64,000 nucleotides of DNA from a virus: the IMG/VR virus record IMGVR_UViG_3300030103_005357, positions 32,001 through 96,000 of that record; one strand, given 5' to 3'. This document shows, piece by piece, positions 1-64,000 of the stretch. Made by a program: the position numbers and the translations under genes. Position 1 is the first letter of the stretch. Every line of letters starts with the position of its first letter. Below the pieces are notes generated by a model. It ran no database searches. It saw only the letters and a list, made by a program, of their open reading frames with translations, and had not been told where the DNA came from.

Positions 1-1949
1 AATCGGAAGTTTTTTCTCTTGAATCTAAGCCTTCAGAAGAGTTTTTAGACTTACTCAAGACATCTATGGGGAATGAGCCTTCTGGATTCTTATCTGAGTA
101 CTGCGTGAATCTTAATGATCAAGCTAAGCAAGAAAATCAAGTCCCTATAACCTCAAGAGATGAGGAGATAGATAGTTTGATTGAGATTTTGTCAAAAAAG
201 AATAAAAGTAATGCTGTATTACTGGGAGATTCGGGAGTTGGTAAAACAGCAATTGCTGAAGGGCTAGCTCAAAAAATAGTTAGGGATGAAGTTCCAGCCC
301 ATATCAGCTTGTGTACCGTATACAGCGTTGATATGGCATCTATGGTAGCTGGCACTCAATACAGAGGTCAGTTTGAGGAGAGATTCAAAGGCTTACTGAA
401 AGATGTCGAATCTCACCCTGAAGTAATCTTATTTATTGATGAAATTCATACCTTGATGGGCGCTGGTAACTCCAGCGAGAACGGTATAGACGCTTCAAAT
501 ATGCTCAAACCTGCTCTTGCCAGAGGGGACGTTAAATGCATAGGGGCTACAACCTTCAAAGAGTACGAAAAGTCTTTTGGGAAAGACCCCGCTCTTAAAA
601 GAAGGTTCGATAAGGTCGAGGTAAAAGAGCCAACAAAAGACCAAACGCATCTTATGATTAATAATAGTATTTCATACTATGAAAATTTTCATAGAGTTAA
701 ATACTCAAGAAAAAACATTCAAGATATATTAGATCTTAGCGAAATCTATTTATCGAATAAGAAGTTTCCTGAGAAAGCTTTTGATATTATCGACCAAGTT
801 GGAGCTAAAGCAAAAATCGATCAGGACTACCCCACTGAAGGCTTGGTTAATATTAGAGAAAGGTTTTCTACAAAGGGCAAAGATTCAGACACTGAGGAAG
901 AATCAGGAAGATTAATTAAAGAATACATTAAAGATTTAGTCTCTTATATAGATAAAGAAGACAAGAAAAGAAAAGTTTCAAGGAATCATATTCTTGAGGT
1001 TTTCGAAAAAAAGACGGGCATACCTAAAAAAATAATTGGAGAAAGTAACAAATCTTTTTCTAATTTTAAAAAGAAGATGCGGTCAGAAATATTTGGGCAA
1101 GAGGAAGCTTTAGATAGAATTTACAACATCCTCTCTTCTGTAAAGGTGGGACTAAACGATCCAAATAAACCTTTGGCTAACTTCCTATTTGTCGGCCCAA
1201 CTAGCGTTGGCAAGACATTTACAGCCAAGAATATTTCCAAACACTTTTTTGGTAACAAGAATTCATTCCTTCAAATCAATATGAGTGAATACCAAGATAA
1301 GACTGGCATCTCTAAATTGCTTGGAGCAAATGCTGGCTATGTTGGCCATGAAGATGGGGGAATCCTAAGTGAATTTGTTATAGATAATCCAAACTCTGTT
1401 ATTTTGTTTGATGAGATTGAGAAGTGTGATCCCAAAATTCTAGATCTACTCCTGCATCTACTCGACGAAGGTTACATCTCAGACAGCTTCAATAGACGTA
1501 TTGACTTCTCAAAATGCATTATTGTGATGACAACAAACATTGGCCACAAAGAAGCCACAAAAAACACAATGGGGTTTATGTCTGAAAATAATGAGCAGGA
1601 TTCTTATAAAGAAAGTTTGAGTAAATATCTACGACCAGAGCTAATAGCTAGAATACAAAATACCTTAATCTTCAATACGCTAAATGATGAGATTATGGCG
1701 AATATTGTGGGTGTAGAAATAAAAAAGATTAAAAATCGTTTATCTGACAAAGGCATTAATCTTTCTGTTCCCAAGGCAATCCAGAAGTTTCTAGTTGAGG
1801 AAATTAAAGCTAAAAAACTAAATGCTAGGAACATAAAAGCTCTAGTTGTGAAGCTAATTCAGTTTCCATTAGCCTCATTTATGATGGATGAAGAAAAAAA
1901 TAAGAAATTATCACTAAAAATTGTTGACAAAACCATCAAAGTTTACTAA
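1..1949 (+). CDS. ClpA/ClpB/ClpC-family double AAA+ ATPase, 5'-truncated by the window edge
   Basis: Two Walker A motifs (GDSGVGKT, GPTSVGKT), Walker B (LFIDEIH, LFDEIEK), pore loops GTQYRG and GYVG, MGF loop; frame is open from position 3. Confidence 0.92.
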   Translation, partial: SEVFSLESKPSEEFLDLLKTSMGNEPSGFLSEYCVNLNDQAKQENQVPITSRDEEIDSLIEILSKKNKSNAVLLGDSGVGKTAIAEGLAQKIVRDEVPAHISLCTVYSVDMASMVAGTQYRGQFEERFKGLLKDVESHPEVILFIDEIHTLMGAGNSSENGIDASNMLKPALARGDVKCIGATTFKEYEKSFGKDPALKRRFDKVEVKEPTKDQTHLMINNSISYYENFHRVKYSRKNIQDILDLSEIYLSNKKFPEKAFDIIDQVGAKAKIDQDYPTEGLVNIRERFSTKGKDSDTEEESGRLIKEYIKDLVSYIDKEDKKRKVSRNHILEVFEKKTGIPKKIIGESNKSFSNFKKKMRSEIFGQEEALDRIYNILSSVKVGLNDPNKPLANFLFVGPTSVGKTFTAKNISKHFFGNKNSFLQINMSEYQDKTGISKLLGANAGYVGHEDGGILSEFVIDNPNSVILFDEIEKCDPKILDLLLHLLDEGYISDSFNRRIDFSKCIIVMTTNIGHKEATKNTMGFMSENNEQDSYKESLSKYLRPELIARIQNTLIFNTLNDEIMANIVGVEIKKIKNRLSDKGINLSVPKAIQKFLVEEIKAKKLNARNIKALVVKLIQFPLASFMMDEEKNKKLSLKIVDKTIKVY

Positions 1950-1958
1950 TATACAAAT

Positions 1959-2174
1959 ATGAGTAAGTCAGTTCTAAAAGCTATTCGTAATTCAAAAGGC
2001 CGTTTTTTCGGTCTTTACACCAAGCAGGGCGAATCTCTTAACGCTCAGCTTCAGTCTGAAACAGATCAAACAATTGTGATCTATGATCGCAATTTTAATC
2101 GTACCCGCCGTTTAGCGAAGACCAGTATCGCTGGAGTTCGTTCAGATTCTCGCACCTTTGGTCGAGTTCGTTAA
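1959..2174 (+). CDS. small basic hypothetical protein, possibly Sm/SH3-like beta-barrel
   Basis: 71-aa ORF preceded by TTGACA at 1924 and followed by a terminator. Confidence 0.6.
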   Translation: MSKSVLKAIRNSKGRFFGLYTKQGESLNAQLQSETDQTIVIYDRNFNRTRRLAKTSIAGVRSDSRTFGRVR

Positions 2175-2212
2175 TTTTAATAGGTAATATTGGGTTGTAG
2201 CCATAACGCAAG

Positions 2213-2241
2213 ACCCGTCCCTTTAAAAGGGGCGGGTTTTT
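2213..2241 (+). terminator. intrinsic terminator
   Basis: ACCCGTCCCTT-TAA-AAGGGGCGGGT stem-loop followed by a T tract. Confidence 0.8.
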
Positions 2242-2254
2242 GTTATAATACATT

Positions 2255-3325
2255 GTGAAAAGCGATTTTATATTTAAGGATAGGTTATACACCTTGCCAT
2301 CTAGCGGTAGGGTAACAGGCGCTGAGACTAAAATAATTAAAAAAATTATATCTTTCTCTAAATGTAATATTAAAATAGATAATCTTTTATTGGTATGTGT
2401 TGAAGAAGATTATGATTTCTACCATATATACAGTGGATCTAATATATTTGATTTAAAATTATCATTAGACCATGAAAGTGAAAAATTTAATAGAGAGATA
2501 AAAAATACAAAGCTTTGCAAGTCTAAGTCTGTTCCAAAATATGTGGATAGTGGAGTGGTTAAAGTGGGAGATAAAATATCATATTTAATTTGCGAATCCA
2601 ATAGATCAGAATCTTTATTTGATTATGGGAGATCTCACCTATCATCTAATTTAGATTTATTTGCTGATTTCTATTGTGACTTTGCTTCAAACAGCAATTA
2701 TAAATTACTGTACAAAACCCTACTATCCGACTTAATGAAAGAAGCGGATATTAATTCTGTTTTCGACCTAGACCAAAAGTCTTATATACAGAATAATTCT
2801 GATTACGATAAATGCGAAACTATAATTAATGAATTAATATCGGATATCTCAAGCAGATTAAACGTTTTGCCTAAAATTTACACAGGTAATATAATCGGGG
2901 ATTTCGATAAAAACTCAGTCTTTACTGAGGGGAATAATTTTTCATTCAAAGATCTTAGGTATGGATGCAAGGGTCATGTGTATTCTGACATAGCTAACAT
3001 TACTTTATATTACGGATTTAGTAAGCCTGTAGAAAAAACTCTTCTACAGAAAATTACTCAAAAAATGTCTTTAACTGCTGACAATAACCTATACAATCAA
3101 TTTTATGAATTGGAGTTAAGGAGGAAAGCTCTTCATTACCTTCTTCAATATCTCAAAGAGGTGTATATTTATGAATCCTCTAGGATTGAAGTGATTATCA
3201 ATCTAATTGATTCTTTCGCTCAAAGTTTTGACAGGATCTGTAAGATACCAATAATCAGAGATAACAGGGAGTTTATTGTAAGTAATATCGCGGAGCCAAT
3301 AATAGAATCTGACACTAAAGATTAA
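2255..3325 (+). CDS. degenerate APH/choline-kinase-like fold protein
   Basis: IIGDFDKNSV...FKDLRYG...SDIA resembles the HGD..N / IDW / DLA motifs. Confidence 0.4.
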   Translation: MKSDFIFKDRLYTLPSSGRVTGAETKIIKKIISFSKCNIKIDNLLLVCVEEDYDFYHIYSGSNIFDLKLSLDHESEKFNREIKNTKLCKSKSVPKYVDSGVVKVGDKISYLICESNRSESLFDYGRSHLSSNLDLFADFYCDFASNSNYKLLYKTLLSDLMKEADINSVFDLDQKSYIQNNSDYDKCETIINELISDISSRLNVLPKIYTGNIIGDFDKNSVFTEGNNFSFKDLRYGCKGHVYSDIANITLYYGFSKPVEKTLLQKITQKMSLTADNNLYNQFYELELRRKALHYLLQYLKEVYIYESSRIEVIINLIDSFAQSFDRICKIPIIRDNREFIVSNIAEPIIESDTKD

Positions 3326-3361
3326 TTATTGAATTGTGAGTCATTTTATATATCATCGTTT

Positions 3362-3847
3362 ATGATTGTTCAGCTTTACAAACCTAACCCCAGAAATACT
3401 GGTTGCGCTTTTAGTTGCGATATTGGTAGCGCCAACCAGAAAGGCGAACCTTGTGTTTATGTCAGGGCAGTTAGGCAGTTTTCTTGGGATGACAAAAAGA
3501 AGACTGGTTCTTTCTCTCAAAATTCGAAAAACCCAGAGGCTTCGATTTCAATTAAATTAAACGAGGTCGAAATTGGAGGTTTGATTCACGCTATTGAAAA
3601 AAATACCGAGTTCAAAGCTTACCATTCTTACGAGGATAACAAGACTCAAATCTCATTTAAACCGTGGGAGAGAAATGGACGACCAAACGCTTTTTCTTTT
3701 GGTATTATTAGAAATTCTACAAACAAGTTTGGTATAGGGGTAGAAATGTCAGAGGCTTACTGTTTGCTTGAATTTTTCAAGTTCGCACTGCAAGAGCTTT
3801 ACGCTTACCGTTTGACTAAAAACGAAGAAATTAAATCACGACAGTGA
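3362..3847 (+). CDS. hypothetical protein, possibly PC4/Whirly-like ssDNA-binding
   Basis: ATG at 3362; repeated beta-sheet plus helix pattern. Confidence 0.45.
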   Translation: MIVQLYKPNPRNTGCAFSCDIGSANQKGEPCVYVRAVRQFSWDDKKKTGSFSQNSKNPEASISIKLNEVEIGGLIHAIEKNTEFKAYHSYEDNKTQISFKPWERNGRPNAFSFGIIRNSTNKFGIGVEMSEAYCLLEFFKFALQELYAYRLTKNEEIKSRQ

Positions 3848-5733
3848 AAAAAAAAGTTTTAATTCACTCTAATTCCTGCAAAGCCTTTACGGGGTTTGGC
3901 AAGAATAAGAAGAATATCATGCGTTACCTATATAATACAGGTAAGTATGAGTTGATTGAGTTGGCTAATGGGTTGGAGTGGTCCAACCCCCTACTATCTT
4001 TAATGCCTTGGAAAGCTGTGGGAGCTTTGCCCCCCAGACAATCCTTACAGGGTATGAATCAAGATATGCAAAGAGCGGAAGGTTATGGTCTATCTGCTGT
4101 TGACCGCGCTGTAAAAGAATTTAAGCCCGATGTTTATATCGGCATAGAGGATATTTGGGCTTTTAAAGATTACCATCATAAGCCTTGGTGGAATAAGATC
4201 AACTGTATGATCTGGACTACCTTAGATAGTTTGCCAATTCTTCCTCAAGCTATAGAATACGCGCCAAAAACAAAAAACTATTATGTCTGGGCTAGCTTTG
4301 CAGAAAAAGCAATGAGTCAACTCGGATACGACCATGTAAAGACTCTCCGAGGCTCTCTAGAGTATGATAATTTTGTTCGCCTGTCAGATGAAGATCGTTT
4401 AAAACTAAGAGAGCGTCATGGCTTGTCTGATGAGTTTATTATAGGTTTTGTATTCAGAAACCAACTCCGCAAGTCAGTACCAAACTTACTTGAAGGGTTC
4501 AAAGCATTTAAGAAAAATAATCCAGATTCAAAAGCTAAACTATTACTACATACTCATTGGGTAGAAGGTTGGGATATCAGCAAGCTTATCGCTGAGAAAG
4601 GTTTAGACTTTTCAGACATTTTAACAACTTATGTTTGCTATAAATGCAATACTTATACAGTTAAGCCTTACGAAGGGCAAGAAAAAGGCTGCAAAAACTG
4701 TGGTTCCGAGAAGTCTGTAAATACAACTAACACTCGCAAAGGTGTGGATGAAAAACAGTTGAATGAAATTTACAATCTTATGGATTTATATTGCCACCCG
4801 TTCACAAGCGGGGGTCAAGAAATCCCTATTCAAGAAGCTAAACTTACTGAGCTTGTAACTTTAGTTACTGATTATTCATGCGGGGAGGATAATTGTACTA
4901 AAGAAAGCGGTGGCATTCCACTCGATTGGAGCGAGTACAGGGAACCCGGGACTCAATTTATTAAAGCGTCAACTTGCCCAACATCAATCAGCCGTGAGAT
5001 AGAGAATGCTTACAAAATGTCCCCCTCACAAAAAAGTGAGATGGGTAAGATGGCTCGACAGTGGACTATTGAAAACTTCTCGACTGAGGTTATTGGCAAA
5101 CAATTAGAAGAGATAATCGACAACATGCCAGATGTTGATTACGACTACGATTCTAAATTAAGAGATTACGACCCAGAGTACGAAATTGGAAAACATACTG
5201 ATTTAACAGAGTTCTTAGTGGATATCTACAAAAACATATTAGATGAGGACGTAGACGCAAACTCTTCAGGCGTAAAGCATTGGACAGATAAGATGAAATC
5301 TGGGACTAAAGCAGAGGAAATTATACAACATTTTAGAAATGTAGCTCAGCAGCAAATACAAAAAAGTCAAATCCCATCCTTACAGGACTTGCTTGGCGAT
5401 GAAGATAAAGGCTCTAGAATTGCTATAGTAATTCCACAGTCTGAAGTCGATGTCTTACTGGTTAATTCACTAATGAAGAGGTTCAAAAAACAGTATTCTG
5501 ACTACAATATTTATGTATTCACTAACCCAGAATATTTCGATCTAATTGAGGATAGCCCTTATGTACACAAAGTTCTTAGGTATTCGAAAGAGATGGAGAA
5601 TACCTTTGTCCTAGAAGGCGCTGGGCAATCAGAAGGTTTATTTAGTGCAGCTTTTTATCCTCATGCAACAACCCAAAAATCCGTATGCTTTACGCATAAA
5701 GGAATCACTAAACACGAATTCTCTTTTATATAA
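3844..5733 (+). CDS. GT-B (GT4-like) glycosyltransferase with zinc-ribbon insert and C-terminal extensions
   Basis: TGFG N-terminus, RNQLRK, GGQEIPIQEA (EGFGLP.LEA-like) motif, CYKC...CKNC insert. Confidence 0.8.
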   Translation: MKKKVLIHSNSCKAFTGFGKNKKNIMRYLYNTGKYELIELANGLEWSNPLLSLMPWKAVGALPPRQSLQGMNQDMQRAEGYGLSAVDRAVKEFKPDVYIGIEDIWAFKDYHHKPWWNKINCMIWTTLDSLPILPQAIEYAPKTKNYYVWASFAEKAMSQLGYDHVKTLRGSLEYDNFVRLSDEDRLKLRERHGLSDEFIIGFVFRNQLRKSVPNLLEGFKAFKKNNPDSKAKLLLHTHWVEGWDISKLIAEKGLDFSDILTTYVCYKCNTYTVKPYEGQEKGCKNCGSEKSVNTTNTRKGVDEKQLNEIYNLMDLYCHPFTSGGQEIPIQEAKLTELVTLVTDYSCGEDNCTKESGGIPLDWSEYREPGTQFIKASTCPTSISREIENAYKMSPSQKSEMGKMARQWTIENFSTEVIGKQLEEIIDNMPDVDYDYDSKLRDYDPEYEIGKHTDLTEFLVDIYKNILDEDVDANSSGVKHWTDKMKSGTKAEEIIQHFRNVAQQQIQKSQIPSLQDLLGDEDKGSRIAIVIPQSEVDVLLVNSLMKRFKKQYSDYNIYVFTNPEYFDLIEDSPYVHKVLRYSKEMENTFVLEGAGQSEGLFSAAFYPHATTQKSVCFTHKGITKHEFSFI

Positions 5734-6872
5734 TGTCCCACTTACTACACGAATATGCAAAGAGTTTAGGGGTTAAAGTTTCTAAACCCGATCTTCAACA
5801 ACACTTCTTCCCCTGTTTGGATAAAAAGTATATTTTGTTTTATAACCGCGAGCGGCAAGCCTCTAAAATATACAAACACTACTCTACAATATTTCAGTTA
5901 CTGAGAGAGACTCTAGATGATCATGGCATAAAAATTTATCAAATTGGTGGTGAAAATGCAATCGCGGGAGTAAACAGACATTTAAGTTGCAGTTTAAAAA
6001 ACGAAGCTTATATCGTCGCCAAGAGTATGTTGTATTTGGGTCCAGATAGCCACTTATCCCAATACGCAAGTAGTCAAGATGTTAAAACTATAACATTACA
6101 TGGCAATAATTATGCTAGCAGCACCAAGCCATTTTGGGGTAGTTTCAAAAATAAAGCTTGTTTAGAGCCTGATTGGAATTCTAACCCATGTTTTTCGGCT
6201 GAAGACCCCCAAAGACAGATTGATTCAATTAAACCAGAGGAAGTTTGCAAAAAAATATTAGAATTTTGCGGCTTGGGTCATTTAAAATTTAATTTTAAAA
6301 CAATTAATATTGGTGATTCTTATGATCAAAAAATTGTTGAGGTAGTCCCCACGGCAATAACTAAAGGTTTGCCCAAAAGTTTTTTTATTCGTATCGATTA
6401 TGGCGTAGAGGAAGAGGCTCTTTTATATTACTGCGCTAATCATGAAGTTATATTGGTTACAGACCAGTTACCACAAATTAGTATGCTCATGCAGTTTCGT
6501 GAGAATGTAAAAAGAATCCTTTATATTGTTCAAGATAAGAACGATACAATCCCTGAAGAGTACTTTGAATACCTTAAAAAGTTAGGGATAGACTTTATTC
6601 TACTTTCAGACAAAGAGGACGAGTTACCCTTCTTAAGAAATAAATACTTTGAAACCCAAGTCCACCCTCAGTATGATCAAAAGGAGCCTATTGCTTGTTC
6701 TGATAATGCAAAATTTTTAACTAATAAAAAAATCATTGAGGGAGATAAGGTCTACATGAGTTACGCTCATTACAAAAAAGGACTTGACTCTTGTGATAAA
6801 GTATTGGATACTCCTGAATACTGGGAAGAGTCCAAACACTTCTATATTTATGAGCAAGAAAAAAGTAGCTAA
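5733..6872 (+). CDS. GT9 (heptosyltransferase-like) glycosyltransferase-related protein
   Basis: YQIGG...YLGPDSHLSQYAS...TITLHG...IDSIKPEEV pattern typical of the GT9 C-domain. Confidence 0.6.
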   Translation: MSHLLHEYAKSLGVKVSKPDLQQHFFPCLDKKYILFYNRERQASKIYKHYSTIFQLLRETLDDHGIKIYQIGGENAIAGVNRHLSCSLKNEAYIVAKSMLYLGPDSHLSQYASSQDVKTITLHGNNYASSTKPFWGSFKNKACLEPDWNSNPCFSAEDPQRQIDSIKPEEVCKKILEFCGLGHLKFNFKTINIGDSYDQKIVEVVPTAITKGLPKSFFIRIDYGVEEEALLYYCANHEVILVTDQLPQISMLMQFRENVKRILYIVQDKNDTIPEEYFEYLKKLGIDFILLSDKEDELPFLRNKYFETQVHPQYDQKEPIACSDNAKFLTNKKIIEGDKVYMSYAHYKKGLDSCDKVLDTPEYWEESKHFYIYEQEKSS

Positions 6873-7632
6873 GAAAGCCACCAAGAAAAAACTATTCGGA
6901 CCCGATCTTTACAAGAGGGATGAGCATGGTCTCCTAGAGAATGTTGATTACGTCTTTAATGAAGATGGTTCGGTAAATTGGCGAGCTATGATTAAACCTG
7001 AGTTTCTTTACCCAAATCGGGATTGGTTTAATTATAGGAACAAGCCTGTACCAGACTCTTCTGAAGGTTTAGCTGACAATCAGTTACTCATCATGCTTGG
7101 GGGTATTAAAGAACTAGCTCGACTTAGGGGTTTTGAGAATGTGTCATTTGAGATTGATAATGTATCTGAGAGTTACGTTGTCGCTTCTTGCGAAATCCTT
7201 TGGTCTCCTAATTATGAGAGCGGAAAAGAGCGGGTTGGTTATCAAGACGTAGCTAACGCTACACTAGATAATACAGATTCATTTGCTTCAAAATTTTTGG
7301 AGACGATAGCTTGCAACAGAGCTTTCGTACGTTGCGTTCGCAACTTTTTGAATATCCATATTGTAGGCGCAGATGAGATTGATAAGTCCAAAGGCGCTAA
7401 TAATAGCATCTCTGTGGAGTCTGTGGAGGCAGCGGCTACTACACCTATTGGCCTTTTACAAAAAACTTTACTGTCTAAAAAGGGCGTATCCTCATTTGAA
7501 GATTTTATTGAAATGTTGAAGGTGTTTTGGAAGAACGAAACTTATAAAAATGAGGACGTTGCAAAATGGAAGTCTTGGAAAGATATCCCAAGTAAAGAGA
7601 TTCGTAAGCTCATTGGGCTTTTACACAAATGA
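6850..7632 (+). CDS. Rad52/ERF-like single-strand annealing protein
   Basis: GIKELA...ETIACNRAFVRCVRNFLNI...DEI resembles the SSAP signature helix. Confidence 0.5.
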   Translation: MSKKKVAKKATKKKLFGPDLYKRDEHGLLENVDYVFNEDGSVNWRAMIKPEFLYPNRDWFNYRNKPVPDSSEGLADNQLLIMLGGIKELARLRGFENVSFEIDNVSESYVVASCEILWSPNYESGKERVGYQDVANATLDNTDSFASKFLETIACNRAFVRCVRNFLNIHIVGADEIDKSKGANNSISVESVEAAATTPIGLLQKTLLSKKGVSSFEDFIEMLKVFWKNETYKNEDVAKWKSWKDIPSKEIRKLIGLLHK

Positions 7633-8090
7633 TTAAAAGAATAGTTAGTGCAGAGCAGTTTAAAAAAGCTGCTGACGATATTTCTGAATATTTAAACCTA
7701 GAGGCGGAAGGTAACAACTATCATTATCTTCTCCCAAATGGAGTTGAATCGATGAAGAAAGCTTTTGCCCATGATAAGATGTTGGTTTTCAATGTATTTA
7801 TGTGGGCTAACCTAAATGATTCAGGTAAATATGATGCAACTATAATCTTTCTAAAGGAGAGAAGCCCAAGGCATGGGTTAGAAATATTCTCAGAATACGT
7901 CTGGCTTTCGAGTAACCCTCATGCTGGCTATAAACTATTAATTACAGCGATAAAATACGCTAGAGATAATGGTTTTGAACATATACAAATGGGTTGCTCT
8001 GAAAAATCCCCAAACAAAGACAAAGTAAAAAGCCTTTATAGAAGGCTTGGATTCATCAAAGATTCAGAAAGTTACATAGCAAAATTATGA
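7629..8090 (+). CDS. GNAT-fold acetyltransferase-like protein
   Basis: AGYKLL..AIKYARDNG and LYRRLGF motifs. Confidence 0.65.
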   Translation: MIKRIVSAEQFKKAADDISEYLNLEAEGNNYHYLLPNGVESMKKAFAHDKMLVFNVFMWANLNDSGKYDATIIFLKERSPRHGLEIFSEYVWLSSNPHAGYKLLITAIKYARDNGFEHIQMGCSEKSPNKDKVKSLYRRLGFIKDSESYIAKL

Positions 8091-8248
8091 GCGGAAAAAC
8101 TTGCAAAAAAATAAGAAAAGCACTATCATTAATCAATGAAGACCCGACATCAAGAAGGAACTACAGAAGATTCAAGCGCCAGTACCAACGTGTCTCATCT
8201 AAACATAAATCAGACTTCATTAAAGCAACAGAGGGACTCTTCCAGTGA
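8087..8248 (+). CDS. small basic protein (53 aa, MSGKTCKKIRKALS...), not in the ORF track
   Basis: ATGA overlap with the stop of the preceding gene; translated by hand. Confidence 0.55.
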   Translation: MSGKTCKKIRKALSLINEDPTSRRNYRRFKRQYQRVSSKHKSDFIKATEGLFQ

Positions 8249-8444
8249 ATGGTCTAGACTGAAGGCTGGAGGCTGTTGGATTAAAAACAGCAAAAAAGGT
8301 GAGACTTATTTATCTGGCTCTGCCACCCTCAGTGAAGAATCTTTAAAAAAGATTGCTGAAAATGGCGGGAAGTTAAATTTTCACATCTATAAGAACGCTT
8401 ACCAAGAGGGTAATCAGCCCACTTATAACTTCTACATACTTTGA
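8136..8444 (+). CDS. DUF736-like small protein
   Basis: GGCWIKNSKKGETYLSG...KN...NQPTY pattern. Confidence 0.55.
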   Translation: MKTRHQEGTTEDSSASTNVSHLNINQTSLKQQRDSSSEWSRLKAGGCWIKNSKKGETYLSGSATLSEESLKKIAENGGKLNFHIYKNAYQEGNQPTYNFYIL

Positions 8445-8746
8445 TTCTTATCCCTGAGTCTTTGGTTCTCCTCTCTCAAGAATTTGATTTCGACTTTCAA
8501 TTCTGTGACTTGGACGGTCAGTTCACTTATTTGAACTCTCATAGCTTCTTTTTCTTCAGAAGAGCTGATAAGCAGGGCTTCTAGCTTGCTTACTCTATCA
8601 ATTAGGTTACTAAGCAGAACTCCCTCTGTTTGGTAGTCTAATTCTTTTATCTGATGTTCGGCTTTTAGCCTCTTACCCATGTAATTCCACAAAGCTCCTC
8701 CGAATAATGCTGATACTACGGATGAGATAATTGTCCAATGATCCAT
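8432..8746 (-). CDS. membrane-anchored coiled-coil protein (holin/lysis-associated type)
   Basis: N-terminal TM helix, then heptad repeats; GTGTAA-N8-ATG upstream. Confidence 0.6.
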   Translation of the reverse strand: MDHWTIISSVVSALFGGALWNYMGKRLKAEHQIKELDYQTEGVLLSNLIDRVSKLEALLISSSEEKEAMRVQISELTVQVTELKVEIKFLREENQRLRDKNQSM

Positions 8747-8822
8747 AGATTTAATTACACAATTTATTTTAATTAATATTAAAATATTTCAAAAAATTTG
8801 ATTTAGGTGTAATTAAAATCAA

Positions 8823-9569
8823 ATGGGGGAAACAGATAAAAATCTTGAAGAAGCTACATCTTTGGCTTTAAAATACTGCAACCCAGATGATAGCGAAATC
8901 ATCTCTGATCTTGACAGACATTTGCGAGAGGCAGCTTGGACACTACTCGAAAGAATTAATAATTTAGAGAGTCAAGAATGTGTTTGTGAGGGGTGTGCAT
9001 CTAAGGCCGCAGAAGAGGTAGAAGAAGTTGAATCTACCCCTGAAGAGCAGGAAGAAAACCCAGAAGTAGAAGGTGAATCTTCAGATGATTCTAACCTGCA
9101 AAAGCTTATAGAAACAGATAAAAATAATAAGAGGCTAACAAAAAAATCCAAAAACGTTGCAGTGGGGGCTGGAATTATAGCTGCTACAACTCAAAAAATG
9201 GCAGCAATGGGAACTGCTGGAGTAATGACGATTGCAAGCGGGACATATTTCCAAGCCAAAGCAGCGAAAACGGAAGGTATAGAGATAGCTGTTGTTACAG
9301 AGCAAGAATATGGAGCATTTTCCAAATTCAATAGGTTTACTGAGTCAGTTTTAGGCATTTCGACCTTCGAAGGCATTAGAGAATACGCTGAAAAAGGCTA
9401 TGGCGACATTAAAGGTTCTAACCCTTCTTCTGAGGAGAGCGAAGAAAAAGATGAGCTTGCTGAAGATGAGAGAATAAAAAGAGACAAGGAATTACTTGAA
9501 GCAAGGGAGGATCTCAAAATTAATTCCAATGAGCCTCCTACTGATCCTCCCAAACTATCTGATTATTAA
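8823..9569 (+). CDS. acidic hypothetical protein with central hydrophobic segment
   Basis: 248-aa ORF with GTGTAA motif upstream. Confidence 0.6.
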   Translation: MGETDKNLEEATSLALKYCNPDDSEIISDLDRHLREAAWTLLERINNLESQECVCEGCASKAAEEVEEVESTPEEQEENPEVEGESSDDSNLQKLIETDKNNKRLTKKSKNVAVGAGIIAATTQKMAAMGTAGVMTIASGTYFQAKAAKTEGIEIAVVTEQEYGAFSKFNRFTESVLGISTFEGIREYAEKGYGDIKGSNPSSEESEEKDELAEDERIKRDKELLEAREDLKINSNEPPTDPPKLSDY

Positions 9570-9571
9570 TC

Positions 9572-9766
9572 ATGGAAGAAATATTCGACAAAATTTTAGC
9601 GCCCTATATGTCCTCGCTGCCTGAATTTGTAATCGCGGTAATGGGCATAGTCGGGACACTTGCGTTTTTCGCGCCAGAAGATAGCAAGTTAAGTAGATTG
9701 CTTAACAAAATCACTGGAAGATTGTCAAAATTTAAAGACTACTTACTTAAAAAACTTAAAAAATGA
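9572..9766 (+). CDS. small membrane protein (holin-like)
   Basis: One TM helix and a basic C-terminus. Confidence 0.5.
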   Translation: MEEIFDKILAPYMSSLPEFVIAVMGIVGTLAFFAPEDSKLSRLLNKITGRLSKFKDYLLKKLKK

Positions 9767-10497
9767 AAAAATTAATACCCCTGCTATTACCAATATTTGT
9801 TATATCCTGCTTTTGTAAAGCAGCTATTGTCACCTTTACAGGTGGGACAGCAGACTTAGAATCAGGTGGCACTATCATCACAACTACAACTTCTCAAAAT
9901 TATGGGGTCATTAGCTATCAAGAACAATCTGTTATCCTTGAATATGTTTCACCCACCGAAGATTGGAGTTTTCAGACTGTAGGTGATTATTATGATGTGG
10001 GGAATGATGTCATTCACGGTCATTGGACCGCAATCTCTGCTATAGAGATATCTCTTCAAAATAACAACCCTTTCGATTTACAGTATTTTCAAATAACTTC
10101 GAATACTTCTGTTGGTGGGCAACCAGCTACAAATGAAGAAAATATAGGTATTCAAGGCTACTTAAATGGTTCTTCTGTTACGGAGATATACGCTTTACCC
10201 AGCGTAGATTGGGGTGCAGCAAGCACTAGAGATGTTTTCCTGCCCAGCTCTTTTGATAACGTCGATAAAGTAGTTATCTTTGATAGGGGTGTATCAGGAA
10301 CTCACACTGGAAATTCAAGCTGTCCTGAGTGCGGTAATTCAGGTTTCTGTTTTGGGATGGATAATTTTGTGTTTGATGAAGCTGTTCCCAATTCTCTTGT
10401 TCAAGGTAATGGGACTACATTACCAGTAGTCCCAGAAGCTAATTCTTTACTTTTTTTAACTTTATCTTTGCTACCTCTACTCAGAAGGAGGCGCTAA
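9763..10497 (+). CDS. PEP-CTERM-type surface protein
   Basis: Signal peptide; C-terminal VPEANS, hydrophobic helix and RRRR. Confidence 0.85.
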   Translation: MKKLIPLLLPIFVISCFCKAAIVTFTGGTADLESGGTIITTTTSQNYGVISYQEQSVILEYVSPTEDWSFQTVGDYYDVGNDVIHGHWTAISAIEISLQNNNPFDLQYFQITSNTSVGGQPATNEENIGIQGYLNGSSVTEIYALPSVDWGAASTRDVFLPSSFDNVDKVVIFDRGVSGTHTGNSSCPECGNSGFCFGMDNFVFDEAVPNSLVQGNGTTLPVVPEANSLLFLTLSLLPLLRRRR

Positions 10498-10791
10498 TTA
10501 TTGATTGTAAAGTTCTCGCTCTAACTTCCTATAACGAGCGTCTGAATGCCAAACTTCGTTAGTTTGGGGAGTGTAAACCCCTTCCTCAGTCTGAATCGGC
10601 TGACCCGCCTTGAGCTTCAAGGAAGACGGCTGATATATGTTTAAACTGCTTGTTTTCGGTGAGGAGCTGCCCCCGCAAGAAGTCAGCACGATCATTGGAC
10701 TCATTGTCGCCAATAGCGCGTAGCCTTTCAATTTCTTCGATAAATTCATTTTTCTGTTTATTATGCTTTTCTGTGATTTCAAAAAACGCAA
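10498..10791 (-). CDS. lipoprotein, o-spanin (Rz1)-like
   Basis: Lipobox-like VLTSC; overlaps 10586-10852 in another frame. Confidence 0.5.
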   Translation of the reverse strand: MRFLKSQKSIINRKMNLSKKLKGYALLATMSPMIVLTSCGGSSSPKTSSLNIYQPSSLKLKAGQPIQTEEGVYTPQTNEVWHSDARYRKLERELYNQ

Positions 10792-10852
10792 GTTTGTTCC
10801 TCAAGGCGAGATACAACTCAATGCTTTTTAAGATAGATTTGACCAGAGACAT
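10586..10852 (-). CDS. helical protein overlapping the lipoprotein gene, i-spanin (Rz)-like
   Basis: Rz/Rz1-type out-of-frame overlap; no clear TM segment. Confidence 0.4.
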   Translation of the reverse strand: MSLVKSILKSIELYLALRNKLAFFEITEKHNKQKNEFIEEIERLRAIGDNESNDRADFLRGQLLTENKQFKHISAVFLEAQGGSADSD

Positions 10853-11024
10853 TACTTTGTTTGTTTTTTACTGTTAAAAATCTCTTTTTCCCCATCATCT
10901 TCTACAACTTTTACTGAGCCAGAGACATATTTGGCACAATTAATTGCTTCATCCTTTAAAAGGTAAGAGTGATGATATTTTTTTCTTTTATCGTATACAC
11001 GATATTTTACTAATTCTTGATTCA

Positions 11025-11720
11025 TTATGGTTTGAATTCTAAAGTTATATTCGCTACAAATGTTTTATCGTCAGAGATCATTCCTTCAATTAGACACTTA
11101 CCTTCTCGCAAGGAAACGCGCTTTCCGTCAAAAAGATACTTCTGTTCATCAATACTGATTTGAGTAACACAAACATTTTTACCTGATTCAACGTTGATTA
11201 TATCATAATCTACAATTTTGTCTTGCAGATGTTTGCTGAGATCATTTGTGCCTACTACTTTAAGCTGTTTTTTCATCTTTTCTGTATTATACCATAGGAC
11301 AGTTTGGTCCTTATTATTTAATATTATAGCTCTTTTATCGTATCTATCTATCCATTTTTTATAAAAATCTACTTTAAATGTCCTTCTAATCTCTGACTTA
11401 AAGTATTTTCCATTTTTTTGTCGGACATGATCTAATATTCCATGAAAAGCTTTTATTTTGGTTGAATTTGAGCCGCGCCTATTACTAAATAAAAACTGTA
11501 TATGATTATAATTTTCACGTTCTTTTAAAAAAACGTAACAAATATCGTCGCAGTAGTAAATCTCACAATCGCTACAGAACTCGTTAAAGTACCTTTTAGC
11601 TGCTGCTACCCTCATAGTTCTAGATCCAGAACAAAAAAAGTTATAAGGCTTAGATCTCAAACAGAAATCGAGAAAGTCATCCCAAGCCTCTTCTTTGTGG
11701 ATTAATTGTTTAATTATCAT
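11025..11720 (-). CDS. hypothetical protein
   Basis: 231-aa ORF. Confidence 0.6.
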   Translation of the reverse strand: MIIKQLIHKEEAWDDFLDFCLRSKPYNFFCSGSRTMRVAAAKRYFNEFCSDCEIYYCDDICYVFLKERENYNHIQFLFSNRRGSNSTKIKAFHGILDHVRQKNGKYFKSEIRRTFKVDFYKKWIDRYDKRAIILNNKDQTVLWYNTEKMKKQLKVVGTNDLSKHLQDKIVDYDIINVESGKNVCVTQISIDEQKYLFDGKRVSLREGKCLIEGMISDDKTFVANITLEFKP

Positions 11721-11760
11721 TTCTACAGGTTATAATAGTAGAAAAGGTGTAATATTAAAC

Positions 11761-13821
11761 ATGGCGGTTGAAGGAAAAAATGAAGTAGCAAGAAGTCTAT
11801 TGGATTTGCAGCCAACTGCAATTCTAGAACTGTATAAACTGTTTCCAGATACGGTGGATTCACCCTCTACCTTCTTGAGTTTTCATGGGGGTTCCATTTT
11901 CGGTGAAAATGTAATTTGGCAAGGTGTACAATACATGCCGATCCCTGTAGAAGCTGGGGGTTTCGGGGTGTTTGGAGATGGAACTTTGCCAAGACCTAAA
12001 ATTAAAGTTGGCAACAATAACAAGATTGTTAGCTATTTTTTAGCTAAATATAAAGATTTTAAAAACGCCCAATTATTTAGAAAAAAAGTTTTTGTAAAAC
12101 ATTTAGATGATGTGAATTTTGAGGGGGCTAACCCTTTTGGATTAGCAAACTCTGATTCTGAAATTTCAGAAGAGAAGTATTACATAGGTCAGAAAACACA
12201 AGAAAACAAATCTTTTGTTGAGTTTGAATTAAATTTACCCTTAGATCTAGATAACTTCGATGTTAATCATAGGACTGTAAATGCCAAATATTGTTATTGG
12301 CAGTATAGGGGGTTAGGATGTCAGTATAAAGGTTTACCAGTAGAGAGGGAAGATGGATCGGCTTTCACTGACACCAATAATAACTTTATAACCTTAAATA
12401 CTAACGAAGAATTTAATTTCGAAAATCGATTTTATCAACACGATTCTGTTTATTCTGTTGGTGAATCCGTTTTTATTGAAGATAAATCAATTATTTTGAG
12501 TACAAATGAACTTGATGAACCTATATTCCATAGAACTTGGTATGTATGCTCACAAGATAATTCAGGGCAGCATCCAGAAGGCAACCCCTCATTTTGGCAG
12601 AAAGATGGTTGTACCAAAAAGATAGAGGCTTGTCAAAAGCGTTTTTCTAGTAAAAGTTTAGTAAAAAAATTCATTGGAGATGAAGAGGCGACATCTGATT
12701 ATTTAAATTTACACAAAACAGGTGCAGCTTCATTTGCTACGATTGATGCGAATGCGACAGGAGCTTTTACTGGAGACTTTTGGACTTTATCAATGTGGGT
12801 TCGCGGAGAAGAACAACACTTTACACAGGGATATATAGACGACAGCCACAATATTCATTTCAATGCTATAACATACACGCTCAAGTGGCGCAACCCCGTT
12901 GTTTTTGCGACTCATGAATTACCGAGAACAGAACAAGTTGGCGATGGTGAGTTTGATGAGGGTAATGAGTTCAAGCCAAATCAAAATGGCACGTTTGGCG
13001 ATGCTAATAGTTTAGTCAGAGCGAACTTACACTTTTCAAGCCGCATAGGTGAAGATCAAGGTGTTTACTTAGATTTAGCCACGCCTACAGAAGATGGGAC
13101 AAAAAACAAATTAACTCAAGTCCCAAGTAAAATAGCATCTAAAGATAAGTTCCATTGCCTTGTTTTTAGAAAAGAGTTTGATTCGACAAACAATAAATCA
13201 ACAATAGATATTCTAGTCAATCCTCAAAAAAACCAATATGGGCATACTGTTTACTCCAACAAATCAAGAATAAATATTGATAACGGTACGGCTGGAGTTG
13301 ATCTTATTTCGTTATTCTCTGACAAAACAGGCGAGTTGGATGACTCGATTTGTTTTGGGGGCGATATAGCCCAAGCTTGCCTTTGGTCAGGCAGACTTAA
13401 TGACGATGAAGTTTGTCACATAGGGTCTACAAATTCAGTATCAGATTTAGAAGTGTTTTTAACTGATGATGGTTTACAAAAAGCGACTCGTAATTACTGC
13501 GATTATCTCCCTCTAAGATACAATGAGGCGACTGGTTACTTATCCCCTCTTACAGGTTCGGATAGGCTTTGTTTTTGGTATGATATGCAGACAGGGTTAA
13601 GCTCTAGTAAGCTTATTCTTATAGACGAGTCTCATAATAATCACGATATGACGGGTTTTGGAACGACAGGAGAATTTGAAAAACGTACGATAGAATATAA
13701 AAAAGGTGAATTTATAGAGTTCGTTCCCAACCAAAACGCTCAATTTAAACTTCCCTTCGGGGGGTTCCCCGGAACAGATGGATTCGATTATAGATCTCAA
13801 GGATCTCAAAACAATATATAA
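11761..13821 (+). CDS. lambda gpL-like minor tail protein with inserted LamG-like domain
   Basis: GTLPRPKI, CYWQYRGLGC, DGCTKKIEACQKRF and LPFGGFPG motifs. Confidence 0.85.
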   Translation: MAVEGKNEVARSLLDLQPTAILELYKLFPDTVDSPSTFLSFHGGSIFGENVIWQGVQYMPIPVEAGGFGVFGDGTLPRPKIKVGNNNKIVSYFLAKYKDFKNAQLFRKKVFVKHLDDVNFEGANPFGLANSDSEISEEKYYIGQKTQENKSFVEFELNLPLDLDNFDVNHRTVNAKYCYWQYRGLGCQYKGLPVEREDGSAFTDTNNNFITLNTNEEFNFENRFYQHDSVYSVGESVFIEDKSIILSTNELDEPIFHRTWYVCSQDNSGQHPEGNPSFWQKDGCTKKIEACQKRFSSKSLVKKFIGDEEATSDYLNLHKTGAASFATIDANATGAFTGDFWTLSMWVRGEEQHFTQGYIDDSHNIHFNAITYTLKWRNPVVFATHELPRTEQVGDGEFDEGNEFKPNQNGTFGDANSLVRANLHFSSRIGEDQGVYLDLATPTEDGTKNKLTQVPSKIASKDKFHCLVFRKEFDSTNNKSTIDILVNPQKNQYGHTVYSNKSRINIDNGTAGVDLISLFSDKTGELDDSICFGGDIAQACLWSGRLNDDEVCHIGSTNSVSDLEVFLTDDGLQKATRNYCDYLPLRYNEATGYLSPLTGSDRLCFWYDMQTGLSSSKLILIDESHNNHDMTGFGTTGEFEKRTIEYKKGEFIEFVPNQNAQFKLPFGGFPGTDGFDYRSQGSQNNI

Positions 13822-13823
13822 AT

Positions 13824-14213
13824 ATGAAAGATGCTTTACAAGTGATAGTTGATGAGTCGGAATCTAACCCTTTTATAGAAATATGTGGTTTTTTAGGGTT
13901 CGATAGAAAAAAAGAGACTTATGTAGTCCAGAATGAAAAAAATATATCCCAAGACCCTTCAGAGTATTTCATGATTGATCCTCTTAATTATTTAATTTTT
14001 AAAGAGAAGTATGATTTATTAGCGGTTTACCATAGCCACATCAATGCAGATGCTGAACCATCAGAGTTTGACGTAAAAATGTCAAATAATTGCTGCATAC
14101 CATTTTTAATATATAGTATTGAAACTAAAAAATTCAATCTTTTTGAGCCGCAAAATCTAGAAACAGATGTAAATATATATAATAGGTTTAAGGAGGATTA
14201 TGACAATTATTAG
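13824..14213 (+). CDS. gpK-like JAB/MPN tail assembly protein
   Basis: EICG...YHSH...PSEFD motif; follows gpL. Confidence 0.85.
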   Translation: MKDALQVIVDESESNPFIEICGFLGFDRKKETYVVQNEKNISQDPSEYFMIDPLNYLIFKEKYDLLAVYHSHINADAEPSEFDVKMSNNCCIPFLIYSIETKKFNLFEPQNLETDVNIYNRFKEDYDNY

Positions 14214-14787
14214 ATTACATGGGATTTTAGCTCAAAAGTACGGCGAGGCGTTCGAAATGGACATTGGTAAGTCTAGAGATGTTATTAGAGCTATTGACGC
14301 TAATAGGGATGGTTTTAGAAAAACTATAGTAGATTTACAAAAAGAAGGTTTCTCATACGAAATTTTAGTTAATAAAAAAAGACTTAATAAAAATGAGTTT
14401 TTAAATAGTAAAAAACCACAAGAGATAGATCTTGTGCCGTTTATTGTTGGGTCTGGTATCCACTTATTAGTAGCTGTAACTGTAGCAGTGGTTTCAGCTG
14501 CAATCCAGTATGCTTTAATGGACCCCGGCACTATTGATGGGGGATCAATGACTGTAGGTAAAGATAGCGGTTCGATGATGTTTGCCACTAGCCAAATTAA
14601 TCTTACCGCTCAAGGCTCCCCTCTTCCTATTGGTTACGGTAGGTTAAAAGTTGGGTCAAGCGTGGTTCAAGCTTCAGTTAAGTCGCTTCCACAGACGGCG
14701 GATTCTTTTGAGAGTATGACTAATAACCCTTTTGAAACCACCTACGATGAAGGCTTTGACATTTTTGACTCAAAACGGAAATCATGA
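14200..14787 (+). CDS. lambda gpI-like tail assembly protein
   Basis: IRLHGILAQKYG N-terminus and QGSPLPIGYGRLKVGS. Confidence 0.85.
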   Translation: MTIIRLHGILAQKYGEAFEMDIGKSRDVIRAIDANRDGFRKTIVDLQKEGFSYEILVNKKRLNKNEFLNSKKPQEIDLVPFIVGSGIHLLVAVTVAVVSAAIQYALMDPGTIDGGSMTVGKDSGSMMFATSQINLTAQGSPLPIGYGRLKVGSSVVQASVKSLPQTADSFESMTNNPFETTYDEGFDIFDSKRKS

Positions 14788-17700
14788 ATCATTTATCTAG
14801 AAAGAAAAAACTCTACGGGGCAGGTTCGAAAAAGCCTAAAGTAAAACCTGCTGTCCTGCTTCCCCCTAAAATAGGAGAGTATCAATTCGAATCTTCTTTC
14901 AGTTATGTTGAAACTTTAGATTTAATATCGGATGGGCCAATTGAGGGTTTAGTAAATAATAAAGGGAGCCTTTTGTTTAAAAACGAGCAGTCTAAAGGTG
15001 TTTATCTTAATGAGACTCCAGTTTCTACATCCGAAGGCACAGAAGAAGAGCCTGAACATGAGCGATCCCTAAAAAATGATACTTCCGTTTCCAAAGATAT
15101 ACAAACTTTTGCGAACTTAATATCAGGAAAATCTCTAATTGCTCATGTTACACATGTAGAAACCGATAACGTTGGCCCGTTTGGTGTAGGCGCACACAAG
15201 CAGTATTTCTTAACATTAAGAGATTTGGTTGTAGGGGAGCGAACGCCGATTCTTTTTGGCTTTGACGCAAATTTTTTTCCTGATGCGGATGGTGATGGAA
15301 TTCCTGAGTTGTTCACCGAGCTAACTAAAAGTTTTAGCTTAACCACCAGATCATATGTGTATATTACGGACATAAATGATAGAAAGGAAAACTACTTTGC
15401 GATATTCATGAACAAGAATACAATAAATAATTCTGATTTATTTGTATGTTTGTCTAAGTTTGACTATAAAAAGTTTAGGGATCGCAGTAATCCATTTGAG
15501 AAGAATGACGGACTCCTTCGTTGCGCTAATGAGATTATTAAAAAGAAGTTCAATCTCACTGGAGTAGCCCTTAACATGCTTAAGCAGGAGCCTCCAGCAG
15601 CGCACATATTAACTCAGATTTTAGAAGCTTACGATAGTTATGGCCCGACTTCTGACGGGGGTGAACCCTCAAACCCTTTTATGAGAAAGCTTATAATGCA
15701 TAAACTACAAAAGGTGTTTTCAAATCTTTCTGTAGGAAAGGGCGAAGTTTTTAAAATAGATGAGGTAGCAAGCGGTGAGATCTCAGCTAAAGAATTGATT
15801 CGTGATCTTTTGGAGGTGATATGGAGAGTTGGTTACATGATTATGTATATTCCAGATAGGGATATATTACATGGTATAGGAGAGGCTCAATTCACAGACC
15901 CAAGGGAGGTTTCTCTTATACCTACCGAGGCTGACGGCAAATATTCACCGATGTATGGCCGAAGAGAATACAATGATTTGTTGATTCCGATCTGTGATGC
16001 AGATGGAAAACTCGAACAAAACGCTGATATATTAGGAGCCGCATTTATAATTGTCAGGCTTCCGTGGAGGGGGGCAAGTGTAAACCCATACTCAATTGAA
16101 CCAGCTACTTTCGATGTTGATGGGTTATCAACACTAAAAAAGATTACAAAGTTAACGGTGGCTCAAGTACGACAAAACGCTGATATTAGTAATTTTAGAT
16201 ATAATTATAATAATGTTTTAATTGAATCTAGAAACGGGGAAGAGTATCAAGAACCATTTAGATTTTTTAATAAAATTTATATTGATAAAACTATAAACAA
16301 GGCGATTTATGGGCCTTATAGATCGTTTGGTCAAGTTCAAAGGGTAGATGGTTCATTTTTCACCAAATCCACTTTAGCGATACGTGGGCCAAGTTCAATA
16401 GGTTTTAATGAGGGTGAGATGGGGCCAGACCCTGATCCGGGAGAAAAACCATTTCGAGGTAATGACGGGCTTCCTATCGGGGAAGGCAGTAATGATAATG
16501 CGCGTCTAACTAACGCAGATTATAATTCATGGAGCGAGGATGGAAATTCATTCGGTCTAGATGAGGCGGAGTCGCCATCAGTTTATTACGTCAATAACCC
16601 AAATGTCTCTGAAGTTTTTGTTACATTAAAAGTGGATGCTCTTCGTGATACAGCAGAAGGACTCTTAAGGGGTGGAGATCCTGAAAGCAATGATTCGTTT
16701 AAGGCTGGAGACAAATTGCCAGCTATTTTGAACATTCAGATTGAAGTGGGTAAAGTTACCTCCGAAGGATTACAGAAACCAACATTAACAAAAAATTATA
16801 GGATTGCAGCCCTTATAGAAGGAACAACCCTTATTGATATAGGTAACCCAGATAACACAAACAGACCCAATGAAACTAAATCCGTTTCTGAACTTAGTGG
16901 CGGCGTACCAAAAAGTTCTCCTCTTGATAACGTTTTCGGGCCGCAGCTTGAATTTAAGGGCGGCGCTGACTTAGCTACGCCATTCCCACTGCCAAGAGTC
17001 AATGACTACTCATTAAACAATTCTTACTCTTCCCCAGAAAAACGGTATGTTAAAGTAAGAAAGTTGTCAACGGAGACGTTTTCAGTCTTAATATCTAAGG
17101 ATGTAGCGGTTCAAAAAGTAACGGAGATTATTCCTGTTAATTTAACTTATCCATTTTCCGCTATTATAGGGACAAAGATTGATTCCAAAAGCTTTGGTCG
17201 CTTACCATCAAGATCTTTCGATGCTAGATTAAAATTAATTCAAATTCCATCAAACTATCACCCAACTGAAGAATTCCACAGAAGAAAAGATAAAAGGTAT
17301 TATGATACTACGTCTGAATTCGAAAATGCTTCAAAAGAAAAGAAATCCATATATCAAGGAGACTGGAATGGGGCATTTAAAATTGGTTGGACTGACAATC
17401 CAGCTTGGATTCTATACGATCTTCTGACGAATACTCGATACGGTTTAGGCAGATATTTAGAGGAGAATGACATTAATAAATGGGAACTTTACAAGATTGG
17501 CAGATTCTGTGATGCTGTAGATTCAAATGGCGACTTTGAAGGAGTCCCAGATGGCAGGGGAGGTTTAGAGCCTAGATACTCTTGTAATATAATGCTCAAC
17601 AGTAATGAAAAAGTTTTTGATTCTATACAGCTCATATCAAAATTATTTAGGGGGCAAACTTTCTTTAGAGCTTCAGAAGTCTCATTCGTTGATGAAAGAA

Positions 17701-19310
17701 TAAAATCTCCCATAGCTACATTTAGCAATAATAATGTAAAAGATGGGGCATTTAATTACTCAAACCTAAGAAGGGATCAACAATTCAACACCGCCGAGGT
17801 CTCCTATTTAGATAGATTTGAAAACTTCACTCCGAAAGTTGAAGTTGTTGAGGATGAGGAGGATATTAGAAGCAGGGGTGTATTTAAAAACAGGATCGAT
17901 GGTTTGGGTGTGACATCTAGGGCTATGGCTAGAAGAATTGGCCAACATTTAATTTACAGGACCATTAAAGAAAATCAAAGGGTAGCATTCATTTCTGGTT
18001 TAGAAGCTTTACTGTGTCAGCCCGGGGATCTTATTATTGTTGACGACGACTTAAAAAACGAAAAATCTAACTTCGGTAAGGTTCTTAGTGTTGATGCAGC
18101 TAATCAATATATTCAATTAAGTGGTCCATTTTTTTCTGACTCTATGACTGGGATATTAACCGTATATAACCCCACGGGAGAAAACTCAATCGAACATCTG
18201 GGCGATATCGCTCAAACAAAAAGAGCCAGAACAGATACTTTTACTATTACTAGTTCGCCAGCACCCTCCTTTAATATTTACACTGGATTATATAATTTTT
18301 CAGGGTACACAGATGGTTATACAGATACTAATATTGAATCATTAAGACTGTTTTCTGAGTATGCTTTGTATACAGGTACTGGAGACAACATGTTATACTT
18401 TGGCACAGGTTATACAGGTTGGACATTTGCAACAGGTCTTGAAGAAGTACATAGGTCTTTTGTAGCTAAATCAACAGGTGTTCAGAATCTGGATCAATTA
18501 AATACTGGATTTATTTCGTCTTATAATAATGGTGTGCCTGACAAAAGAGGAGGAACAGATATTGATATTTCAGGCTTATTGAGTGGCGATCTTAACGAGT
18601 TAAATACTAGGGGTATCCTAGAGTCAGAAATAGCTCAAAATTCACAACCTCATATTACAACTTTTAATGTTACAACAGCTGGCGTTGGTGATGGATTCGG
18701 CTTTGCGAGCGGGGTAGATAATCCTGAAGTTTTGCCGTTTATCAAGTTGGGTAGCCCATATAGATTTGATTTAAAAGATGGGGATAACACCTTATATAAG
18801 ATTGACTCGATTAAAGAAAATAATCCTAACGAATATTTAGTATCTGCGGCTAAGTTTGATACTGGTAAGTTTTCATTAATTGAAAACAGTATATCTTTGG
18901 ATAGGAAAGAAAATACATACGACTTTAATGTAGCAACTCAGATTGGTGACACAATTTTCAAGAACTTGAGTGCGCCATCAGGTTTATCTCTTATTACTGG
19001 TGAAGGCACAGAAACATCCTCTTTCTTTATAAGTGGCGATTGGTCTGGGTCAGCAGAAGATGAAAGTTATGAAGTGGTTCTAAGTCGCCCTAATGGTGGG
19101 AGAGTCTCAGTTAATGTGCCAGACAAAAACGTTAAGTTTGATAATTTATTTTCTATAGGAAACTACGCTTTAAGTGTAAAGGCTATTGGGAATTCTGTAG
19201 GATCGACAAAAACCTCAGATTCGGAGTTCTCAACCGAAAGCATATTCGTCCTTCACCAAGAGCTAGAAGAATTCGACAGATCTTTTATAACAAATATAAC
19301 ATTTAAATAA
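14784..19310 (+). CDS. lambda gpJ-like tail tip / host specificity protein
   Basis: LDLISDGPIEGLV, WTDNPAWILYDLLTN.RYGLG, EPRYSCN; C-terminal FN3-like region. Confidence 0.9.
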   Translation: MNHLSRKKKLYGAGSKKPKVKPAVLLPPKIGEYQFESSFSYVETLDLISDGPIEGLVNNKGSLLFKNEQSKGVYLNETPVSTSEGTEEEPEHERSLKNDTSVSKDIQTFANLISGKSLIAHVTHVETDNVGPFGVGAHKQYFLTLRDLVVGERTPILFGFDANFFPDADGDGIPELFTELTKSFSLTTRSYVYITDINDRKENYFAIFMNKNTINNSDLFVCLSKFDYKKFRDRSNPFEKNDGLLRCANEIIKKKFNLTGVALNMLKQEPPAAHILTQILEAYDSYGPTSDGGEPSNPFMRKLIMHKLQKVFSNLSVGKGEVFKIDEVASGEISAKELIRDLLEVIWRVGYMIMYIPDRDILHGIGEAQFTDPREVSLIPTEADGKYSPMYGRREYNDLLIPICDADGKLEQNADILGAAFIIVRLPWRGASVNPYSIEPATFDVDGLSTLKKITKLTVAQVRQNADISNFRYNYNNVLIESRNGEEYQEPFRFFNKIYIDKTINKAIYGPYRSFGQVQRVDGSFFTKSTLAIRGPSSIGFNEGEMGPDPDPGEKPFRGNDGLPIGEGSNDNARLTNADYNSWSEDGNSFGLDEAESPSVYYVNNPNVSEVFVTLKVDALRDTAEGLLRGGDPESNDSFKAGDKLPAILNIQIEVGKVTSEGLQKPTLTKNYRIAALIEGTTLIDIGNPDNTNRPNETKSVSELSGGVPKSSPLDNVFGPQLEFKGGADLATPFPLPRVNDYSLNNSYSSPEKRYVKVRKLSTETFSVLISKDVAVQKVTEIIPVNLTYPFSAIIGTKIDSKSFGRLPSRSFDARLKLIQIPSNYHPTEEFHRRKDKRYYDTTSEFENASKEKKSIYQGDWNGAFKIGWTDNPAWILYDLLTNTRYGLGRYLEENDINKWELYKIGRFCDAVDSNGDFEGVPDGRGGLEPRYSCNIMLNSNEKVFDSIQLISKLFRGQTFFRASEVSFVDERIKSPIATFSNNNVKDGAFNYSNLRRDQQFNTAEVSYLDRFENFTPKVEVVEDEEDIRSRGVFKNRIDGLGVTSRAMARRIGQHLIYRTIKENQRVAFISGLEALLCQPGDLIIVDDDLKNEKSNFGKVLSVDAANQYIQLSGPFFSDSMTGILTVYNPTGENSIEHLGDIAQTKRARTDTFTITSSPAPSFNIYTGLYNFSGYTDGYTDTNIESLRLFSEYALYTGTGDNMLYFGTGYTGWTFATGLEEVHRSFVAKSTGVQNLDQLNTGFISSYNNGVPDKRGGTDIDISGLLSGDLNELNTRGILESEIAQNSQPHITTFNVTTAGVGDGFGFASGVDNPEVLPFIKLGSPYRFDLKDGDNTLYKIDSIKENNPNEYLVSAAKFDTGKFSLIENSISLDRKENTYDFNVATQIGDTIFKNLSAPSGLSLITGEGTETSSFFISGDWSGSAEDESYEVVLSRPNGGRVSVNVPDKNVKFDNLFSIGNYALSVKAIGNSVGSTKTSDSEFSTESIFVLHQELEEFDRSFITNITFK

Positions 19311-21866
19311 ATGCCTTTATACGAATTTCAGCCATCTTTTACTGTCGATCAAACGGATTTGAGTTTAACATCTACAGGTAGCGGAGTACACCTTAACAAA
19401 GCTGTTACTGTCAATTTAGGCATCTTGGATAGGGTTAGTGGAGTTGTAGAGAGCAATACAGACTTGTTATCAAACTCTTATATTAATAATATTAATGTAG
19501 ATATTCTTAACATTGATGGGACTGTCAAGCATCAAAATTTCCTTACTGATTACAAGTCTAATCTATTTACTATAACAGAGTATGATAATATCAATGTCTT
19601 TGGCCAATACACCAAGGATTTTGGCATAAGAGCTACTGTTTTGGAAAGTTCTCAGACTCACACCTCTGAATTTTATCTTTATGGTAATACTCTTGAATTT
19701 AGTGGTATAACAATTAGAGATTCAACAGGTACGACCTCTCATACTGGATCTCAAAGCAGTAAGACGGCTGTAAATGCGACTGGTCAGACTGGGATTTTAA
19801 CTAGTACTATCACATTCAATAATGATAAACTTTACACATCTTTTGACAAAGTAGACATTTACAGTTCTACTGGATCGGATGCGTTCGTTAATCAGAGCGG
19901 CCTCACCCCAGTTTTTTCGCGTAACTTAAATAACGCGCCTATTCAATCATTTAATATTCCAGAGGGTATATTACCTCCCGATACTGGTATATATCTCCAC
20001 TTTGTTCCCTATAGTCAGGTTGGCCAAGGTGAAGCTTGGACCGTTGGTCCATACACTTTTAAAAATAACCCTGTAGCTTCTAACCCTTTTGTCACCGAAG
20101 TCACCAGCGGTGACATTACAGGAGCTTTGGGCTTCACACCCTTAAGTGGTGTTTCGAGTTCCGTTAGAACGGTCACCGCTGGCGGCAATACCCTTGACTC
20201 TAGTGAGACGTTAGCGTTTACGGCGGGTTCGAATATGCAAATTACGGAATCTGCTGGTGCGGTCACCATTGCGGTAGACGGTTCCTCTCAATTACCCACT
20301 GCAACGATCCCTAACCTTGCAGCTTCGAAAATCACCTCTGGAACCCTAGCTGACGCTCGCATCCCAAGCCTCGCGGCTTCGAAGATTACCTCTGGAACCC
20401 TAGCTGACGCTAGAATTTCTCAGGGTAGCGTCACGCAACACCAAGCCGCGCTGTCTATTACTGAATCGCAGATTAGCGATCTTGGGTCATACATTACGTC
20501 AGTAAGAACGGTAACCGCTGGCGGCAATACCCTTGGCGCGGGTGAGACGTTAGCGTTTACAGCGGGTTCGAATGTGCAAATTACAGAGTCTGCTGGTGCG
20601 GTTAGCATTGCGTCAGTCTCCAGTCTAAACGCAGGTCGTTTATTAGTTGGTAACTCCAGTAATGAGGCCGCAGTGGATGATACTGTTTATATTGATACTA
20701 CTAATGGTAGGGCTGGTATAAATACAAGCAGTCCAGACTATCTTTTAGATATAGGAGGCGATACAGCTAGCGCTAATAACACAATCAGAATGGTTCAAGC
20801 TAATAATGGAACCGCTATAAGAATAGGCGCTGGAGGAGGTAGTAATGATGTAAACCTTTTGAGGGTTGATGGAGACACTAGCACTAACAAGGGAGAGAGT
20901 GACTCTAGTAATTACGGGTTCTCTCTAAGATACAAAGGTTCAGGCTCAGGAGCTAATAACGCTTTATCATTTTTTGCTGATAATTCAAATGCTGGTTCTC
21001 AAATTGAAGCTCTTACTATTTTAAATGATGGTAAAGTGGGTATAAATACAGCGAGTCCATCTCATCCGCTAGATGTTAATGGTACACTTAGGTCTGTTGG
21101 AAACGCGACCTTCGATGCAAATGTTAATGCGGGTGGAGTCATAACTACTGGCGGAAATACAGAAGCCGAAGTAAAGAGTTGGCTACATGCAGGGAGACAG
21201 TGGTCATTCTCAGGTCTACCATTCTTTAACAAAACTTCAGGATCTACAGCTCAAAGACTAGATGGGGCATTTATGGCAGATCTCAATACAGGATCTGCTG
21301 CTAGTAGACGAGCGCAAGCAGTATTTGGAGCAGGATTCAACGATATATCTGGTTATAGTGGAGCTGGTACTGATTATAGTAGAGCTATAGGAGCATCTAT
21401 TAAAGTTGGGTTCTTCATTTCTGGTCAGAATTCTGCTAGCGTTATATTTGCGGTTGGTTTAGCTTCTACTTCAGGTGTTTTTGCTGATGCTGATCCAATT
21501 TCTAATTATGGATTTGGTGTAGAGTTTAGAAGAGGTTCTGGCAGCACAACTGAATGGAGGGTATTCGCGCACGATGGAACATCATTCTCTGCTTCCACTT
21601 TTACTAGTACTGGTATCACACATTCCGTTGATCCTCGTACTATTGCTATCTACAGCGATGGAGCTGGCAACATTACAGCTTACACAGCGATGTATGGATC
21701 TACAAGTTATACAACAGCAACAACAACAGGAGGTCCAACAGCAACTTCTGGCACAAGCACATCAACCAATATGCTTGGTCTTCGATGCAACACTAACGCT
21801 AGCAGTTATGTAAGTGGCGCTCATGCAAAAGCTAGAGCAATGGCTGTTAACTTATTTGCAGAATAA
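19311..21866 (+). CDS. tail fibre / receptor-binding protein
   Basis: Gly/Ser/Thr-rich; two GINT.SP...LD fibre repeats; internal duplications. Confidence 0.75.
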   Translation: MPLYEFQPSFTVDQTDLSLTSTGSGVHLNKAVTVNLGILDRVSGVVESNTDLLSNSYINNINVDILNIDGTVKHQNFLTDYKSNLFTITEYDNINVFGQYTKDFGIRATVLESSQTHTSEFYLYGNTLEFSGITIRDSTGTTSHTGSQSSKTAVNATGQTGILTSTITFNNDKLYTSFDKVDIYSSTGSDAFVNQSGLTPVFSRNLNNAPIQSFNIPEGILPPDTGIYLHFVPYSQVGQGEAWTVGPYTFKNNPVASNPFVTEVTSGDITGALGFTPLSGVSSSVRTVTAGGNTLDSSETLAFTAGSNMQITESAGAVTIAVDGSSQLPTATIPNLAASKITSGTLADARIPSLAASKITSGTLADARISQGSVTQHQAALSITESQISDLGSYITSVRTVTAGGNTLGAGETLAFTAGSNVQITESAGAVSIASVSSLNAGRLLVGNSSNEAAVDDTVYIDTTNGRAGINTSSPDYLLDIGGDTASANNTIRMVQANNGTAIRIGAGGGSNDVNLLRVDGDTSTNKGESDSSNYGFSLRYKGSGSGANNALSFFADNSNAGSQIEALTILNDGKVGINTASPSHPLDVNGTLRSVGNATFDANVNAGGVITTGGNTEAEVKSWLHAGRQWSFSGLPFFNKTSGSTAQRLDGAFMADLNTGSAASRRAQAVFGAGFNDISGYSGAGTDYSRAIGASIKVGFFISGQNSASVIFAVGLASTSGVFADADPISNYGFGVEFRRGSGSTTEWRVFAHDGTSFSASTFTSTGITHSVDPRTIAIYSDGAGNITAYTAMYGSTSYTTATTTGGPTATSGTSTSTNMLGLRCNTNASSYVSGAHAKARAMAVNLFAE
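20160..20612 (+). repeat. internal duplications in the tail fibre gene
   Basis: About 114-bp direct repeat (20160-20273 and 20499-20612) flanking a 54-bp tandem duplication (20307-20360 and 20361-20414). Confidence 0.9.
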
Positions 21867-21872
21867 TTAAAA

Positions 21873-22250
21873 ATGAATATTAACAATAAAACCCAATTAC
21901 AATCAGACCTTAACTGTATTCAAGCAGGTATAGATAAAAGCGAAGAAGCAGTGGGGATAGCTATTGATCGCTTGAATCAAGCTCATAAACAGTTTTGGTC
22001 TTTCCCCGATGATCGTCTAGAAGCGGTATTGCAGCAATTATACGATGACAACTCTCTTAATGATTTATTCGTTAATCATAGTGGCTATGCTGTTGATTTG
22101 AATTCTCTAGCTGAGAACCATACTGATATAGTTAAAAGAGCAAGGGTAGGCGCAAATAGAGAGTTTACTATTAGTAATGATATTGTTACGCTGACTCCAG
22201 AACCTGTTGATCCATTACCTCCTGAACCCACTGGCTCACCAGATGTTTAA
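21873..22250 (+). CDS. hypothetical protein, possibly fibre-associated
   Basis: 125-aa ORF directly after the fibre gene. Confidence 0.55.
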   Translation: MNINNKTQLQSDLNCIQAGIDKSEEAVGIAIDRLNQAHKQFWSFPDDRLEAVLQQLYDDNSLNDLFVNHSGYAVDLNSLAENHTDIVKRARVGANREFTISNDIVTLTPEPVDPLPPEPTGSPDV

Positions 22251-22293
22251 AAACCGTTGAAAATTTTGTTGGTATCAATATTATTAAATAACA

Positions 22294-22488
22294 ATGAACG
22301 AAATTAAAATCTCTCTACAGGAAAATGAAGCTAACGTACTTGTGCAACTTATTGATGTAGCAATCAAGGCCCAAGGTCTTCAAGTTGCTGAAGCGGGATC
22401 ATTTCTCGCTACTAAAATTGAAGAACAAATGAAAGAGCAAACTGCCCCACAAGAAGAAGTAGTAGGGGCAGAAAAGCAAGCTCAATAA
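22294..22488 (+). CDS. hypothetical protein
   Basis: 64-aa ORF. Confidence 0.55.
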   Translation: MNEIKISLQENEANVLVQLIDVAIKAQGLQVAEAGSFLATKIEEQMKEQTAPQEEVVGAEKQAQ

Positions 22489-22552
22489 ATTCTTTTCAAA
22501 AAACATTGACAGCCCCACCATAGATCGTTATGGTTGGGCTGTTACGTTAAAT

Positions 22553-22855
22553 ATGAGTCAAGAAATCGTAAATATCTCAGTCAATAAATCCGACATATTC
22601 AATTATGTTGTGGGTAAAGCTTCTTATGATCCAATCGAGAAGTGTATCGATCCAACTCTATACGAAACGTATTCTGATTTTATCTTGCGTCATGATGGAG
22701 ATCAGCAGGAATACATCTACCAAGATAGAGATTATGAACTGTTCTACAAGGAGATGAGTAAACTAAAAAAACTATCCAAAGGTATGAGCGGAGGCGAAAT
22801 CATTCGTATTTGTGAAGAATTAGAAGAGATGGCCCCTAAAACAATCAGCTTATAA
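22553..22855 (+). CDS. hypothetical protein
   Basis: 100-aa ORF. Confidence 0.55.
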   Translation: MSQEIVNISVNKSDIFNYVVGKASYDPIEKCIDPTLYETYSDFILRHDGDQQEYIYQDRDYELFYKEMSKLKKLSKGMSGGEIIRICEELEEMAPKTISL

Positions 22856-22858
22856 GAC

Positions 22859-23248
22859 ATGCTACAAAGACAAGAATTTATGGAATACGAAGAAATATGT
22901 GAATTAGTGATTGAGTGGGGGGAGAGTAAAGGAATTTTTGATTCATCTACTCCACTTCGCCAACTAGACAAGACGCAAGAAGAGCTTGATGAAACAAGAG
23001 CAGCTTTAAAAAAGCTAAATAATCTTGATCGTCAGCCTGAACTTATGGAAGTTCTTGGAATGCCTACTTCAAATAAAGAGGATATTCTTGCAGAAGTTAA
23101 AGATGGCATTGGTGACATGTTAGTGACTATTGTTTTACTAGCAGAAATGGTAGGTATGGATAGTACAGATTGTTTGCAAGCGGCTTATGATGTAATTAAA
23201 AGCCGCACTGGTAAGATGATAGATGGGCAATTTGTTAAAGATAATTAA
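22859..23248 (+). CDS. MazG-like nucleotide pyrophosphohydrolase
   Basis: KTQEELDE...DGIGDMLVT...AYDVIKSRTGKMIDGQFVKD. Confidence 0.85.
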   Translation: MLQRQEFMEYEEICELVIEWGESKGIFDSSTPLRQLDKTQEELDETRAALKKLNNLDRQPELMEVLGMPTSNKEDILAEVKDGIGDMLVTIVLLAEMVGMDSTDCLQAAYDVIKSRTGKMIDGQFVKDN

Positions 23249-23270
23249 AAAACATTTAAATTAATTTAAA

Positions 23271-23402
23271 ATGAGAAAAGCAGTAGTTTTTGAGAAAAAA
23301 AAGAGGATCAAGAGGAAAGGTATTCATGCTAAAAGCAAGACATCCACCACTAAAACATCCACAAATTATAAAAAACCTTATAGAGGCCAAGGAAAAATTT
23401 GA
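23271..23402 (+). CDS. 43-aa highly basic peptide ending KKPYRGQGKI, not in the ORF track
   Basis: Hand translation MRKAVVFEKKKRIKRKGIHAKSKTSTTKTSTNYKKPYRGQGKI. Confidence 0.65.
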   Translation: MRKAVVFEKKKRIKRKGIHAKSKTSTTKTSTNYKKPYRGQGKI

Positions 23403-23432
23403 TTTTTGGCGGTTTTAGGTGTAATATAATAT

Positions 23433-23627
23433 ATGGACGCTATTATTTCTCTTGTCGAGGGCGAAGCTTGGTTTAATTGGGTTACCGCTGTTATTGCAGC
23501 AGCATCAATTATCGCCGCTGCCAGCCCAACTCCAAAAAAAGGTTCTTGGTTATCTAAAGTTTATTCCGTTATCGATTTTCTAGCTGTAAATGTCGGAAAA
23601 GCTAAGGATAAATCTGAAGATAAGTAA
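23433..23627 (+). CDS. holin-like membrane protein
   Basis: TM helix, then TP.K...IDFLAVNVGKAK; GTGTAA-N8-ATG upstream. Confidence 0.6.
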   Translation: MDAIISLVEGEAWFNWVTAVIAAASIIAAASPTPKKGSWLSKVYSVIDFLAVNVGKAKDKSEDK

Positions 23628-23762
23628 TACTTTTTAGTATATTAAAACCTTAATCTCCCTCACTCTGAATATTCGGGGTGAGGGAATTTTTTTGCCAAAA
23701 CCTTTTCACCAAGGGCAAATATTCTCTTGACAATCTAGAGGTAAATAGTGTAATACATACAC

Positions 23763-24014
23763 ATGAAGATTACAGGTAAGCAGGAAGTCGAAATTGAGAT
23801 TTCCCAAGGCCAAAGACACTTGATTGCTCTTGATTATATTTCAGAGGTATTTGATTGGGACTCAGACTACTTTATTGAGGATGGTTGGGTAATTAAGCGT
23901 GATATAGCTCACACCTCACACTCATTTGAGATTAAGAATAAAGTGAGGGAAGCGAGCAAGCGCGATCAATGTCTGTATGACATCTTCAAAACTTTGAAAA
24001 GACAAGCTTTTTAA
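23763..24014 (+). CDS. hypothetical protein
   Basis: 83-aa ORF with TTGACA promoter upstream. Confidence 0.55.
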   Translation: MKITGKQEVEIEISQGQRHLIALDYISEVFDWDSDYFIEDGWVIKRDIAHTSHSFEIKNKVREASKRDQCLYDIFKTLKRQAF

Positions 24015-24256
24015 CCGTTAAATGAGGAACCGTCCCCAGTGTAACGTAAACCAGCATCAAAGGGGGAAATATAGAGAGACTCGTTTTGATTTAAATCTCT
24101 GATCTTCTTATTGAATTCTCTGGAAATATGATCATCCAATTCCCTATGAGGCATGTTACCGCTGTAAAAGGTAAGGATTTCCGATCTATAATTAGTCCAA
24201 GCCTCTGAAGAGCTAGAGAAGTCTACATGTATTCTTGATTGAGTTAATCGTGGCAT
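24011..24256 (-). CDS. hypothetical protein
   Basis: 81-aa ORF following 24260-24793. Confidence 0.5.
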   Translation of the reverse strand: MPRLTQSRIHVDFSSSSEAWTNYRSEILTFYSGNMPHRELDDHISREFNKKIRDLNQNESLYISPFDAGLRYTGDGSSFNG

Positions 24257-24259
24257 TTC

Positions 24260-24793
24260 TTATTCTCCTTTAGCCCTTTTAATTTGGTCTGCGGTGGGCG
24301 CACCTTTGTCGCCTTTCTTTCTCATTTTCTCACCAGAACCACTCTTGATCCGCTCTTTCTTTTTTCTGATGTTTTCCCACAAGCTGCTATCAGACTTCTC
24401 CTTCTCCTTCTCTTTTTCCTTCTCCTTTAAGATCTCGTCATGGCGCTTCATGAACGTTTTATGATCTGGTCCAGCCATATATAAAGTCTTACCATCTTTT
24501 GTTTTGTGAGGGTGGATACCCTTAAGACCTAACTTCTTAGCGTCCTTCAGAGCCTCCTCTTTTGTTTCAAAGTAGTGCTGCATTACATTAGGCGCTGCGC
24601 TAGAGAAAAACAAAATCTTATCTTCGTCCCCAAGAACTACGGAAGCTTTACTTTCAGCATCTTGGAATTGAGAAGAGCAAACAGCAATCCTTTGCTTGAT
24701 ATCTTTGAACTCGTCCTTGGCTGCAATATCAACCATACAGCGGCTCATAAATTTAGATTTTTTTTCTCCGTTTTTAGGTGTTGGTAAAGGCAT
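24260..24793 (-). CDS. hypothetical multi-module basic phage protein
   Basis: MPLPTP...FMSRCM N-terminal and LWENIRKKKERIKSGSGEKMRK C-terminal modules. Confidence 0.6.
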   Translation of the reverse strand: MPLPTPKNGEKKSKFMSRCMVDIAAKDEFKDIKQRIAVCSSQFQDAESKASVVLGDEDKILFFSSAAPNVMQHYFETKEEALKDAKKLGLKGIHPHKTKDGKTLYMAGPDHKTFMKRHDEILKEKEKEKEKEKSDSSLWENIRKKKERIKSGSGEKMRKKGDKGAPTADQIKRAKGE

Positions 24794-24817
24794 ACTAATT
24801 GTTACACCTAAAATGTG

Positions 24818-25117
24818 TTATTTTTTCACTTTTTTTAAGTGCGTGTTTTCAAGAACCCAAGGAATCACAAGATTCTCAACACACCTCACATAAGCTTCTT
24901 CGTCGTTTATTTCCATGAAGGCTAAACCTGTCATCTCAAAAATCATGTGAGTTGCTTCATGAACCAAGGTCCACCAGTGCTGTTCTGGATCTGTTAGGCA
25001 TTTTTTATTCAATTTAATTACCTTATCATCCATCAAACATTCTCCCCAATCTTCCATTTCCTCGTAAATAATTTTAATCTTCTTGCTGAGAATGTTTACG
25101 GAAGAAAGCCTCTTCAT
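24818..25117 (-). CDS. HExxH zincin-like metalloprotein
   Basis: TLVHEATHM...EE motif. Confidence 0.65.
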   Translation of the reverse strand: MKRLSSVNILSKKIKIIYEEMEDWGECLMDDKVIKLNKKCLTDPEQHWWTLVHEATHMIFEMTGLAFMEINDEEAYVRCVENLVIPWVLENTHLKKVKK

Positions 25118-25172
25118 ACCTATGATTACACTTAATTCTTGACATTTTTGAGTATTTAATTAAAATAAAAAT

Positions 25173-25397
25173 ATGAGCCTACAAGAGGAATTGGATTTAA
25201 TTAAGAAAGCTAAAGTATCCGTAGCGGAGATAGACCTAAAAAAACGAAAGGTTTTCGATGATTTAATTAAAAAAATTGAACCTTCTGGCAGATTAGAAAG
25301 CACAATGTGGGATTATGTGATGGCTGGAATAAACTGTTACGAATACGATCTAGAAACTCTGCTAAAAAATAGGCGAAAAAATCTTGACCCTGAGTAG
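25173..25397 (+). CDS. hypothetical protein
   Basis: 74-aa ORF preceded by TTGACA-16-TAAAAT. Confidence 0.55.
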   Translation: MSLQEELDLIKKAKVSVAEIDLKKRKVFDDLIKKIEPSGRLESTMWDYVMAGINCYEYDLETLLKNRRKNLDPE

Positions 25398-25420
25398 CCA
25401 TCCATTATACTCACGGAGTT

Positions 25421-25918
25421 ATGAATATATTCTGTTTAGACAAAGATCCAGAAATTGCCGCTCGCCAGCATTGTGACAAACACTGTGTCAAGATGATTCT
25501 TGAATGCAATCAACTTCTCTGCACGACATTTTGGATGCAGGGTCTTGAAGCTCCATACAAGAAGACTCACTACAATCACCCATCTGCGATTTGGGCTAGA
25601 GAGTCTCGCGGAAACTTCGAATGGCTTGTTCAACACGCCGCCGCCTTACTTAACGAATATACTAAGAGATATGGCAAACGCCATAAAAGCACAGATACTT
25701 TTATTTGGATTCTGGAGAACAAGCACCGCTTACACTTTGATAAGCAAGAGCAAACAGAATTCGCTATAGCTATTTCTCAAGACCAAAGGTGCAGAAAACT
25801 TCCAAACTTTGACGAACTCCCTGTAGTCGAAAAGTATCGCGAGTATTATAATCACGACAAATCTTACATGGCTAAATGGCAATACAGCGAAACACCAAAG
25901 TGGTATACCGTAAAATAA
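25421..25918 (+). CDS. pyrimidine-dimer DNA glycosylase (DenV-like) family protein
   Basis: MNIF.LD..P..AA..HCDKH.VKMILE and HYNHPSAIW motifs. Confidence 0.75.
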   Translation: MNIFCLDKDPEIAARQHCDKHCVKMILECNQLLCTTFWMQGLEAPYKKTHYNHPSAIWARESRGNFEWLVQHAAALLNEYTKRYGKRHKSTDTFIWILENKHRLHFDKQEQTEFAIAISQDQRCRKLPNFDELPVVEKYREYYNHDKSYMAKWQYSETPKWYTVK

Positions 25919-26021
25919 AAAAAATAATATCTGGAGCCACATTTTTTTCTTTAGTTACTGGATACGCTATTGGAATTTGGGTTTCAATTTTGCTGATTTG
26001 TATAAAAGAATACTTTAATTT

Positions 26022-26792
26022 ATGAGATTATCTGATAATGCTAAAGTAGCTTTTCTAAATCTCAGTTTAGATTCCTTCAATCAGAAGCGGATTTGGAAAA
26101 AATTCTTTGATGATGGAGATGAAGAAACCTTCAACCTTTATATCCACTCTAAAAATAAAAAGTGTTCTGTATTCAAAGACTACTTCATTAAGAATACTGT
26201 CCCTACAAAGTGGGGGCAGTTCTCTCTGGTGGAGGCTACTGTAGAGCTAATGAAATCTGCGTTATCAGACGAACAGAATGAATACTTTACACTGATTAGT
26301 GATTCTCACTTACCTTTGTACAGCCTAAATGAGACTGTAGATTCTATAAAGCAAAGATATGACATCTTAACATTCACAAAACACTTTAGTTTTCATACCA
26401 AAGTGAAGAGTCAAAAGATTTTTAAAGAGGGGATCAAAGGCTACGATTTTGGTGAGTATAATGCTGTTTGCCAGTTTTTTGTCTGTCGAAGAAGAGATGT
26501 TGAAATATTTATTGAGACTTTTGAACATTGGTCTCAGTTCTTTGTGAAAGAAAAAGTTGTATTCGCTGATGAGTTTTATTTTTGGGGAGTAGCGAAGCAG
26601 TTGGAGATGGATTTTAAGATGGGTCAAGCAACAACTTATTCTGATTGGAGCTTTAGGAAATTACCTGATGGTAAATTGGAGCGAAACCCAAAAGCTTTCA
26701 TTACATTCAATAAGGCTATGCTTGAAAGCTACAGAAACCAAGGCTTCTTGTATGCTAGGAAAGTAATGCCAAGCACTTTAATAACATTTTGA
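26022..26792 (+). CDS. core-2/I-branching (GT14-like) glycosyltransferase
   Basis: YIH, TKWGQFSLVEA, LISDSHLPL, DEFYF and YARK motifs. Confidence 0.8.
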   Translation: MRLSDNAKVAFLNLSLDSFNQKRIWKKFFDDGDEETFNLYIHSKNKKCSVFKDYFIKNTVPTKWGQFSLVEATVELMKSALSDEQNEYFTLISDSHLPLYSLNETVDSIKQRYDILTFTKHFSFHTKVKSQKIFKEGIKGYDFGEYNAVCQFFVCRRRDVEIFIETFEHWSQFFVKEKVVFADEFYFWGVAKQLEMDFKMGQATTYSDWSFRKLPDGKLERNPKAFITFNKAMLESYRNQGFLYARKVMPSTLITF

Positions 26793-26801
26793 TTTAAAAA
26801 C

Positions 26802-27419
26802 ATGAAAAATACAGTAGAATTACTTGGGTATTATGGATCTGATGAGGTCATCGCTTGTAGCGCATGGACTTCAACAAGTAGAGAGTTAGATGAAAAGAAA
26901 AGAGAGAGAATTCCGAAGCTCATCGACATGCTTTGGAGTAACGGACATGAGACACCCTTTGAGAAGGGCAGCGTACACTTTCTTGTTGATTGTGATATTG
27001 CCAGTCATATACATTTGCTTAAACATAGGATTTCTTCGCTCAATGCTGAATCGGCTCGCTACAAAGAGCTTAAAGAAAATAAAATGTTTATTCCTGAAGA
27101 TTGGCCAGCATTTTGGCAGAGGGTCTTAGAAGAGTATACCGAAGACGGAAATAGGCTTTACCATAAATGTATTGCTGATCTTGAGCCAGAGTTAGGTCGC
27201 AAACGAGCAAAAGAATCCGCACGGTTCTTTAAGACTTACAATAGTCGCATTCAAGCAGACGTTCAATTCAACATGAGAAGCTTTGCTAACTTCCTAAAAC
27301 TTAGGAATAGCGAACACGCTCAAAAAGAAATAAGAGAAATTGCTCAAAAAATGCTTGACTTGGTTGAGAATATCGAAGAAAATCCGTTCAGACATACCTT
27401 AAATAGTTGGGGTTATTAA
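26802..27419 (+). CDS. thyX: FAD-dependent thymidylate synthase
   Basis: GHETPFE, KHRISSLNAESARY, NMRSFANFLKLR and HAQKEIR. Confidence 0.9.
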   Translation: MKNTVELLGYYGSDEVIACSAWTSTSRELDEKKRERIPKLIDMLWSNGHETPFEKGSVHFLVDCDIASHIHLLKHRISSLNAESARYKELKENKMFIPEDWPAFWQRVLEEYTEDGNRLYHKCIADLEPELGRKRAKESARFFKTYNSRIQADVQFNMRSFANFLKLRNSEHAQKEIREIAQKMLDLVENIEENPFRHTLNSWGY

Positions 27420-27422
27420 ATT

Positions 27423-27656
27423 ATGCAAATTAAAAAAATTGAACTTCGCTCTCTTCAGCAAGTTCGCACTTACGAGTTGGAGGACGGAGATATCATTGAT
27501 AACTTTGGTTCTATAGAAAGATTCCAGAAGATCCTTGATGATTCCGAACAACCTACAGAGGAGGAAAATGAAATGTTATCTAACATTCTGAGCGATTGTC
27601 CAATAGAGGAAGACAATATTATGGGTGATATTGAAGAGTCGTTTTTTGAATATTAA
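27423..27656 (+). CDS. acidic hypothetical protein
   Basis: 77-aa ORF. Confidence 0.5.
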   Translation: MQIKKIELRSLQQVRTYELEDGDIIDNFGSIERFQKILDDSEQPTEEENEMLSNILSDCPIEEDNIMGDIEESFFEY

Positions 27657-27732
27657 AGATTAAAAATGGATACTGAAGCGCTCGCTTTATTAATCGCACT
27701 TATTGCAATGTTAGTATTGCTCATTCAATGTT

Positions 27733-28458
27733 TTGATGGCTAAAAATTCGTATATGAATGATCTTATCAATCTTTTCCGTCAGGAAACTCAGCGGCCCAT
27801 TCTATTTTATAGAATACCAAAAAATGCCAGCACAAGCATTTATAATCATATTGGTCATTTTAATATCGTTAAGCAGTATTACAAAAAGGTATTTGATAAC
27901 GCTGATCAAGAAGTTTATTACAATTGGTTCTGCCCTTCTCACAGTACGCCTGAAGAGTTGTGTGAAACAATTGAGGAGAAAATGGGAAATTGCATAAGAT
28001 TTTGTGTCATTAGAAACCCTTGGGATAGAATGGTTTCCTCTTTTAACCAAAATAGAAAGATTCAAAGTTGGAAATTAACTGGTCACAAACCTAATATGAG
28101 CTTCAAAGAGTTCTGTTCGTTGATCCATGAAAACAAAAATAATAAGAAGTTTCTAGGTTCTAGACCCCAGATCGAATGGGCTTGTGGTAAATACCCTCCT
28201 CATGAAATATTAAGGTTTGAAAACCTAAAATCTGATTTCGCTGCAATGGTTGAGAAATACAAATTAAAAGGATTCTCTAAAGAGTTGCCTCATCAGAATA
28301 AAACCGATCACCCTCATTTTTCTGAATGTTACGACTCAGAATCAAAAGAAATGATTGAGGATGTATTTTTGCAAGATATTAAAAAGTTTAATTATTCTTT
28401 CCCAGAAGATTCTGATTTTTCAAATCCCAAGGGATCAGAAGGTTTTTTAAGAATATAA
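27733..28458 (+). CDS. sulfotransferase family 2 protein
   Basis: IPKNASTS (5'-PSB loop) and RNPWDRMVS (3'-PB). Confidence 0.85.
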   Translation: MMAKNSYMNDLINLFRQETQRPILFYRIPKNASTSIYNHIGHFNIVKQYYKKVFDNADQEVYYNWFCPSHSTPEELCETIEEKMGNCIRFCVIRNPWDRMVSSFNQNRKIQSWKLTGHKPNMSFKEFCSLIHENKNNKKFLGSRPQIEWACGKYPPHEILRFENLKSDFAAMVEKYKLKGFSKELPHQNKTDHPHFSECYDSESKEMIEDVFLQDIKKFNYSFPEDSDFSNPKGSEGFLRI

Positions 28459-28654
28459 CATAAGATTAATGAAGATAAAGAAAAAGAAATTAATTAAATA
28501 CCTCAAAGAATGGGCCAAGGCCAGCGCGAGAGACGCTGAAGTTTACAGCGAGGACGGCGATTACGCACGGGCTTACGAGGCCATTATTATTGCGGATTTC
28601 ATGAAGGACGATCTCATTAAGGGTATTGATTATGATTTCAATAATGAGTAATAC

Positions 28655-28903
28655 ATGATGAATAAAAAATTAATAAAAATGGATGGCTACGATGACTGTA
28701 TTGTCGGGGTAGTAGAGAGGGCTGGTCAAGAACCGATTCTCTGTTACGACAAAGAAGAAGTGCTTCACAAGCTAGAATCCCAAGGCATGAATAGAGACGA
28801 GGCAGAAGAGTTTTTTTATTTTAATCAAATAGGAACGTGGATGGGTGACTCTACACCATGTTTTTTATCAAAAGAGCTTGACAAAGACGAGCTTCTATCT
28901 TAG
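28655..28903 (+). CDS. conserved phage hypothetical protein
   Basis: DGYDDCIVG...YD..EA.EFF.FN..G.WMG..TP pattern. Confidence 0.6.
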   Translation: MMNKKLIKMDGYDDCIVGVVERAGQEPILCYDKEEVLHKLESQGMNRDEAEEFFYFNQIGTWMGDSTPCFLSKELDKDELLS

Positions 28904-29348
28904 AGTACTGAAATCAAAGAAAGAAAAAATGAAAACACAATTATTCTTAGCTGTATCACTAACGCTTTGTGCGCTTGCCACTTGGACTTCCTTTAAGACT
29001 CCTGAAGTTAAAACGGTAATTCAAGAGGAGATTATTTATCCAGAAAAAGTTGAGGCTTGCGTGTCTCTCACCAAGTTTCAACTGGAGAAAATGCTTAGTC
29101 ATTTTAATGAAGACGATCACCCTTCCGAAATGAAGCGTTTTAAAAGTTTGGTTAAGAAAGATGTGAATGGTTGGAGAATCTCTTCAACTCATTTAGCTAA
29201 AGGCGCAGATGATTATCCACTTCCAGACGGTGATTTCCTAGTTGTTGATGCCTCGTTTATTGATTATCATGGGAATTTCAAAGATTGTATCACCTACGCT
29301 CACAGCTATCAAGATAATCACGAATATATTGTGGTATCAGTCAAGTAA
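28845..29348 (+). CDS. hypothetical exported protein; true start probably MKTQLFL
   Basis: Signal-peptide-like segment. Confidence 0.5.
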   Translation: MTLHHVFYQKSLTKTSFYLRVLKSKKEKMKTQLFLAVSLTLCALATWTSFKTPEVKTVIQEEIIYPEKVEACVSLTKFQLEKMLSHFNEDDHPSEMKRFKSLVKKDVNGWRISSTHLAKGADDYPLPDGDFLVVDASFIDYHGNFKDCITYAHSYQDNHEYIVVSVK

Positions 29349-29353
29349 ATTTA

Positions 29354-29436
29354 GGCTCTGTGGCGGAATTGGTAGACGCTGCGGATTTAAAATCCGTTGA
29401 TCCTAGATCGTGAGGGTTCGATCCCCTCCAGAGCTA
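29354..29436 (+). tRNA. tRNA-Leu(TAA)
   Basis: GGCTCTG/CAGAGCT acceptor, anticodon loop TTTAAAA, long variable arm, TTCGATC T loop; CCA not encoded. Confidence 0.9.
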
Positions 29437-29451
29437 TTATCACTTTATTGT

Positions 29452-29673
29452 ATGGAGAATCTTAAAAGAGAGTCTGGTAAGTGGGTCGTAACCTTTGGCA
29501 AATATAAAAATTGTTGTTTAAAAAAAGTTCCCACCCATTACCTTGAATGGGTTCTTAAAAATTTTAAAGATTTATCTATTAAGGAATTGAATGTTATTAG
29601 AGGGACCGTTTCAGGTAGGAAAGGACAAATTAAAAAGCACAAAAAAAATAAGACCCGTTCGTCTAATGGTTAG
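29452..29673 (+). CDS. small protein with FGKYK...VP..YLEW motif (ExoX C-terminal/DUF3820-like)
   Basis: Motif recognition; ATG at 29452. Confidence 0.5.
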   Translation: MENLKRESGKWVVTFGKYKNCCLKKVPTHYLEWVLKNFKDLSIKELNVIRGTVSGRKGQIKKHKKNKTRSSNG

Positions 29674-29726
29674 GACTCCAGATTTTCATTCTGGCAATAG
29701 GGGTTCGATCCCCCTACGGGTTGCCA
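29652..29726 (+). tRNA. tRNA-Glu(TTC)
   Basis: GACCCGT/ACGGGTT acceptor, CCAGA-TTTTCAT-TCTGG anticodon arm, encoded CCA. Confidence 0.92.
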
Positions 29727-29748
29727 ACTTTAAAAAAACTAATAAAAA

Positions 29749-30111
29749 ATGAGACTAAGTAAAGCATTATTTACACTTGTAGCCTTAGTAATTTTAATAA
29801 CACCAGCAATAGGGGAGACAAAATATACTTCAATAATGACTGGAGTATCAGTTGGCAAAGGTAGAGTTCATATCTGGGAGGTATTGACAAAAACATTTAA
29901 GGCATCTCAAATCCGTATCAAAAAAGGAGAAGAGCGTAAGCCTGTTAGATGGGCTACAATTCCGAGCTATGTGACCGTAACGTTTACATCTAAAGATAAG
30001 ACGATTACAAGAACGAAAGTAGATAAAGCACTCAACATACTGAATTTTTCAGGTACTCCATACCTTGTATGGACGGTAAAGAAAGAAGAGCAAAAAATTA
30101 ATAAAAAATAA
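29749..30111 (+). CDS. hypothetical exported protein
   Basis: N-terminal signal peptide. Confidence 0.55.
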   Translation: MRLSKALFTLVALVILITPAIGETKYTSIMTGVSVGKGRVHIWEVLTKTFKASQIRIKKGEERKPVRWATIPSYVTVTFTSKDKTITRTKVDKALNILNFSGTPYLVWTVKKEEQKINKK

Positions 30112-30112
30112 T

Positions 30113-30316
30113 ATGAATGCACATTTAAAAGCAATTAAGAAAAAGCACGAAGCTCTTGGAGATATCGCCAGAGCAGATCTAGAAACCTATTTGAATAATC
30201 AAGTAGCTATCGGAGAACATCCTGATCTGGGCGTAGAAATCGAAAAGAAAGTAGAAACTATCGCTCATCATAATGAAGTAGTTGAAACAATTAATGATCT
30301 TATTTCAGGTCATTAA
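30113..30316 (+). CDS. hypothetical phage protein
   Basis: YL...VAIGEHPD motif. Confidence 0.6.
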   Translation: MNAHLKAIKKKHEALGDIARADLETYLNNQVAIGEHPDLGVEIEKKVETIAHHNEVVETINDLISGH

Positions 30317-30325
30317 TATATTTAA

Positions 30326-30401
30326 GCGCTTGTAGCTCAGTGGTTAGAGCAGGGGTCTCATAAACCCTTGGCCGTGAGTTCAAATCTCACCGAGCGCACC
30401 A
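30326..30401 (+). tRNA. tRNA with CAT anticodon (Ile2-like or elongator Met)
   Basis: GCGCTTG/CGAGCGC acceptor, GGGGT-CTCATAA-ACCCT, encoded CCA; paired 1:72, so not an initiator. Confidence 0.9.
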
Positions 30402-30442
30402 TTTTTAATTAGATAAATTTATATACGAAGGTATAATCAATT

Positions 30443-31552
30443 ATGAAACCTGTTTCTCTTCACTGCTCTAAACAAATTGATGACCTTCTAGATGAATCTA
30501 TGACTATGGAGGCTAACGGCAAGGTGTTCGCCTCTCAAGATCATGCAGGCCCCGCTTACGTTAGGAACCCTGACTTATGGTGTAGAGATCTAGATATTAC
30601 ATGTGTGTCTCCTTGGAATAGTAGTGGTGATCATAAGAAAGCGGGAACACTAGTGACCCCAAGGCATATCATAGGTGCAGCACACTACGAGTATTCTGTG
30701 GGGACAGTGGTTAGGTTTGTAGAGAAAAACGGTTCAGTGCATGAACGAACTGTAACAGGAAAAGCTCGCCATCCCGAATGTAGACGTTACTTTCCAGACT
30801 TAACAATATATACTTTAGACAGCGACCTCCCCTCTACGATAAAACCTTGTTCTGTAATGCCTAGTAATTACAGTGAATATTTAGATAACTTTAGCAGGAT
30901 ACCTAGCCTTGGTCTTGATCAAGAAGAGAAAGCTCTCATAATAGATTGGCGAGCTGGAGGTAGGATGCAGACACCCGCAGATCCGAAAAGGCTTATTTTT
31001 CATGAGAATAAAATCAGTGGTGATAGCGGGAATCCTGCATTTTTAATATTCAAAGGTGAGCCTGTTCTTATAACTGTTTGGACATTTGGTGGTGCAGGGG
31101 CTGGGACTGCTGTAGCAGATCATATTTCAGATATTAATGGTATGATTGCTACCGCTGACACACGGGCAGGTGTATCGACAAACTATACAGTTACTGAAGC
31201 GGATTTTTCAACATACGATAACAAAGTCTTCGATGCTAAAAAACTTTTTTCTCAATTCGTTGCTGCACTTCGTAAGTTAAGACCTCGGTGGTTTAAGAAA
31301 AGTCCCGAAACCAGCGCCGAAACCAGTGCCGAAACCAGCGCCGAAACCAGTGCCGAAACGAGTGCTGAATATAGTAGCTCTGAGCCACCTTGGGATACGA
31401 GTGCTGAATGCACTTCTAGTGCGGAATGCACTAGCGCGGAATGCACTCATCCCGAATGCACTAGCGCAGACCAAGCATCTCATTCTTTCCATGTGCAAAA
31501 CTGGAATGAGACGAGTGCAGAATACACTAGCGCCGAGACCAGTGCCGAATAA
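30443..31552 (+). CDS. trypsin-like serine protease with low-complexity repeat tail
   Basis: GTLVTPRHIIGAAH (His), PDL (Asp), GDSGNP (Ser). Confidence 0.75.
   Translation: MKPVSLHCSKQIDDLLDESMTMEANGKVFASQDHAGPAYVRNPDLWCRDLDITCVSPWNSSGDHKKAGTLVTPRHIIGAAHYEYSVGTVVRFVEKNGSVHERTVTGKARHPECRRYFPDLTIYTLDSDLPSTIKPCSVMPSNYSEYLDNFSRIPSLGLDQEEKALIIDWRAGGRMQTPADPKRLIFHENKISGDSGNPAFLIFKGEPVLITVWTFGGAGAGTAVADHISDINGMIATADTRAGVSTNYTVTEADFSTYDNKVFDAKKLFSQFVAALRKLRPRWFKKSPETSAETSAETSAETSAETSAEYSSSEPPWDTSAECTSSAECTSAECTHPECTSADQASHSFHVQNWNETSAEYTSAETSAE
31307..31549 (+). repeat. 12-bp tandem repeat GAAACCAGYGCC (ETSA) x5 plus degenerate copies
   Basis: Five copies at 31307-31366, decayed copies to 31549. Confidence 0.9.
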
Positions 31553-31609
31553 AGGTAATATAAAATTATTTTAAATAATAAAAATAGTAGTAATTAATCT
31601 TTTAACTAC

Positions 31610-32224
31610 ATGGAAAGTAAAATCAACACTAATACAATTAATACATTTGCAATAATTCTATCTTGTGAAAAATATAAAGACAAAAAACTCTCCCAAGATA
31701 CCACTAGGCTTGGGGATCATATGTACTTCATAGGGAATCCTCAATTATCTTCCCCTATGATTGAAGGTGATGTTGTCTATTTACCTTGCCCAGACAATTA
31801 TGAGAGCTTACCTATTAAAACTTTAATGGCTGTTAAGTGGGCTTTTGAAAATAAAGATTTTGACTTATTGATAAAAACAGATGATGATGTTTACTTCTTA
31901 GATGGTTTTGATGAAATCGTTAATGAGGCATCTGTCCATGATTATTCTGGTTTTCTGAGAAGTGGTGGTTATATGTCTAATTGGCACTTTGGTAAATGCG
32001 AGAATCAAGAATTAAATAATTTACCTCACGCCGTTCCAGAAGTAGTATATTGTGATGGCCCATTATACTTCTTGTCTAGAAAATCTGCTGCCCATTTAGT
32101 AAATCATGGGATTAGAAGAAATTTATATATGTATGAAGATGCAGAGGTTGGAGAGTTATTAAGAAGGTCTGGAATTATTGCAAGGCAAATCCAAATTAAG
32201 TACGGGGTTTATTGGCCGAAATAA
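31610..32224 (+). CDS. GT31 galactosyltransferase-like protein
   Basis: DNYESLPIKT, KTDDDVY, G..YFLS and EDAEVG motifs. Confidence 0.8.
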   Translation: MESKINTNTINTFAIILSCEKYKDKKLSQDTTRLGDHMYFIGNPQLSSPMIEGDVVYLPCPDNYESLPIKTLMAVKWAFENKDFDLLIKTDDDVYFLDGFDEIVNEASVHDYSGFLRSGGYMSNWHFGKCENQELNNLPHAVPEVVYCDGPLYFLSRKSAAHLVNHGIRRNLYMYEDAEVGELLRRSGIIARQIQIKYGVYWPK

Positions 32225-32894
32225 TCTTGAATCACATAACGTGATACCTCAAAAATTACATCAAGTTTGGTTAGGTCATAATCACATACCTGAAGAATTT
32301 GTAAAGTTTACAAGTAACTGGAGGAAGCTGCATCCTGACTGGCAATATAAATTATGGACAGAGGAGACCATATCAAACAAACCACAAATTAAAAACTTGG
32401 TTGATAAGTGCGAGGCGTTTTCATCTAAATCAAATGTAGTTAGATTATATGCGGTTTACTTGGAGGGTGGAGTTTATGCAGACATGGACATTGATTGGTT
32501 CCGCAACTTTGATGAACTATTAAATGTTAATTCCTTTGCATCGCCCGAAACAAATAAGACTAATAAAGAATTAGGACTTAAAGATTTTCACATAAATTAC
32601 TCTAAACTATTTTGCAATGCAATTTTCGGTGCGGTTACTAAAAGTGAGTGGGTAAATTGGCAAATAAAACAATTATCTGAGATGGTATCTGAGAAGCCGC
32701 CTTGGGGTCCAACCTTAATGACCAATGCTGTTGAGGCATTTAAAAATACGAATGATTTTCAAGAATACCCATCAACGTATTTTTATCCATATTTTTGGAA
32801 TGAAGAATATACAAAGTCTGAAGATTTTAAAAATAAAAATAAAGAGTCATATGTAGTCCATCATTGGGAAAGTTCGTGGGATCAAAAAAAATAA
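32178..32894 (+). CDS. GT32 (OCH1-like) DXD glycosyltransferase
   Basis: IPQKLHQVW, HPDWQYKLW, GGVYADMD, WGP and HHWESSW. Confidence 0.85.
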   Translation: MQGKSKLSTGFIGRNNLESHNVIPQKLHQVWLGHNHIPEEFVKFTSNWRKLHPDWQYKLWTEETISNKPQIKNLVDKCEAFSSKSNVVRLYAVYLEGGVYADMDIDWFRNFDELLNVNSFASPETNKTNKELGLKDFHINYSKLFCNAIFGAVTKSEWVNWQIKQLSEMVSEKPPWGPTLMTNAVEAFKNTNDFQEYPSTYFYPYFWNEEYTKSEDFKNKNKESYVVHHWESSWDQKK

Positions 32895-33460
32895 CAATCA
32901 TGATTTTTAAAGCGCGAAATAAAATAGTACAATATTGTCCAACCCCAAAATGCGGTTGTACATCAACTAAAGTGATGATCCGCAAAGGGATAGAAGGTAT
33001 TATTGATTATCAAAATAATATTCACGCTAGATTTAGCACAAAGACATTTAAAGCGGTAGATGCGGATATTAAATTTTGTATAGTCAGAGATCCTGTGAGT
33101 AGGTTTTTGTCATGCTATACAAACAGAATTTGCCGACATCACGATATTGAATTTGTAGAACTCGATGAGTTTATTAACAATTTTCATGATAAATACTATA
33201 GATTAGATAAAAATATGCATCATCATTTTCGACCACAGGTTGATTTTATAGGCCATTGCCCTAGCTACTATAATAAAGTCTTTTATTTGCATGAAATGTC
33301 TTTAGTGTCGCAATTCTTAAGTGAAATCATGGGGAAGTCAATAAAATTAGAAAAACTAAATCCCGTTCAGGCAGAAAAACCAATCCCAACTGAAAGCCAA
33401 ATTGATTTCATAAAGTCGTTTTACGAAGATGATTATAAATTTTTGGACAAGATAAAGTAA
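32864..33460 (+). CDS. sulfotransferase family 2 protein
   Basis: PKCGCTS, VRDPVSRFLS and HFRPQ. Confidence 0.8.
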   Translation: MGKFVGSKKITIMIFKARNKIVQYCPTPKCGCTSTKVMIRKGIEGIIDYQNNIHARFSTKTFKAVDADIKFCIVRDPVSRFLSCYTNRICRHHDIEFVELDEFINNFHDKYYRLDKNMHHHFRPQVDFIGHCPSYYNKVFYLHEMSLVSQFLSEIMGKSIKLEKLNPVQAEKPIPTESQIDFIKSFYEDDYKFLDKIK

Positions 33461-33519
33461 AAATAACTAAAAGAGTCTTGGAATAATCTATAAAACGCAG
33501 TAATATAAATATAGATACG

Positions 33520-34152
33520 ATGAAATTTAAAGGAAAAACCGATATCGTTAAAGAAGTCCAAGGTAAACTTGGCCTTAAAGCTGACGGGATTGATGGCCCT
33601 GCTACATGGAAGATGATTTGGGAGAATCTAGTTCATGATGATAAAGGTGAACCAGAAAAGCCAGAGCCTCCAGCTCAAGAACTTAAAGATGATTACCCTG
33701 AAGTTTACAAAGCGTCACCAAACCAGTCTGGACCCATCAAACCTAAGTATGTGATTCTGCATCATAGCAGTGGAAGTCATGATGGGACTCGTTCATGGAT
33801 TTTAAATTCTGCGTCTAAGGTTAGTTATCACTATCTTATTGCGCCTGATGGATCTCGCACACAATTTGTTTATGATAAAAAAAGAGCTTGGCATGCTGGG
33901 AGATCTTCTTGGAAAGGTGTAAGCGGTCTAAATGGTCATAGTATCGGCATTTCTTTCTATGGGGATACCAACAAACGCACACCAAGTGCTGCTGAAATTG
34001 ATTCCGCTGCCAAGAAATGCAAATACCTTATGGATAAATTTGGTTTTGGTATTGACAATATTCTGACGCATGAGATGATTGCCCCCAACAGAAAGAATGA
34101 TACTTCTGCTGCTACCTACCAAATGGTTATTGATCGCATAAAGGATCTTTAA
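33520..34152 (+). CDS. N-acetylmuramoyl-L-alanine amidase endolysin with peptidoglycan-binding domain
   Basis: ADGIDGPAT; ILHHS, SYHY, AWHAG, SIGI, THE..AP.RK.D. Confidence 0.9.
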   Translation: MKFKGKTDIVKEVQGKLGLKADGIDGPATWKMIWENLVHDDKGEPEKPEPPAQELKDDYPEVYKASPNQSGPIKPKYVILHHSSGSHDGTRSWILNSASKVSYHYLIAPDGSRTQFVYDKKRAWHAGRSSWKGVSGLNGHSIGISFYGDTNKRTPSAAEIDSAAKKCKYLMDKFGFGIDNILTHEMIAPNRKNDTSAATYQMVIDRIKDL

Positions 34153-34227
34153 CATGAACATATACTCAATCTTCGAAGCGATAGCGCATATCATTCGTGT
34201 AATTACTGAACTCCTTAACTTTTTCAA

Positions 34228-34719
34228 ATGAGTAATTTTAAAAATTCAGAAAGCTGGAAAAGAGGGCAGAAGGTCGAAGCTTTATTTGGTTCCTGTTTAG
34301 AAAAGAGGGGCATCAAGTATCGCCCTGCGTCCAGAACAGAACAAATCAAACAGCATATTGATTTCCACACTGACGTAGGCACTGTTGATGTGAAAGCGAT
34401 GAAGAATGTTAATCGCAAGGATTATAATCCTCAACAAGATCTTGTTTGGTTAGAGTTTAAGAATGTTGGAGGTAATACAGGATGGCTGTGTTCTAATGTA
34501 GATTATATAGCTTTTGAGCGTTTACATGATTTTGTGATTGTTAATCGTCAAGCTCTCCTAGAGTTAGCTAAAAATTTATGTGATTTAGTAAATATTACTA
34601 GACAGGGCGGTATGAAAGCTTTATACAGAGGGTATCAAAGGCAGGGGCGTAAAGACATTATCTCAATGATCAAAATGAGCGACATCTTAACCTTGCCTCA
34701 TAAGTCGATTCCAAAGTAA
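34228..34719 (+). CDS. PD-(D/E)XK nuclease-like protein
   Basis: G..VE..F...HIDF...VDVK. Confidence 0.6.
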   Translation: MSNFKNSESWKRGQKVEALFGSCLEKRGIKYRPASRTEQIKQHIDFHTDVGTVDVKAMKNVNRKDYNPQQDLVWLEFKNVGGNTGWLCSNVDYIAFERLHDFVIVNRQALLELAKNLCDLVNITRQGGMKALYRGYQRQGRKDIISMIKMSDILTLPHKSIPK

Positions 34720-34722
34720 AAC

Positions 34723-35397
34723 ATGGCCCTCAAGGACGATTACCTCATAAAGAAGATAACATACCAAGATGCGATGGAAATCGTCGTGAATAAGCATTAT
34801 ATGGGTAGAAAAGGCCCATGTAGTCATGCTTTTGGTTTATTTGAGAGGGGTACATCACATGAGCAACTAGATCTTTTTGATAATAACAAAGATAAGCTTG
34901 TAGGAGTCATTACATATGGGGTTAGTGCTAGCTCTACTCTTTTAAGAGGTGTTTGCGGTGAAGAAGAAGCTAAAAATGTTTATGAACTTACCCGTTTGTG
35001 GATTGAAGATAGCACACCAAAGAATGCAGAAAGCTTTTTTATTGGTAATACTATCAAGACATTAGACAGAGAGGTCATTGTTTCTTTCTCTGAGATAGCT
35101 CAAGGGCATGTTGGAACAGTTTATCAGGCATCAAATTTCTTTTATTGTGGTCTTAGTGCTAAGTTTAGAGATCCCAAAGTAAAAGGGCTAGAGAATAAAC
35201 ATCATACAAGCTATGCTCACGGGATGAATATGGCTCAAGTCAGAGAAAAATATGGTGCGGAGAACGTCTATTATGTTGACAGACCTCGCAAACATCGTTA
35301 CGTTTTCTTTAACGCTAAGAAGAAAAGACGTAAAGAACTACTTGGTAAACTAAATTACAAAATAGAGCCTTACCCAAAAAGCCCAGATCGAGCGTGA
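34723..35397 (+). CDS. Mom-like GNAT DNA base-modification enzyme
   Basis: HY, GVITYG, ELTRLW, KNAES, GHVGTVYQASNF.Y.G and KHRY. Confidence 0.75.
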   Translation: MALKDDYLIKKITYQDAMEIVVNKHYMGRKGPCSHAFGLFERGTSHEQLDLFDNNKDKLVGVITYGVSASSTLLRGVCGEEEAKNVYELTRLWIEDSTPKNAESFFIGNTIKTLDREVIVSFSEIAQGHVGTVYQASNFFYCGLSAKFRDPKVKGLENKHHTSYAHGMNMAQVREKYGAENVYYVDRPRKHRYVFFNAKKKRRKELLGKLNYKIEPYPKSPDRA

Positions 35398-35508
35398 TTT
35401 TGCCAAATATGCAATGTGATTTTTAATCGAAACAAAATTTTAAAACTTTTGCTAAAAAAAAATACTAATCCTTCTTATTATTAAAAAATTAAAACATTTT
35501 CTTAAATT

Positions 35509-35766
35509 ATGATACACAAAATACAAGAACTTATTATTTTTTTAAGTGCCATTGCAATTGGTATTCCACTAGGGTTAATCGTAGGATTAATTTGTTGGTT
35601 TAAATTTCCTTTTCAAATCTATTGGGAGGCTCGATCTAAGTTGGCAGAGAGCAGAATCGAGAAGGCAAAACAGCTTATAGAACAATATGAAAAAGATAAT
35701 TCCAACGAGGGAATGTGGGAAAGACATATAGAAAGAATAAAATCTAAAGAAAATTATGACAACTGA
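35509..35766 (+). CDS. small membrane protein
   Basis: N-terminal TM helix. Confidence 0.5.
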   Translation: MIHKIQELIIFLSAIAIGIPLGLIVGLICWFKFPFQIYWEARSKLAESRIEKAKQLIEQYEKDNSNEGMWERHIERIKSKENYDN

Positions 35767-36097
35767 AGAGCTATTAAAACTGCATAAAGATACCTGTGAA
35801 ACTTGCAGGGATATTATGAGACAAAAAAATAACGATTATACTGGAGGGAAGACTTCGAAAGATCCTTTCGCTAATTTTAACGCTGCATCCGTCCTTGGGA
35901 TTGATCCAGTGCAAGGCTTACTGCTTAGAGTAATCGATAAGATTCAAAGGATTAGGTCTTTTACAAATGACAAGGAGTTGAAGGTATCAAATGAGAGTGT
36001 TGAAGATGCTTGTGATGACATTGTTAATTATGCAATTTTAGCAAAGGCAATGCTCATGGAACAAAGAAGTCGTATAAGCTACCCAGAATTTGAATAA
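35756..36097 (+). CDS. nucleotide-modification-associated (DUF1599/Nmad1-like) protein
   Basis: KNNDY, DPFANF, R..DK..R and ESVED...DIVNYA. Confidence 0.75.
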   Translation: MTTEELLKLHKDTCETCRDIMRQKNNDYTGGKTSKDPFANFNAASVLGIDPVQGLLLRVIDKIQRIRSFTNDKELKVSNESVEDACDDIVNYAILAKAMLMEQRSRISYPEFE

Positions 36098-36269
36098 AAA
36101 ATATTAAATATTCATTTGTTGGCACATAGCCCGTCCCCGTTTTTTTGTTTTGAGGGGGCGGGTTATTTGTTTGTAGATCCTTGCCTAAAACTCTGGCCTG
36201 AAAAATAATTCATATTTTAATCAAAAAAATGTTGACCTACCCAAACTCCAAGGTTAATCTACCTCCGTT

Positions 36270-36506
36270 ATGAGTAATACACCAAAAAGAGGTCGTGGTC
36301 GCCCCAAGGGTTCGACCAGTTTCGTCAGCATCAAACTCGCTGATCTTATCAACAATCTTGGCCCCAATGCCAATGTATCAGTCAGTAAAAAGTGGCTTGA
36401 TTCGATTGGTATCGAGATCCAAGAGTCATCTGCTCCATCTATGGTTGTCTCTTCGATCACTGATGAGCCTGAAGCTGTAGAAAACATTCAATTCCAAATC
36501 CACTAA
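36270..36506 (+). CDS. AT-hook-containing small DNA-binding protein
   Basis: KRGRGRPKGS; TTGACC-17-TAATCT promoter upstream. Confidence 0.6.
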   Translation: MSNTPKRGRGRPKGSTSFVSIKLADLINNLGPNANVSVSKKWLDSIGIEIQESSAPSMVVSSITDEPEAVENIQFQIH

Positions 36507-36509
36507 GTC

Positions 36510-37412
36510 ATGTTTGAAAAACTTGTAGGCCAGAGTGAAGTCAAGGGTCGCCTTGGCTTCTACGCCAAAGCTCACAAGGCTGGCTCTATCATTCCACCCA
36601 TCATGCTCAACGGAGCTAAAGGTTTGGGTAAGACTGAGTTCGCAAAGGAATTTGCTAGCGGAATCGAAAGAAAACTTCTTGAGATTAACTGCGGGACGAT
36701 CCGCAATGCTCAACAGTTTTTTGAACAGGTCTTCATGCCAGCTATCGCTGGAGAGGAGATTACTGTTCTTTTCGATGAGTGCCATGCCTTACCTAAAGAT
36801 TTGGTTGAAGTGTTCTTGACGGTATTCAATAGCGAGGGAGCTAAGAGTAAGCAGGTTTCTATTGGAGAAGGCTTCGCTACATTCGACTTCGTAAAGCAGA
36901 ATTTCTTGTTTGCTACTACTGAACTCCACAAGATCTTCGATCCACTTAAGGATCGCATGACTATTGTAGATTTCAAGCCTTATGTCTCCAAGGAGCTTGC
37001 TCATATCATTCAGAAGAAGATTGATTGGGTTCAGTTCGACGGGGATGTTCTTGAGCAGATCGCTGAAACGGTTCGTGGCAATGCCCGTAGCGCAATCAAA
37101 AGAGCTTTGGAAATCAAAGCATTCTGCGAGATCAATAACAATCCAAAGGTGGACGCTAAAGCTTGGCTCCAAATGAAACAAATCTTGGGTATCAAACCAC
37201 ATGGTCTAACCAACCTTGAAGTCCAGATCCTTGACGTTCTCAAATCCAACGGCCCTAGCTCTCTCCAGATGCTATCGGCTGTTACTGGGATGTCCCGCTC
37301 TGCCATCCAGCTTGATGCAGAAAACAACCTCCTTCGTAGCGGGTTCATGGAGATCGATGGTAAACGTAAGATCACAAACAAGGGGACAAAGATGTTGAAG
37401 GAGTTAGCATGA
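36510..37412 (+). CDS. ruvB: RuvB-like Holliday junction branch-migration ATPase
   Basis: LVGQ, GAKGLGKT, FDECH, ATTE...PLKDR, RGNAR and a C-terminal winged helix. Confidence 0.75.
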   Translation: MFEKLVGQSEVKGRLGFYAKAHKAGSIIPPIMLNGAKGLGKTEFAKEFASGIERKLLEINCGTIRNAQQFFEQVFMPAIAGEEITVLFDECHALPKDLVEVFLTVFNSEGAKSKQVSIGEGFATFDFVKQNFLFATTELHKIFDPLKDRMTIVDFKPYVSKELAHIIQKKIDWVQFDGDVLEQIAETVRGNARSAIKRALEIKAFCEINNNPKVDAKAWLQMKQILGIKPHGLTNLEVQILDVLKSNGPSSLQMLSAVTGMSRSAIQLDAENNLLRSGFMEIDGKRKITNKGTKMLKELA

Positions 37413-37780
37413 AGTATGTAGTATCACAATGGGGAACTGGTCTATCAGTCGGAATGATTGGTAGGCCAGAGGAGGTGGAGCAAGATAAGAACTTGGCTCA
37501 TAATATATTTGGGGCTAGATCATATGATGATGTGTTTAATGGGCGCATCAATTTCAGTAGTATTTTTTATTTTTATAAATTCTTGCTCTATAAATATGCC
37601 CTCCCATACATGTTCGAACATGGCTGCTCCCTTCGATCATCGATCAAAGCTACCAAAGCGTTCGCTAAGAACCACACCATCATCAAAGAGAACTTCATGT
37701 TTCAGATAAGCAGGTTACCAGTAGTCTACAATATAGGATTATATAATGATGGGGACTTTGGGTATGAGTATGAAGATTGA
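37409..37780 (+). CDS. hypothetical protein
   Basis: ATGA-coupled to the RuvB-like gene. Confidence 0.5.
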   Translation: MKYVVSQWGTGLSVGMIGRPEEVEQDKNLAHNIFGARSYDDVFNGRINFSSIFYFYKFLLYKYALPYMFEHGCSLRSSIKATKAFAKNHTIIKENFMFQISRLPVVYNIGLYNDGDFGYEYED

Positions 37781-38319
37781 TAGTCGGGGCTGTGATATAT
37801 AATATTGTTCATTTGTAATTACAAAATTCTTTTGTTTGTTACATATTGTAGTGTCGGACACTAAAACCACAACATATAGTATAGTTTTAGGTCCATATAC
37901 CTACTGCACCAATCCCCTCCCATCGTCGCCTATCCCCCATACCTACAACATAAACTACACAACATACTAAGTAAAGATATAAGGGAGAATAATAGAGGAA
38001 AGACTGGAGGAATGGGTGTTCAAATACTGGATGTGGATTACCCTTTTTAATTAAATAAAAATAATATAAATTCCACACACAATAGTTTTCCTTGATTCTA
38101 AAGGATTTGCGGCCCTTTTGTTTGACGTAGCTGCCGCAGTGAGGTTGGTCTTTTTACTTCGCTTCAGTAAACCCAAACAAAAAAAATTATAAAAAAAGTC
38201 AATTTCTGCACGGGGGTAAATACAAAAAGTTTTTAAAAGTTTTACCTCACTGCACCAGCCACGTTAAAAAACAATAAAAAAAGTGCAGGTCGGGTGACAT
38301 TTCGCAAATAATAGGTAGG

Positions 38320-38459
38320 CCCAGATCGAAAGAGAGCGCCCAAATAATGCAGCGCCCCGAATAAACAAAATCAAAATCAAATAATGCCCAGATCTAATCA
38401 AACGGCGTAAATAATGTGATTGCCCAGATCGAACAAAACAAACTAAATAAACCCAGATC
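38320..38459 (+). repeat. four CCCAGATC direct repeats in an A-rich non-coding region
   Basis: Copies at 38320, 38387, 38423 and 38452, interleaved with AAATAA(T). Confidence 0.7.
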
Positions 38460-38538
38460 AAATAAAACACCCCAAATAAGTGTGTGGTTAGCGGGGGCGA
38501 CCACGTTCGACGATATCCGATTGTATCCGATTATCTCT

Positions 38539-38615
38539 GTAAGTCATTGAGTAGTAGGGAGTTACGGCGATCCGCGCCAGCGTCCTCCGTAACTCGCTGA
38601 CAACCAACGAGTTAC
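38539..38615. repeat. 77-bp double-palindrome element, copy 1 (core orientation F)
   Basis: GTAAGTCATTGAGTAGTAGGGAGTTAC-GGCGATCCGCGCCAGCGTCCTCC-GTAACTCGCTGACAACCAACGAGTTAC. Confidence 0.92.
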
Positions 38616-38629
38616 GAGGATTTTATTTT

Positions 38630-38926
38630 TTAATTAAAAGATTCTAGAGCTTCTATAGCATCTTGGAATGTGATGTAAGTATTGTTTTCTATATTGTGTT
38701 GATTCACCCCTTCAGACCATTCGGCATATTCTGGCGTTACTTCCGTATAGGGTAGCCCTTCGAAAAAATCGTCGAATTTTTTCCACCCCATCATTCTGTG
38801 TTCTTTACCACTCAACTGAGTAGCTGCCTTTGCTGCTAGTCAATTGATGCCACAATCAAGGTCTAGTTTTGCGTCTGGGTTTTGAGTTTTTGCGAACTCC
38901 AACAGTTGTTTGTTTGTTATTGTCAT
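38630..38926 (-). CDS. 98-codon ORF with one in-frame TGA at codon 29 (recoded gene or pseudogene)
   Basis: MTITNKQLLEFAKTQNPDAKLDLDCGIN*LAAKAATQLSGKEHR... is in frame with ORF 38630-38815. Confidence 0.6.
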
Positions 38927-38940
38927 TTGCTTGTATTTTT

Positions 38941-39210
38941 TTAATCGATTAAGAATGTACCACCTCCAAACATCCCCTCTTGAGATTTAGCCTCTGCCTT
39001 CAAGATCATTACAGCCCTCAAGTCGCGACCATCTTTTGTTGCAGGGCGAAAATCCAAAATCTTTTCTATTTGTTCCAGCTTCTGCCTGTCTCCAGTGATC
39101 GACAATCCATCAATCGTCTTGAAGATTCCCGCAGCTTTTAGAAACAGTGGGATTTCGTCTGGAGCTTCTTTTTTTAGTTTTTTAATTCGTTCGTGCATCA
39201 TGGTATCCAT
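38941..39210 (-). CDS. hypothetical protein
   Basis: Cassette 1 ORF. Confidence 0.55.
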   Translation of the reverse strand: MDTMMHERIKKLKKEAPDEIPLFLKAAGIFKTIDGLSITGDRQKLEQIEKILDFRPATKDGRDLRAVMILKAEAKSQEGMFGGGTFLID

Positions 39211-39436
39211 TTAGTGAGTTTTGTATGTAGTCTCTAATCTCGATGAACCACTCATCAGATAAATCCATTTGATCACAAAGGTCTTCTGGTATTGAGGCGC
39301 AAGCTATTTTAGCCATCTCTAAGATGGTGACATCATATAACCAGCTTCGTCTGATTTTGGAAAGCTCGGGACCAGAGGGTCTGATCGGAAACGCCTCTGA
39401 GACGGTTTGGTACTGCTTTGGTTCTTCTTTTTTCAT
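39182..39436 (-). CDS. hypothetical protein
   Basis: Cassette 1 ORF. Confidence 0.55.
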   Translation of the reverse strand: MKKEEPKQYQTVSEAFPIRPSGPELSKIRRSWLYDVTILEMAKIACASIPEDLCDQMDLSDEWFIEIRDYIQNSLNGYHDARTN

Positions 39437-39440
39437 AGTA

Positions 39441-39788
39441 TTATAGATTGCTGTATTTTTCCATCAACTCAACTTGAACGTGCTTGTTCCAGATGCTGTG
39501 CATAAGGTCGAACCAACCACCTCCACGTTCAGCTTCACCTACGGAAGAAGGGAAGACCGTTCTAAACTCCTCCATCATGGTATCTAGTTGAGATTCAAAT
39601 TGAACCTGCTCAGGGCTAGCCTCCTCTTTCAACCCATCAACTAACTTTACAGCTTCATCAACCGTTATTAGCTCGCTCCCGTCGCCATTGTAAATGTTCT
39701 TCAGATCATTGGTCTCCATGTAGGATCGGAGTAGAGCATCTAGGAGTCTCTTTGTGCTTACTTGTTTTTTACTTACGTGTTTTTTCAT
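39441..39788 (-). CDS. hypothetical protein, first gene of cassette 1
   Basis: TTGACG-17-TATGTT upstream of ATG 39788. Confidence 0.6.
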   Translation of the reverse strand: MKKHVSKKQVSTKRLLDALLRSYMETNDLKNIYNGDGSELITVDEAVKLVDGLKEEASPEQVQFESQLDTMMEEFRTVFPSSVGEAERGGGWFDLMHSIWNKHVQVELMEKYSNL

Positions 39789-39852
39789 GTCTGAGGGAAA
39801 CATACCATGAAGCGGAAGGGCCGTCAAATTTAAATTAATTAAAAATTCAGAC

Positions 39853-39929
39853 GTAAGCCACTGATTAGCAAGGAGTTACGGCGAACGCCCCCGCCGCCGC
39901 CCGTAACCCGTTGATAGTCAACGAGTTAC
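39853..39929. repeat. 77-bp element, copy 2 (core F)
   Basis: GTAAGCCACTGATTAGCAAGGAGTTAC-GGCGAACGCCCCCGCCGCCGCCC-GTAACCCGTTGATAGTCAACGAGTTAC. Confidence 0.95.
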
Positions 39930-39938
39930 GAGGGTTTT

Positions 39939-40121
39939 TTATTTGGCAGATTTCATTTCTTCTTTTCGCTTTTTCCTATCGCCAAACCAACCAACATCTG
40001 GCGCTTGCATATTTCTGCGTCGCCAAAAATCGTGATAGGCTTTATTGAATTCTTCTCTAAAACCCCTTTTTAAAGTGGCGTATCTGTTTGCTTCTGAGAA
40101 GTCTGGTTTTATTGGTTCCAT
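39939..40121 (-). CDS. hypothetical protein
   Basis: Stop codon 10 bp from element 2. Confidence 0.5.
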   Translation of the reverse strand: MEPIKPDFSEANRYATLKRGFREEFNKAYHDFWRRRNMQAPDVGWFGDRKKRKEEMKSAK

Positions 40122-40232
40122 GTTTTTATCTTTCTGTTCTGTCTATTCTTTCTCTTCTTACTAAAAGTATCAATCCGATAATGATCGTTGCCCAAAACCA
40201 AAATCCCAACCTTGCTAGTAATTTTATCAAAT

Positions 40233-40937
40233 TCATGCTGGCTCCACTACAAAACCCGTTTCATCTTTTTTTGCAAGACCTTTCTCAACTAATCCAACGA
40301 TCACGCCCTTTTTATCTTTAAAGCGGAGGTCATTCTCATCACCATCGACGACGGGAAAACCAAGATAAGTTTTAGGAAGTGAACCACGGAAAACAACCGC
40401 GACATTCCCGCCTAGCGAAAGAATCTTTTTTATTCTGTCATCGCTAGTCTCTTCACTGCGGGAAAAGGTCAGGTGGTAGTTTTTAGGCATCTTGCCATCA
40501 AGCCATTTTCTCATTCTATAAAATCCCTTGGTGTAATCATAAAAATTTACCTCTGGAAACTCTTCGATCACACTTGTCTTGCTCCCCTTCTTCATATTCT
40601 CCCAAGGAATATCACTTGTCAGATTGAGACGGAAACAAGGAGTGAGATTTTTTCTCGCGGCACTTTTGATAGCCTTTCCTATTTCAATTCTAAGATCCGA
40701 CATGAAACCGAAGTTATCTTTAAAGAACCTCCGCGTTTTAGCGATTCTAGAATTTTGCACGTTGGACATACAACCGCGCCCCGCTGTATCTAAACAAGCT
40801 GCACGACATCCTGCGCTTGCCCATTGGCAAACGTTAAATCCTGATTTAGTAGCAGGGGAAAGATGGAGACCGAACGTGCGGAATCCAACCTTTTCACCCT
40901 TAAGGGTTTTGGCGTTGCCTGAGTTAAGTAGTTTCAT
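40233..40937 (-). CDS. Gp88-like Cys-cluster (radical-SAM-related) phage protein
   Basis: C..AS.GC.A.CL..AGRG, RLN..SD, FYDYTK, YHLTFS.SE and DGDE.DLRF. Confidence 0.75.
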   Translation of the reverse strand: MKLLNSGNAKTLKGEKVGFRTFGLHLSPATKSGFNVCQWASAGCRAACLDTAGRGCMSNVQNSRIAKTRRFFKDNFGFMSDLRIEIGKAIKSAARKNLTPCFRLNLTSDIPWENMKKGSKTSVIEEFPEVNFYDYTKGFYRMRKWLDGKMPKNYHLTFSRSEETSDDRIKKILSLGGNVAVVFRGSLPKTYLGFPVVDGDENDLRFKDKKGVIVGLVEKGLAKKDETGFVVEPA

Positions 40938-40939
40938 AA

Positions 40940-41290
40940 TTACCACCAGCAAGAATAAAAAACTTTGTCCCCCTCATCGATAGCCTTTAGACCGTCCTTG
41001 ATAAAGTCGAGATCCTTCTCTTTTCTCCACTCGTCTTGACTGCTGTCAGCACCATAAAAGAAACCCATAGTTACTGGTAGTTTTCCAGCCTCAACCACTG
41101 CCCACAGACTTTCTAAATCCTCGGCAGTCAATTGCATGACTTCACAATTCAAATCGTTGGCTGGCTTTCCCGTTTTGAGAGTCCAGAGTTTTTCCATCCA
41201 GCCTTGCAAGGCGTTGTGCTTTCTCCAAGAGGCGAGTTCTACATCCTCTCCGTTGGAGTCCTGTCTATGTGCATATTGGTCTAATCCCAT
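40940..41290 (-). CDS. conserved phage hypothetical protein
   Basis: MGLDQYA...WRKHN.L.GW...Y..WW; own promoter. Confidence 0.7.
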   Translation of the reverse strand: MGLDQYAHRQDSNGEDVELASWRKHNALQGWMEKLWTLKTGKPANDLNCEVMQLTAEDLESLWAVVEAGKLPVTMGFFYGADSSQDEWRKEKDLDFIKDGLKAIDEGDKVFYSCWW

Positions 41291-41401
41291 AACGAAAGTA
41301 TTTTGACAGGATGTTTCCTGAGAGACAAGAGTTTTTTTGATTTTTTATTATTTTAATTTGCGCTTGCACTCTTAGTTTTTTGTGATATGGAAACAATCCT
41401 T

Positions 41402-41478
41402 GTAACTCACTGATTGATAAGGAGTTACGGGGCGCGGCGGGGCGGTTCGCCGTAACTCGCTGGTAGTCAACGAGTTAC
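41402..41478. repeat. 77-bp element, copy 3 (core reversed, R)
   Basis: GTAACTCACTGATTGATAAGGAGTTAC-GGGGCGCGGCGGGGCGGTTCGCC-GTAACTCGCTGGTAGTCAACGAGTTAC. Confidence 0.95.
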
Positions 41479-41485
41479 GGAGTTT

Positions 41486-42589
41486 TTACTTAATGATTTT
41501 TTTACGATAGTTCTCTTCTATGCATTCCGATGTGAAAGAATCGAGCCATCCGTTTGCCGTGTCTATGTCGCGATTAAGAGCGTAAACAGGAGTCCCATCC
41601 TCATGGCTGATGTGAATTTCCAAATGCCCATCGCAATCACCTGCGACGGTGTGGCGTTGACCATTTAAGTGTACGGTCCATTTTTTAATCTTCATCTGGC
41701 AATGGCTCAAAGGGAGCAAATGGTTCTTTCCCATATTCAAGGAAGTGCATATGCTGCTTTGCATATTGATAGACCTTGTTCATGGCTTCCTTCACTTCTT
41801 CTCTTTCTTGATAAGCTTTATCCCAAGCCTCATCGCCTAGAGGGTAGTAATCTCTCTGATGGAAGGTTGTATCAAAAAGCAATTTAATTTGCGCCTCGCT
41901 TACTGCTTCAAACAATTCATTGTATTGTTTGCGTAGGCTGTCTTCTCCCGATCCATTCATATGGATGCAGGGCATTGTGTGTTCTTTAATCATGATTTTA
42001 ATTCTTTTTTTCTTTCGTATTCAACCATCTCCTCATCGATTCTAAAAGAGTCACCGATATAACTGCTTTCATCTGGCAATGGCAAGCTGCCATTTTCTGC
42101 GATGTTAACTGCTTCATCCCAAGATTCTGCTTCTACCATCATTGTTCCGTAAACCTCCCATGAGCATGGGACTCCATATGTTTTTTTCATAATCTTTCTG
42201 AATCATACCGTCGGATCAAAACAAAACCCAACTCTTTAAGTGCTTCTATGTCGCTAATTGTTAAAGTTTTTCTTCCTGTTAGTTTCCTTATAGAGTTCCT
42301 AACAGATTCTTCTTTTACATAAGTAAGTTCATTACCCCAAACTTCTTTTCTTATTACTTCTATTGTCATGGTTTTAGCTTTCGCGGTGAATTTGTGTAAA
42401 GCCTAGCTTATCAAACACTTCTGATAGTTCAATCGCACCGTGTGTAGAGATAGGGATGCGAGTTTTCTTCTTATCAAAATCCCATTCAATGGAATATTCT
42501 AAGCCTTTATAGCCATCCTCTTCCCTTCGGACGCTAAAGGTCTTGTTGAAGTGTCCTGTCAATTTAATGGTTGGTGTTTCGTTGTTCAT
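41486..42589 (-). other. operon of five small hypothetical genes (41486-41695, 41685-41993, 41990-42190, 42187-42369, 42374-42589)
   Basis: Tightly coupled ORFs with overlapping stop and start codons. Confidence 0.6.
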
Positions 42590-42593
42590 AGTT

Positions 42594-42950
42594 TTATTCT
42601 GCGAAAATTACATAACCGTGCTTGTTGCCGCGAATCACAACAATTTCAGCTTCATGGATAGGATTGTTGCGCTCATCAATAAAGGTCTTAGCCTTATAAG
42701 GGTTGTAGGTTACAGAAGCATTAGGAACTTTCGAGTAAGTGATTTGATTAAGCTCCTCGCCTACAATTACAGCATGGACATTTTTTCTTTGTTCTTTTAA
42801 AACCCGCTGACGACCAGCTTCGGAGACTTTGAACTTGGCATTTTTAACAATGCACTGCTCTGCATGGCGAACTACTCTCCACGCACCATCAACTTTTTCT
42901 TGAATGCTTAGGCATCGCTTGTGGCGGTTGTAGTAAACTTTGATTTCCAT
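42594..42950 (-). CDS. conserved phage hypothetical protein
   Basis: VYYN.HK..LS, FKVSEAGRQRVLKE.RKNVHA and YNPYK motifs; own promoter. Confidence 0.7.
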   Translation of the reverse strand: MEIKVYYNRHKRCLSIQEKVDGAWRVVRHAEQCIVKNAKFKVSEAGRQRVLKEQRKNVHAVIVGEELNQITYSKVPNASVTYNPYKAKTFIDERNNPIHEAEIVVIRGNKHGYVIFAE

Positions 42951-43023
42951 AACGAGGGTATTTTGACAGAATTTGATTTTAAGACAAGCCTTTTTTAATG
43001 TTTTTAATTAAAAAAAAATCTTC

Positions 43024-43100
43024 ATAAGTCACTGAACGATAGTGAGTTACGGCGAACGGACCCGCCGCCGCCCGTAACTCCTTGATACTCAATGACTTAC
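43024..43100. repeat. 77-bp element, copy 4 (core F)
   Basis: ATAAGTCACTGAACGATAGTGAGTTAC-GGCGAACGGACCCGCCGCCGCCC-GTAACTCCTTGATACTCAATGACTTAC. Confidence 0.95.
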
Positions 43101-43123
43101 AGCGTTTTTTATTTCTGCAAGAG

Positions 43124-43157
43124 AAAACCCCGCCCCCCATGCAGAGGGGACGGGGTT
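43124..43157 (-). terminator. intrinsic terminator for - strand transcription
   Basis: AAAACCCCGCCCCC...GGGGGACGGGGTT hairpin with T tract on the - strand. Confidence 0.65.
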
Positions 43158-43326
43158 AGCTATCGACCACGATGAAAATTAAAAGGCCATCTTAAGAAGA
43201 TGCACAACGCCGATAAAGGAGATTAGCCCTGACAAAAGCAGAATGCAAGTAAAAACTACATTCTCGAAAAAAGTTCTATCCTGTTCTTTCATGATAAGAA
43301 GCCCCCCTCGCGGGGGGCGTTATAGG

Positions 43327-44082
43327 TTAGGCAGACAAAACAACTGCGGAAGCGCGATCCTCTTCAGTGATAACTGGGTTTGCCACCCTATCAAAGATTG
43401 ATTGCATACGCATGGTGCGGTCAGACAACTTGGAAAGGTCGCTACCCTTGAGATTCTCGGTGACAGAATTGTAGAGAGTCCAGAGAGAGCCGCCCTTGAA
43501 TTCTTCATGGCGAGGGTTGCGGAACTCCTCAACTGCTTTGTAGATATCACGGGCGGGAAACGCTTTGGAATCGACAAGCTCGACAATCAAGTCAGAGGCA
43601 GACTCGACTTCAGTTTGCTGGTAAGACTCAATGCGCTTCGCCATGTCAGACCAATGATCTTTGACCTTGGCAACGGCAGAAGAAAGCACACGGGGAAGAT
43701 CTGACAGAATGTTAGTGGTATGACGGCGAGCCAGCTTCACATCAGAAGAGAAGCAAAGATTTTCACAAACCATCATTTGATTGCCAGCAGCAATAGAAGC
43801 AGCAAAAGATTTGTCGTGAGCATTGCGAAGGCCCAAGACGATCTTGCGATCCTCTCCAGAAATGTCCTTACCCTTGAGGGCAAAGCCTCCGAAGTAACGA
43901 AGGCCACCACGGGCAAGAGCATGCTCTTCCTCGGAGACTTCAAACCCAGCGCGACCAATGGCATCGCGGGTCATATCCACCAACTTGCGGTGAGGGATTG
44001 GGGTATGGGTTGCGGTTGCTTCTGGGGTTTGGACTCCAGAAAGGGCTTCGGCATCAATTTTGTTTTTAGCGTAGATAAGCAT
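43327..44082 (-). CDS. DUF932/DUF945-family phage/plasmid protein
   Basis: LGLRNAHDKS, VCENL, RHT and LWTLYN.VTE; TTGTGC-17-CATACT before ATG 44082. Confidence 0.75.
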   Translation of the reverse strand: MLIYAKNKIDAEALSGVQTPEATATHTPIPHRKLVDMTRDAIGRAGFEVSEEEHALARGGLRYFGGFALKGKDISGEDRKIVLGLRNAHDKSFAASIAAGNQMMVCENLCFSSDVKLARRHTTNILSDLPRVLSSAVAKVKDHWSDMAKRIESYQQTEVESASDLIVELVDSKAFPARDIYKAVEEFRNPRHEEFKGGSLWTLYNSVTENLKGSDLSKLSDRTMRMQSIFDRVANPVITEEDRASAVVLSA

Positions 44083-44220
44083 AACGGCAGGAGTATGACC
44101 TAAAAAAACACTTTGCACAACAACTAATTGAACAAAAATGAAAATAATTTGTAGGTCAGAATATTTTGCGGAAATAAATATTGACATACCCCCCAGCCTT
44201 ATGATAGAGAGAAAACCTCC

Positions 44221-44297
44221 GTAACTCACTACTACTCAACGAGTTACGGGCCACCGAGGGGCGCTTCGCCGTAACTTACTGATTGTCAATGAGTTAC
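44221..44297. repeat. 77-bp element, copy 5 (core R)
   Basis: GTAACTCACTACTACTCAACGAGTTAC-GGGCCACCGAGGGGCGCTTCGCC-GTAACTTACTGATTGTCAATGAGTTAC. Confidence 0.95.
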
Positions 44298-44386
44298 GAT
44301 GGTTTTACAGTAACTCCTAAAAAAACAAAAAAAACCCCTCCCACTGTCTAGAAAAGCGGGAGAGGTTTGGATAGTCAACCTTTCGA

Positions 44387-44593
44387 TTAACTAAGAGCAA
44401 ACTTTTCGTTTAATGCGGAAACGTGCTTGCGTGTCCACTTCACATTATCCACGAAGTTTTCAAACTTATCATCTTGGACATCACCCATTCTTTCGGCTAG
44501 GTGTTGATGAACGAGACGCAAAGCATATTCAAGCATGATAGCCTGATCTTGGTTTCTCACTTCGATACGGACGGATTCAGTTGATTTAGGCAT
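44387..44593 (-). CDS. hypothetical protein
   Basis: TTGACA-17-TAAAGT-6-ATG. Confidence 0.6.
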   Translation of the reverse strand: MPKSTESVRIEVRNQDQAIMLEYALRLVHQHLAERMGDVQDDKFENFVDNVKWTRKHVSALNEKFALS

Positions 44594-44637
44594 AATTTGA
44601 CTTTAGTTTATAGTTTCTTATCTGTCAAGTAAAAAGA

Positions 44638-45651
44638 TTACTTGTTGTGCAGCTTGTTGTGCAGCTTGTGCATATCGAAGAAGAGTCTCTGCCAGCAGTT
44701 AGCTTTCCTGCCCGATACCGCTTTGATACCTTTTGACTCATATTTCAAAACCGCAAAGTGAAACTGAGTAAAAGTTTTTAGTTTGTCTTTTCTCGGATGA
44801 TTGCCCCCAATGCTCCAAACACCATTCTTGATGATTTTTTTGATGAGATCGATATCATACAGCCCTCCCAATCCTCTATCCTTGATAGAGTCTAGTAGAA
44901 ACTGTGGCAATCCAGACCACATTTGCATTCCAAATTTCTTTTGGTCTGCTATCTCCTTACTGAATACGTGATCAATGATGACAACTGTGTCATTCATTAC
45001 TTTCTTGATGATAGCAGCCCTTTCTTTTGGGACTAGCAATCTATTTTTTAACACTCCATTGATGGCAGCTAGGATCTGCCCATGAAAAGACGCAACATTA
45101 GCACCAAGATCAAGAGCTTTCTCTTTGGTCGGATTCAACGGATTGTAACCAAGTTTTTTGAAAAGTTTGATTATACCATGAATGTTATCAGGATCACTTT
45201 CTTTGAGTCTAGTGATTGCCTTAGCCTTAGCCCAAAAGCGAGCATTCACTTCCCATTGGCTTTTTGTTCTTGGGTCGTTAGCTCGCAAGCATCTTGTGAT
45301 TGATGCTAGCGTATTGACGACCCTGCAATCAATAACATCATAAGGGGAAGCGCAAATTCTATGCTGACCATCAGTAATCTGAGGATAGTATTTGCCTTTA
45401 TGTTTGTGCAGATAGATGTTGGGCAAATCGCAATCGTCATCATCCCAATTGTTTTTGATGTTCTCAATCTGACTCTTGTTCAATGCTCTTTGGAAGCTCT
45501 CATCGATTCCAATATTTTCTTTTTTGATTTGCGCTATCTTATAGATCCCCACCTTTTTAATCTGTGGAGCCTTAGATAGAGGCTTTGCGTTTAGACCGTA
45601 GTCTGTTACTGCTTTATGCGTGTTCTGATAGAACTTAGTTTTATTACTCAT
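44638..45651 (-). CDS. ParB/Srx N-terminal-domain protein
   Basis: IDESFQR.L and ITDGQHR motifs. Confidence 0.65.
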   Translation of the reverse strand: MSNKTKFYQNTHKAVTDYGLNAKPLSKAPQIKKVGIYKIAQIKKENIGIDESFQRALNKSQIENIKNNWDDDDCDLPNIYLHKHKGKYYPQITDGQHRICASPYDVIDCRVVNTLASITRCLRANDPRTKSQWEVNARFWAKAKAITRLKESDPDNIHGIIKLFKKLGYNPLNPTKEKALDLGANVASFHGQILAAINGVLKNRLLVPKERAAIIKKVMNDTVVIIDHVFSKEIADQKKFGMQMWSGLPQFLLDSIKDRGLGGLYDIDLIKKIIKNGVWSIGGNHPRKDKLKTFTQFHFAVLKYESKGIKAVSGRKANCWQRLFFDMHKLHNKLHNK

Positions 45652-45841
45652 AACGTTTTTAGTTTCTTGTTCTTTGGTTGATGCCCCCGAATCAGTAGTT
45701 CATCAGCGACAGAGAGAGTCTAACTGGATTTAGTTTATATGCAAGATTTTTTATTAATTTAAAATGCAGCTCAGAGTATTTCGCGCCAAATATCTCTTGA
45801 GACAATCCACCACCCCAAAAACATAGTTACAAAAAAACCCC

Positions 45842-45918
45842 GTAAGTCACTGATAATCAACGACTTACGGGCGGCGGCGGGGCGCTTCCCCGTAACTCGC
45901 TGATTACCAACAAGTTAC
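45842..45918. repeat. 77-bp element, copy 6 (core R)
   Basis: GTAAGTCACTGATAATCAACGACTTAC-GGGCGGCGGCGGGGCGCTTCCCC-GTAACTCGCTGATTACCAACAAGTTAC. Confidence 0.95.
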
Positions 45919-45928
45919 GAGGCTTTTC

Positions 45929-46183
45929 CTACTTAGTAGGATCGTCGCAAGCAGGGCCGACATCCCCATCGCGCCCCTCAGAGTGAAAAAAGTCTCCGTC
46001 ACACTCGCACAACCACCAGCGCGAGCGCCTGACCTTCCCCCGCTTACCAGCCCAGTCGGGGCCACAAGCATCCTCCCAAGCTTCCTCGGGGGAGGTTCCG
46101 AAACCTTGATTCAACAGCTGAAGCCCAAAAGGGCAGGACTGCTTTTTAGAACGGACAACATAGTGTTTAGTAGTGCTGGACAT
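45929..46183 (-). CDS. hypothetical protein
   Basis: TTGCTA-17-TATTCT-6-ATG. Confidence 0.55.
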   Translation of the reverse strand: MSSTTKHYVVRSKKQSCPFGLQLLNQGFGTSPEEAWEDACGPDWAGKRGKVRRSRWWLCECDGDFFHSEGRDGDVGPACDDPTK

Positions 46184-46237
46184 GGGAGTAGAATAAACAG
46201 AAAATGCGATACTAGCAAGACATTTTAAAATCTTTTT

Positions 46238-46477
46238 TTATTCTGCGTCGAGGTGATTTTGAAGAGCTTGCGCGTCTGCGGGTGACAGGCCATCCTCATC
46301 AGAAGACCATTCGGGATTGCGGTCGCCCATGTCGTTGTGGATCTGCGCGAGCAAATCTTGCATTACTTCGTCCGTGGGGTTGAAGTTGCCAGCGCGAGGT
46401 CCATCGTCAAGCATATCGCGCAAGTCAGTTTCATTCATAGGAGGGAGGGTATCAACAATAGGATTTTGAACTGTCAT
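46238..46477 (-). CDS. acidic hypothetical protein
   Basis: TTGACC-17-CATACT-6-ATG; Asp-rich. Confidence 0.6.
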   Translation of the reverse strand: MTVQNPIVDTLPPMNETDLRDMLDDGPRAGNFNPTDEVMQDLLAQIHNDMGDRNPEWSSDEDGLSPADAQALQNHLDAE

Positions 46478-46614
46478 GGCGGGAGTATGGTTCAGAATTT
46501 ATGATGGGTCAACCTATAAAAACATTTTTTTTGATTTTAATGTAGCTCAGGATATTTTTCGCCAAATATCTTATGGGGCAATCCACCCCAGAAACGCAGT
46601 CAGAAGAGAGCTTC

Positions 46615-46691
46615 GTAACTCACTGATACTCAACGAGTTACGGCGAACCGCCCCGCCCCCGCCCGTAACTCCTTGACGCTCAACGAGTTAC
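46615..46691. repeat. 77-bp element, copy 7 (core F)
   Basis: GTAACTCACTGATACTCAACGAGTTAC-GGCGAACCGCCCCGCCCCCGCCC-GTAACTCCTTGACGCTCAACGAGTTAC. Confidence 0.95.
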
Positions 46692-47278
46692 AGCGTTTTA
46701 TCTAACCACAAAGAAACTTCCCATTTTCTCCGACGCTCCAAACCTTTTCGGATTTTTCCCGCTGCCATTCTATATTGAGGCATAACCACCTCAACGCTTT
46801 TATAGTTTCCATTATTGAGTCTATTCTTTTTTTCGCAGACGAGTTTGCGAAGTGAACCTTGACCACAGTTGAAAGTAAAACTTGTGAGTGATGCCAATTG
46901 GTTTTCAGTCAATGGAACTTTTACAATTCTCAACACATGATTTTTTGCGACAAGTAATTCTTCTTCTAACAGTTTTAATGCTTCGGCTTCTGTGATGGTG
47001 TCTCCCCACTTAACATTTTTGGTATGCCCATAGCCGATAGTCATGACTCCACCACTGCAACGATATGCCTCAGACTTAAAACTCTCATATTGTTTTACCC
47101 TATCAAACATTTTATCCCAAGGGGAAACCTCTTTTTTATAAACTCGATTCGGCTTAACAAGCAAAGGGACATTCTCTTGCTTTTCGGCGATCATCGGGAG
47201 GATCTCTATTGGCTCCTCAGTATTTAAGAGGAGATAAACTGATGTGGCTAGTAGTGTGATCATAAAAAGTTTTTTCAT
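46688..47278 (-). CDS. GH24 phage lysozyme with N-terminal membrane anchor
   Basis: E...AY.CSGGVMTIGYGHT, LTSFTFNCG and GLERRR..E; stop codon lies inside element 7. Confidence 0.88.
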   Translation of the reverse strand: MKKLFMITLLATSVYLLLNTEEPIEILPMIAEKQENVPLLVKPNRVYKKEVSPWDKMFDRVKQYESFKSEAYRCSGGVMTIGYGHTKNVKWGDTITEAEALKLLEEELLVAKNHVLRIVKVPLTENQLASLTSFTFNCGQGSLRKLVCEKKNRLNNGNYKSVEVVMPQYRMAAGKIRKGLERRRKWEVSLWLDKTL

Positions 47279-47279
47279 T

Positions 47280-47444
47280 TTATTTATTATCAAAGTGATT
47301 TCTCAACCATCCTTCGACGGCTTCCTTACCAAACCGATTATGTAAACGGCGCAGAGTAAAGTGGCTTCTACTTATTACACCATCAACCTCAAGCTCCGCG
47401 ATGTATTCTTGCATGGCTTTTTCGAATTTTTCTTTTTCTGTCAT
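47280..47444 (-). CDS. 54-aa hypothetical protein (MTEKEKFEKAMQEY...), not in the ORF track
   Basis: Hand translation; sits between paralog A and the lysozyme. Confidence 0.55.
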   Translation of the reverse strand: MTEKEKFEKAMQEYIAELEVDGVISRSHFTLRRLHNRFGKEAVEGWLRNHFDNK

Positions 47445-47446
47445 GA

Positions 47447-47590
47447 TTATTTTAATTCCTCCAATTCAACTTTTAACTCTTGGCACTCTTTCTGGAATTG
47501 ACCTGAGACTTCGACGACCCTATCGACCATCTTGTCCCAATTTTCTTCTGCTTTTGCCATCGCTGCCAATGCTTCTTCTGTCGCTGTCAT
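47447..47590 (-). CDS. 47-aa helical protein, paralog A (MTATEEALAAMAKAEENWDKMVDR...)
   Basis: TTGACC-16-TATACT-6-ATG; near-identical N-terminus to 50108-50275. Confidence 0.75.
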   Translation of the reverse strand: MTATEEALAAMAKAEENWDKMVDRVVEVSGQFQKECQELKVELEELK

Positions 47591-47662
47591 GTGGGAAGTA
47601 TATCAGAAAATGTGATGAGGTCAACCCCTAAACGCACTTTTTTAATTTATTTTTAGGGAAAT

Positions 47663-47801
47663 TGGTCGCTCTAAAAGGACTTGCACCTTTATCTTTCTCG
47701 CCCGAACCATTGGGGTTGCGGTGACTTTCTCGCCGAGATTATCATCGAGCGTGTTATTGAAGAGGTCGTGGAGATTGTCTTGCTTGTTAGACTATAGAGC
47801 T
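47663..47801 (-). ncRNA. tRNA-like RNA with a 71-nt structured insert in place of the anticodon loop
   Basis: GCTCTA/TAGAGC acceptor plus ACCA, GTCT/AGAC D stem, AAAGG-TGCAAGT-CCTTT T arm; own TTGTCC-17-TATAAT promoter. Confidence 0.7.
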
Positions 47802-47857
47802 TTCTTACGGGGGAGATTATAAGTGATTTGGGGGATGGGGACAAGCCCTTTTTTAAT

Positions 47858-48070
47858 TTATTTTTCTATGCGTGAGAAGTAGAGAGTTCTGAAAACTTCC
47901 TTGTTACCGCTCTCGCTGTCGTGGCTTTTGTCAACTACCTTGCAAACTGCGAACTCCTTAGTTGAACGCTCAACCCCGCGAAGTTGATACATGCGGAGAT
48001 TTCCATTGTTGGAGGTGGTATAAACAAACTGCTTATTGATCAGGCGGGTGATGTTGTCTTGGTTGGTCAT
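47858..48070 (-). CDS. small beta-rich protein with FRTL motif
   Basis: TAAAAT-6-ATG; similar to 48702-49055. Confidence 0.65.
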   Translation of the reverse strand: MTNQDNITRLINKQFVYTTSNNGNLRMYQLRGVERSTKEFAVCKVVDKSHDSESGNKEVFRTLYFSRIEK

Positions 48071-48187
48071 GTGGATATTTTACTCTAAAAACGCAGAGAT
48101 TAAAAGCTTTTTCTGCATCTTTTTTTATTTATTTTTTTAAGTAAAAGGCTTGACACTATTCTTCTTTACTATAAAGAAACATCCTTC

Positions 48188-48264
48188 GTAAGTCCTTGAT
48201 ACTCAACGAGTTACGGGCCAGCGACCCGCCGCGCCCCGTAACTCCTTGATACTCAGTGAGTTAC
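48188..48264. repeat. 77-bp element, copy 8 (core F)
   Basis: GTAAGTCCTTGATACTCAACGAGTTAC-GGGCCAGCGACCCGCCGCGCCCC-GTAACTCCTTGATACTCAGTGAGTTAC. Confidence 0.95.
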
Positions 48265-48323
48265 GACGGTTTTCTTATTAGCTGTTTTCTCGCGGCTGTC
48301 AACACAAAAGATTAATTTAATTC

Positions 48324-48347
48324 AAAAAAAAGCTCCCTTTCGGGAGC
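48324..48347 (-). terminator. intrinsic terminator
   Basis: GCTCCC-GAAA-GGGAGC followed by a T run on the - strand. Confidence 0.75.
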
Positions 48348-48361
48348 CTTGCACGGGGTGG

Positions 48362-48595
48362 TTAGTCTTGCCAGTCTCGCGCTCGATCCTCCGCGCCTTG
48401 CGCCATGTATGTCCGAGCGTCCTCCAATCCGTCCTTGTAGGCGAACGCCCATATCTCATATGATTCCTCTCCATTCGGAAACTCATCGGGTATGATATAG
48501 CCAAGGTAGGAGGTGGGGCAGATGTTACTCTCCTGATTGTTGAGTGCTGCCTTGTATGCGAATTCTGCGAGCTGGTCTTGTGTTACTGTTGCCAT
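48362..48595 (-). CDS. hypothetical protein
   Basis: TTGTGT-17-TATAAT-6-ATG at 48595. Confidence 0.6.
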   Translation of the reverse strand: MATVTQDQLAEFAYKAALNNQESNICPTSYLGYIIPDEFPNGEESYEIWAFAYKDGLEDARTYMAQGAEDRARDWQD

Positions 48596-48701
48596 GCCGA
48601 GATTATACTCTCGAAAAGAATTAAACACAAGATCTTTTTGCATAAAAACACAAAAAAACCCGCCAGCCTCCGAAGAGACTGACGGGCGACACACAACACC
48701 A

Positions 48702-49055
48702 TTAGAAAACTGATTTGGCTAGCTGGTAAGCGGTCGCCACGCGACCCTTCACCTTGGTAATTCCCGAAACATGCAGAGTGCGGAACTTAGTCTTGCCTCC
48801 ATCGTCGAGGTCTTGCACCTCTCCTTGGATGTAACGGCGACCCGAACCTTTGGCGTGATCGGTGTGATCAACTGACTTGATAACGAAACTACGAACGCCG
48901 TCATTTTTGACAGAGGATTCGTCGTGGTTGTAGTAAGTCACCACGCGATTGGTGAGCTTTTTCTTAAGGTCTTCGTCGCTGAGTCCATACAGGGCGTGGT
49001 CGAACTTGTAGTTGATGCCGACATTGGTGGTGGTAGTGGTAGTGGTGTTTTTCAT
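48702..49055 (-). CDS. beta-rich protein with FRTL motif
   Basis: TTGCGC-17-TATAAT-9-ATG at 49055. Confidence 0.65.
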   Translation of the reverse strand: MKNTTTTTTTNVGINYKFDHALYGLSDEDLKKKLTNRVVTYYNHDESSVKNDGVRSFVIKSVDHTDHAKGSGRRYIQGEVQDLDDGGKTKFRTLHVSGITKVKGRVATAYQLAKSVF

Positions 49056-49064
49056 AACGAGGTA

Positions 49065-49093
49065 ATTATACTCTAGATTTTGGTTGGGCGCAA
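49065..49093 (-). promoter_or_regulatory. representative sigma70-type promoter of the cassette region
   Basis: TTGCGC-N17-TATAAT; similar promoters precede many genes in 39.8-50.7 kb. Confidence 0.75.
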
Positions 49094-49122
49094 GAACTAT
49101 TTTGCTATTAAAGTGATTTTTT

Positions 49123-49368
49123 TTAGAGGTAGGAGGCGACAGAAACAAGGGCTTCGACCTCTGCTCTTTTGGCTGCGCGTTTAGCTGCGCGGATATCGAG
49201 GAGAGCTTTCGCTGCTTGCTCGCGGGTGATAGCTTGGAACTTGTAGCGACTCCAGTTCTGATTTTTAACGGAGACATGCAAGTAGGTCATGCCAGTACGG
49301 TAGACTGAGAGAATGAGATGCTTGGTCTTATAGGTGCGGAACTTTGGTGATGTAGTGGTGTCGGACAT
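49123..49368 (-). CDS. hypothetical protein
   Basis: TATAAT-6-ATG at 49368. Confidence 0.6.
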   Translation of the reverse strand: MSDTTTSPKFRTYKTKHLILSVYRTGMTYLHVSVKNQNWSRYKFQAITREQAAKALLDIRAAKRAAKRAEVEALVSVASYL

Positions 49369-49485
49369 GGGGATATTATAAACGGAAATCTCACAAAAGA
49401 AAAGCTTTTTCTGCATAAAAAAGAAACTTTTTTTTCGATTAAAAGTGTTGACACGATGGCTTGTTTTGGTATGGGAAAAACCTTC

Positions 49486-49562
49486 GTAAGTCGTTGATAC
49501 TCAGTGAGTTACGGGCGGCGGCGGGGCGCTTCGCCGTAACTCGTTGATACTCAGTGAGTTAC
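49486..49562. repeat. 77-bp element, copy 9 (core R)
   Basis: GTAAGTCGTTGATACTCAGTGAGTTAC-GGGCGGCGGCGGGGCGCTTCGCC-GTAACTCGTTGATACTCAGTGAGTTAC. Confidence 0.95.
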
Positions 49563-49610
49563 AGCGATTCTTTTCATAACATAAAAACTCAACGTGTCAA
49601 GTATTTTTTT

Positions 49611-49676
49611 TGGTGGATGGCGGGGGGATCGAACCCCCATCCGAGACTCGCATCCCGTCGAAACCATTGGCCACCC
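49611..49676 (-). ncRNA. minimal tmRNA-like RNA (tRNA-like domain only)
   Basis: GGGTGGC-CAATGGTTTCGAC-GGGAT-GCGA-GTCTC-GGAT-GGGGG-TTCGATC-CCCCC-GCCATCC-A-CCA; G3:U70 pair, no D stem. Confidence 0.8.
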
Positions 49677-49683
49677 AAACTTT

Positions 49684-49908
49684 TTACTTGCCGTAAATCG
49701 AGCGGAGTTCCCAACTCGCTTCGTTCACTATTTCCGCAGTCACGCTTTGCGGATTCTTGCACGCTTCGGGAAGACCTTTGCGAATGATTCGCTTCAACTT
49801 ACGCGCACGCATCCACTCCCCAATGTGATGAGGGAAGAGAATGGGGTAGGTAAGAATCAAGATAGCTTTCCCCATTGGGGATTGATATTTAAAATTGTGG
49901 AGGTTCAT
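49684..49908 (-). CDS. hypothetical protein
   Basis: ATG at 49908, downstream of 49916-50098. Confidence 0.5.
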   Translation of the reverse strand: MNLHNFKYQSPMGKAILILTYPILFPHHIGEWMRARKLKRIIRKGLPEACKNPQSVTAEIVNEASWELRSIYGK

Positions 49909-49915
49909 AATGTTT

Positions 49916-50098
49916 TTATTGAATGAGATCGAGAGACTCAAGAGAAACTTCTTTCGCGTGTCCGTCATTGAATGAGATCCAAGCGCTGTTGTCTTGTTGG
50001 AATGTCTCATGAACCAAGACGGTTTGGCCTTGGTAATTAGCGAAGAACTCTTCGCAAGAAACCTCGGCTAATTGACTGATTGTGTTTTGGTCTGTCAT
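49916..50098 (-). CDS. hypothetical protein
   Basis: TTGACC-17-TAGAAT-6-ATG. Confidence 0.65.
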   Translation of the reverse strand: MTDQNTISQLAEVSCEEFFANYQGQTVLVHETFQQDNSAWISFNDGHAKEVSLESLDLIQ

Positions 50099-50107
50099 GT
50101 GTGTATT

Positions 50108-50275
50108 CTACTTGTTTTCTTTTTTAAGGTCAAGGAACCATTCCTCTTGTTCTTTCTGGAACTCTTGGCATTCCCTGATGAACTGCTCTCCGACTTCGAC
50201 GGTTCTGTCCACCATCTTGTTCCAATTTTCTTCGGCTTTGGCCATTGCTGCTAGTGCTTCTTCGGTTGCTGTCAT
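50108..50275 (-). CDS. 55-aa helical protein, paralog B (MTATEEALAAMAKAEENWNKMVDR...)
   Basis: TTGTAT-17-TAGAAT-6-ATG; not in the ORF track. Confidence 0.75.
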   Translation of the reverse strand: MTATEEALAAMAKAEENWNKMVDRTVEVGEQFIRECQEFQKEQEEWFLDLKKENK

Positions 50276-50339
50276 GTGTGAATTCTACTTTATTTTTCTA
50301 AGTGATACAAGCTCTTTTCGTATAAAAAGAAAACTTTTT

Positions 50340-50630
50340 TTAACGCTCCGTTAAAGGTCTCCAATCGAAACGACCGCAAGCGATCTCAAGACCGCGCCCC
50401 CATTTAGAGGCGTAAGCCTCCGCACGGTTAGCAAACTTCTCGACACGCTTGGGCTTTCCCTCGGGGAAGGCGAAACGGTTGTTGAGAATGCGCTCAGTCT
50501 TTTTGAGGTTGCTACTTCCACCCCAAGCAAACTCTTCACCGTTCCACTCACGGATTGCCGTGGAAGATTTGGAGATGATGACATAGAACGGGATTTCGCT
50601 TTCTTTTTTGATGGTGTTGTTTGTTTCCAT
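50340..50630 (-). CDS. hypothetical protein, first gene of the - strand block
   Basis: TAAAAT-6-ATG. Confidence 0.6.
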   Translation of the reverse strand: METNNTIKKESEIPFYVIISKSSTAIREWNGEEFAWGGSSNLKKTERILNNRFAFPEGKPKRVEKFANRAEAYASKWGRGLEIACGRFDWRPLTER

Positions 50631-50929
50631 GCGTGTATTTTAGCACAGATCCGCATGAATTAAAAGCTTTTTTTACCTCAATAGTGCTTTTTTTTTGACC
50701 TGTAATACAACCCCCCGATTAATATAAAAAACACTTGACACGATACCGCGCAAAGTCGCGGGGGGAGTCTTTTCTCAAAAACTAAACAATTAAATTATCA
50801 TAGTTAGGCGTTGGATGGAAAAAAATAGCGGGGTTATTTTGGGGGAAAGTGCATGCCCAAGAAAGACCAGAATAAAAAAATAAATTAATATGCCGCGAAT
50901 ATAATATACAAAAACGTGTAGTATAAGGT

Positions 50930-51766
50930 ATGACATATCGGAATATGCCAGTGGCAGTGGATACAGGTAATCCTATTTTGGCGACGACGGTTGGAGTGGA
51001 TTTCTCCACTAAAAATCAGATAAAAAGACAATTGGGCGCGAATATCGACGCTGGTGATCAGTTGAGGTTTAATGGTGATGTGGATTGTAAGATAAATGCG
51101 GATTTCTTAGTGAAGAGTAGTGCGGGTGATTATTCGGGTATAGATTTTTTATTTGATAGTTATCATGAAACTGGGCAGAATTCTATGACGTTGGATATTG
51201 GGGGTAATAAATACAACTCTTGTTTTATTGATAGTTTCAGTTTGACGGTTAGACCATTTGAGCCAGTGATGGGGCGGGTTACGTTTACTAGTTATCAGCC
51301 TAGCGATTCAGGTTTGGCTGGTAACACAGGTAATGCATCAGATAGCCACCTAGAAACACAAGAAGTAATCTACGGACACAATTGTTTATTGAGTGGTGCG
51401 GGTGCTGTGGTAGCTTCTGATATCATAAATGATCTTAGTTATAATAAAACATATTCAAGAACTCCAATTTATACTTTAGGTTCGCAACAGGCGACAAGTC
51501 AAATTGTTGACGGTGTAGAGGTCGATATGAATGTCCAGTCTACAGGATTGAACCAGTTGATTGATTTCAGCGGTAATAAATTATCTAGTGATTTTGGCAT
51601 TGGGCTAAAAGATGTTCTCGGCTCTGGAATAATCCAATATCCTTATAATGAATCTAATTTTGATTTAATTGTAAATTCTGGAGCGCATGTAGTTGCGGAA
51701 GGCTACTCCGTTGATGGAGGCGGCACTTTAGTTACAAAAGCTACCATTAAGGAAGTCATTCTATAG
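50930..51766 (+). CDS. probable structural (tail tube-like) protein
   Basis: Beta-rich duplicated architecture; GTGTAG-N8-ATG upstream. Confidence 0.45.
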   Translation: MTYRNMPVAVDTGNPILATTVGVDFSTKNQIKRQLGANIDAGDQLRFNGDVDCKINADFLVKSSAGDYSGIDFLFDSYHETGQNSMTLDIGGNKYNSCFIDSFSLTVRPFEPVMGRVTFTSYQPSDSGLAGNTGNASDSHLETQEVIYGHNCLLSGAGAVVASDIINDLSYNKTYSRTPIYTLGSQQATSQIVDGVEVDMNVQSTGLNQLIDFSGNKLSSDFGIGLKDVLGSGIIQYPYNESNFDLIVNSGAHVVAEGYSVDGGGTLVTKATIKEVIL

Positions 51767-51787
51767 AAATAAGTGTAATATATACAT

Positions 51788-52513
51788 ATGCCCCGAAAAA
51801 AGGTTGCTAAGGAAAAAGAGGTTCCGTTTGAGTTGCTAGCGGATTTTGAGAGATCAATAAAGTTTAATAAAAGAAATTTTAGATTTAGCCCCAAGCAAAA
51901 GAAGTTTTTAGACCTTATACTAAACGAAGAGTCTAAGATTATTTTTGTTTCTGGCCCTGCGGGAAGCTCAAAGACCTACATGTCCCTGTATGGGATGTTA
52001 AAATTATTGGAGGAGGATTTCTCTAAAGATATTTTATATGTTCGAAGTATTGCTGAAAGCGCTGATACGGGGTTGGGTAGCTTACCCGGGGACATTGCAG
52101 ACAAGTTTGATCCTTTTTTGTGTCCACTTTATGACAAAATGCAAGAAATCGTTGCTTCTGGGGACGCGATCTACTTAAAACAACGAGAAAAAGTTTCAGC
52201 GGTCCCAATAAACTTCCTTCGTGGAGCGAGTTGGCAGAATAAATTGGTTTTTGCAGATGAAGCGCAGAATTTTACGCTAAAAGAATTAACTACTTTGATC
52301 ACTCGCATAGGTGAAGACAGTAAAATCATTATTGGAGGTGATTTTTTTCAGAGCGATATCAATGGAAAAAGTGGATTTAAACCGATGTTCGAAAAATTCA
52401 ATGATGATGAATCTAAAGATATGGGCATTCATACATTTAGCTTTAATGAAAGCGATATTGTGCGTAGTAAAATATTAAAATTCATTATTAAAAAGTTGGA
52501 AGGTGAAAAATAG
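51788..52513 (+). CDS. phoH: PhoH-family ATPase
   Basis: GPAGSSKT, LPG, FLRGAS, DEAQN, TRIGE, GD..QSD and DIVRS. Confidence 0.92.
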   Translation: MPRKKVAKEKEVPFELLADFERSIKFNKRNFRFSPKQKKFLDLILNEESKIIFVSGPAGSSKTYMSLYGMLKLLEEDFSKDILYVRSIAESADTGLGSLPGDIADKFDPFLCPLYDKMQEIVASGDAIYLKQREKVSAVPINFLRGASWQNKLVFADEAQNFTLKELTTLITRIGEDSKIIIGGDFFQSDINGKSGFKPMFEKFNDDESKDMGIHTFSFNESDIVRSKILKFIIKKLEGEK

Positions 52514-52547
52514 TGTAATTACTTACTAATTTTGATATAATTGTAAG

Positions 52548-52871
52548 ATGAGTCACATATTTTGTTATAGTTGTGGGGTTAAGATTGAATATAATTTTGC
52601 TAAACCTAATTTTTGTTCTAAATGTGGGGCAAGTTTTGGAGGGACGCAGCAATCTCAAGCTGCGGTGGAACAGGTTTCCAATCAAACCAAATCCTCTGTA
52701 GTTTCAGATGACGAAACCGACGCAGAGTTCGTCCCACAACTGCGGGGATTGCAGGTAGAAATTGAAAAGCCTAAAACTGTCACCATTGGTTCTTTAGCGG
52801 GTCAAAACACACCACCTGACTATAAAGGAAAGGGATCGTATGACCTGAATGATTTCACTTCTAAACCTTAA
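52548..52871 (+). CDS. zinc-ribbon protein
   Basis: CYSCG...PNFCSKCG. Confidence 0.7.
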   Translation: MSHIFCYSCGVKIEYNFAKPNFCSKCGASFGGTQQSQAAVEQVSNQTKSSVVSDDETDAEFVPQLRGLQVEIEKPKTVTIGSLAGQNTPPDYKGKGSYDLNDFTSKP

Positions 52872-53548
52872 TGCCCGAAGAGAAGAAGTATGAAGACTAC
52901 CAAGACATCATAGATCGAGCAGTTAAGAAGCAGAGGTCAAGGTGGCGTTTAGATGCTATCAAGTGGTTTGACTTCGAAGATGTTGAGCAGGTGGTAAAAT
53001 CACACATCGCCCAAAAGTGGCACATGTGGGATCAGTCGCGTCCATTGGAGCCGTGGCTTAGTCGTGTAATCACCAATAGGATGTGGAATCTTATAAGAAA
53101 CCATTATGGATCTTATATCAAACCTTGTTCAACATGCATACATGCACGGGATGAATTGTGCGCTAAGACCGTAAGTGGTAACCAAGATATTTCGTGCAAA
53201 GATTATGCTAAATGGTCAAAGAAGAAAAAATTTGGACTAGAATTGAAAACTGCATCTAGTCTAGATGATACTGAGCATGTTATAAACGTTAAGTGTAATT
53301 CGTATTTTGATTATGATGCTGATACGCAGAAGCTTAACGAGAAAATGCTAAAAAAACTTGGAGAGAAACAATACGGGGCATATCATATGTTATATTTCGA
53401 GGATTGTACAGAAGAAGATGTAGCAAAGTATATGGGGTATAAACTGTCTGATACTAATCGTAAGATTGGCTACAGACAAGTAAAGAATCTCAAATGTAAA
53501 TTTCATAAGATTGCAGTAAAAATTTTAAAAGATGGAGGAGATTTGTAA
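52871..53548 (+). CDS. phage sigma70-family (ECF-like) factor
   Basis: Region 2 (FEDVEQ...WDQSRPLEPWLSRVITNRMWNLIR) and region 4 HTH (EEDVAKYMG). Confidence 0.7.
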   Translation: MPEEKKYEDYQDIIDRAVKKQRSRWRLDAIKWFDFEDVEQVVKSHIAQKWHMWDQSRPLEPWLSRVITNRMWNLIRNHYGSYIKPCSTCIHARDELCAKTVSGNQDISCKDYAKWSKKKKFGLELKTASSLDDTEHVINVKCNSYFDYDADTQKLNEKMLKKLGEKQYGAYHMLYFEDCTEEDVAKYMGYKLSDTNRKIGYRQVKNLKCKFHKIAVKILKDGGDL

Positions 53549-54597
53549 TGGATTTAACAGATGATCAAAAAGAATATATAAAAAACAATGTGAATAAAGT
53601 CACAAATTTAAATGAACTCACCCAAAAATGTTTTAGGGATGATGATTTAGATGGTCGCACGAAAGAGGGTCGGGCTGTTCGAAAATACTTAATAGAGAAT
53701 AATATTGATTATAAAACAACCCGCCGCAAACCACAGGACAAAATAGAACTAAACGATTCTCAAAAAGAGTTCATTATCCAGCAAGCTCAGGAGGGAATGT
53801 CGTCTTTGGAGATTGCCAAGCTTATATTTCCAGAAAAGAGAGTAAAGCCACTAAGCAATGAGCAGAGAACGGTTCTGGCGCACATCAACGAGGTCAATCC
53901 CGATTTCGTCCCATCGCAAGACTCCGCTGCCGTAAATGATTACGTCCCGCCCAAAAGCCCAAGTCGTGTGTTAAAGAAAATCAATGATGCTACAGGATTA
54001 GCGTTGGATGATGGAAAACTAAATAGACAAAAGCAAGTCTGTATAGAAAAGCTTCAAATCAATCTATCCAATAGTAGATTTTTAAAAATCATCAATAATT
54101 ATCTTAATAAACAGGACAGAGAGTTATTCGAGCAAGAATTTATTCGTTTGAGTTGGGACAAGCCCGATTTAACCGCAGACGAAATCAATCTATACCTGAA
54201 CGTATGCAAAGAGGTCATTAACTTGGAAGTCGTCTCTGCACACTTGAACAAGCTTAATGAGATGTTTGACGTTGCTGATGACCAAACCGAAATGACCGTG
54301 CGTCTCGCGGAGATTATCAAAGCTAAATCACAAGAATATCATCAATGTGAGACCCGCATTGAGAACTTGACGAAGAAGTTACAAGGTGACCGTGCTGAGC
54401 GCATGAAGAAGAGCCAAAAACAAAATGCGTCATTTTTGGCCATCGTCCAGATGTTTCAAGAAGAGGAAGAGCGGAAGAATATGGTTCGCATGGCAGAAAT
54501 GCAAAAAAAGTTAATTAAAGAAGAAGCTGAGCGGATGGAAGGGATGGCAGAGTGGAAAGCGCGAATCTTAGGTATTAGTCAGGACGATGCAATTTGA
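53548..54597 (+). CDS. hypothetical helical protein upstream of the packaging genes (small terminase candidate)
   Basis: HTH-like N-half, coiled-coil C-half, genomic position. Confidence 0.45.
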   Translation: MDLTDDQKEYIKNNVNKVTNLNELTQKCFRDDDLDGRTKEGRAVRKYLIENNIDYKTTRRKPQDKIELNDSQKEFIIQQAQEGMSSLEIAKLIFPEKRVKPLSNEQRTVLAHINEVNPDFVPSQDSAAVNDYVPPKSPSRVLKKINDATGLALDDGKLNRQKQVCIEKLQINLSNSRFLKIINNYLNKQDRELFEQEFIRLSWDKPDLTADEINLYLNVCKEVINLEVVSAHLNKLNEMFDVADDQTEMTVRLAEIIKAKSQEYHQCETRIENLTKKLQGDRAERMKKSQKQNASFLAIVQMFQEEEERKNMVRMAEMQKKLIKEEAERMEGMAEWKARILGISQDDAI

Positions 54598-55603
54598 ATG
54601 TAAAGAGTGTGGCCAGACGTTCGATACGCAACGTGGTCTACATATGCACATCAAGAAGCACGATATGCTTCTTGGTGATTACTATGTCAAACACTATCCA
54701 CGTTTCGACAGGCTGACCGAAAAACCTATCGAATTCAAAAACGCCAAGCAGTACTTCTCTACAGATTTCAACACAACCAAGAACATGAACCTCTGGTTTG
54801 AGAAAGCGCCCAAAGATGAGGTAAAAAAATATATTTTGGAGAAGTTCAAAAAAAGAATAGAAAACAAGAACCTCAAACAAGCTCCATCGAGCCTATATCT
54901 GAAGACGGGCGACTGGCCTACGTTGGACATCATAAAAAAGCTGTTCGGCGGTTACAACGCATTCTGTGAGCAAATAGGGGTGAGTCCTGCGTACGGAAAG
55001 AATGTATGTAAAGAGTTTTTTGAAGATTATAGCAATGAAGAGGTCTGGATCGATACAAGAGAGAATAAACCTCTAAACTTTAAAAATTCTTATGTTTTTA
55101 AACTAGACTTCGGTGATTACACTCTGCCCCCGAAAAACTATACCCATACTCATGCAGAAAGAAAGTCGTTCCAAGATTTTGCTGCCACTGTAACAAATGG
55201 TTATGCTAGGTTTGTTAGAGAGATAGAAAGATGCCAAAGTTTGGGGTGTTTCTTATTTATCGTTGTTGAGGCAGATTATAATCAAATTTATAAAACAAAT
55301 AGTGCTGCTTACAAAAAATTCAATATGGGATTTGTGTTTAGCAGAATGAGGTCTATCGAAGCGCAATTTAGTGACTGTTGTCAATTTGTGTTTAGTGGAT
55401 CTAGAGAAGGCAGTGAGGAGTTAATACCCAAGATCCTCTGCTGTGGTAAGAAGCTGTGGAATGTTGACTTACAATATTTTTGGGAAAAAGAATTAGAAAA
55501 AAATGGCTTGGATAGAAGGCAATCAAGACCTATACAAGAAGTTCAAAGAAGTAAACCAAGAGATACTTTCCAAAGAAGGATACATCGAAGAAGGAGAGGC
55601 TAA
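54587..55603 (+). CDS. C2H2 zinc finger plus ERCC4 (XPF/Mus81-type) nuclease
   Basis: CKECG...HMHIKKH; IDTRE, GDY and ERKS..D. Confidence 0.8.
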   Translation: MQFECKECGQTFDTQRGLHMHIKKHDMLLGDYYVKHYPRFDRLTEKPIEFKNAKQYFSTDFNTTKNMNLWFEKAPKDEVKKYILEKFKKRIENKNLKQAPSSLYLKTGDWPTLDIIKKLFGGYNAFCEQIGVSPAYGKNVCKEFFEDYSNEEVWIDTRENKPLNFKNSYVFKLDFGDYTLPPKNYTHTHAERKSFQDFAATVTNGYARFVREIERCQSLGCFLFIVVEADYNQIYKTNSAAYKKFNMGFVFSRMRSIEAQFSDCCQFVFSGSREGSEELIPKILCCGKKLWNVDLQYFWEKELEKNGLDRRQSRPIQEVQRSKPRDTFQRRIHRRRRG

Positions 55604-57368
55604 GCTTCTACTTTATAAGTTTTTAAGAGATAATCCATCTTTTGCTTGTGAGTTATTCACAGGTGTAAAGCTATTTCCGTTTCAGCATATGGCTATTAAG
55701 TCTATGATGGAGACGGATTACTTTTTGGGAATATGGAGTCGTGGTATGAGTAAATCATTCTCCACTGCTGTGTTTGCAATTCTAGACGCTATCATGAATC
55801 AAGGCGTGCAGATAGGAATCATATCTAAATCATTCCGTCAGTCCAAGATGATCTTTAAGAAGATTGAGGATATCGCTAGAAGCCCGAAAGCTGAGTTTTT
55901 ATCTCAATGCATAACTAGGACATCAAAAATGAATGATGAATGGGTTATGGAGATAGGTTCTAGTAGTATCAGAGCCTTGCCTCTAGGCGATGGCGAAAAG
56001 CTTCGTGGTTTCCGCTTCCAACGTATGATTATCGACGAGCTTCTTCTTATGCCTGAGAAGATCTTCAATGAGGTCATTATGCCATTCCTTTCTGTTGTTG
56101 AGAACCCTACCGAACGTCAAGAGATCTATGATCTAGAAACTCAAATGATTGCGGAGGGTGAAATGACCGAAGAGCAAAGAAAACGATGGCCAAATAACAA
56201 AATCATTGGTTTATCCTCTGCATCGTATAAATTTGAATATTTATTTAAGCTTTATCAACAATATGAATCTCTAATCATCAATGAGAATAAACAAGATGGC
56301 GCTCATAGGGTAATCATGCATTTTAGTTATGATTGTGCGCCTCCACAGCTGTATGATCAAAATTTGATTAACCAATCTAAATCGACAATGAGTCAGTCTC
56401 AGTTTGACCGAGAATTTGGAGCTGTATTCACAGATGATAGTTCTGGATATTTCAAAGTAAGTAAAATGGCTTCATGTACTCTACCTGATGGTGAAGGGCA
56501 ATGTGTAGAGGTAATTGGTGATCCCGCCTCTAAATATATCCTCGCATTTGACCCTTCTTGGTCCGAGAGTGAAAGCTCAGACGATTTCGCTATACTTTTG
56601 ATAAAGATCCACCCAGAGACAAGAAAAGGCGTTGTAGTGCATAGCTACGCTGTTTCTGGCTCAAACCTACAAACACACATTAGATACATGGCTTATGTGT
56701 TGACCCACTTCAATATTGAAATGGTGGTTGGCGATTACAATGGTGGTGTTCAATTTTTAAGCGCGTGTAAGGAAAGTGGTATATTTAAAAAATTAAATTT
56801 AAAAATAGATACTGTAGAAGCTGATTTAGATAACCCTAAAGATTATGCCAAAGGTATTAGGAAGCTTAAGACCCAAATAGACAAATCATCAAGAAAATTT
56901 GTGTTTTTAAGAAAGCCTAGCTCTACATGGATTCGTTTCGCTAACGAAAGTTTACAATCAGCATTCGACCATAAAAGATTATACTTTGCTGGGTCTGCTA
57001 TGGATGACAACTACAATATGCAGCGCAAAGCTAATATCCCTATTGAAAATTTGAAGTTCTTGAGGAATCAAGATTCGGAAGAGAAAAACAAAGGAGCTAA
57101 GATGATTGACTTTGTTGAGCATCAAAGAGATATGATGGATCTTATAAAAGTGCAGTGCGCTTTAGTACAAGTTACCACTTCGCCACAAGGAACACAAAGT
57201 TTTGATCTACCCCCTAACCTTCGTAAGCAGAGAGGCGCTGACAAAGCTCGAAAAGACTCCTACTCAGCTTTAGTTCTAGGTAACTGGGGTATGAATGTAT
57301 ATTTTGACATGTTGGATAATCAAGACTCCGATATTACAGAAACATTTACCCCAATGTTTATTTCTTAA
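55503..57368 (+). CDS. terL: terminase large subunit
   Basis: LFPFQ, SRGMSKS (Walker A variant), LRG.R..IIDE, AFDP nuclease motif and KDSYSA. Confidence 0.85.
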   Translation: MAWIEGNQDLYKKFKEVNQEILSKEGYIEEGEAKLLLYKFLRDNPSFACELFTGVKLFPFQHMAIKSMMETDYFLGIWSRGMSKSFSTAVFAILDAIMNQGVQIGIISKSFRQSKMIFKKIEDIARSPKAEFLSQCITRTSKMNDEWVMEIGSSSIRALPLGDGEKLRGFRFQRMIIDELLLMPEKIFNEVIMPFLSVVENPTERQEIYDLETQMIAEGEMTEEQRKRWPNNKIIGLSSASYKFEYLFKLYQQYESLIINENKQDGAHRVIMHFSYDCAPPQLYDQNLINQSKSTMSQSQFDREFGAVFTDDSSGYFKVSKMASCTLPDGEGQCVEVIGDPASKYILAFDPSWSESESSDDFAILLIKIHPETRKGVVVHSYAVSGSNLQTHIRYMAYVLTHFNIEMVVGDYNGGVQFLSACKESGIFKKLNLKIDTVEADLDNPKDYAKGIRKLKTQIDKSSRKFVFLRKPSSTWIRFANESLQSAFDHKRLYFAGSAMDDNYNMQRKANIPIENLKFLRNQDSEEKNKGAKMIDFVEHQRDMMDLIKVQCALVQVTTSPQGTQSFDLPPNLRKQRGADKARKDSYSALVLGNWGMNVYFDMLDNQDSDITETFTPMFIS

Positions 57369-57413
57369 CTTTTAAAAGTTAGAAAGTTACTTTTTGTGTA
57401 ATATAATATTGTA

Positions 57414-59390
57414 ATGGCTAGGAAGTATACAAAAAAATCAGACTATTGGAAAAAGTTCAATAAAAACAACAACTTGGAAGATTTAGCTATGAGCCAAGCT
57501 TCTGAAGAAGCATATACCCCAGAATTACTGGGCGAATCATTTTATACATCAGATGCTTCGTATAAGAGTGTGTCTACAGCTAGAACTAACAGGGCTAGCT
57601 CTTCAAGCGCTACAAGGGTCAATCGCTCAGCAGTAAGTAACACTATCGATAGATTCTCTAGCATACGAAAGGGTATGTTGCCCTACCAGTATGCTGGTGA
57701 TGGCGTAAACGTTCGTGAAGGAATCGAGCTATGCCAAAAAGCTTACGCCAACGTTGCTGTATTCAGAAACGCTGTGGACGTTATGTCTGAGTTCGCGAAT
57801 ACTGAAATCTACTTAGAGGGAGGCACAAAGAAGAGTCGTGAGTTTTTTCATCATTTCTTCAGGCGCATCAACCTTCAAAACTTAAAAGATCAATACTTCC
57901 GTGAGTATTATCGTAGTGGTAATATTTTTGTCTATAGATTTGATGGTGAATTTAACGTGGAGGATTATGCTAGACTTATGAATCAAGTTGGAGCTATCAA
58001 CCCTTCAGCTAATAAGATTCCAGTCAAATATGTGCTACTAAACCCTTTCGATATTGTATCTAAGAGGGCTACCACATTTAATGTTGGGGCGTATGAAAAA
58101 GTCTTATCTGAATATGAGCTTTCCCGCTTACAGAACCCATCTACAGAAGAAGATCAGTTAATTTATGATTCTTTAGACCCTGAGATGAAGAAGCTTATCA
58201 AGGATGGTTCATACTACACAGATGGAATCAAAATTGAATTAGATCCCAAACGACTTAGCTTTTCTTTCTATAAGAAACAAGATTATGAGCCATTTGCAAT
58301 ACCATTTGGATATCCAGTATTAGAAGATATCAATGCTAAGCTTGAGCTTAAAAAAATGGATCAAGCAATTACCCGAACTGTCGAGAATGTTATTCTTCTT
58401 ATCACTATGGGCGCTGAGCCTGAGAAAGGTGGAGTGAACGCCAATAACATTAACGCAATGCAACACCTCTTTAAGAATGAGAGTGTCGGTCGGGTTCTGA
58501 TATCAGATTATACTACTAAAGCTGATTTTGTTATTCCAGATCTGAATAAAGTTCTTGGACCTGCAAAGTATCAGATTCTGAATGATGATATCAAGCAAGG
58601 TCTGCAAAACATTGTCGTTGGAGATGAGAAATATAATTCAACACAAGTTAAAGCCCAAATCTTTATTGACCGCCTAAAAGAAGCTAGAAGTTGTTTCTTG
58701 AATGATTTTTTACAGAGAGAGATTAAGCGGATCGCTAATAGCCTTGGATTCAAGTCATATCCGACTGCTACAATGAAGGATATCGACATGCGTGATGAGA
58801 CTCAGCTTATGCGTGTTTCTACCCGCCTTATGGAGCTTGGTATTCTTACCCCTCAACAAGGAATGGAGATGTTCCATAATGGCAAGTTCCCAAATGCGGA
58901 AGATATCGCACCAGCACAAACAACCTTTATCGAACAAAGAAAAGAAGGTTTTTACAATCCTATTGTTGGCGGTGTGCCAATGATTGAGGATGAAGAGCCT
59001 GATAAAGCTAAAACCCCTGAAGCTGCTGGTAGGCCACATGGCACTACCACAGTAGATGAGCAAAAACTGTCTAACGCAGAATATTCTAGAACAAACATTC
59101 AATCTACTATTTATGCCGTAGAAGCCTTTAATTCTATAGCTAGGGAGAGGGCAGAGGAGAAGTTTGGTGGAGAGTTAAATGAACAACAAGAAGAGATGGT
59201 CACCAAGCTTTGTGAGTCGATTATTTGCGCTTCTGAGCGTGAACAGTGGAATCAGACCCTTGAAGCTTGTATTGATAATTTCGAACTTATCGAAGAATTA
59301 AATGTAATGAACGACGTTTTGAGTGTAGCTAATAAGCATAACTTAGAAATTTACCCATCAGCAATTTTATATCACAGTCATGAAAATTAA
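57414..59390 (+). CDS. portal protein
   Basis: Follows terL; AVFRNAVDVMSEF and REYYRSGN; size. Confidence 0.7.
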   Translation: MARKYTKKSDYWKKFNKNNNLEDLAMSQASEEAYTPELLGESFYTSDASYKSVSTARTNRASSSSATRVNRSAVSNTIDRFSSIRKGMLPYQYAGDGVNVREGIELCQKAYANVAVFRNAVDVMSEFANTEIYLEGGTKKSREFFHHFFRRINLQNLKDQYFREYYRSGNIFVYRFDGEFNVEDYARLMNQVGAINPSANKIPVKYVLLNPFDIVSKRATTFNVGAYEKVLSEYELSRLQNPSTEEDQLIYDSLDPEMKKLIKDGSYYTDGIKIELDPKRLSFSFYKKQDYEPFAIPFGYPVLEDINAKLELKKMDQAITRTVENVILLITMGAEPEKGGVNANNINAMQHLFKNESVGRVLISDYTTKADFVIPDLNKVLGPAKYQILNDDIKQGLQNIVVGDEKYNSTQVKAQIFIDRLKEARSCFLNDFLQREIKRIANSLGFKSYPTATMKDIDMRDETQLMRVSTRLMELGILTPQQGMEMFHNGKFPNAEDIAPAQTTFIEQRKEGFYNPIVGGVPMIEDEEPDKAKTPEAAGRPHGTTTVDEQKLSNAEYSRTNIQSTIYAVEAFNSIARERAEEKFGGELNEQQEEMVTKLCESIICASEREQWNQTLEACIDNFELIEELNVMNDVLSVANKHNLEIYPSAILYHSHEN

Positions 59391-59820
59391 TCCAGAAGAC
59401 ATTGAAGTACCCCTTGAGAAAACTGTTAGTTTCAATAATGGGGAAGCAGAAGTATCCATTGCTAGAAAGTATAACGGATCAGAAGCAGCTTTATACAAAT
59501 CATACATGCACGTTTGTGCTATGGATGATAAAATGCTCACAGATACCACTGAAATGGGAGAGAAAGAGACTCACAGCGCTTGTGCCGTTATGTATAGTAA
59601 AATGCGAGCTATGATGATAGATGATAGCAAAGGAGAACTTACTGACAAGCAAAAGAAGCTTCCACCCGCGCTACAAAAAGCCATCCTCGATAAGATGAAG
59701 AAGGATGGAAAGATTAGCAAAGAAGACTCTGAAGCTGCTGAAAAGAAACTTTTATCAAAAGATGATGAAAAGGAGCCTGATCCAAAAGGTGAAAAACTGG
59801 AGGTTAAGGAGAAAAAGTAA
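59380..59820 (+). CDS. hypothetical head-module protein
   Basis: LTDKQKKLPPALQKAI motif. Confidence 0.55.
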   Translation: MKINPEDIEVPLEKTVSFNNGEAEVSIARKYNGSEAALYKSYMHVCAMDDKMLTDTTEMGEKETHSACAVMYSKMRAMMIDDSKGELTDKQKKLPPALQKAILDKMKKDGKISKEDSEAAEKKLLSKDDEKEPDPKGEKLEVKEKK

Positions 59821-59821
59821 A

Positions 59822-61282
59822 ATGCCTTATAAGTATACAACTACTTTTGAATCTGAAATTTTCGCTCATCAAATAGATGATGAGTTTGTATCTAAGGCTT
59901 CGCTAAATGAATTAGCTTCTCTAGTCCCTAAAAACATTGACTTTGAGAAGAATGTAGACCTACTAGGTGTATCATTTAACGCTGCTGTTGTTAATGTGTT
60001 TAATAGGAACGGTGACGGTATTGATACTGCCACCGCTTTAAAGTATAACGATCAATTTATACATAAGCCCACTAATATAGAGCATAATAAAGATAAGATT
60101 GTAGGGCATATTGTTACTGCTGGTTTCAGTGACTACGGCTCTAATAAAATTTTATCTAATGAAGAATTAGAAAACAAAAAAGATCCGTTTAATATAGCAT
60201 TGGGTGCTGTTGTCTATAGATCCGCAAACAAGCAGTTTGCTCGACTTCTAGAAAAATCAACTGACCCCGAAGACGAATCTTATTATAAAAAAATATCTGC
60301 AAGTTGGGAAGTTGGTTTCTCTAATTATGTTTTGGCTGTAGGAAGCGATAAGCTTAACGAAGCTGAAATAGTATCAGACCCTAACAAGATTAAAGAAATG
60401 AACGGTTTCTTAAAAGCTTATGGCGGTTCTGGTAAAACTGATAAGGGTGAACCAATCTATAGATTGATTACTGGAAAGATATATCCATTGGGTATTGGTT
60501 TCACTTCTAATCCAGCCGCAGATGTAAAAGGTATCTATAAAAACCAAGAAGATAGTGATCAAGATAAATTTTCACAAAAAGATAAAAAAACTGTAACAAA
60601 AGAAAATAACATAGCTATGGAAAACATTGTTAACGAACTAAAGGATCTTCTTATCGAGAAAAAAATCGGTGAGGAGACTGTAGCTTCCATGACTCAGACT
60701 TTTTCAGAGGCGATTCGCGAAAAGAACGAAGAGTTTTTGAAGGAAAAAGAGGCTCTTACGAGCGAAAAGGAAGCCGTCAAAAAGGAATACGAAGATCTTA
60801 AAGCTTCTGTTTCTGAGCTTGAAACCAAGCTCTCTGAAGCAAATGATCGGATTAACGTTTTTGAAAATGAGAAAAAGGCTGAAGAAGCTGTCGCTCGTTT
60901 CAATGTGCGTATGGACGAACTTGATTCCAAGTTTGAACTCTCCGATGAAGATCGTCAGTTCCTTGCTGAAGAAGTGAAGTCTCTTGACGAGGCTGAAGAA
61001 GCGTTTGCTTCTTACTCTGATAAGCTTGAAGTGCTTTGGAAGCATAAGAGCAAAGCTAATAAAGAAGCTTTCGAGGCTGAAATTCAGGCTCGCATTGATG
61101 AGGAAGTTGCTAAGCGTGTTGCTAATGCTTCGGAAGAAGTTGATGTTGAGCAAGCTCTCGACAACGCGCAACAAGTTGACGCTGACATTTCAAACAATAA
61201 CGAGGCTGTCGCTTCTCAAGAAGAGAACCTCGTTGACAAATTTAAAAAAGCGTTCTCTCGCGAGAACATCGAAATTTCTTAA
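59822..61282 (+). CDS. prohead protease / scaffold protein
   Basis: N.NGD, NIEH..IVGH, SWE and PAA protease-type N-domain with a long acidic coiled coil. Confidence 0.7.
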   Translation: MPYKYTTTFESEIFAHQIDDEFVSKASLNELASLVPKNIDFEKNVDLLGVSFNAAVVNVFNRNGDGIDTATALKYNDQFIHKPTNIEHNKDKIVGHIVTAGFSDYGSNKILSNEELENKKDPFNIALGAVVYRSANKQFARLLEKSTDPEDESYYKKISASWEVGFSNYVLAVGSDKLNEAEIVSDPNKIKEMNGFLKAYGGSGKTDKGEPIYRLITGKIYPLGIGFTSNPAADVKGIYKNQEDSDQDKFSQKDKKTVTKENNIAMENIVNELKDLLIEKKIGEETVASMTQTFSEAIREKNEEFLKEKEALTSEKEAVKKEYEDLKASVSELETKLSEANDRINVFENEKKAEEAVARFNVRMDELDSKFELSDEDRQFLAEEVKSLDEAEEAFASYSDKLEVLWKHKSKANKEAFEAEIQARIDEEVAKRVANASEEVDVEQALDNAQQVDADISNNNEAVASQEENLVDKFKKAFSRENIEIS

Positions 61283-61302
61283 CTTAAACTAAAAATAATA
61301 TT

Positions 61303-61926
61303 ATGGGACTAAAAATTCTTCCTTTTAGACAATATGACGACCACGATGTCGTTAATCTCTATCGAGTTGCTGATGGCATGGTACTCGATAGCACAACTGG
61401 AGCTGGTTCTGGCGATGCTGGAACTTTCGTGAAGGTTTCTGCTGGTGACTTCTCTGCTGATCCTGTCGCTTATAGCGCAGACAGCTATCTTGGTAAAACT
61501 GATTATCCTTTTGTTGGACGTAATCAGTATCCAAAAGTAAGTCTTGAAGTTGAGCCAGTTGGAACTGGTGACTCATCCCTCTTGGGTATCACTCTTCTCC
61601 AGACTGCCAAGAACGACGAGAACGGAGAGAAACTTCTCTACAATCCTCAAAAAGCTGCTGAACTTCAGGCTGCTCTACCCGGACAGGCTGTTCCTATTGC
61701 CACTAAAGGCATCTTCACTATTTCTGCTTCCGCTTTCCAAGGCGCTCTTGGTGGCAATACTACTATCGGAAATGGAATTAAACCTGCTGCTGGTGGAACC
61801 GTAACTGGTTGTGCTACTACTGATAGCGCATGTTTTGGAACCATTATTGGAACTGGTAGCCGCACCTCTCAAAACGGCGTTACCGATCAGTTTGCTGGTG
61901 AGTATCTTGTCTTTAAATTCAACTAA
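61303..61926 (+). CDS. capsid decoration / cement-type protein
   Basis: Gly-rich beta protein between scaffold and major capsid. Confidence 0.55.
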   Translation: MGLKILPFRQYDDHDVVNLYRVADGMVLDSTTGAGSGDAGTFVKVSAGDFSADPVAYSADSYLGKTDYPFVGRNQYPKVSLEVEPVGTGDSSLLGITLLQTAKNDENGEKLLYNPQKAAELQAALPGQAVPIATKGIFTISASAFQGALGGNTTIGNGIKPAAGGTVTGCATTDSACFGTIIGTGSRTSQNGVTDQFAGEYLVFKFN

Positions 61927-61945
61927 TATAGAAAGAATCTAAAAA

Positions 61946-63067
61946 ATGAAAATCACTTTAAAAAGAACTCCAGAACAAATTGAGTTGGTTAAAGCTATGG
62001 CTTCTCGTAACCGCACTGTCGCTTACGAAGCTCAAGTAGCTCTTGCTGAGTTTATTGGACCTGTGCTTGCAGAGGTTATCAATCAAGCTCCTACGCTTTC
62101 CAGCCTTTTCACTACTCTTCAGTTTAACGCTGATGACAATCCTTCGATCCCTCTTGATCTCTATCATGATGTCAACGACGAGGATTACATCAAGGTTTAC
62201 AGCCAGTCTCATGCTGGTGGTCTTCCTACCAATCAGGTGCTTCCTACTGCATCTGAGATGAAAATCGCTACCTACAGTCTTGATACTGCTGTTAGCTTTG
62301 ATCGTCGTTATGCTGCTAAGTCTCGTATGGATGTTGTGTCTAAGACCTTCACCCGTGCCGCTCAGGAAATCCTTGCTAAGCAGGAGACTACCTCCGCTAG
62401 CTTGGTTATGGGAGCGCTTTCTGAGGCTTCAACCAACAGCGTTGATCACGTTTTTGAAAACGGTCACGGCGGCTTGAACTTCGTCCTTGACGATATCAAC
62501 AAGCTTATGACTCGCGCTAAGCGTATTCAGGCTTCTTTCCTTGGTGGATCACCTGCTGGTGGAACCGCTAAAGGAATTACTGACCTTATCGTTTCTCCAG
62601 AAGTTGTTGAAAAGCTTCGTGCTATGGCTTACAATCCAATCAATACTGCTGCTGCTCCTCTTGGGTCAGCTGTTAAGACCAGTATTGCTGCTCCTGATGA
62701 GCTTCGCATGAGCGTTTACAACAACGCTGGCCTTCCTGAGTTCTACGGCATTTCCATCATGGAGATCCTTGAGCTTGGAGCAGGTAAGAGGTTCACTAAC
62801 GTGTTTGATGCTGCTCAGGCATCTGGCGCTTCTACTGGAGCTGCGTTGTTCACTACTAACGACGATCTCGTTGTTGGTATCGACCGCTCCCGTGAGTCCC
62901 TTATCCGCGCTGTTGCTGTTGATGAAGATTCTGGTGGTGAGTTTAACCTCATCGCTGATGATCAGTACAGCATTCGCCAACAGAAGATTGGATACTTCGG
63001 ATCGCTTGAAGAGGGCCGTATGGTTCTTGACAATCGCGCTCTTGTCGGATGTATCGTTTCTGCTTAA
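61946..63067 (+). CDS. major capsid protein
   Basis: 373 aa, canonical position, strongly biased codons, followed by a terminator. Confidence 0.75.
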   Translation: MKITLKRTPEQIELVKAMASRNRTVAYEAQVALAEFIGPVLAEVINQAPTLSSLFTTLQFNADDNPSIPLDLYHDVNDEDYIKVYSQSHAGGLPTNQVLPTASEMKIATYSLDTAVSFDRRYAAKSRMDVVSKTFTRAAQEILAKQETTSASLVMGALSEASTNSVDHVFENGHGGLNFVLDDINKLMTRAKRIQASFLGGSPAGGTAKGITDLIVSPEVVEKLRAMAYNPINTAAAPLGSAVKTSIAAPDELRMSVYNNAGLPEFYGISIMEILELGAGKRFTNVFDAAQASGASTGAALFTTNDDLVVGIDRSRESLIRAVAVDEDSGGEFNLIADDQYSIRQQKIGYFGSLEEGRMVLDNRALVGCIVSA

Positions 63068-63083
63068 TAGCAAATTCTAGATT

Positions 63084-63117
63084 AAGAGTCGCTCCTTCGG
63101 GGGCGGCTCTTTTTTTT
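63084..63117 (+). terminator. intrinsic terminator after the major capsid gene
   Basis: AAGAGTCGCTCC-TTCG-GGGGCGGCTCTT followed by a T run. Confidence 0.85.
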
Positions 63118-63150
63118 GTTTATTTTTCTATATATTGTGTATAATAATGT

Positions 63151-63507
63151 ATGGACAATTTTGAGAACGTATCATTCGGTAATGGCCAGAACAATTATTT
63201 TGGCGCAGAAACCACAGCTGAGCTTACTGAGAAGCTTGGTTCTTACGGGAAATCAGAACTTAGAGGTTTAGCTTCTAAGGTCGGACTGAATCCAAATCAC
63301 GCAACTAGAACTTTAAAGGATATGATCATTAAAGAGTTTAGATCTTACAAAGCTAAAAACTCACCTATCCCCGCTCCAAAGCCGATGTTTTCTGAAGCTT
63401 CTGAAGAGATTCAAGATATGATTAAGTCCGTTGGCAAAGTTAATGCTGACGAAAAAGTCAAAAAGAAATGGTCTAAAAATAAGAACTCCAAGAAAAAAGA
63501 TAATTAA
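63151..63507 (+). CDS. hypothetical protein (Rho-N/HeH-like)
   Basis: GKSELRGLASKVGL helix-extension-helix pattern. Confidence 0.5.
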   Translation: MDNFENVSFGNGQNNYFGAETTAELTEKLGSYGKSELRGLASKVGLNPNHATRTLKDMIIKEFRSYKAKNSPIPAPKPMFSEASEEIQDMIKSVGKVNADEKVKKKWSKNKNSKKKDN

Positions 63508-63509
63508 TA

Positions 63510-63523
63510 GTGTAATATAAGGC
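63510..63523 (+). promoter_or_regulatory. representative GTGTAA-N8-ATG putative late promoter
   Basis: GTGTAATATAAGGC-ATG; 12 similar sites in the window. Confidence 0.65.
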
Positions 63524-63991
63524 ATGAGTGTAATTAGCGATTTAGCCTCTGGCATCTTTACAGACGAATTTGATAGCGATACAGGTATTGCTACATCAAG
63601 TTCTATTCAAGCTTGGTTAGAAAATAACTTGGGTGAACTAAATAATTTGATCTATAAAGATTTTAGTGGTGCGAGCGCTGATCTAGACACTGAGGCTCAG
63701 TCTATCCATAAGGAGCTTTATTTACATAGTTATTATAGAAAGCAGTCTAGGAATGCGTTAAGGGGAATATCTTCTTCAACAAGCGATAACAAGATACTAT
63801 CTTTAAAGGACGGAGAATCGTCTGTGACGTTCGTTAACCGTAATGAGGTGTCTAAGGTCTACAGAGGGCTTGCAAACGATTCTAAGGGTAAACTAGACGA
63901 TTTGGTGGCGCGTTACAACATTTATGAGGCCAAGCCTCAACAGGTGGGTGGTATTGAGGGGGAGATTTTTACTGGAAGTGTCGATACTTAA
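63524..63991 (+). CDS. head-tail connector-like protein
   Basis: Position after the capsid genes; LSLKDGESSVTF adaptor-like motif. Confidence 0.45.
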   Translation: MSVISDLASGIFTDEFDSDTGIATSSSIQAWLENNLGELNNLIYKDFSGASADLDTEAQSIHKELYLHSYYRKQSRNALRGISSSTSDNKILSLKDGESSVTFVNRNEVSKVYRGLANDSKGKLDDLVARYNIYEAKPQQVGGIEGEIFTGSVDT

Positions 63992-64000
63992 TATAAAATA

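Follow-up and report, generated by a model that had tools for sequence, protein, structure and literature searches.

Nine 77-bp units in this phage genome belong to a repeat family that is sharply defined and undescribed. The units conserve sequence rather than base pairing, and they are not integron-like sites. We tentatively interpret them as paired operator or insulator sites for a putative dimeric protein which, like the PeSL repeats of T4-type phages, also serve as substrates for homologous recombination, a reading that we prefer without being confident of it.

Layout and distribution of the 77-bp units

The window, which is the whole 64-kb stretch of viral DNA analyzed here, contains nine units of one repeat family at spacings of 773-1622 bp, each composed of a 27-bp palindrome, a 23-bp GC-rich spacer, and a second 27-bp palindrome. 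A scan with the 27-mer consensus at up to 3 mismatches recovered 17/18 of these boxes and no other match in the 64 kb; none is expected by chance, with 0 matches in 100 shuffles of the sequence. An earlier note on this DNA had proposed nine copies with an invariant 27+23+27 geometry. All of them are present at the starts below, none with an assigned strand, and the geometry is gap-free in 9/9.

38539 to 38615: element copy 1, identified by repeat family, consensus scan, and geometry; 27-bp box, 23-bp GC-rich spacer, 27-bp box
39853 to 39929: element copy 2, identified by repeat family, consensus scan, and geometry
41402 to 41478: element copy 3; left flank with a weak inward promoter-like site (TTGCAC)
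43024 to 43100: element copy 4; spacer inverted in the orthologous copies of L062 and L054
44221 to 44297: element copy 5, identified by repeat family, consensus scan, and geometry
45842 to 45918: element copy 6; missing in relative L006, whose copy 5-copy 7 stretch is replaced
46615 to 46691: element copy 7; right box holds the lysozyme stop codon 46688-46690, minus strand
48188 to 48264: element copy 8; inward promoters on both flanks
49486 to 49562: element copy 9; inward promoters on both flanks

The ends of the units read GTAAC... and ...GTTAC, then G/A. The A tract to the left and T tract to the right described in the earlier note are real and occupy fixed flank positions, with A at -15 to -6, C at -4, G at +4, and T at +6 to +11. 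The lysozyme gene (ORF 46688-47293, minus strand) does stop, as had been claimed, at the TAA within the GTAAC of the right box of copy 7.

The search of related phage contigs suggested in that note uncovered a family of ~129 distinct complete copies in ~60 IMG/VR viral contigs, all from one clade of uncultured marine phages that are abundant and have genomes of ~100 kb or more. Genomes carry 5-9 units, which are strictly intergenic and always clustered in the leftward small-gene region of the clade contigs; one genome region holds the cluster in a 94%-complete and in an 86%-complete relative. The 27+23+27 geometry is kept in 180/183 copies gathered from related contigs, and the half-site is identical across lineages with only 65-70% shared DNA identity. 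Neither the array (megablast) nor a large neighboring protein (tblastn) had a match among ~50,000 isolated phage genomes, and for the large terminase the only matches are to Bacillus, Clostridium, and Lactococcus phages, with ~22% identity; judging from these searches, no cultured relative appears to be known. Bacterial genomes, where a search had also been suggested, gave 58 pattern matches in 596 Gb, only 2 of which are true elements. Since both of these lie on clade phage contigs binned into MAGs (one Flavobacteriaceae, one Verrucomicrobiales), an origin of the motif in host genomes is not supported. A literature search did not find the unit motifs in any paper. Rfam 15 gave no match at the gathering score, the sole match being a chance-level one of copy 8 to a plant microRNA precursor model (28 bits versus a gathering score of 102, E 0.18).

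The 23-bp spacer varies in sequence, while its length is fixed in those 180/183 copies. It also inverts in place between orthologous units, with both boxes keeping their orientation. A CRISPR mini-array with 27-nt repeats and a 23-nt spacer was considered but discarded, as the spacer is conserved in its GC-rich composition and flips.

Sequence conservation and the operator interpretation

The units are predicted to fold at -32 to -54 kcal/mol, far more stably than shuffled sequences (z -3.3 to -6.3), and on both sides, read outwards, the stable hairpin is directly followed by a U tract (T at +6 to +11), as in a terminator. It is therefore conceivable, but rather unlikely, that the units are simply bidirectional intrinsic terminators which insulate leaderless early transcription units and owe their similarity to duplication and gene conversion. 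The fixed A and T tracts on either side agree with this, as do a consensus terminator scan that called two downstream boxes terminator-like and the lysozyme gene, which ends within copy 7 and has no other terminator. Dense terminators would also be sensible, since read-through transcripts of leaderless genes would be useless. That the A-tract, hairpin, T-tract layout is also the layout of a bidirectional intrinsic terminator is a point against the operator interpretation.

Pairing within the units, however, is not maintained by selection. No compensatory changes were found in the units, and a mutual information scan returned no antiparallel position pairs; its strongest signals join adjacent positions, or the same position of both boxes with identical letters. 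Every half-site is R-Y at the variable positions 8/9 and 19/20, whose would-be partners pair at chance level both in the long left-right hairpin and in each box folded on itself. Native left-right complementarity (20.36/31) is lower than that of chimeric pairs (21.80) in 2000/2000 permutations, and the same is true of self-pairing and of the 4-bp flanks. The base of the stem beside the T tract is A/U-rich and often mismatched (position 5/73 in 80/129 units). Furthermore, a fixed spacer length and half-site conservation at 65-70% DNA identity would be superfluous for termination, and copies 4, 5, and 8 already have their own canonical GC-rich intrinsic terminator 25-65 nt upstream, including the following:

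43126 to 43157, minus strand: canonical intrinsic terminator, distinct from the unit, shortly upstream of copy 4 in gene sense
48329 to 48350, minus strand: canonical intrinsic terminator, distinct from the unit, upstream of copy 8 and of the inward promoter to its right

A dyad-symmetric sequence that is conserved as sequence is what would be expected of an operator, and paired operators for a DNA-binding protein, which the earlier note had offered as its alternative, fit this conservation pattern better than recombination sites do. We predict that each unit is a pair of dyad-symmetric protein-binding sites, read as double-stranded DNA, with the half-site GTAAsTC-ry-TGA. The GC-rich spacer would hold the dyads exactly 50 bp apart, its length being important and its orientation not, within a wider symmetric frame of A tract, C, three pyrimidines, unit, three purines, G, and T tract. 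A conserved putative dimeric protein, of phage or host, may bind both boxes cooperatively. Once bound, it would shut inward promoters that flank some units and keep RNA polymerase from crossing between adjacent cassettes. In this role the unit would be a protein-dependent insulator or "stoperator," possibly aided by the hairpin-plus-U-tract of its palindromes. The conserved CCCCGCC core of the spacer is left unaccounted for by paired operators and counts against them. The central triplet of the boxes keeps one polarity relative to gene direction, which could reflect common descent but could also point to a role at the RNA level.

Promoters directed into the units

The units occur only within a block of small, individually promoted, mostly leaderless early genes. 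About a third of them are entered by a strong-looking sigma-70 promoter with a crippled -10 box, placed such that the nearer box corresponds to about +4 to +30 of the transcript. The earlier note had instead placed the promoter of the next cassette just left of each unit, but the sites at copies 5, 8, and 9 (and weakly 3) are on the plus strand and read into the element. The leaderless gene promoters lie ~60-100 nt further left than these inward promoter-like sites. In the window they include:

44181 to 44210, plus strand: promoter-like site left of copy 5 with TTGACA and, after it, a -10-like box containing TA; directed into the element, antisense to the genes
48150 to 48177, plus strand: inward promoter left of copy 8; TTGACA at 48150-48155, 16 nt, TAAAGA
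48275 to 48302, minus strand: inward promoter right of copy 8; TTGACA at 48302-48297, 16 nt, TAATAA
49448 to 49475, plus strand: inward promoter left of copy 9; TTGACA, 16 nt, TATGGG
49573 to 49600, minus strand: inward promoter on the right flank of copy 9, immediately following the mini-tmRNA gene; TTGACA, 16 nt, TATGAA

Across the family, TTGAC occurs at -38 in 47/255 flanks, and no other offset has it in more than 7. The 41 distinct flanks that carry it at -38 share a sigma-70-type promoter (UP, TTGACA, 16 nt, TAnnGr) reading into the unit at a constant distance. The -35 is TTGACA in 35 of the 41 and TTGACT or TTGACG in 6, and TA is present in 98%, at -16/-15 from the unit edge, while the 16-nt spacers differ. 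A fixed position relative to promoters, as expected of an operator, is thus seen in 41 distinct flanks, although most units have no promoter of this kind. Within the window, this type of promoter almost exclusively adjoins elements. The -10 box never has T at -7, and for this reason the strength of the inward promoters is doubtful; a promoter class that combines a perfect -35 and a conserved TA with the absence of T at -7 is an oddity of biochemical interest. An outward promoter with the outer arm serving as -35 was not adopted, given its poor -35 and a -10 whose base pairs are shared with the better inward promoter.

Inward promoters appear to transcribe the unit alone, which leaves the purpose of a repressor there unexplained and weighs against the operator interpretation. 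The units could instead be genes for short hairpin RNAs of ~90 nt acting as regulators, processing signals, or decoys, perhaps with an Sm-like protein, but we consider this quite unlikely. The predicted transcription start lies ~4 nt before the unit and the T tract directly after it, 13 units have promoters on both sides (convergent promoters would yield fully complementary RNA pairs), RNA from single-sided promoters carries the G-rich spacer in 23/32 cases, and the array encodes a conserved Sm/WYL-like barrel protein. Yet ~60% of units have no such promoter, and, besides the doubtful promoter strength, the lack of covariation and of an Rfam family match argues against such RNAs. There is also no strand bias: G-U counts match A-C counts on the strand that the inward promoters would transcribe, and both strands are equally stable. 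Contigs from RNA libraries (Logan) broke at the elements, as assemblies do at repeats.

The interpretation of the units as operator pairs makes them, together with their A/T tracts and inward promoters, a compact natural module, suited to investigating how transcription units are separated and switched off in phages whose early regions are leaderless with one promoter per gene.

Cassette exchange, candidate proteins, and related systems

Among 374 contig pairs with collinear flanks, 29 have one element in one phage and element-cassette-element in the other, and several of these lone elements are cleanly chimeric between the two flanking elements in the other phage. Because of these cases, we conclude that cassettes are gained and lost by exchange between copies. 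This agrees with one part of the earlier claim that the units are recombination sites for gain, loss, or reordering of cassettes; the idea of sites dedicated to this is not supported, since crossovers vary and most breakpoints lie elsewhere. Crossover intervals inside the element fall at positions 35-43, 11-31, 48-55, 47-67, and -4 to 8, and others lie outside it, at -45 to -31 and +39 to +46, which is at odds with the 10-7-10 tyrosine-recombinase-like core that had been proposed. Of the distinct homology breakpoints between relatives, only 9/43 are at most 40 bp from an element, versus 4.9 expected at random. The gene at 41685-41993 has moved in relatives without element borders. Logan metagenome contigs contain joints between elements whose sides of 20-48 letters, from repeats or relatives, are too short to inform.

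Cassette shuffling is shown as a side effect of the units: together with their promoter flanks they form dispersed repeats of ~80-150 bp, and ordinary homologous recombination between these deletes, inserts, or swaps cassettes as with T4-type PeSL. Recombination by a dedicated site- or structure-specific system, either integron-attC-like or based on cruciform cutting by an ERCC4-type nuclease and a RuvB-like ATPase, would also move cassettes and flip the spacer, and chimeric units at cassette indels and the inversion of the spacer in place are in keeping with it. Genes for a zinc-finger-containing ERCC4 nuclease and for a RuvB-like AAA+ protein beside the array are also found in the clade. We nonetheless regard a dedicated system as very unlikely given the differing crossover intervals, the several self-promoted genes held by each cassette, and a core that is not GTTRRRY and conserves sequence instead of structure, the reverse of attC. 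Short loop inversions between inverted repeats require no dedicated enzyme. No recombinase is present among the scanned window ORFs, where the earlier note had likewise seen no integrase, and a wider search was negative for PF00589, PF00239, and PF01797 in six related records, of which one is 94% and another 86% complete, so that near-complete relatives lack a recognizable tyrosine or serine recombinase or Y1 transposase; control genomes all matched PF00589. A dif/XerCD-like reading was rejected since dif/XerCD sites have a conserved TTATG arm, which the boxes lack. We give only an outside chance to the units being tiny transcription units of a phage RNA system (~90-nt hairpins and, from the often convergent promoters, fully complementary RNA pairs with one conserved sequence, acting for example as decoy or guide with the Sm-like protein) or palindromes extruded by transcription and cut by the ERCC4/RuvB-like proteins; extrusion, if true, would be a recombinase-free, structure-driven route to cassette exchange and spacer flipping.

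Integron attC and Vibrio VCR arrays likewise have imperfect palindromes of similar size between co-oriented small genes at ~1-kb spacing, and in attC, too, a stop codon can fall inside the element. The 77-bp units differ in having no RYYYAAC/GTTRRRY ends (their fifth core base is C, not a purine), no IntI-type integrase found (PF00589 in six related records; scanned window ORFs), no fixed crossover point, conserved sequence in place of folded structure, and cassettes that are multi-gene and self-promoted.

REP/BIME elements of enterobacteria, which can terminate or stabilize transcripts, also consist of paired imperfect palindromes with a short linker placed after genes. Units that were selfish mobile palindromes of this or a MITE-like kind, spreading within the clade's phage genomes, would account for paired extragenic palindromes in many copies per genome and both spacer orientations. 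This is extremely improbable: copies are limited to one genome region, box orientation is constant relative to the genes, no RAYT/Y1 transposase (PF01797) was found, and there is no insertion polymorphism. Empty sites, with the unit missing between conserved flanks, were seen in 0/374 comparisons, and the units are therefore stably kept.

PeSL cassettes of T4-type phages offer a closer parallel. They are intergenic repeats that combine a sigma-70-like promoter and its AT-rich upstream region with a stem-loop containing runs of G and C, and recombination between them at varying points, with no dedicated recombinase known, produces small-gene indels and swaps (Arbiol et al. 2010, PMC2839356; Comeau et al. 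2014, PMC4122927). The 77-bp units are intergenic repeats that partly resemble this composite, with a stem-loop and, at some units, a promoter; like PeSL, they are concentrated in variable small-gene regions and undergo variable-point recombination that yields small-gene indels (29 cases, chimeras). Excised mini-circles are among the features of PeSL-type cassettes. Unlike PeSL, with which they share no sequence relationship and which belong to a different phage group, the 77-bp units have as their stem-loop a strict pair of 27-bp palindromes with 50-bp phasing, conserved across diverged lineages, and their promoter, which accompanies only about a third of them, faces the palindrome rather than the next gene. 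They would constitute a second, independent example, after T4-type PeSLs, of regulatory repeats driving cassette turnover by ordinary recombination.

Candidate binding proteins were sought in and around the array. Pfam recognized no DNA-binding domain in 20 small early ORFs, and neither Pfam nor PHROGs revealed a cognate DNA-binding protein in the array and its conserved neighbors, which weighs against the operator interpretation. A ParB-like protein inside the array (44638-45651) has weak matches (PHROG ParB-like E 0.0016, DUF6551 E 0.015); it was rejected as a general binder because five element-bearing records lack it, including a 94%-complete one, although an identical query did detect it in two other relatives. 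One small protein is conserved throughout the array, a 117-aa protein (48705-49055, minus strand) modeled as an Sm/WYL/SH3-like barrel (pLDDT 82) whose best matches are weak (Foldseek E 0.03, VIA Z 5.9). The protein at 52548-52871 has a zinc ribbon and an acidic tail, probably disordered, and no helix-turn-helix.

Conserved inverted repeats are present in phiC31. Cluster O mycobacteriophages carry 17-bp dyad repeats in their leftward operon that are read as sites for a dimeric regulator (PMC4351075), and the stoperators of Cluster A phages are multi-copy intergenic operators (as discussed in PMC4351075). No cognate protein is known for the Cluster O repeats or for the 77-bp units. The units resemble these actinophage operators in their dyad repeats with a variable 3-bp center, their location in a leftward early operon with leaderless genes, and deletions between copies among relatives. 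They differ in that their sites are 27 bp (versus 13-17 bp), always paired across a fixed GC-rich spacer and set in an A/T-tract frame, and in being strictly intergenic with only 5-9 per genome.

The 77-bp units and their distribution

The repeat finder returned the units as one repeat family, with nine members spaced 773-1622 bp apart, and its starts (38539, 39853, 41402, 43024, 44221, 45842, 46615, 48188, and 49486, here copies 1 to 9) are exactly those claimed in the earlier note. The invariant geometry described there also holds, since the nine copies form a gap-free alignment of a 27-bp palindromic box, a 23-bp GC-rich spacer, and a second 27-bp box, and 180 of the 183 copies that we extracted from IMG/VR have a spacer of the same length. 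With up to 3 mismatches allowed, the 27-mer consensus matched 17 of the 18 boxes and no other site in the 64 kb, nor any in shuffled sequences. All nine units lie among the small minus-strand genes that occupy 38.5-50.7 kb, where the genes between neighbouring units form a cassette. The surrounding genome is that of a phage, with a tail tape-measure-sized ORF, large terminase, lysozyme, PhoH, and tRNAs; homologues of mycobacteriophage L5 gp82 and gp88 are also encoded in the window. Phage genes at 66-1949 (+), 3844-6872 (+), and 26022-28458 (+) encode an FtsH-like ATP-dependent protease, glycosyltransferases, a Core-2/I-branching enzyme, and a sulfotransferase, a sugar- and sulfate-modifying set that is unusual for a phage.

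A search of IMG/VR with the inner 35 bp of the unit (GAGTTACGG, 19 nt, CCGTAAC) found 67 loci, and the copies extracted from them gave 129 distinct complete units once duplicates and fragments were removed. Unit-bearing contigs share the backbone genes PhoH, zinc-ribbon protein, sigma-like protein, ERCC4-type nuclease, GP88, DUF932, and AAA+ protein and therefore belong to one clade, whose divergence reaches down to 65-70% DNA identity. Five copies in a 104-kb record (94% complete) and eight in a 95.6-kb record (86% complete) are in each case clustered in one ~5-kb stretch. The element thus recurs in related phages, where the earlier note had proposed to look for it; a bacterial origin of the motif finds no support, as 596 Gb of bacterial genomes held only two true units, both on clade phage contigs binned into MAGs of different phyla (Flavobacteriaceae and Verrucomicrobiales). 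The units matched no Rfam family, and our literature search found no paper with these motifs in a relevant context. The family is real, widespread, and undescribed, and its architecture is unusual and precisely built. Clues to the host conflict: leaderless genes, the homologues of L5 gp82/gp88, and a tmRNA lacking the tag are reminiscent of actinophages, while against this stand the binning of related contigs with Flavobacteriaceae and Verrucomicrobiales MAGs and promoters of the TTGACA/TATAAT type.

Conservation of sequence, not of pairing

Across the 129 distinct units the half-site consensus is GTAAsTC-ry-TGA, with T2 of the box kept in 126-127 units and A3, A4, T10, A18, T24, T25, and A26 in 128-129. 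Inner arms, on the spacer side, almost never vary, and outer arms accept C or G at position 5. The boxes sit in a symmetric outward frame, consisting on the left of an A tract (-15 to -6), C at -4, and pyrimidines from -3 to -1, and on the right of purines from +1 to +3, G at +4, and a T tract from +6 to +11. On the gene-sense strand the central triplet of the box is GTA in most copies and AAA in another lineage; the complements are rare (TAC in 6 downstream boxes, TTT in 2 upstream boxes). The spacer itself is asymmetric, reading approximately GG-s-s-AA-CG-CCCCGCC-...-CCC with the C-rich strand up, and its two orientations are about equally frequent. Comparing orthologous units, recognized by their shared flanks, we found the spacer flipped, with box orientation unchanged, in 12 of the 69 pairs whose flanks are 85-95% identical and in none of 41 pairs at 95% or above.

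As RNA the units fold very stably (z -3.3 to -6.3) because the consensus is palindromic. We judged pairing at the variable positions both for a long hairpin joining left and right boxes and for each box folded on itself, and Watson-Crick, G-U, and A-C combinations of the would-be partners were near random. Corrected mutual information was highest for neighbouring positions and for corresponding positions of left and right box that share a letter, with no antiparallel pairs. In all 2000 permutations, left-right complementarity was lower within a unit (20.36 of 31) than when the two boxes came from different units (21.80), and self-pairing and the four flanking pairs behaved in the same way. For the strand that the flanking promoters would transcribe, G-U is as frequent as A-C, and its folding energy does not differ from that of the complementary strand. 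Selection does not maintain pairing in the units. Judged from the alignments, the conservation is of the kind that would be expected of a symmetric, sequence-specific protein reading double-stranded DNA, unlike that expected of an RNA or single-strand DNA hairpin.

We tentatively read the units as DNA sites of operator type, arranged in pairs, that form part of a composite insulator module in the early region and are served by a putative conserved dimeric binder. This takes up the alternative offered in the earlier note, paired operators, which is the better fit to a pattern in which sequence and not pairing is conserved; protein binding and its cooperativity are predicted. In function the closest likeness is to multi-copy phage operators and stoperators.

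Inward promoters and candidate binders

Of 255 flanks read toward the unit, 47 have TTGAC beginning at -38, and at most 7 have it at any other single offset. In 41 distinct flanks an AT-rich upstream region precedes the -35 box (TTGACA in 35, TTGACT or TTGACG in 6), followed by 16 nt of spacer whose sequences are unrelated, then TA (98%), n-n-G-r, a run of A, and C at -4, with T never at position -7 of the -10 box. The -10 boxes of ordinary gene promoters are canonical and in most cases lie 6-9 nt ahead of the start codon. In the window, inward promoters are almost confined to copies 8 and 9 (both sides) and copy 5 (left), with a weak one at copy 3. Among units with an assignable gene direction they are more frequent on the downstream, antisense side (21) than upstream (13), and 10 oriented units have both; a slightly narrower offset window gave 13 both-sided cases among all units, and ~60% of units have no inward promoter. 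In one lineage (L024, L055, L057, and L063, contigs of related phages; e.g. L057:10229), many units are half units, in which the left box has given way to a T-run and TTGACA joined without a gap to the inner arm GTTACGG, and the spacer is retained together with the right box. In other lineages TTGACA is only 2-13 nt from the box.

The predicted inward transcript would start ~4 nt ahead of the unit, with the T tract just past it. Since these promoters seem to transcribe the unit alone, the units might yield an RNA product or, more exotically, transcription might extrude the palindrome; we consider both improbable, and selection on pairing is not seen. For paired operators, the putative dimeric protein, once bound, would shut the inward promoters and act as a roadblock to passage from cassette to cassette, and the hairpin-plus-T-tract of the palindromes may perhaps add factor-independent termination. 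Separate canonical terminators precede copies 4, 5, and 8, so the unit is not simply its cassette's terminator.

A ParB-like protein in the array was rejected as the general binder, being an accessory gene in the clade, and no DNA-binding domain was found in 20 small early ORFs. The only small protein conserved in the array, at 48705-49055 (-) between copies 8 and 9, occurs in 36 clade loci and has no Pfam or PHROG family; its confident model (pLDDT 82) is an Sm/WYL/SH3-like beta barrel with flanking helices, structurally matching WYL domains, Sm/Lsm, and Hfq weakly (Z up to 5.9). Three conserved neighbours have nucleic-acid-related domains (AAA+, sigma-like, and ERCC4 proteins), listed here with the zinc-ribbon protein.

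Genes near the array
36510-37412 (+): AAA+ protein, RuvB-like or clamp-loader-like, C-terminal RuvB-type winged helix; adjoins the array
52548-52871 (+): zinc-ribbon protein with acidic tail; directly upstream of the sigma-like protein
52871-53548 (+): sigma-like protein; weak sigma-70 region-2/phage sigma-factor match (E ~1e-3)
54587-55603 (+): ERCC4-type nuclease, N-terminal C2H2 zinc finger; adjoins the terminase gene

Conservation of both the sigma-like and zinc-ribbon proteins across the clade suggests a phage sigma factor with its partner. The gene at 50930-51766 is likewise conserved in the clade. A tmRNA-like gene of 66 nt, 49611-49676 (-), consists of the tRNA-like domain only (47.6 bits; Rfam tmRNA gathering score 47), and its 3' end, CCA, directly precedes the A run and inward promoter on the right of copy 9. 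A promoter module of leaderless genes is present in four copies (-), at 48062-48118, 48587-48643, 49360-49416, and 50622-50678, in the order of a conserved TGCAGAAAAAGCTTTT box, ~19 nt, a TATAAT-like box, and ATG 6 nt on; this second repeat family could equally be a recombination substrate.

Cassette exchange between units

The earlier note proposed a new site-specific system shuffling cassettes at the elements. In all 374 comparisons in which the 250-bp flanks on both sides of a unit were collinear in another contig, that contig carried a unit between them; 29 of these comparisons involved two or three units with a cassette between. Where only one unit is present, it is in several cases a clean chimera of the two flanking units, with switch intervals at 35-43, 11-31, 48-55, 47-67, and -4 to 8 in the unit and at -45 to -31 and +39 to +46 in the promoter flanks. 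No tyrosine recombinase, serine recombinase, or Y1 transposase was found in near-complete relatives, nor a recombinase among the window ORFs scanned. Exchange at varying points, together with the lack of such enzymes, favours homologous exchange among dispersed repeats. Gain and loss of cassettes at the elements therefore stands in part, and a dedicated system does not: homology breakpoints between the window and its relatives fall mostly at gene borders distant from units (9 of 43 within 40 bp, 4.9 expected at random), and individual genes differ in presence or position between relatives with no unit at their borders.

In evolutionary behaviour the closest likeness is to PeSLs, for whose cassettes this behaviour has been described (PMC2839356, PMC4122927). 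An integron-like reading failed on each defining feature tested, and a mobile element was rejected given the absence of empty sites and the confinement of units to one region.

Other repeats accompany the array. A 63-nt repeat (45749-45811 and 46525-46587, 76% identical), with an inverted repeat of its own, lies directly left of copies 6 and 7, and the relative L006 joins at it, so that unit and flank act as one duplicated block. A 148-nt pair in the array region (47455-47602 and 50140-50287) is also 76% identical. Four direct repeats of ~30 nt (CCCAGATC, ~14 nt, AAATAA) at 38318-38479 (+) occupy the non-coding gap from the replication genes to copy 1; they are iteron-like and could represent an origin of replication or a further array of binding sites.

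Follow-up and report, generated by a model that had tools for sequence, protein, structure and literature searches.

An uncultured marine phage carries, between its early genes, nine elements of 77 nt that can each form a hairpin, and in some of them the GC-rich centre reads in the opposite direction while the arms keep their polarity. These flipped centres are probably rare copying or patch-repair accidents at palindromes which, judging from the sequences, are then stably inherited and do not constitute a working genetic switch.

Within the window (here, the whole stretch of 64,000 nt that was analysed), the elements are positioned between gene groups encoded on the minus strand and follow one common plan: two hairpin arms of 27 nt enclose a 19-nt core, with GG between the first arm and the core and CC between the core and the second arm. 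Each arm is a hairpin in itself, built from the 7-mers GTAACTC and GAGTTAC; these 7-mers are invariant and compensatory changes are almost absent. The core (19 nt, or 23 nt with the GG and CC) has a G+C content of approximately 89%, is strand-skewed and keeps its 19-nt length in 160 of 193 matches. In agreement with the initial annotation, it is bracketed by inner inverted repeats: the 9-nt sequences GAGTTACGG and CCGTAACTC, which are reverse complements of each other, are exact in six copies and show one mismatch in copies 2, 5 and 6. The nine elements, with cores classed as forward (F) or reverse-complement (R), are the following:

Element 1: 38539..38615 (arms 38539-38565 and 38589-38615); core 38568-38586, CGATCCGCGCCAGCGTCCT; C-rich on the plus strand, degenerate F.
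Element 2: 39853..39929; core 39882-39900, CGAACGCCCCCGCCGCCGC; F, C-rich on the plus strand.
Element 3: 41402..41478; core 41431-41449, GGCGCGGCGGGGCGGTTCG; R, G-rich on the plus strand.
Element 4: 43024..43100; core 43053-43071, CGAACGGACCCGCCGCCGC; F, orthologous locus polymorphic.
Element 5: 44221..44297; core 44250-44268, GCCACCGAGGGGCGCTTCG; right 11 nt R-type, left 8 nt element-8-like, skew +1.
Element 6: 45842..45918; core 45871-45889, GCGGCGGCGGGGCGCTTCC; R.
Element 7: 46615..46691; core 46644-46662, CGAACCGCCCCGCCCCCGC; F.
Element 8: 48188..48264; core 48217-48235, GCCAGCGACCCGCCGCGCC; C-rich on the plus strand, F-like.
Element 9: 49486..49562; core 49515-49533, GCGGCGGCGGGGCGCTTCG; R.

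The initial annotation had divided the cores into a forward class (copies 1, 2, 4, 7 and 8) and a reversed class (copies 3, 5, 6 and 9). This division stands except for copy 5, which is only half R-like. When up to 2 mismatches are allowed, the 23-bp consensus matches six copies, on the plus strand in copies 2, 4 and 7 and on the minus strand in copies 3, 6 and 9, and no match is expected in shuffled sequence. Copies 1 and 8 have degenerate cores, yet these show a C-rich plus strand (skew -4 and -5, respectively) and are nearer to the F cores; in copy 5, only the 3' 11 nt (GGGGCGCTTCG) are R-type, the 5' 8 nt being similar to those of copy 8. Counting copy 5 as R, the order along the array is F F R F R R F F R. 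F-R pairs of cores have a mean distance of 12.6 in forward comparison vs 5.35 as reverse complement, and pairs of the same class 5.75 vs 12.6. For the arms, the F-R distance is 11.75 forward vs 14.05 as reverse complement, polarity being only modestly visible from the window alone. That the arms keep their polarity, as had been claimed, is nonetheless clear in copies 8 and 9, whose arms differ at 4 positions forward and 14 as reverse complement, while their cores differ at 13 and 6, respectively; the relatives settle the matter. The cores of elements 6 and 9, in turn, are 1 nt apart, yet their arms differ at 13 of 58 positions.

The best-documented flip is found at the locus orthologous to copy 4, which is F in five assemblies (the window, L007, L240, L274 and L299) and R in four (L061, L189, L267 and L052). 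Between the R element L061_11091 and the F element L274_6567, the flanks are 98.6% identical (the left 250 nt, 100%) and every difference falls within the 19-nt core between the inner repeats; their arms show 1 mismatch forward and 18 as reverse complement. Over the flipped-core pairs of this locus, the corresponding figures are 1-4 and 17-21 mismatches, so that the core alone, not the whole unit, differs in orientation. The comparison of orthologous elements that the initial annotation had recommended thus revealed a change of core orientation at a locus with constant arms and flanks. The R core of L061 is 5 mismatches (out of 19) away from the reverse-complemented F core and only 1 away from the core of the neighbouring copy 3, which points to ectopic copying and not to inversion in place.

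The element family is common in marine viral and metagenome contigs; the dataset comprises 387 elements and 123 ortholog groups. Flank homology gave 185 unique elements an orientation relative to the window; in both core classes, TAC is the loop of their right arm, and GTA is outside the six commonest loops of that arm in either class. The GTAAG variant stays mainly on the left in both classes, as had been noted from the nine copies: the left outer 7-mer is GTAAGTC in 47 of 109 and 30 of 50 elements of the two classes, and the mirror 7-mer GACTTAC appears on the right arm in 9 of 109 and 8 of 50. Arm polarity tracks gene direction in 42 of 49 groups. As a side observation, core class is only weakly and inconsistently associated with arm dinucleotides or loops.

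Among relatives, orientation hardly changes. Of the ortholog pairs that share a flank identity of at least 97%, 193 can be classified, and 192 of these have the same orientation while 1 is flipped; 70 of the 72 strict ortholog groups are uniform; and, of the 123 window-oriented groups, 4 are mixed. All 11 orthologues of copy 9 are G-rich on the plus strand, and the largest ortholog group is also uniform (15 of 15). An element in L007 with the arms and proximal flanks of element 7 bears an R-like core with a weak skew (+2). These data suggest stable inheritance of the orientation, not a programmed switch; the binary switch put forward in the initial annotation finds no support, at least as a fast one, in the near-identical pairs and the strict groups.

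Core sequences, by contrast with their surroundings, turn over in blocks. At a flank identity of at least 97%, divergence amounts to 5.3% in the core vs 1.4% in the flanks, 0.7% in the outer arms and 0.1% in the inner 9-mers, and core differences are bimodal (129 pairs identical, 19 with at least 5 differences). Furthermore, in close relatives, the changes are bunched at one core end, within 6-8 nt. On reading the sequences, the core variant CTCGCGG would pair with the other core end, CGAG, and lengthen the stem; such a stem-extending clustered change is the signature of quasipalindrome template switching (PMC7202029, PMC8794818). Cores are also shared between elements of the same contig: with at most 1 mismatch, 21 pairs share them in the same orientation and 9 as reverse complement, and exact reverse-complement cores occur at different elements of one contig in four pairs (L189, L023, L055 and L062). 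The arms of these pairs differ at 4-18 of 58 positions, and the exchange spans distances of 0.35-5.8 kb within a contig, in either register (parallel or antiparallel). Identical cores at non-orthologous elements, in both orientations, fit template switching and short-patch gene conversion, as far as sequence comparison can tell.

The following route can be proposed. Each element is a long quasi-palindrome that borders a small cassette of early genes, and a nascent or invading strand would end in one of the 9-nt inner repeats. Since these repeats are mutually reverse-complementary and common to the copies, the strand end could re-anneal at either of them, that is, on the other strand of its own element or on another element, in parallel or antiparallel. 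It would then copy the centre and switch back, the outcome being a centre replaced as a block, in some cases reversed, between arms and flanks that stay as they were. The molecular process would be replication template switching or short-patch gene conversion. Both orientations appear to be tolerated, because the centre would mainly be a GC-rich, non-self-complementary spacer or loop of the border hairpin, the arm sequences being the part that would be under sequence-specific constraint; a spacer role alone, though, does not account for the fixed 19-nt length of the core. The initial annotation had suggested inversion of the core by a recombinase or by template switching; the data fit template switching at inverted repeats, and no recombinase was found in the approximately 45 ORFs scanned (see below).

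Other explanations must be weighed against this one. The two classes might be whole elements inserted in opposite orientations (MITE-like insertions) or inverted as 77-nt units, with palindromic arms hiding the flip. The arms are indeed near-palindromic (compared with their own reverse complement, they have 12-18 mismatches in 58 positions), and a whole-unit inversion does occur in one related ortholog group, where the arms of L260_209 differ from those of L302_1137 and L206_4335 at 13-15 positions forward and 7-9 as reverse complement. Nevertheless, the arm asymmetries of the window's family are alike in both core classes and track gene direction, and hence whole-unit inversion fails to explain the window's copies; the arms of the flipped copy-4 orthologues and of copies 8 and 9 match forward, also where the cores match as reverse complement. 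At the level of sequence, these arm comparisons refute whole-unit inversion for the nine copies, and the explanation as such is very unlikely. Regarding artefacts, palindromes can give chimeric reads and misassemblies; but each copy-4 state recurs in independent assemblies from different samples, and other loci are uniform across 5-15 assemblies, which makes an assembly or sequencing origin of the flips extremely improbable. It is highly improbable, too, that a site-specific recombinase flips the core as a programmed phase switch. Perfect 9-bp inverted repeats bounding the core, and one locus polymorphic among close relatives, are what such a system might leave, but Pfam or PHROGs scans of approximately 45 ORFs yielded no match to a serine recombinase, a tyrosine recombinase or an HUH enzyme, near-identical pairs agree in orientation in all cases but one, and the flipped copy-4 core is not the faithful reverse complement of the other state. 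The 19-23 bp, 89% G+C segment contains no promoter-like hexamers and, to our knowledge, its length is far below that of any known invertible segment. Known invertible segments, such as those of the Hin/Gin and FimB/E systems, exceed 100 bp.

More room is left for a function of the orientation itself. Core orientation could be a strand-specific signal, kept at each locus by selection and only reset by patch conversion; for instance, the polarity of the border element could depend on a C-rich or G-rich transcript loop or on a DNA strand rich in G. The strand skew of the core is non-random (|G-C| is at most 2 in 30 cores vs 80 expected, and 5-9 in 96 vs 46), and the core is built in an oriented way, A occupying positions 3-4 and CCC recurring in two blocks. 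The sense strand carries the C-rich core in 32 ortholog groups vs 10 (3:1), or 68 vs 33 in the window-oriented set, an excess which indicates that orientation may not be fully neutral and leaves room for a weak orientation effect. Besides, orientation is conserved across diverged orthologues (copy 9 and the largest group). This conservation is, however, also predicted by a low mutation rate; a single array, and a single locus compared between near-identical phages, can show the two orientations side by side; predicted fold energies are alike in both classes; and no flank or arm feature is clearly correlated with class. On balance, a strand-specific signal is rather unlikely. Its more specific form, in which the GC-rich centre would be the signal of an undescribed class of phage cassette border, its orientation setting border polarity and being reset by short-patch conversion, is quite unlikely; here, a C-rich loop on the transcript could act, or a translocase or polymerase could read the G-rich strand. 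The uniform directional signal for a translocase envisaged in the initial annotation is itself unlikely, because orientations are mixed along the array, although a weak strand preference does exist.

As regards folding and transcription, the elements are predicted to form strong stem-loops (-30 to -51 kcal/mol; z -2.9 to -8.1), and a run of at least 4 A lies to the left in 63% and one of at least 4 T to the right in 67%. Canonical terminator hairpins are situated 26-65 nt upstream of elements 4 and 8, and therefore the element is not simply the terminator. The distance from the element to the next start codon varies, with no promoter at a fixed place in the unit. RNA action on the coding strand would predict more G.U pairs than A.C mismatches on that strand; the two are equal (230 vs 230), which allows no strand call. 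Several candidate identities were considered and rejected: (i) a small-RNA gene (promoter, hairpin and T run), since TTGACA-16-TATGAA is present just upstream of copy 9 only and none of the remaining eight copies has a promoter in the scan; (ii) integron attC sites or GTTRRRY boxes, which, on reading the sequence, the 7-mers do not fit; and (iii) the extra-stable mini-hairpin d(GCGAAGC) as the meaning of the core, since it is present in only 27 of 261 unique elements. A ParB-like binder encoded by the ORF at 44638-45651 is likewise not supported, the ORF having no Pfam match at E <= 0.01 and no PHROGs match at E <= 0.001. No Rfam family matched, the sole match being a sub-threshold miRNA precursor on element 8. 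A bacterial host or origin was discarded, as the scan of bacterial genome contigs returned mostly unrelated repeats and chance matches; the sole true element in that scan comes from a contig of 8.7 kb assigned to a Flavobacteriaceae MAG. Megablast gave no DNA match to deposited phages; the large terminase is only 22-30% identical to those of Bacillus and Clostridium phages, and the tail genes belong to the minor tail protein L type. A literature search did not find the element's sequence words in any relevant context.

The flipped cores offer a clean, well-replicated natural case in which the centre of a dispersed palindrome is replaced and flipped in blocks while the arms remain constant. Owing to the self-complementary anchors, one copy can be copied into another in either register, parallel or antiparallel. 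Such flips should not be mistaken for switches in annotation or by phase-variation finders. In practical terms, the core is usable as a fast-evolving marker of cassette recombination in a very common group of uncultured marine phages, and the invariant 7-mers of the arms show where a putative factor would have to recognise the element.

Among known systems, the plastid "minute" inversions of non-coding DNA, in which segments of 4-50 bp between inverted repeats are bounded by hairpins (PMC12371153), show several likenesses. That review covers the work of Kelchner & Wendel 1996, Kim & Lee 2005 and Catalano et al. 2009. In both cases, a short segment (19-23 bp here) lies in either orientation between stem-forming repeats, and the change recurs among close relatives without a recombinase; at one locus of the phage family, the short segment exactly between the stem repeats differs in orientation, with the stem and the outside unchanged. 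Unlike the plastid hairpins, those of the phage form a dispersed multi-copy family, the centre is GC-rich and strand-skewed instead of an AT-rich loop, and the best-documented flip looks copied from another copy, not turned in place. Quasipalindrome template switches and hairpin loop inversions, mostly intramolecular and with 4-nt loops (PMC7202029; PMC8794818; PMC7954356), likewise show clustered changes that make the sides complementary and inverted loops with untouched stems, but here the loop has 19 nt and exchange also occurs between elements.

The REP, BIME and REPIN sequences of bacteria (PMC2817692; PMC3733652) are, like the phage elements, extragenic imperfect palindromes at gene ends, with many copies, both orientations and concerted evolution. 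In contrast, no RAYT transposase (IS200/IS605-like, Y1) was matched in the approximately 45 ORFs scanned, there is no GTAG or CGTC tag (the arms start with GTAAC or GTAAG), and the elements reside in a phage, with arms of one polarity relative to transcription. Finally, in the PeSL (promoter-early stem-loop) cassettes of T4-type phages (PMC2839356; PMC4122927), small conserved intergenic motifs, which combine a sigma70-like early promoter with a terminator stem-loop, bound small non-essential early genes, and recombination between copies shuffles the cassettes and yields chimeric motifs; no discussion of core flipping was found in the parts of those papers that were consulted. The phage described here is not T4-like, and its 77-nt unit differs from PeSL in having no conserved promoter and in being a double palindrome with an asymmetric GC core. 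Still, as with PeSL, related contigs hold the same genes in another order between elements (e.g., L006, L019 and L030), and chimeric elements are present (L019_7534 and L019_8921).

The window stems from an uncultured tailed phage; it has genes for a large terminase, a minor tail protein L homologue, lysozyme, PhoH, Mom and ThyX; no DNA match to it was found among deposited phages. At 38.5-49.6 kb, where the - strand carries the genes and G+C content is 41-46%, up from about 36%, there is an array of nine 77-nt elements spaced 0.8-1.6 kb apart, with a stop codon directly upstream of every one of them. The elements have a common layout: a 27-nt arm, GG, a 19-nt core, CC and a second such arm. 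Each arm (GTAAsTC-nn-TGA-nnn-TCA-nn-GAGTTAC) is a small palindrome by itself and, in consequence, the two arms are both direct and inverted repeats of one another. The inner 9-mers (GAGTTACGG/CCGTAACTC) are exact in six of the nine copies, and no arms were found outside the elements within the 64 kb. No Rfam family matches the element, and no description of it was found in the literature. A tandem version (arm-core-arm-core-arm, that is, three arms and two cores) is present in contig L041 (314-440).

According to the initial annotation, the core reads forward in copies 1, 2, 4, 7 and 8 and as the reverse complement in copies 3, 5, 6 and 9, and the arms keep their polarity. The 23-bp core consensus proposed there lies on the + strand in copies 2, 4 and 7 and on the - strand in copies 3, 6 and 9 (chance expectation, none); copies 1 and 8 have degenerate cores, C-rich on the + strand and nearer the forward class. 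The assignment holds except for copy 5, which is reverse-like in its right 11 nt only. The two classes separate cleanly by core distance: forward-reverse pairs give 12.6 mismatches read forward and 5.35 as reverse complement, and same-class pairs give 5.75 and 12.6, respectively. Since the arms are near-palindromic, their polarity is weak inside the window; it is clear between copies 8 and 9, where the arms have 4 mismatches forward and 14 as reverse complement, and the cores 13 and 6.

The inner-repeat pattern occurs at 66 loci in IMG/VR, and a stricter pattern was searched in marine metagenomes; the whole collection comprises at least 387 elements whose core is 19 nt long, out of at least 185 sources. 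Elements were oriented to the window via flank homology (inconsistent edges, 0 of 2072). Among 185 unique oriented elements of this set, the core is G-rich on the + strand in 109, C-rich in 50 and ambiguous in 26. Arm asymmetries are equal in both core classes: (i) the right-arm loop is TAC in both, with GTA outside the six commonest loops in each; and (ii) the left outer 7-mer GTAAGTC is found in 47/109 G-rich and 30/50 C-rich elements, and its right-side mirror, GACTTAC, in 9/109 and 8/50. Furthermore, in 42 of 49 ortholog groups, arm polarity agrees with gene direction on the flanks, which was called independently. Inversion of the whole 77-bp unit, therefore, does not apply to the window's copies, and the arms do keep their polarity. 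Whole-unit inversion is seen in one related group (L260_209 versus L302_1137 and L206_4335), so different nested levels of the palindrome can invert.

The comparison of orthologous elements in relatives, suggested together with the original claim, upholds the flipping of the core. At the copy-4 locus (43024-43100), five assemblies have a forward core (the window, L007, L240, L274 and L299) and four a reverse one (L061, L189, L267 and L052). Between L061 and L274, the left 250 nt are 100% identical and the aligned right flank 96%; there is one arm difference, and all others fall inside the 19-nt core. Over all ortholog pairs that align on both flanks, orientation is the same in 192 and flipped in 1 at flank identity >=97%, the same in 185 and flipped in 13 at 90-97% (all 13 at the copy-4 locus), and the same in 103 and flipped in 2 at 80-90%. 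Orientation is uniform in 70 of 72 strict ortholog groups and mixed in 4 of 123 window-oriented groups. Such figures are not those of a frequently flipping switch.

That the core is a programmed, enzyme-driven switch, as in the binary switch proposed at the outset, is accordingly very improbable. Its orientation is too stable for this at flanks >=97% identical; a scan of about 45 window ORFs found no serine or tyrosine recombinase and no HUH enzyme; and the flipped segment is 19-23 bp long, while the segments inverted by known invertases exceed about 100 bp. What the same scan gave includes, at 36510-37412, a RuvB-like AAA+ protein that has a winged helix and, at 54587-55603, an ERCC4 nuclease whose N-terminus bears a C2H2 zinc finger. 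The latter is a candidate structure-specific nuclease, and the genome around it abounds in hairpin-forming repeats. Nor does the other proposed role, a directional signal for a translocase or helicase, match the order of cores along the array (F F R F R R F F R, for forward and reverse), which is not the pattern of a polar signal such as Chi or KOPS. A function of core orientation in a wider sense is unlikely, albeit less so than a switch: the C-rich strand is the sense strand in 32 ortholog groups versus 10, and in 68 versus 33 in the window-oriented set, so a mild orientation effect is possible. The core is, in any case, not random GC: its G-C skew is stronger than random (|skew| <=2 in 30 cores versus 80 expected; 5-9 in 96 versus 46 expected) and, read in its C-rich orientation, it shows A at positions 3-4 and, after these, two CCC blocks. 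Plausibly, a GC-rich centre unable to self-pair would stop the 77-bp palindrome from extruding in DNA, yet leave an open hairpin loop.

Between recombinase and cruciform template switching, the two routes first proposed for inversion, the evidence fits template-switch-like copying. At the copy-4 locus, the reverse core and the reverse-complemented forward core mismatch at five positions, but the reverse core and the core of the neighbouring copy 3 at only one. Non-orthologous elements of the same contig have cores alike at <=1 mismatch in 21 pairs in the same orientation and in 9 pairs as reverse complement (4 of these 9 exact), and the arms of such pairs differ at 4-18 of 58 positions. At flanks >=97% identical, divergence is 5.3% in the core, 1.4% in the flanks, 0.7% in the outer arms and 0.1% in the inner 9-mers; core differences are bimodal (identical in 129 pairs, >=5 differences in 19), which implies block replacement, not point substitution. 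Smaller changes cluster in 6-8 nt at one core end, where the variant CTCGCGG can, by reading of the sequences, pair with CGAG at the other end and lengthen the stem; this is the signature left by quasipalindrome template switching (PMC7202029). Taken together, these observations speak for probable copying from one hairpin-forming repeat to another and against an enzyme-driven switch. On the inner repeats, which are self-complementary and common to all copies, a strand that switches template or invades could align in either register, and both core orientations would result.

As regards the element's role, coding-strand RNA folding gives -30 to -51 kcal/mol (z-scores -2.9 to -8.1). The arm 7-mers are invariant even among lineages whose flanks are no longer alignable, compensatory changes are almost absent, and G.U and A.C mismatches are equal on both strands (230 versus 230). 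This speaks against a plain RNA hairpin and for probable sequence-specific recognition by a factor or strong homogenisation. Many elements resemble bidirectional terminators, with an A run >=4 on the left in 63% and a T run >=4 on the right in 67%. The array also contains canonical GC-rich terminator hairpins with T runs:

43126-43157, - strand, terminator hairpin
43301-43318, - strand, terminator hairpin
48329-48350, - strand, terminator hairpin
48658-48687, - strand, terminator hairpin

Of these, two precede elements 4 and 8, at 26-65 nt upstream; hence, the palindromic elements are not the sole termination signals.

Other features accompany the array. Three copies of a 57-nt repeat (48062-48118, 48587-48643 and 49360-49416) read ATGCAGAAAAAGCTTTT...TATAAT on the - strand, then ATG after 6-7 nt, and look like a common promoter module right before start codons (leaderless-type early genes). 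An Rfam tmRNA match (RF00023) of only 66 nt at 49611-49676 on the - strand (47.6 bits, E 2e-16), is a putative mini-tmRNA with the tRNA-like domain only. Element 9 follows it 48 nt downstream on the coding strand, and a promoter-like site (TTGACA-16-TATGAA) stands between the two. At 37800-38540, 750 nt without genes where + and - transcription meet, there are four iteron-like repeats of ~30 nt (TGCCCAGATC...AAATAA; 38318-38479). The adjoining gene 36510-37412 (AAA+/winged-helix; RuvB-like, clamp-loader-like) is kept beside the array in many relatives, and both together are a candidate replication origin with its initiator. A glycosyltransferase and sulfotransferase cluster (26022-33460; Branch, Galactosyl_T, Gly_transf_sug, two Sulfotransfer_2) adjoins ThyX and a pyrimidine-dimer glycosylase-like gene.

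The sole true element found in the prokaryote genome collection is on an 8.7-kb contig (L151, CAKZOO010000161.1) binned in an uncultured Flavobacteriaceae MAG, which hints weakly at the host or is an artefact of binning. Repeats built from the same 7-mers occur in Bifidobacterium ramosum and B. hapali (L067, L128 and related loci), as tandem arrays of period 63 nt with GTAACTC-N23-GAGTTAC alternating with GAGTTACGG-N22-CCGTAACTC, and in Rubripirellula obstinata (L072 and others), as GAGTTACGG-N15-17-CCGTAACTC palindromes dispersed over many contigs; their likeness to the phage family may be chance. Two elements of a related contig (L019:7534 and L019:8921) are chimeric, each having one half and part of the core in common with a single element of L014 and L056, and one of them has its left arm in opposite polarity (GTA loop), which suggests that a cassette may have been inserted or inverted with breakpoints within the core.

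Relatives have the same genes between elements in different order, as well as chimeric elements. In both traits, the family is like the PeSL cassettes known from T4-type phages (PMC2839356, PMC4122927). Hairpin-centre flipping is itself an already known mutational outcome: template switching is documented to invert hairpin loops (PMC8794818), and plastid DNA commonly has small inversions bounded by hairpins (PMC12371153). The phage elements are a well-supported, true new example, to which they add (i) core-restricted ectopic copying in both registers; (ii) core block turnover about four times faster than flank divergence; and (iii) a 3:1 strand preference.

What the first reader, a model, noticed from the sequence alone, without database searches (positions are those of the whole stretch)
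47663..47844. Self-promoted 139-nt tRNA-shaped RNA with a 71-nt structured anticodon insert
Seen: acceptor stem (6 bp plus A1:G72 mismatch) with ACCA, a D arm, a TCTC/GAGA anticodon stem and a T arm with TGCAAGT loop. The anticodon loop is replaced by 71 nt containing hairpins CTCG...CGAG and CCG(C)AACC-CCAAT-GGTTCGG. It has a dedicated TTGTCC-17-TATAAT promoter and no ORF. The insert is far too short for a group I intron, and no U33-type anticodon loop is evident. Inference: a tRNA scaffold displaying an RNA module, such as a decoy for anticodon nucleases, a synthetase or ribosome ligand, or a partner of the mini-tmRNA 1.8 kb away.
Basis: partly seen in the sequence, partly recalled or inferred. 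Interest (0 to 1): 0.75.

Follow-up and report, generated by a model that had tools for sequence, protein, structure and literature searches.

The report
Anticodon-locked tRNA look-alike of marine phages
A widespread group of uncultured marine phages keeps a separately promoted gene for a tRNA-shaped RNA whose former anticodon is locked inside an inserted, conserved fold, so it most likely works as a non-decoding tRNA mimic; a new kind of short tRNA intron is the main alternative.

Summary
On the minus strand (47801..47663) lies a 139-nt tRNA-shaped RNA, 14 nt downstream of a sigma-70-type -10 box. About 35 marine viral and metagenome contigs carry it, as 17 sequence variants of 113-139 nt.

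RNAalifold and pair counting support the cloverleaf and two helices in the insert. Three pairs show compensatory changes and none shows a half-changed state.

The last 7 nt of the "71-nt insert" are a canonical anticodon loop (UU-CGG-GC). The gene therefore reads as a tRNA-Pro(CGG)-type body with a 38-64-nt insert after nt 31. The anticodon pairs with a CCG triplet in the insert.

I favour a retained, non-decoding tRNA mimic (about 0.5) for these reasons:
- CGG/CCG switches to CAG/CUG on the same body, and one contig carries both versions.
- C38 behaves as a dispensable bulge.
- Positions 72/73 vary, and A1 never pairs.
- CCG and CUG are the phage's rarest Pro and Leu codons.
- A second tRNA-like RNA and a TLD-only mini-tmRNA lie nearby.

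A protein-spliced intron (about 0.27) is not excluded. Removal of the insert was neither seen nor ruled out.

This scan has noted anticodon-masking inserts in other phages, but not this family.

The parts
47851..47868 (-). A/T-rich element upstream of the -35 box. A near-identical copy at 47640-47658 precedes the next promoter.
   Evidence: Read directly. The same module stands upstream of the promoter in L003 and L035. I read it as a repeated promoter (UP-like) module, not a target-site duplication (inference).
47816..47844 (-). Sigma-70-type promoter TTGTCC-17-TATAAT
   Evidence: 10 of 12 matches. Variants with unrelated upstream DNA keep a TATAAT/TATACT box exactly 14 nt before A1 (L001, L121, L003 copy 2).
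47802..47815 (-). Predicted 5' leader between the -10 box and A1. About 7-8 nt of it would be transcribed and removed by RNase P (inference).
   Evidence: The motif ...CCC(C/A)G(T/C)AA(G/A/C)A(A/T) is semi-conserved in all variants.
47663..47801 (-). The whole tRNA-shaped RNA, 139 nt, from A1 to the CCA end
   Evidence: Model R1 scores it at 126.8 bits.
47771..47801 (-). 5' tRNA part (nt 1-31): A1, acceptor 5' strand, U8-A9, D arm (47792..47777), and the 5' strand of the anticodon stem
   Evidence: ARAGORN cloverleaf. D-stem pair 12:23 changes CG to UA in 6 variants.
47707..47770 (-). Insert of 64 nt (38-41 nt in other variants) between tRNA positions 31 and 32. The boundary is ambiguous by 1 nt.
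47723..47767 (-). Side hairpin P-a. The closing helix GAC/GUC (47767..47765 with 47725..47723) carries a hypervariable tip.
   Evidence: Pair 36:78 changes AU to GC in 4 variants with different tips. At least five unrelated tip versions exist.
47728..47752 (-). Extra 25-nt segment of the P-a tip, present only in the window, L003/L130 and L120 versions
   Evidence: Gap columns 50-74 of alignment A4. The same 25 nt are missing from the RNA-library contig (table 4).
47702..47721 (-). Helix P-b, which locks the anticodon. Insert CCG-(C)-AACC pairs with GG + U32 U33 C34 G35 G36. The loop is CCAAU.
   Evidence: 7 pairs, all paired in 16 of 16 variants. Pair 82:99 changes CG to UA in 4 variants (anticodon CGG to CAG with insert CCG to CUG).
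47700..47706 (-). Canonical anticodon-loop sequence UU-CGG-GC (positions 32-38). In the unspliced fold G37 pairs with the first insert base (C32') and C38 is a bulge.
   Evidence: ARAGORN. RNAalifold pair 32:101 is CG in 16 of 16. C38 is C, U or absent among variants.
47663..47699 (-). 3' tRNA part: anticodon-stem 3' strand, 4-nt variable loop, T arm (47690..47674), acceptor 3' strand, G72, A73, CCA
49611..49676 (-). Companion gene: a 66-nt mini-tmRNA that has the tRNA-like domain only
   Evidence: Rfam RF00023, 47.6 bits. It co-occurs with the tRNA-like gene on the same strand in most related contigs.

Best explanation
I read this as a tRNA-derived, non-decoding structured RNA of an uncultured marine siphovirus-like phage (genome roughly 130 kb).

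Proposed steps (inferred unless marked):
1. Host RNA polymerase transcribes it early from its own sigma-70-type promoter.
2. RNase P trims the 5' end, and the 3' end is trimmed to the encoded ACCA.
3. It then keeps its insert.

Fold (supported by covariation):
- The top half is a normal tRNA elbow: acceptor stem, D arm and T arm. The D-loop/T-loop pairing is of a type seen in canonical phage tRNAs.
- The anticodon end is rebuilt. The former anticodon loop is zipped to the 3' part of the insert (helix P-b).
- P-b stacks on the anticodon stem to give a rod of about 13 bp capped by a CCAAU loop.
- A side hairpin (P-a) with a hypervariable tip branches from the middle of that rod.

Consequence (inferred): such an RNA cannot read codons, but it still shows the acceptor/T-arm face and the CCA end. 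Candidate partners are RNase P, the CCA-adding enzyme, possibly a synthetase or EF-Tu, and tRNA-targeting toxins.

Most likely role (inferred, low certainty): a mimic, that is a decoy, sponge or adaptor for a tRNA-handling or tRNA-targeting protein during early infection. It would act alongside the neighbouring mini-tmRNA and, in some relatives, a second tRNA-like RNA.

Basis: the fold, its conservation and the promoter module are shown. Maturation, retention of the insert and the partner are inferred.
For: 1. It is a real, selected RNA.
- 17 variants occur in about 35 contigs, and the stretch was found in runs of 12 studies of marine or seawater metagenomes.
- Compensatory changes occur in the D stem, P-a and P-b, with no half-changed states.
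- RNAalifold gives the same fold.

2. Selection appears to act on the unspliced fold.
- C32':G37 extends the anticodon stem in 16 of 16 variants.
- C38 is then a bulge that is C, U or deleted. Two variant groups in 5 contigs lack it. A spliced tRNA would then have a 6-nt loop.

3. Decoding identity is not conserved on one body.
- The anticodon is CGG or CAG, with a compensating change in the insert.
- Contig L003 carries both versions 0.7 kb apart, each with its own promoter.
- Positions 72/73 read GA, CG or AG, and A1 is never paired.

4. CCG (7% of Pro codons) and CUG (6% of Leu codons) are the rarest codons of their families in the window's genes.

5. Every copy found has an insert. No exon-exon version exists in IMG/VR.

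6. Neighbouring tRNA-like genes also cannot decode.
- A mini-tmRNA with the tRNA-like domain only lies nearby.
- A second tRNA-like gene has a 7-bp 'anticodon' stem closed by two covarying hairpins and no usable loop (L132, L139, L150).

7. The elbow type (T loop UGCAAGU with a D loop lacking GG) occurs in phage tRNAs that ARAGORN calls at default settings, so the top half is a working tRNA design.

8. There is a precedent for stable tRNA-like phage RNAs of unknown role: T4 rnaC (139 nt) and rnaD (119 nt).
Against: - Conceptual removal of the insert gives a near-perfect 75-nt cloverleaf. It has U33 and G37, and in the window G72 and A73. From my own knowledge (not tested here), G72 and A73 are the acceptor-end identity bases of bacterial tRNA-Pro. 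Such a clean result is what an intron predicts.
- An insert segment pairing with the anticodon is a hallmark of eukaryotic and archaeal pre-tRNAs.
- Covariation in the insert would also be expected if its structure guides excision.
- Two paralogues with different anticodons in one genome look like isoacceptors.
- No partner protein is identified, and no transcript ends are known.
- Total divergence is low, so three covarying pairs may reflect only three events.
Confidence: 0.5

Rival explanations
1. It is an intron-containing tRNA gene: tRNA-Pro(CGG), with a CAG paralogue. The 38-64-nt insert would be a short, non-self-splicing intervening sequence. A protein endonuclease would cut it out, recognising the anticodon-insert helix and the three-way junction, and an RNA ligase (RtcB or Rnl type, from host or phage) would seal the exons. 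The product would be a working tRNA. Masking might protect the anticodon or time its release.
For: - With introns allowed, ARAGORN reads every variant as a tRNA with a canonical 7-nt loop (U33, G37), at 90% of its default threshold. Only two other extra calls appear in the 64-kb window.
- The anticodon and the insert triplet covary.
- CGG and CAG copies coexist in L003.
- Precedent: 'enigmatic' short introns in Lak megaphage tRNAs (PMC6784885).
- Earlier notes of this scan report anticodon-masking inserts in other phages.
Against: - No bacterial or phage route for such splicing is known.
- By inspection no bulge-helix-bulge motif can be drawn. Both junctions flank an intact anticodon stem, and the 3' junction lies inside helix P-b.
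- No group I or small-ribozyme family matches.
- No RNA ligase or splicing endonuclease was found among about 30 window proteins. RtcB is absent from three partial relatives. This is weak, because about half of the genome is unseen.
- One body with CGG, CAG (or UCG) anticodons and variable positions 72/73 conflicts with synthetase identity rules.
- Variants lacking C38 would give a 6-nt loop.
- No insert-free allele was found.
- The codons it would read are the phage's rarest.
Confidence: 0.27
2. It is a tRNA-like processing or stability element, comparable to plant mitochondrial t-elements. Its role would be to recruit RNase P or RNase Z so that neighbouring early mRNAs are cut apart or their ends protected. 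The RNA product itself would have no role.
For: - It sits between closely packed small early genes with no terminator after it.
- A contig from an RNA library runs through the upstream ORF, the RNA and the downstream DNA.
Against: - It has its own conserved promoter, and the next gene has its own promoter too, so no cutting is needed.
- A processing signal needs only the acceptor and T arms. It would not need the conserved, covarying D arm, P-a and P-b.
Confidence: 0.08
3. It is a tmRNA-like tagging RNA: a tRNA-like domain plus a very short reading frame in the insert that would tag or release stalled peptides.
For: - The window and the L001 type share an apparent frame (CCA/CCG CGA CCU/CCG CUU CAA (CAA) UAA) in which the differences are synonymous.
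- A mini-tmRNA lies nearby.
Against: - That frame is lost in the L013, L035, L125 and L146 types, where the segment is replaced by unrelated hairpins.
- There is no G3:U70 pair.
- The D arm has a normal stem, unlike a tmRNA.
- ARAGORN in tmRNA mode and the Rfam tmRNA model do not match.
Confidence: 0.02
4. It is a decaying tRNA pseudogene damaged by an insertion, or a chance cloverleaf.
For: - Fold energy is not exceptional (z = -0.94).
- Default tRNA finders miss it.
Against: - It is conserved far above its flanks in about 35 contigs.
- Its promoter is kept at a fixed distance.
- Three compensatory pairs occur, two of them in the insert.
Confidence: 0.03

Closest known systems
'Enigmatic' short introns of Lak megaphage tRNA genes (Devoto et al. 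2019, PMC6784885)
   Same: - A phage tRNA-type gene carries a short insert in the anticodon region that is far too small to self-splice.
- The insert sequence is nearly identical among related phages.
- The mechanism is unknown.
   Different: - The Lak cases were found with eukaryote-mode tRNAscan in otherwise assignable tRNAs, and insert-free alleles exist.
- Here no insert-free allele was found.
- Here the insert starts at 31/32, the anticodon itself changes along with the insert, and the host phage is a marine phage of about 130 kb rather than a 540-kb gut megaphage.
- No sequence similarity was tested.
Phage T4 stable RNAs rnaC (species 1, 139 nt) and rnaD (species 2, 119 nt)
   Same: - Small phage RNAs with tRNA-like features (rnaC has a GGGTTCGAATCCC T-arm hairpin near its 3' end).
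- Similar sizes.
- Function unknown.
   Different: - The T4 RNAs lie inside the tRNA cluster and are co-transcribed with tRNAs.
- They show no full cloverleaf with a D arm and no encoded ACCA end in the record.
- No sequence relationship is apparent.
Protein-spliced pre-tRNAs of archaea and eukaryotes (anticodon-intron helix, bulge-helix-bulge motif)
   Same: The insert pairs with the anticodon, and its removal restores a canonical anticodon arm.
   Different: - The position is 31/32, not 37/38.
- By inspection no two 3-nt bulges separated by 4 bp can be drawn.
- The host is bacterial, judged from the tmRNA-type gene, sigma-70-type promoters and lysozyme/amidase lysis genes.
tmRNA tRNA-like domain, including the neighbouring 66-nt mini-tmRNA
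   Same: A tRNA top half with a CCA end whose anticodon arm is replaced by another helix. Both lie in the same phage region.
   Different: - No G3:U70 pair.
- A normal D stem.
- No conserved tag frame.
- No Rfam or ARAGORN tmRNA match.
Group I introns in bacterial and phage tRNA anticodon loops
   Same: An intervening sequence in the anticodon region of a bacterial-type tRNA gene.
   Different: - The insert is 38-64 nt. From my own knowledge, not checked here, known group I introns are about 200 nt or longer.
- No Rfam intron match was found at E up to 10.

Membership tests
Canonical tRNA (Rfam RF00005 / ARAGORN default) | Contiguous cloverleaf with a 7-nt anticodon loop, detected by standard models | tested here: not met
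   There is no ARAGORN call at default settings. There is no RF00005 match at the gathering score or at E up to 10.
Canonical tRNA (Rfam RF00005 / ARAGORN default) | tRNA core: U8, A14, A21, G53:C61, T54, C56, A58, a 7-bp acceptor stem and an NCCA end | tested here: inconclusive
   - Most core bases are present.
- Position 55 is G and position 18 is A. This combination also occurs in canonical phage tRNAs.
- Pair 1:72 is mismatched in all variants.
Intron-containing tRNA (generic) | Removing the insert yields a canonical anticodon arm with a 7-nt loop in all members | tested here: inconclusive
   This holds for most variants. Two variant groups lack C38 and give a 6-nt loop, or a different anticodon if the junction shifts.
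Intron-containing tRNA (generic) | A spliced product exists | tested here: inconclusive
   Only assembled contigs of four RNA libraries could be laid on the region. One spans the gene with its insert, and no joint was seen. Contigs cannot show a mature tRNA.
Enigmatic phage tRNA introns (Devoto 2019) | Alleles with and without the insert occur in related phages | tested here: not met
   The exon-exon junction pattern finds nothing in IMG/VR. All copies found carry an insert.
Enigmatic phage tRNA introns (Devoto 2019) | A short insert in the anticodon region of a phage tRNA gene, highly conserved among relatives | tested here: met
   compared with the description in PMC6784885.
Group I intron | A catalytic core (P3-P9), which needs roughly 200 nt or more | tested here: not met
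   The insert is 38-64 nt. There is no Rfam match in 47300-50000 at E up to 10.
Archaeal/eukaryal BHB intron | Two 3-nt bulges separated by a 4-bp helix at the two junctions | tested here: not met
   By inspection of the covariation-supported fold, the 5' junction abuts the intact anticodon stem and the 3' junction lies inside helix P-b.
tmRNA | G3:U70, a stemless D loop, a tag reading frame, and a match to RF00023 or ARAGORN tmRNA mode | tested here: not met
   - Pair 3:70 is C:G.
- The D stem has 4 bp.
- The candidate frame is not conserved.
- No tmRNA call was obtained.
Small self-cleaving ribozymes (hammerhead, twister, pistol, hatchet, hairpin) | A match to the family's covariance model | tested here: not met
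   No such family appears among matches at E up to 10. The junction linkers (2-3, 1 and 0-2 nt) do not fit a hammerhead core (inspection).

The most novel reading that the evidence does not exclude
These marine phages may carry a small toolkit of non-decoding tRNA mimics. Each has an intact tRNA top half and a rebuilt anticodon end:
- the anticodon-locked CGG and CAG RNAs;
- a second two-hairpin tRNA-like RNA;
- a mini-tmRNA with the tRNA-like domain only.

Together they would manipulate or shield the host's tRNA and ribosome-rescue machinery, or neutralise tRNA-targeting immunity. The locked codon-anticodon-like helix and the hypervariable side hairpin would be the specificity-bearing parts. 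An equally new alternative is that the insert is removed by a cut-and-rejoin tRNA splicing route not yet described for bacteria or their viruses.
Probability: 0.3. Interest if true: 0.8.

Novelty: new variant of a known kind. Interest (0 to 1): 0.62.

Why it matters
Short inserts in phage tRNA genes have been reported but never explained. This family is unusually informative for three reasons:
- It is common in marine metagenomes.
- It has enough natural variants to show that the insert's fold, including the helix that buries the anticodon, is under selection.
- Its anticodon, discriminator base and loop length drift in ways a decoding tRNA should not tolerate.

If it is a mimic, it points to a class of phage RNAs that use the tRNA top half to engage host proteins. 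If it is spliced, bacteria or their viruses have a tRNA splicing route nobody has described. Either way the gene is a small, self-contained unit with its own promoter, so it is easy to test.

Tried and rejected
- Mini-ORF or tag-peptide idea. Suggested by synonymous-looking differences between two variants. Rejected when more variants replaced that segment.
- Plus-strand reading. Rejected because the U:G pair in L123 and the promoter fit the minus strand only.
- Target-site duplication. The 17-nt A/T repeats flanking the gene recur before other promoters, so they are promoter modules.
- Bulge-helix-bulge, hammerhead, RNase III-type rod, and RNase P minihelix (P-a followed by ACC). None fits. 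The ACC becomes ACU in the CAG variants, and P-b has only 7 bp.
- Cultured-phage relatives. None by DNA for the locus or the 3' part. The proteins are only distantly related to those of cultured phages.
- Host or prophage copies. Two scans of 185,579 species genomes found nothing. No whole genome is held for the window.
- RtcB. Absent from three partial related contigs. The two long ones (L001, L004) are not held.
- RNA evidence. Four RNA-library runs exist only as assembled contigs. One L132-like CAG variant contig spans the gene with its insert and both flanks, and the others stop upstream. No joint was seen. This shows neither transcription nor absence of splicing.
- ARAGORN at 80% of its threshold gives 121 calls in the window, so that setting is uninformative. 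At 90% it gives only 4 calls beyond the 3 true tRNAs.

Full report
**What is there.**

The feature lies on the minus strand. From A1 (47801) to the terminal CCA (47663) the sequence folds as a tRNA:
- acceptor stem GCTCTA/TAGAGC, with A1 opposite G72, then A73-CCA;
- U8-A9;
- D arm GTCT-AACAAGCA-AGAC;
- anticodon stem (A)TCTC/GAGA(A);
- a 4-nt variable loop;
- T arm AAAGG-TGCAAGT-CCTTT.

Between the two strands of the anticodon stem lie 71 nt. The single-sequence MFE fold reproduces the cloverleaf, but its energy is unremarkable (z = -0.94). ARAGORN at default settings and Rfam miss it. A TTGTCC-17-TATAAT promoter ends 14 nt before A1.

The window belongs to an uncultured phage:
- It encodes a terminase, PhoH, lambda-like tail proteins L and J, a lysozyme, an amidase, three ordinary tRNAs and a mini-tmRNA with the tRNA-like domain only.
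- It has no close cultured relative.
- The stretch occurs in runs of 12 studies, labelled marine or seawater metagenomes.
- CheckV completeness of a relative implies a genome of roughly 130 kb.

**Is it more than chance?**

Yes. Exact-word scans of IMG/VR and JGI/ENA metagenomes found the gene in about 35 contigs, as 17 distinct versions of 113-139 nt. The RNA is almost invariant, while the DNA on both sides is often unrelated.

Variants with different upstream DNA still place a TATAAT or TATACT box exactly 14 nt before A1. I therefore read the gene as its own transcription unit.

On a 16-sequence alignment whose columns equal the window RNA positions (A4):
- 98.5% of pair cells are standard pairs.
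- Three pairs changed on both sides with no half-changed sequence: D stem 12:23 (CG to UA, 6 variants), insert helix 36:78 (AU to GC, 4 variants) and 82:99 (CG to UA, 4 variants).
- No shuffle (0 of 500) and no slid control reaches the observed covariation score.
- RNAalifold, run without my structure, returns the same fold plus one more pair, 32:101.

A U:G pair in one variant fits the minus strand only.

**Anatomy of the insert.**

With introns allowed and the threshold at 90%, ARAGORN calls every variant a tRNA. In the whole 64-kb window this setting adds only this gene, a spurious call over the mini-tmRNA and two likely false positives.

The 7 nt before the 3' strand of the anticodon stem read UU-CGG-GC: U33, anticodon CGG, G37. 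The boundary can shift by one base.

The insert has three parts:
- **A 2-3-nt linker.**
- **A side hairpin, P-a.** It is closed by GAC/GUC, or GGC/GCC in four variants. Its tip is hypervariable. At least five unrelated versions exist, and the window's 25 extra nt (47752..47728) are one of them.
- **The invariant segment A-CCG-C-AACC-CCAAU-GG.** It folds back on U32 U33 C34 G35 G36 to form helix P-b.

The first insert base pairs with G37, and C38 is bulged. On the 3' strand the anticodon stem and P-b are therefore continuous. Together they form a rod of about 13 bp capped by CCAAU, with P-a branching from its middle.

**Retained module or intron?**

*For an intron:*
- Conceptual removal of the insert gives a clean 75-nt cloverleaf.
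- The window version has G72 and A73. From my own knowledge, these are the acceptor-end identity bases of bacterial tRNA-Pro.
- The anticodon pairs with the insert, as in eukaryotic pre-tRNAs.
- Short unexplained introns have been reported in Lak megaphage tRNAs (PMC6784885).
- Earlier notes of this scan describe anticodon-masking inserts in other phages.

*Against an intron, and for a retained module:*
1. The anticodon is CGG in most variants and CAG in five, always with the matching CCG or CUG in the insert and on the same tRNA body. Contig L003 carries both versions 0.7 kb apart, each with its own promoter. One body serving Pro and Leu anticodons conflicts with synthetase identity rules.
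2. C38 is C, U or deleted. Two variant groups in five contigs lack it. In the unspliced fold this base is a bulge, so its loss is harmless. In a spliced tRNA the loop would shrink to 6 nt, or the anticodon would become UCG.
3. Positions 72/73 read GA, CG or AG, A1 is never paired, and one type lacks the encoded CCA.
4. CCG and CUG are the rarest Pro and Leu codons in the window's genes, at 7% and 6%.
5. No insert-free allele exists in IMG/VR.
6. Related contigs hold a second, unrelated tRNA-like gene (L132:227..100, L139:3949..3821, L150 about 1737..1612). Its 7-bp "anticodon" stem is closed by two hairpins that covary among the three copies, and no usable anticodon loop can be drawn.
7. The mini-tmRNA, another tRNA top half without a decoding end, lies on the same strand 0.25-2.6 kb away in most contigs long enough to tell. 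Its order relative to the tRNA-like gene varies.
8. No bulge-helix-bulge motif, group I core or small-ribozyme family fits (and inspection).
9. No RNA ligase or splicing endonuclease appeared among about 30 window proteins, and RtcB is absent from three partial relatives. This point is weak, because about half of the genome is unseen.

RNA data do not decide the question. Only assembled contigs of four RNA libraries could be laid on the region. One spans the gene with its insert, and no joint was seen.

**Most likely working.**

I put about 0.5 on a non-decoding tRNA mimic. It would be transcribed early from its own promoter, cut by RNase P, end in ACCA and keep its insert.

Its elbow is a working design. 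The unusual T loop UGCAAGU with a D loop lacking GG is also found in canonical phage tRNAs. It can therefore present the acceptor/T-arm face to tRNA-binding proteins, while the anticodon is buried.

The partner is unknown. A decoy for anticodon-loop nucleases seems unlikely because the loop is paired. Decoy, sponge or adaptor roles aimed at proteins that read the top half or the CCA end are open.

The other readings get these weights:

| Reading | Confidence |
|---|---|
| Protein-spliced intron | about 0.27 |
| Mere processing signal | about 0.08 |
| Pseudogene or chance cloverleaf | about 0.03 |
| tmRNA-like tagging RNA | about 0.02 |

**Comparison and novelty.**

The nearest described things are:
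- the enigmatic Lak phage tRNA introns, which share the kind of object but have insert-free alleles and assignable tRNAs;
- the T4 stable RNAs rnaC (139 nt) and rnaD (119 nt), which are tRNA-like and of unknown function.

It is not a member of the tRNA, tmRNA, group I or BHB-intron families by their defining tests. I rate it a new variant of a barely described kind. Its value lies in the natural variation, which shows what is under selection, and in how easily it could be tested.

Noticed in passing
L132:100-227 (-), L139:3821-3949 (-), L150:~1612-1737 (-): A second tRNA-like gene family in related contigs. It has a normal acceptor and T arm, and a 7-bp 'anticodon' stem closed by two hairpins. 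The hairpins covary among the three copies (for example CGCTTC/GAAGCG, CGCTCC/GGAGCG, CGCACC/GGTGCG). It has no canonical anticodon loop and no encoded CCA. It is not present in the window.
   Followed up: partly
L003:219-357 (-) and L003:1054-1167 (-): One 8-kb contig carries two copies of the tRNA-like gene. One is a CGG copy with the long insert, and the other is a CAG copy with the short insert. Each has its own promoter, and they lie about 0.7 kb apart.
   Followed up: yes
window 49611-49676 (-): A 66-nt mini-tmRNA with the tRNA-like domain only (Rfam 47.6 bits, just above the gathering score of 47). It co-occurs with the tRNA-like gene in most related contigs, sometimes upstream and sometimes downstream of it.
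   Followed up: partly
window 47640-47658 and 47851-47868: A near-identical 17-nt A/T-rich element (AAAAATAAATTAAAAAA on the minus strand) lies just upstream of two successive promoters. It looks like a reused promoter (UP-type) module of the early-gene cassettes.
   Followed up: partly
L008, L011, L016, L019, L037, L038, L083, L113 and others: Many unrelated IMG/VR phages have canonical tRNAs whose T loop is UGCAAGU (G at position 55 instead of U). Their D loops lack the usual GG. This looks like a coupled D-loop/T-loop variant of phage tRNAs.
   Followed up: partly
window 47447-47590 (-) and relatives (L003, L035, L120 downstream of the RNA): A small ORF (47 aa in the window, motif ...EALxAMAKAE..W.K...) follows the tRNA-like gene in several variants, though not in all of them.
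   Followed up: no
window 25400-35400: Around the three ordinary tRNA genes the phage carries several sulfotransferase and glycosyltransferase genes, an amidase and a Mom-family protein. These are possible surface-sugar and DNA-modification functions.
   Followed up: no
window 4912-5009 (-) and 21349-21426 (+): ARAGORN at 90% of its threshold gives two further tRNA calls (Val-GAC, Ser-AGA). Both overlap long ORFs (3844-5733 and 19311-21866), so they are probably false positives.
   Followed up: no
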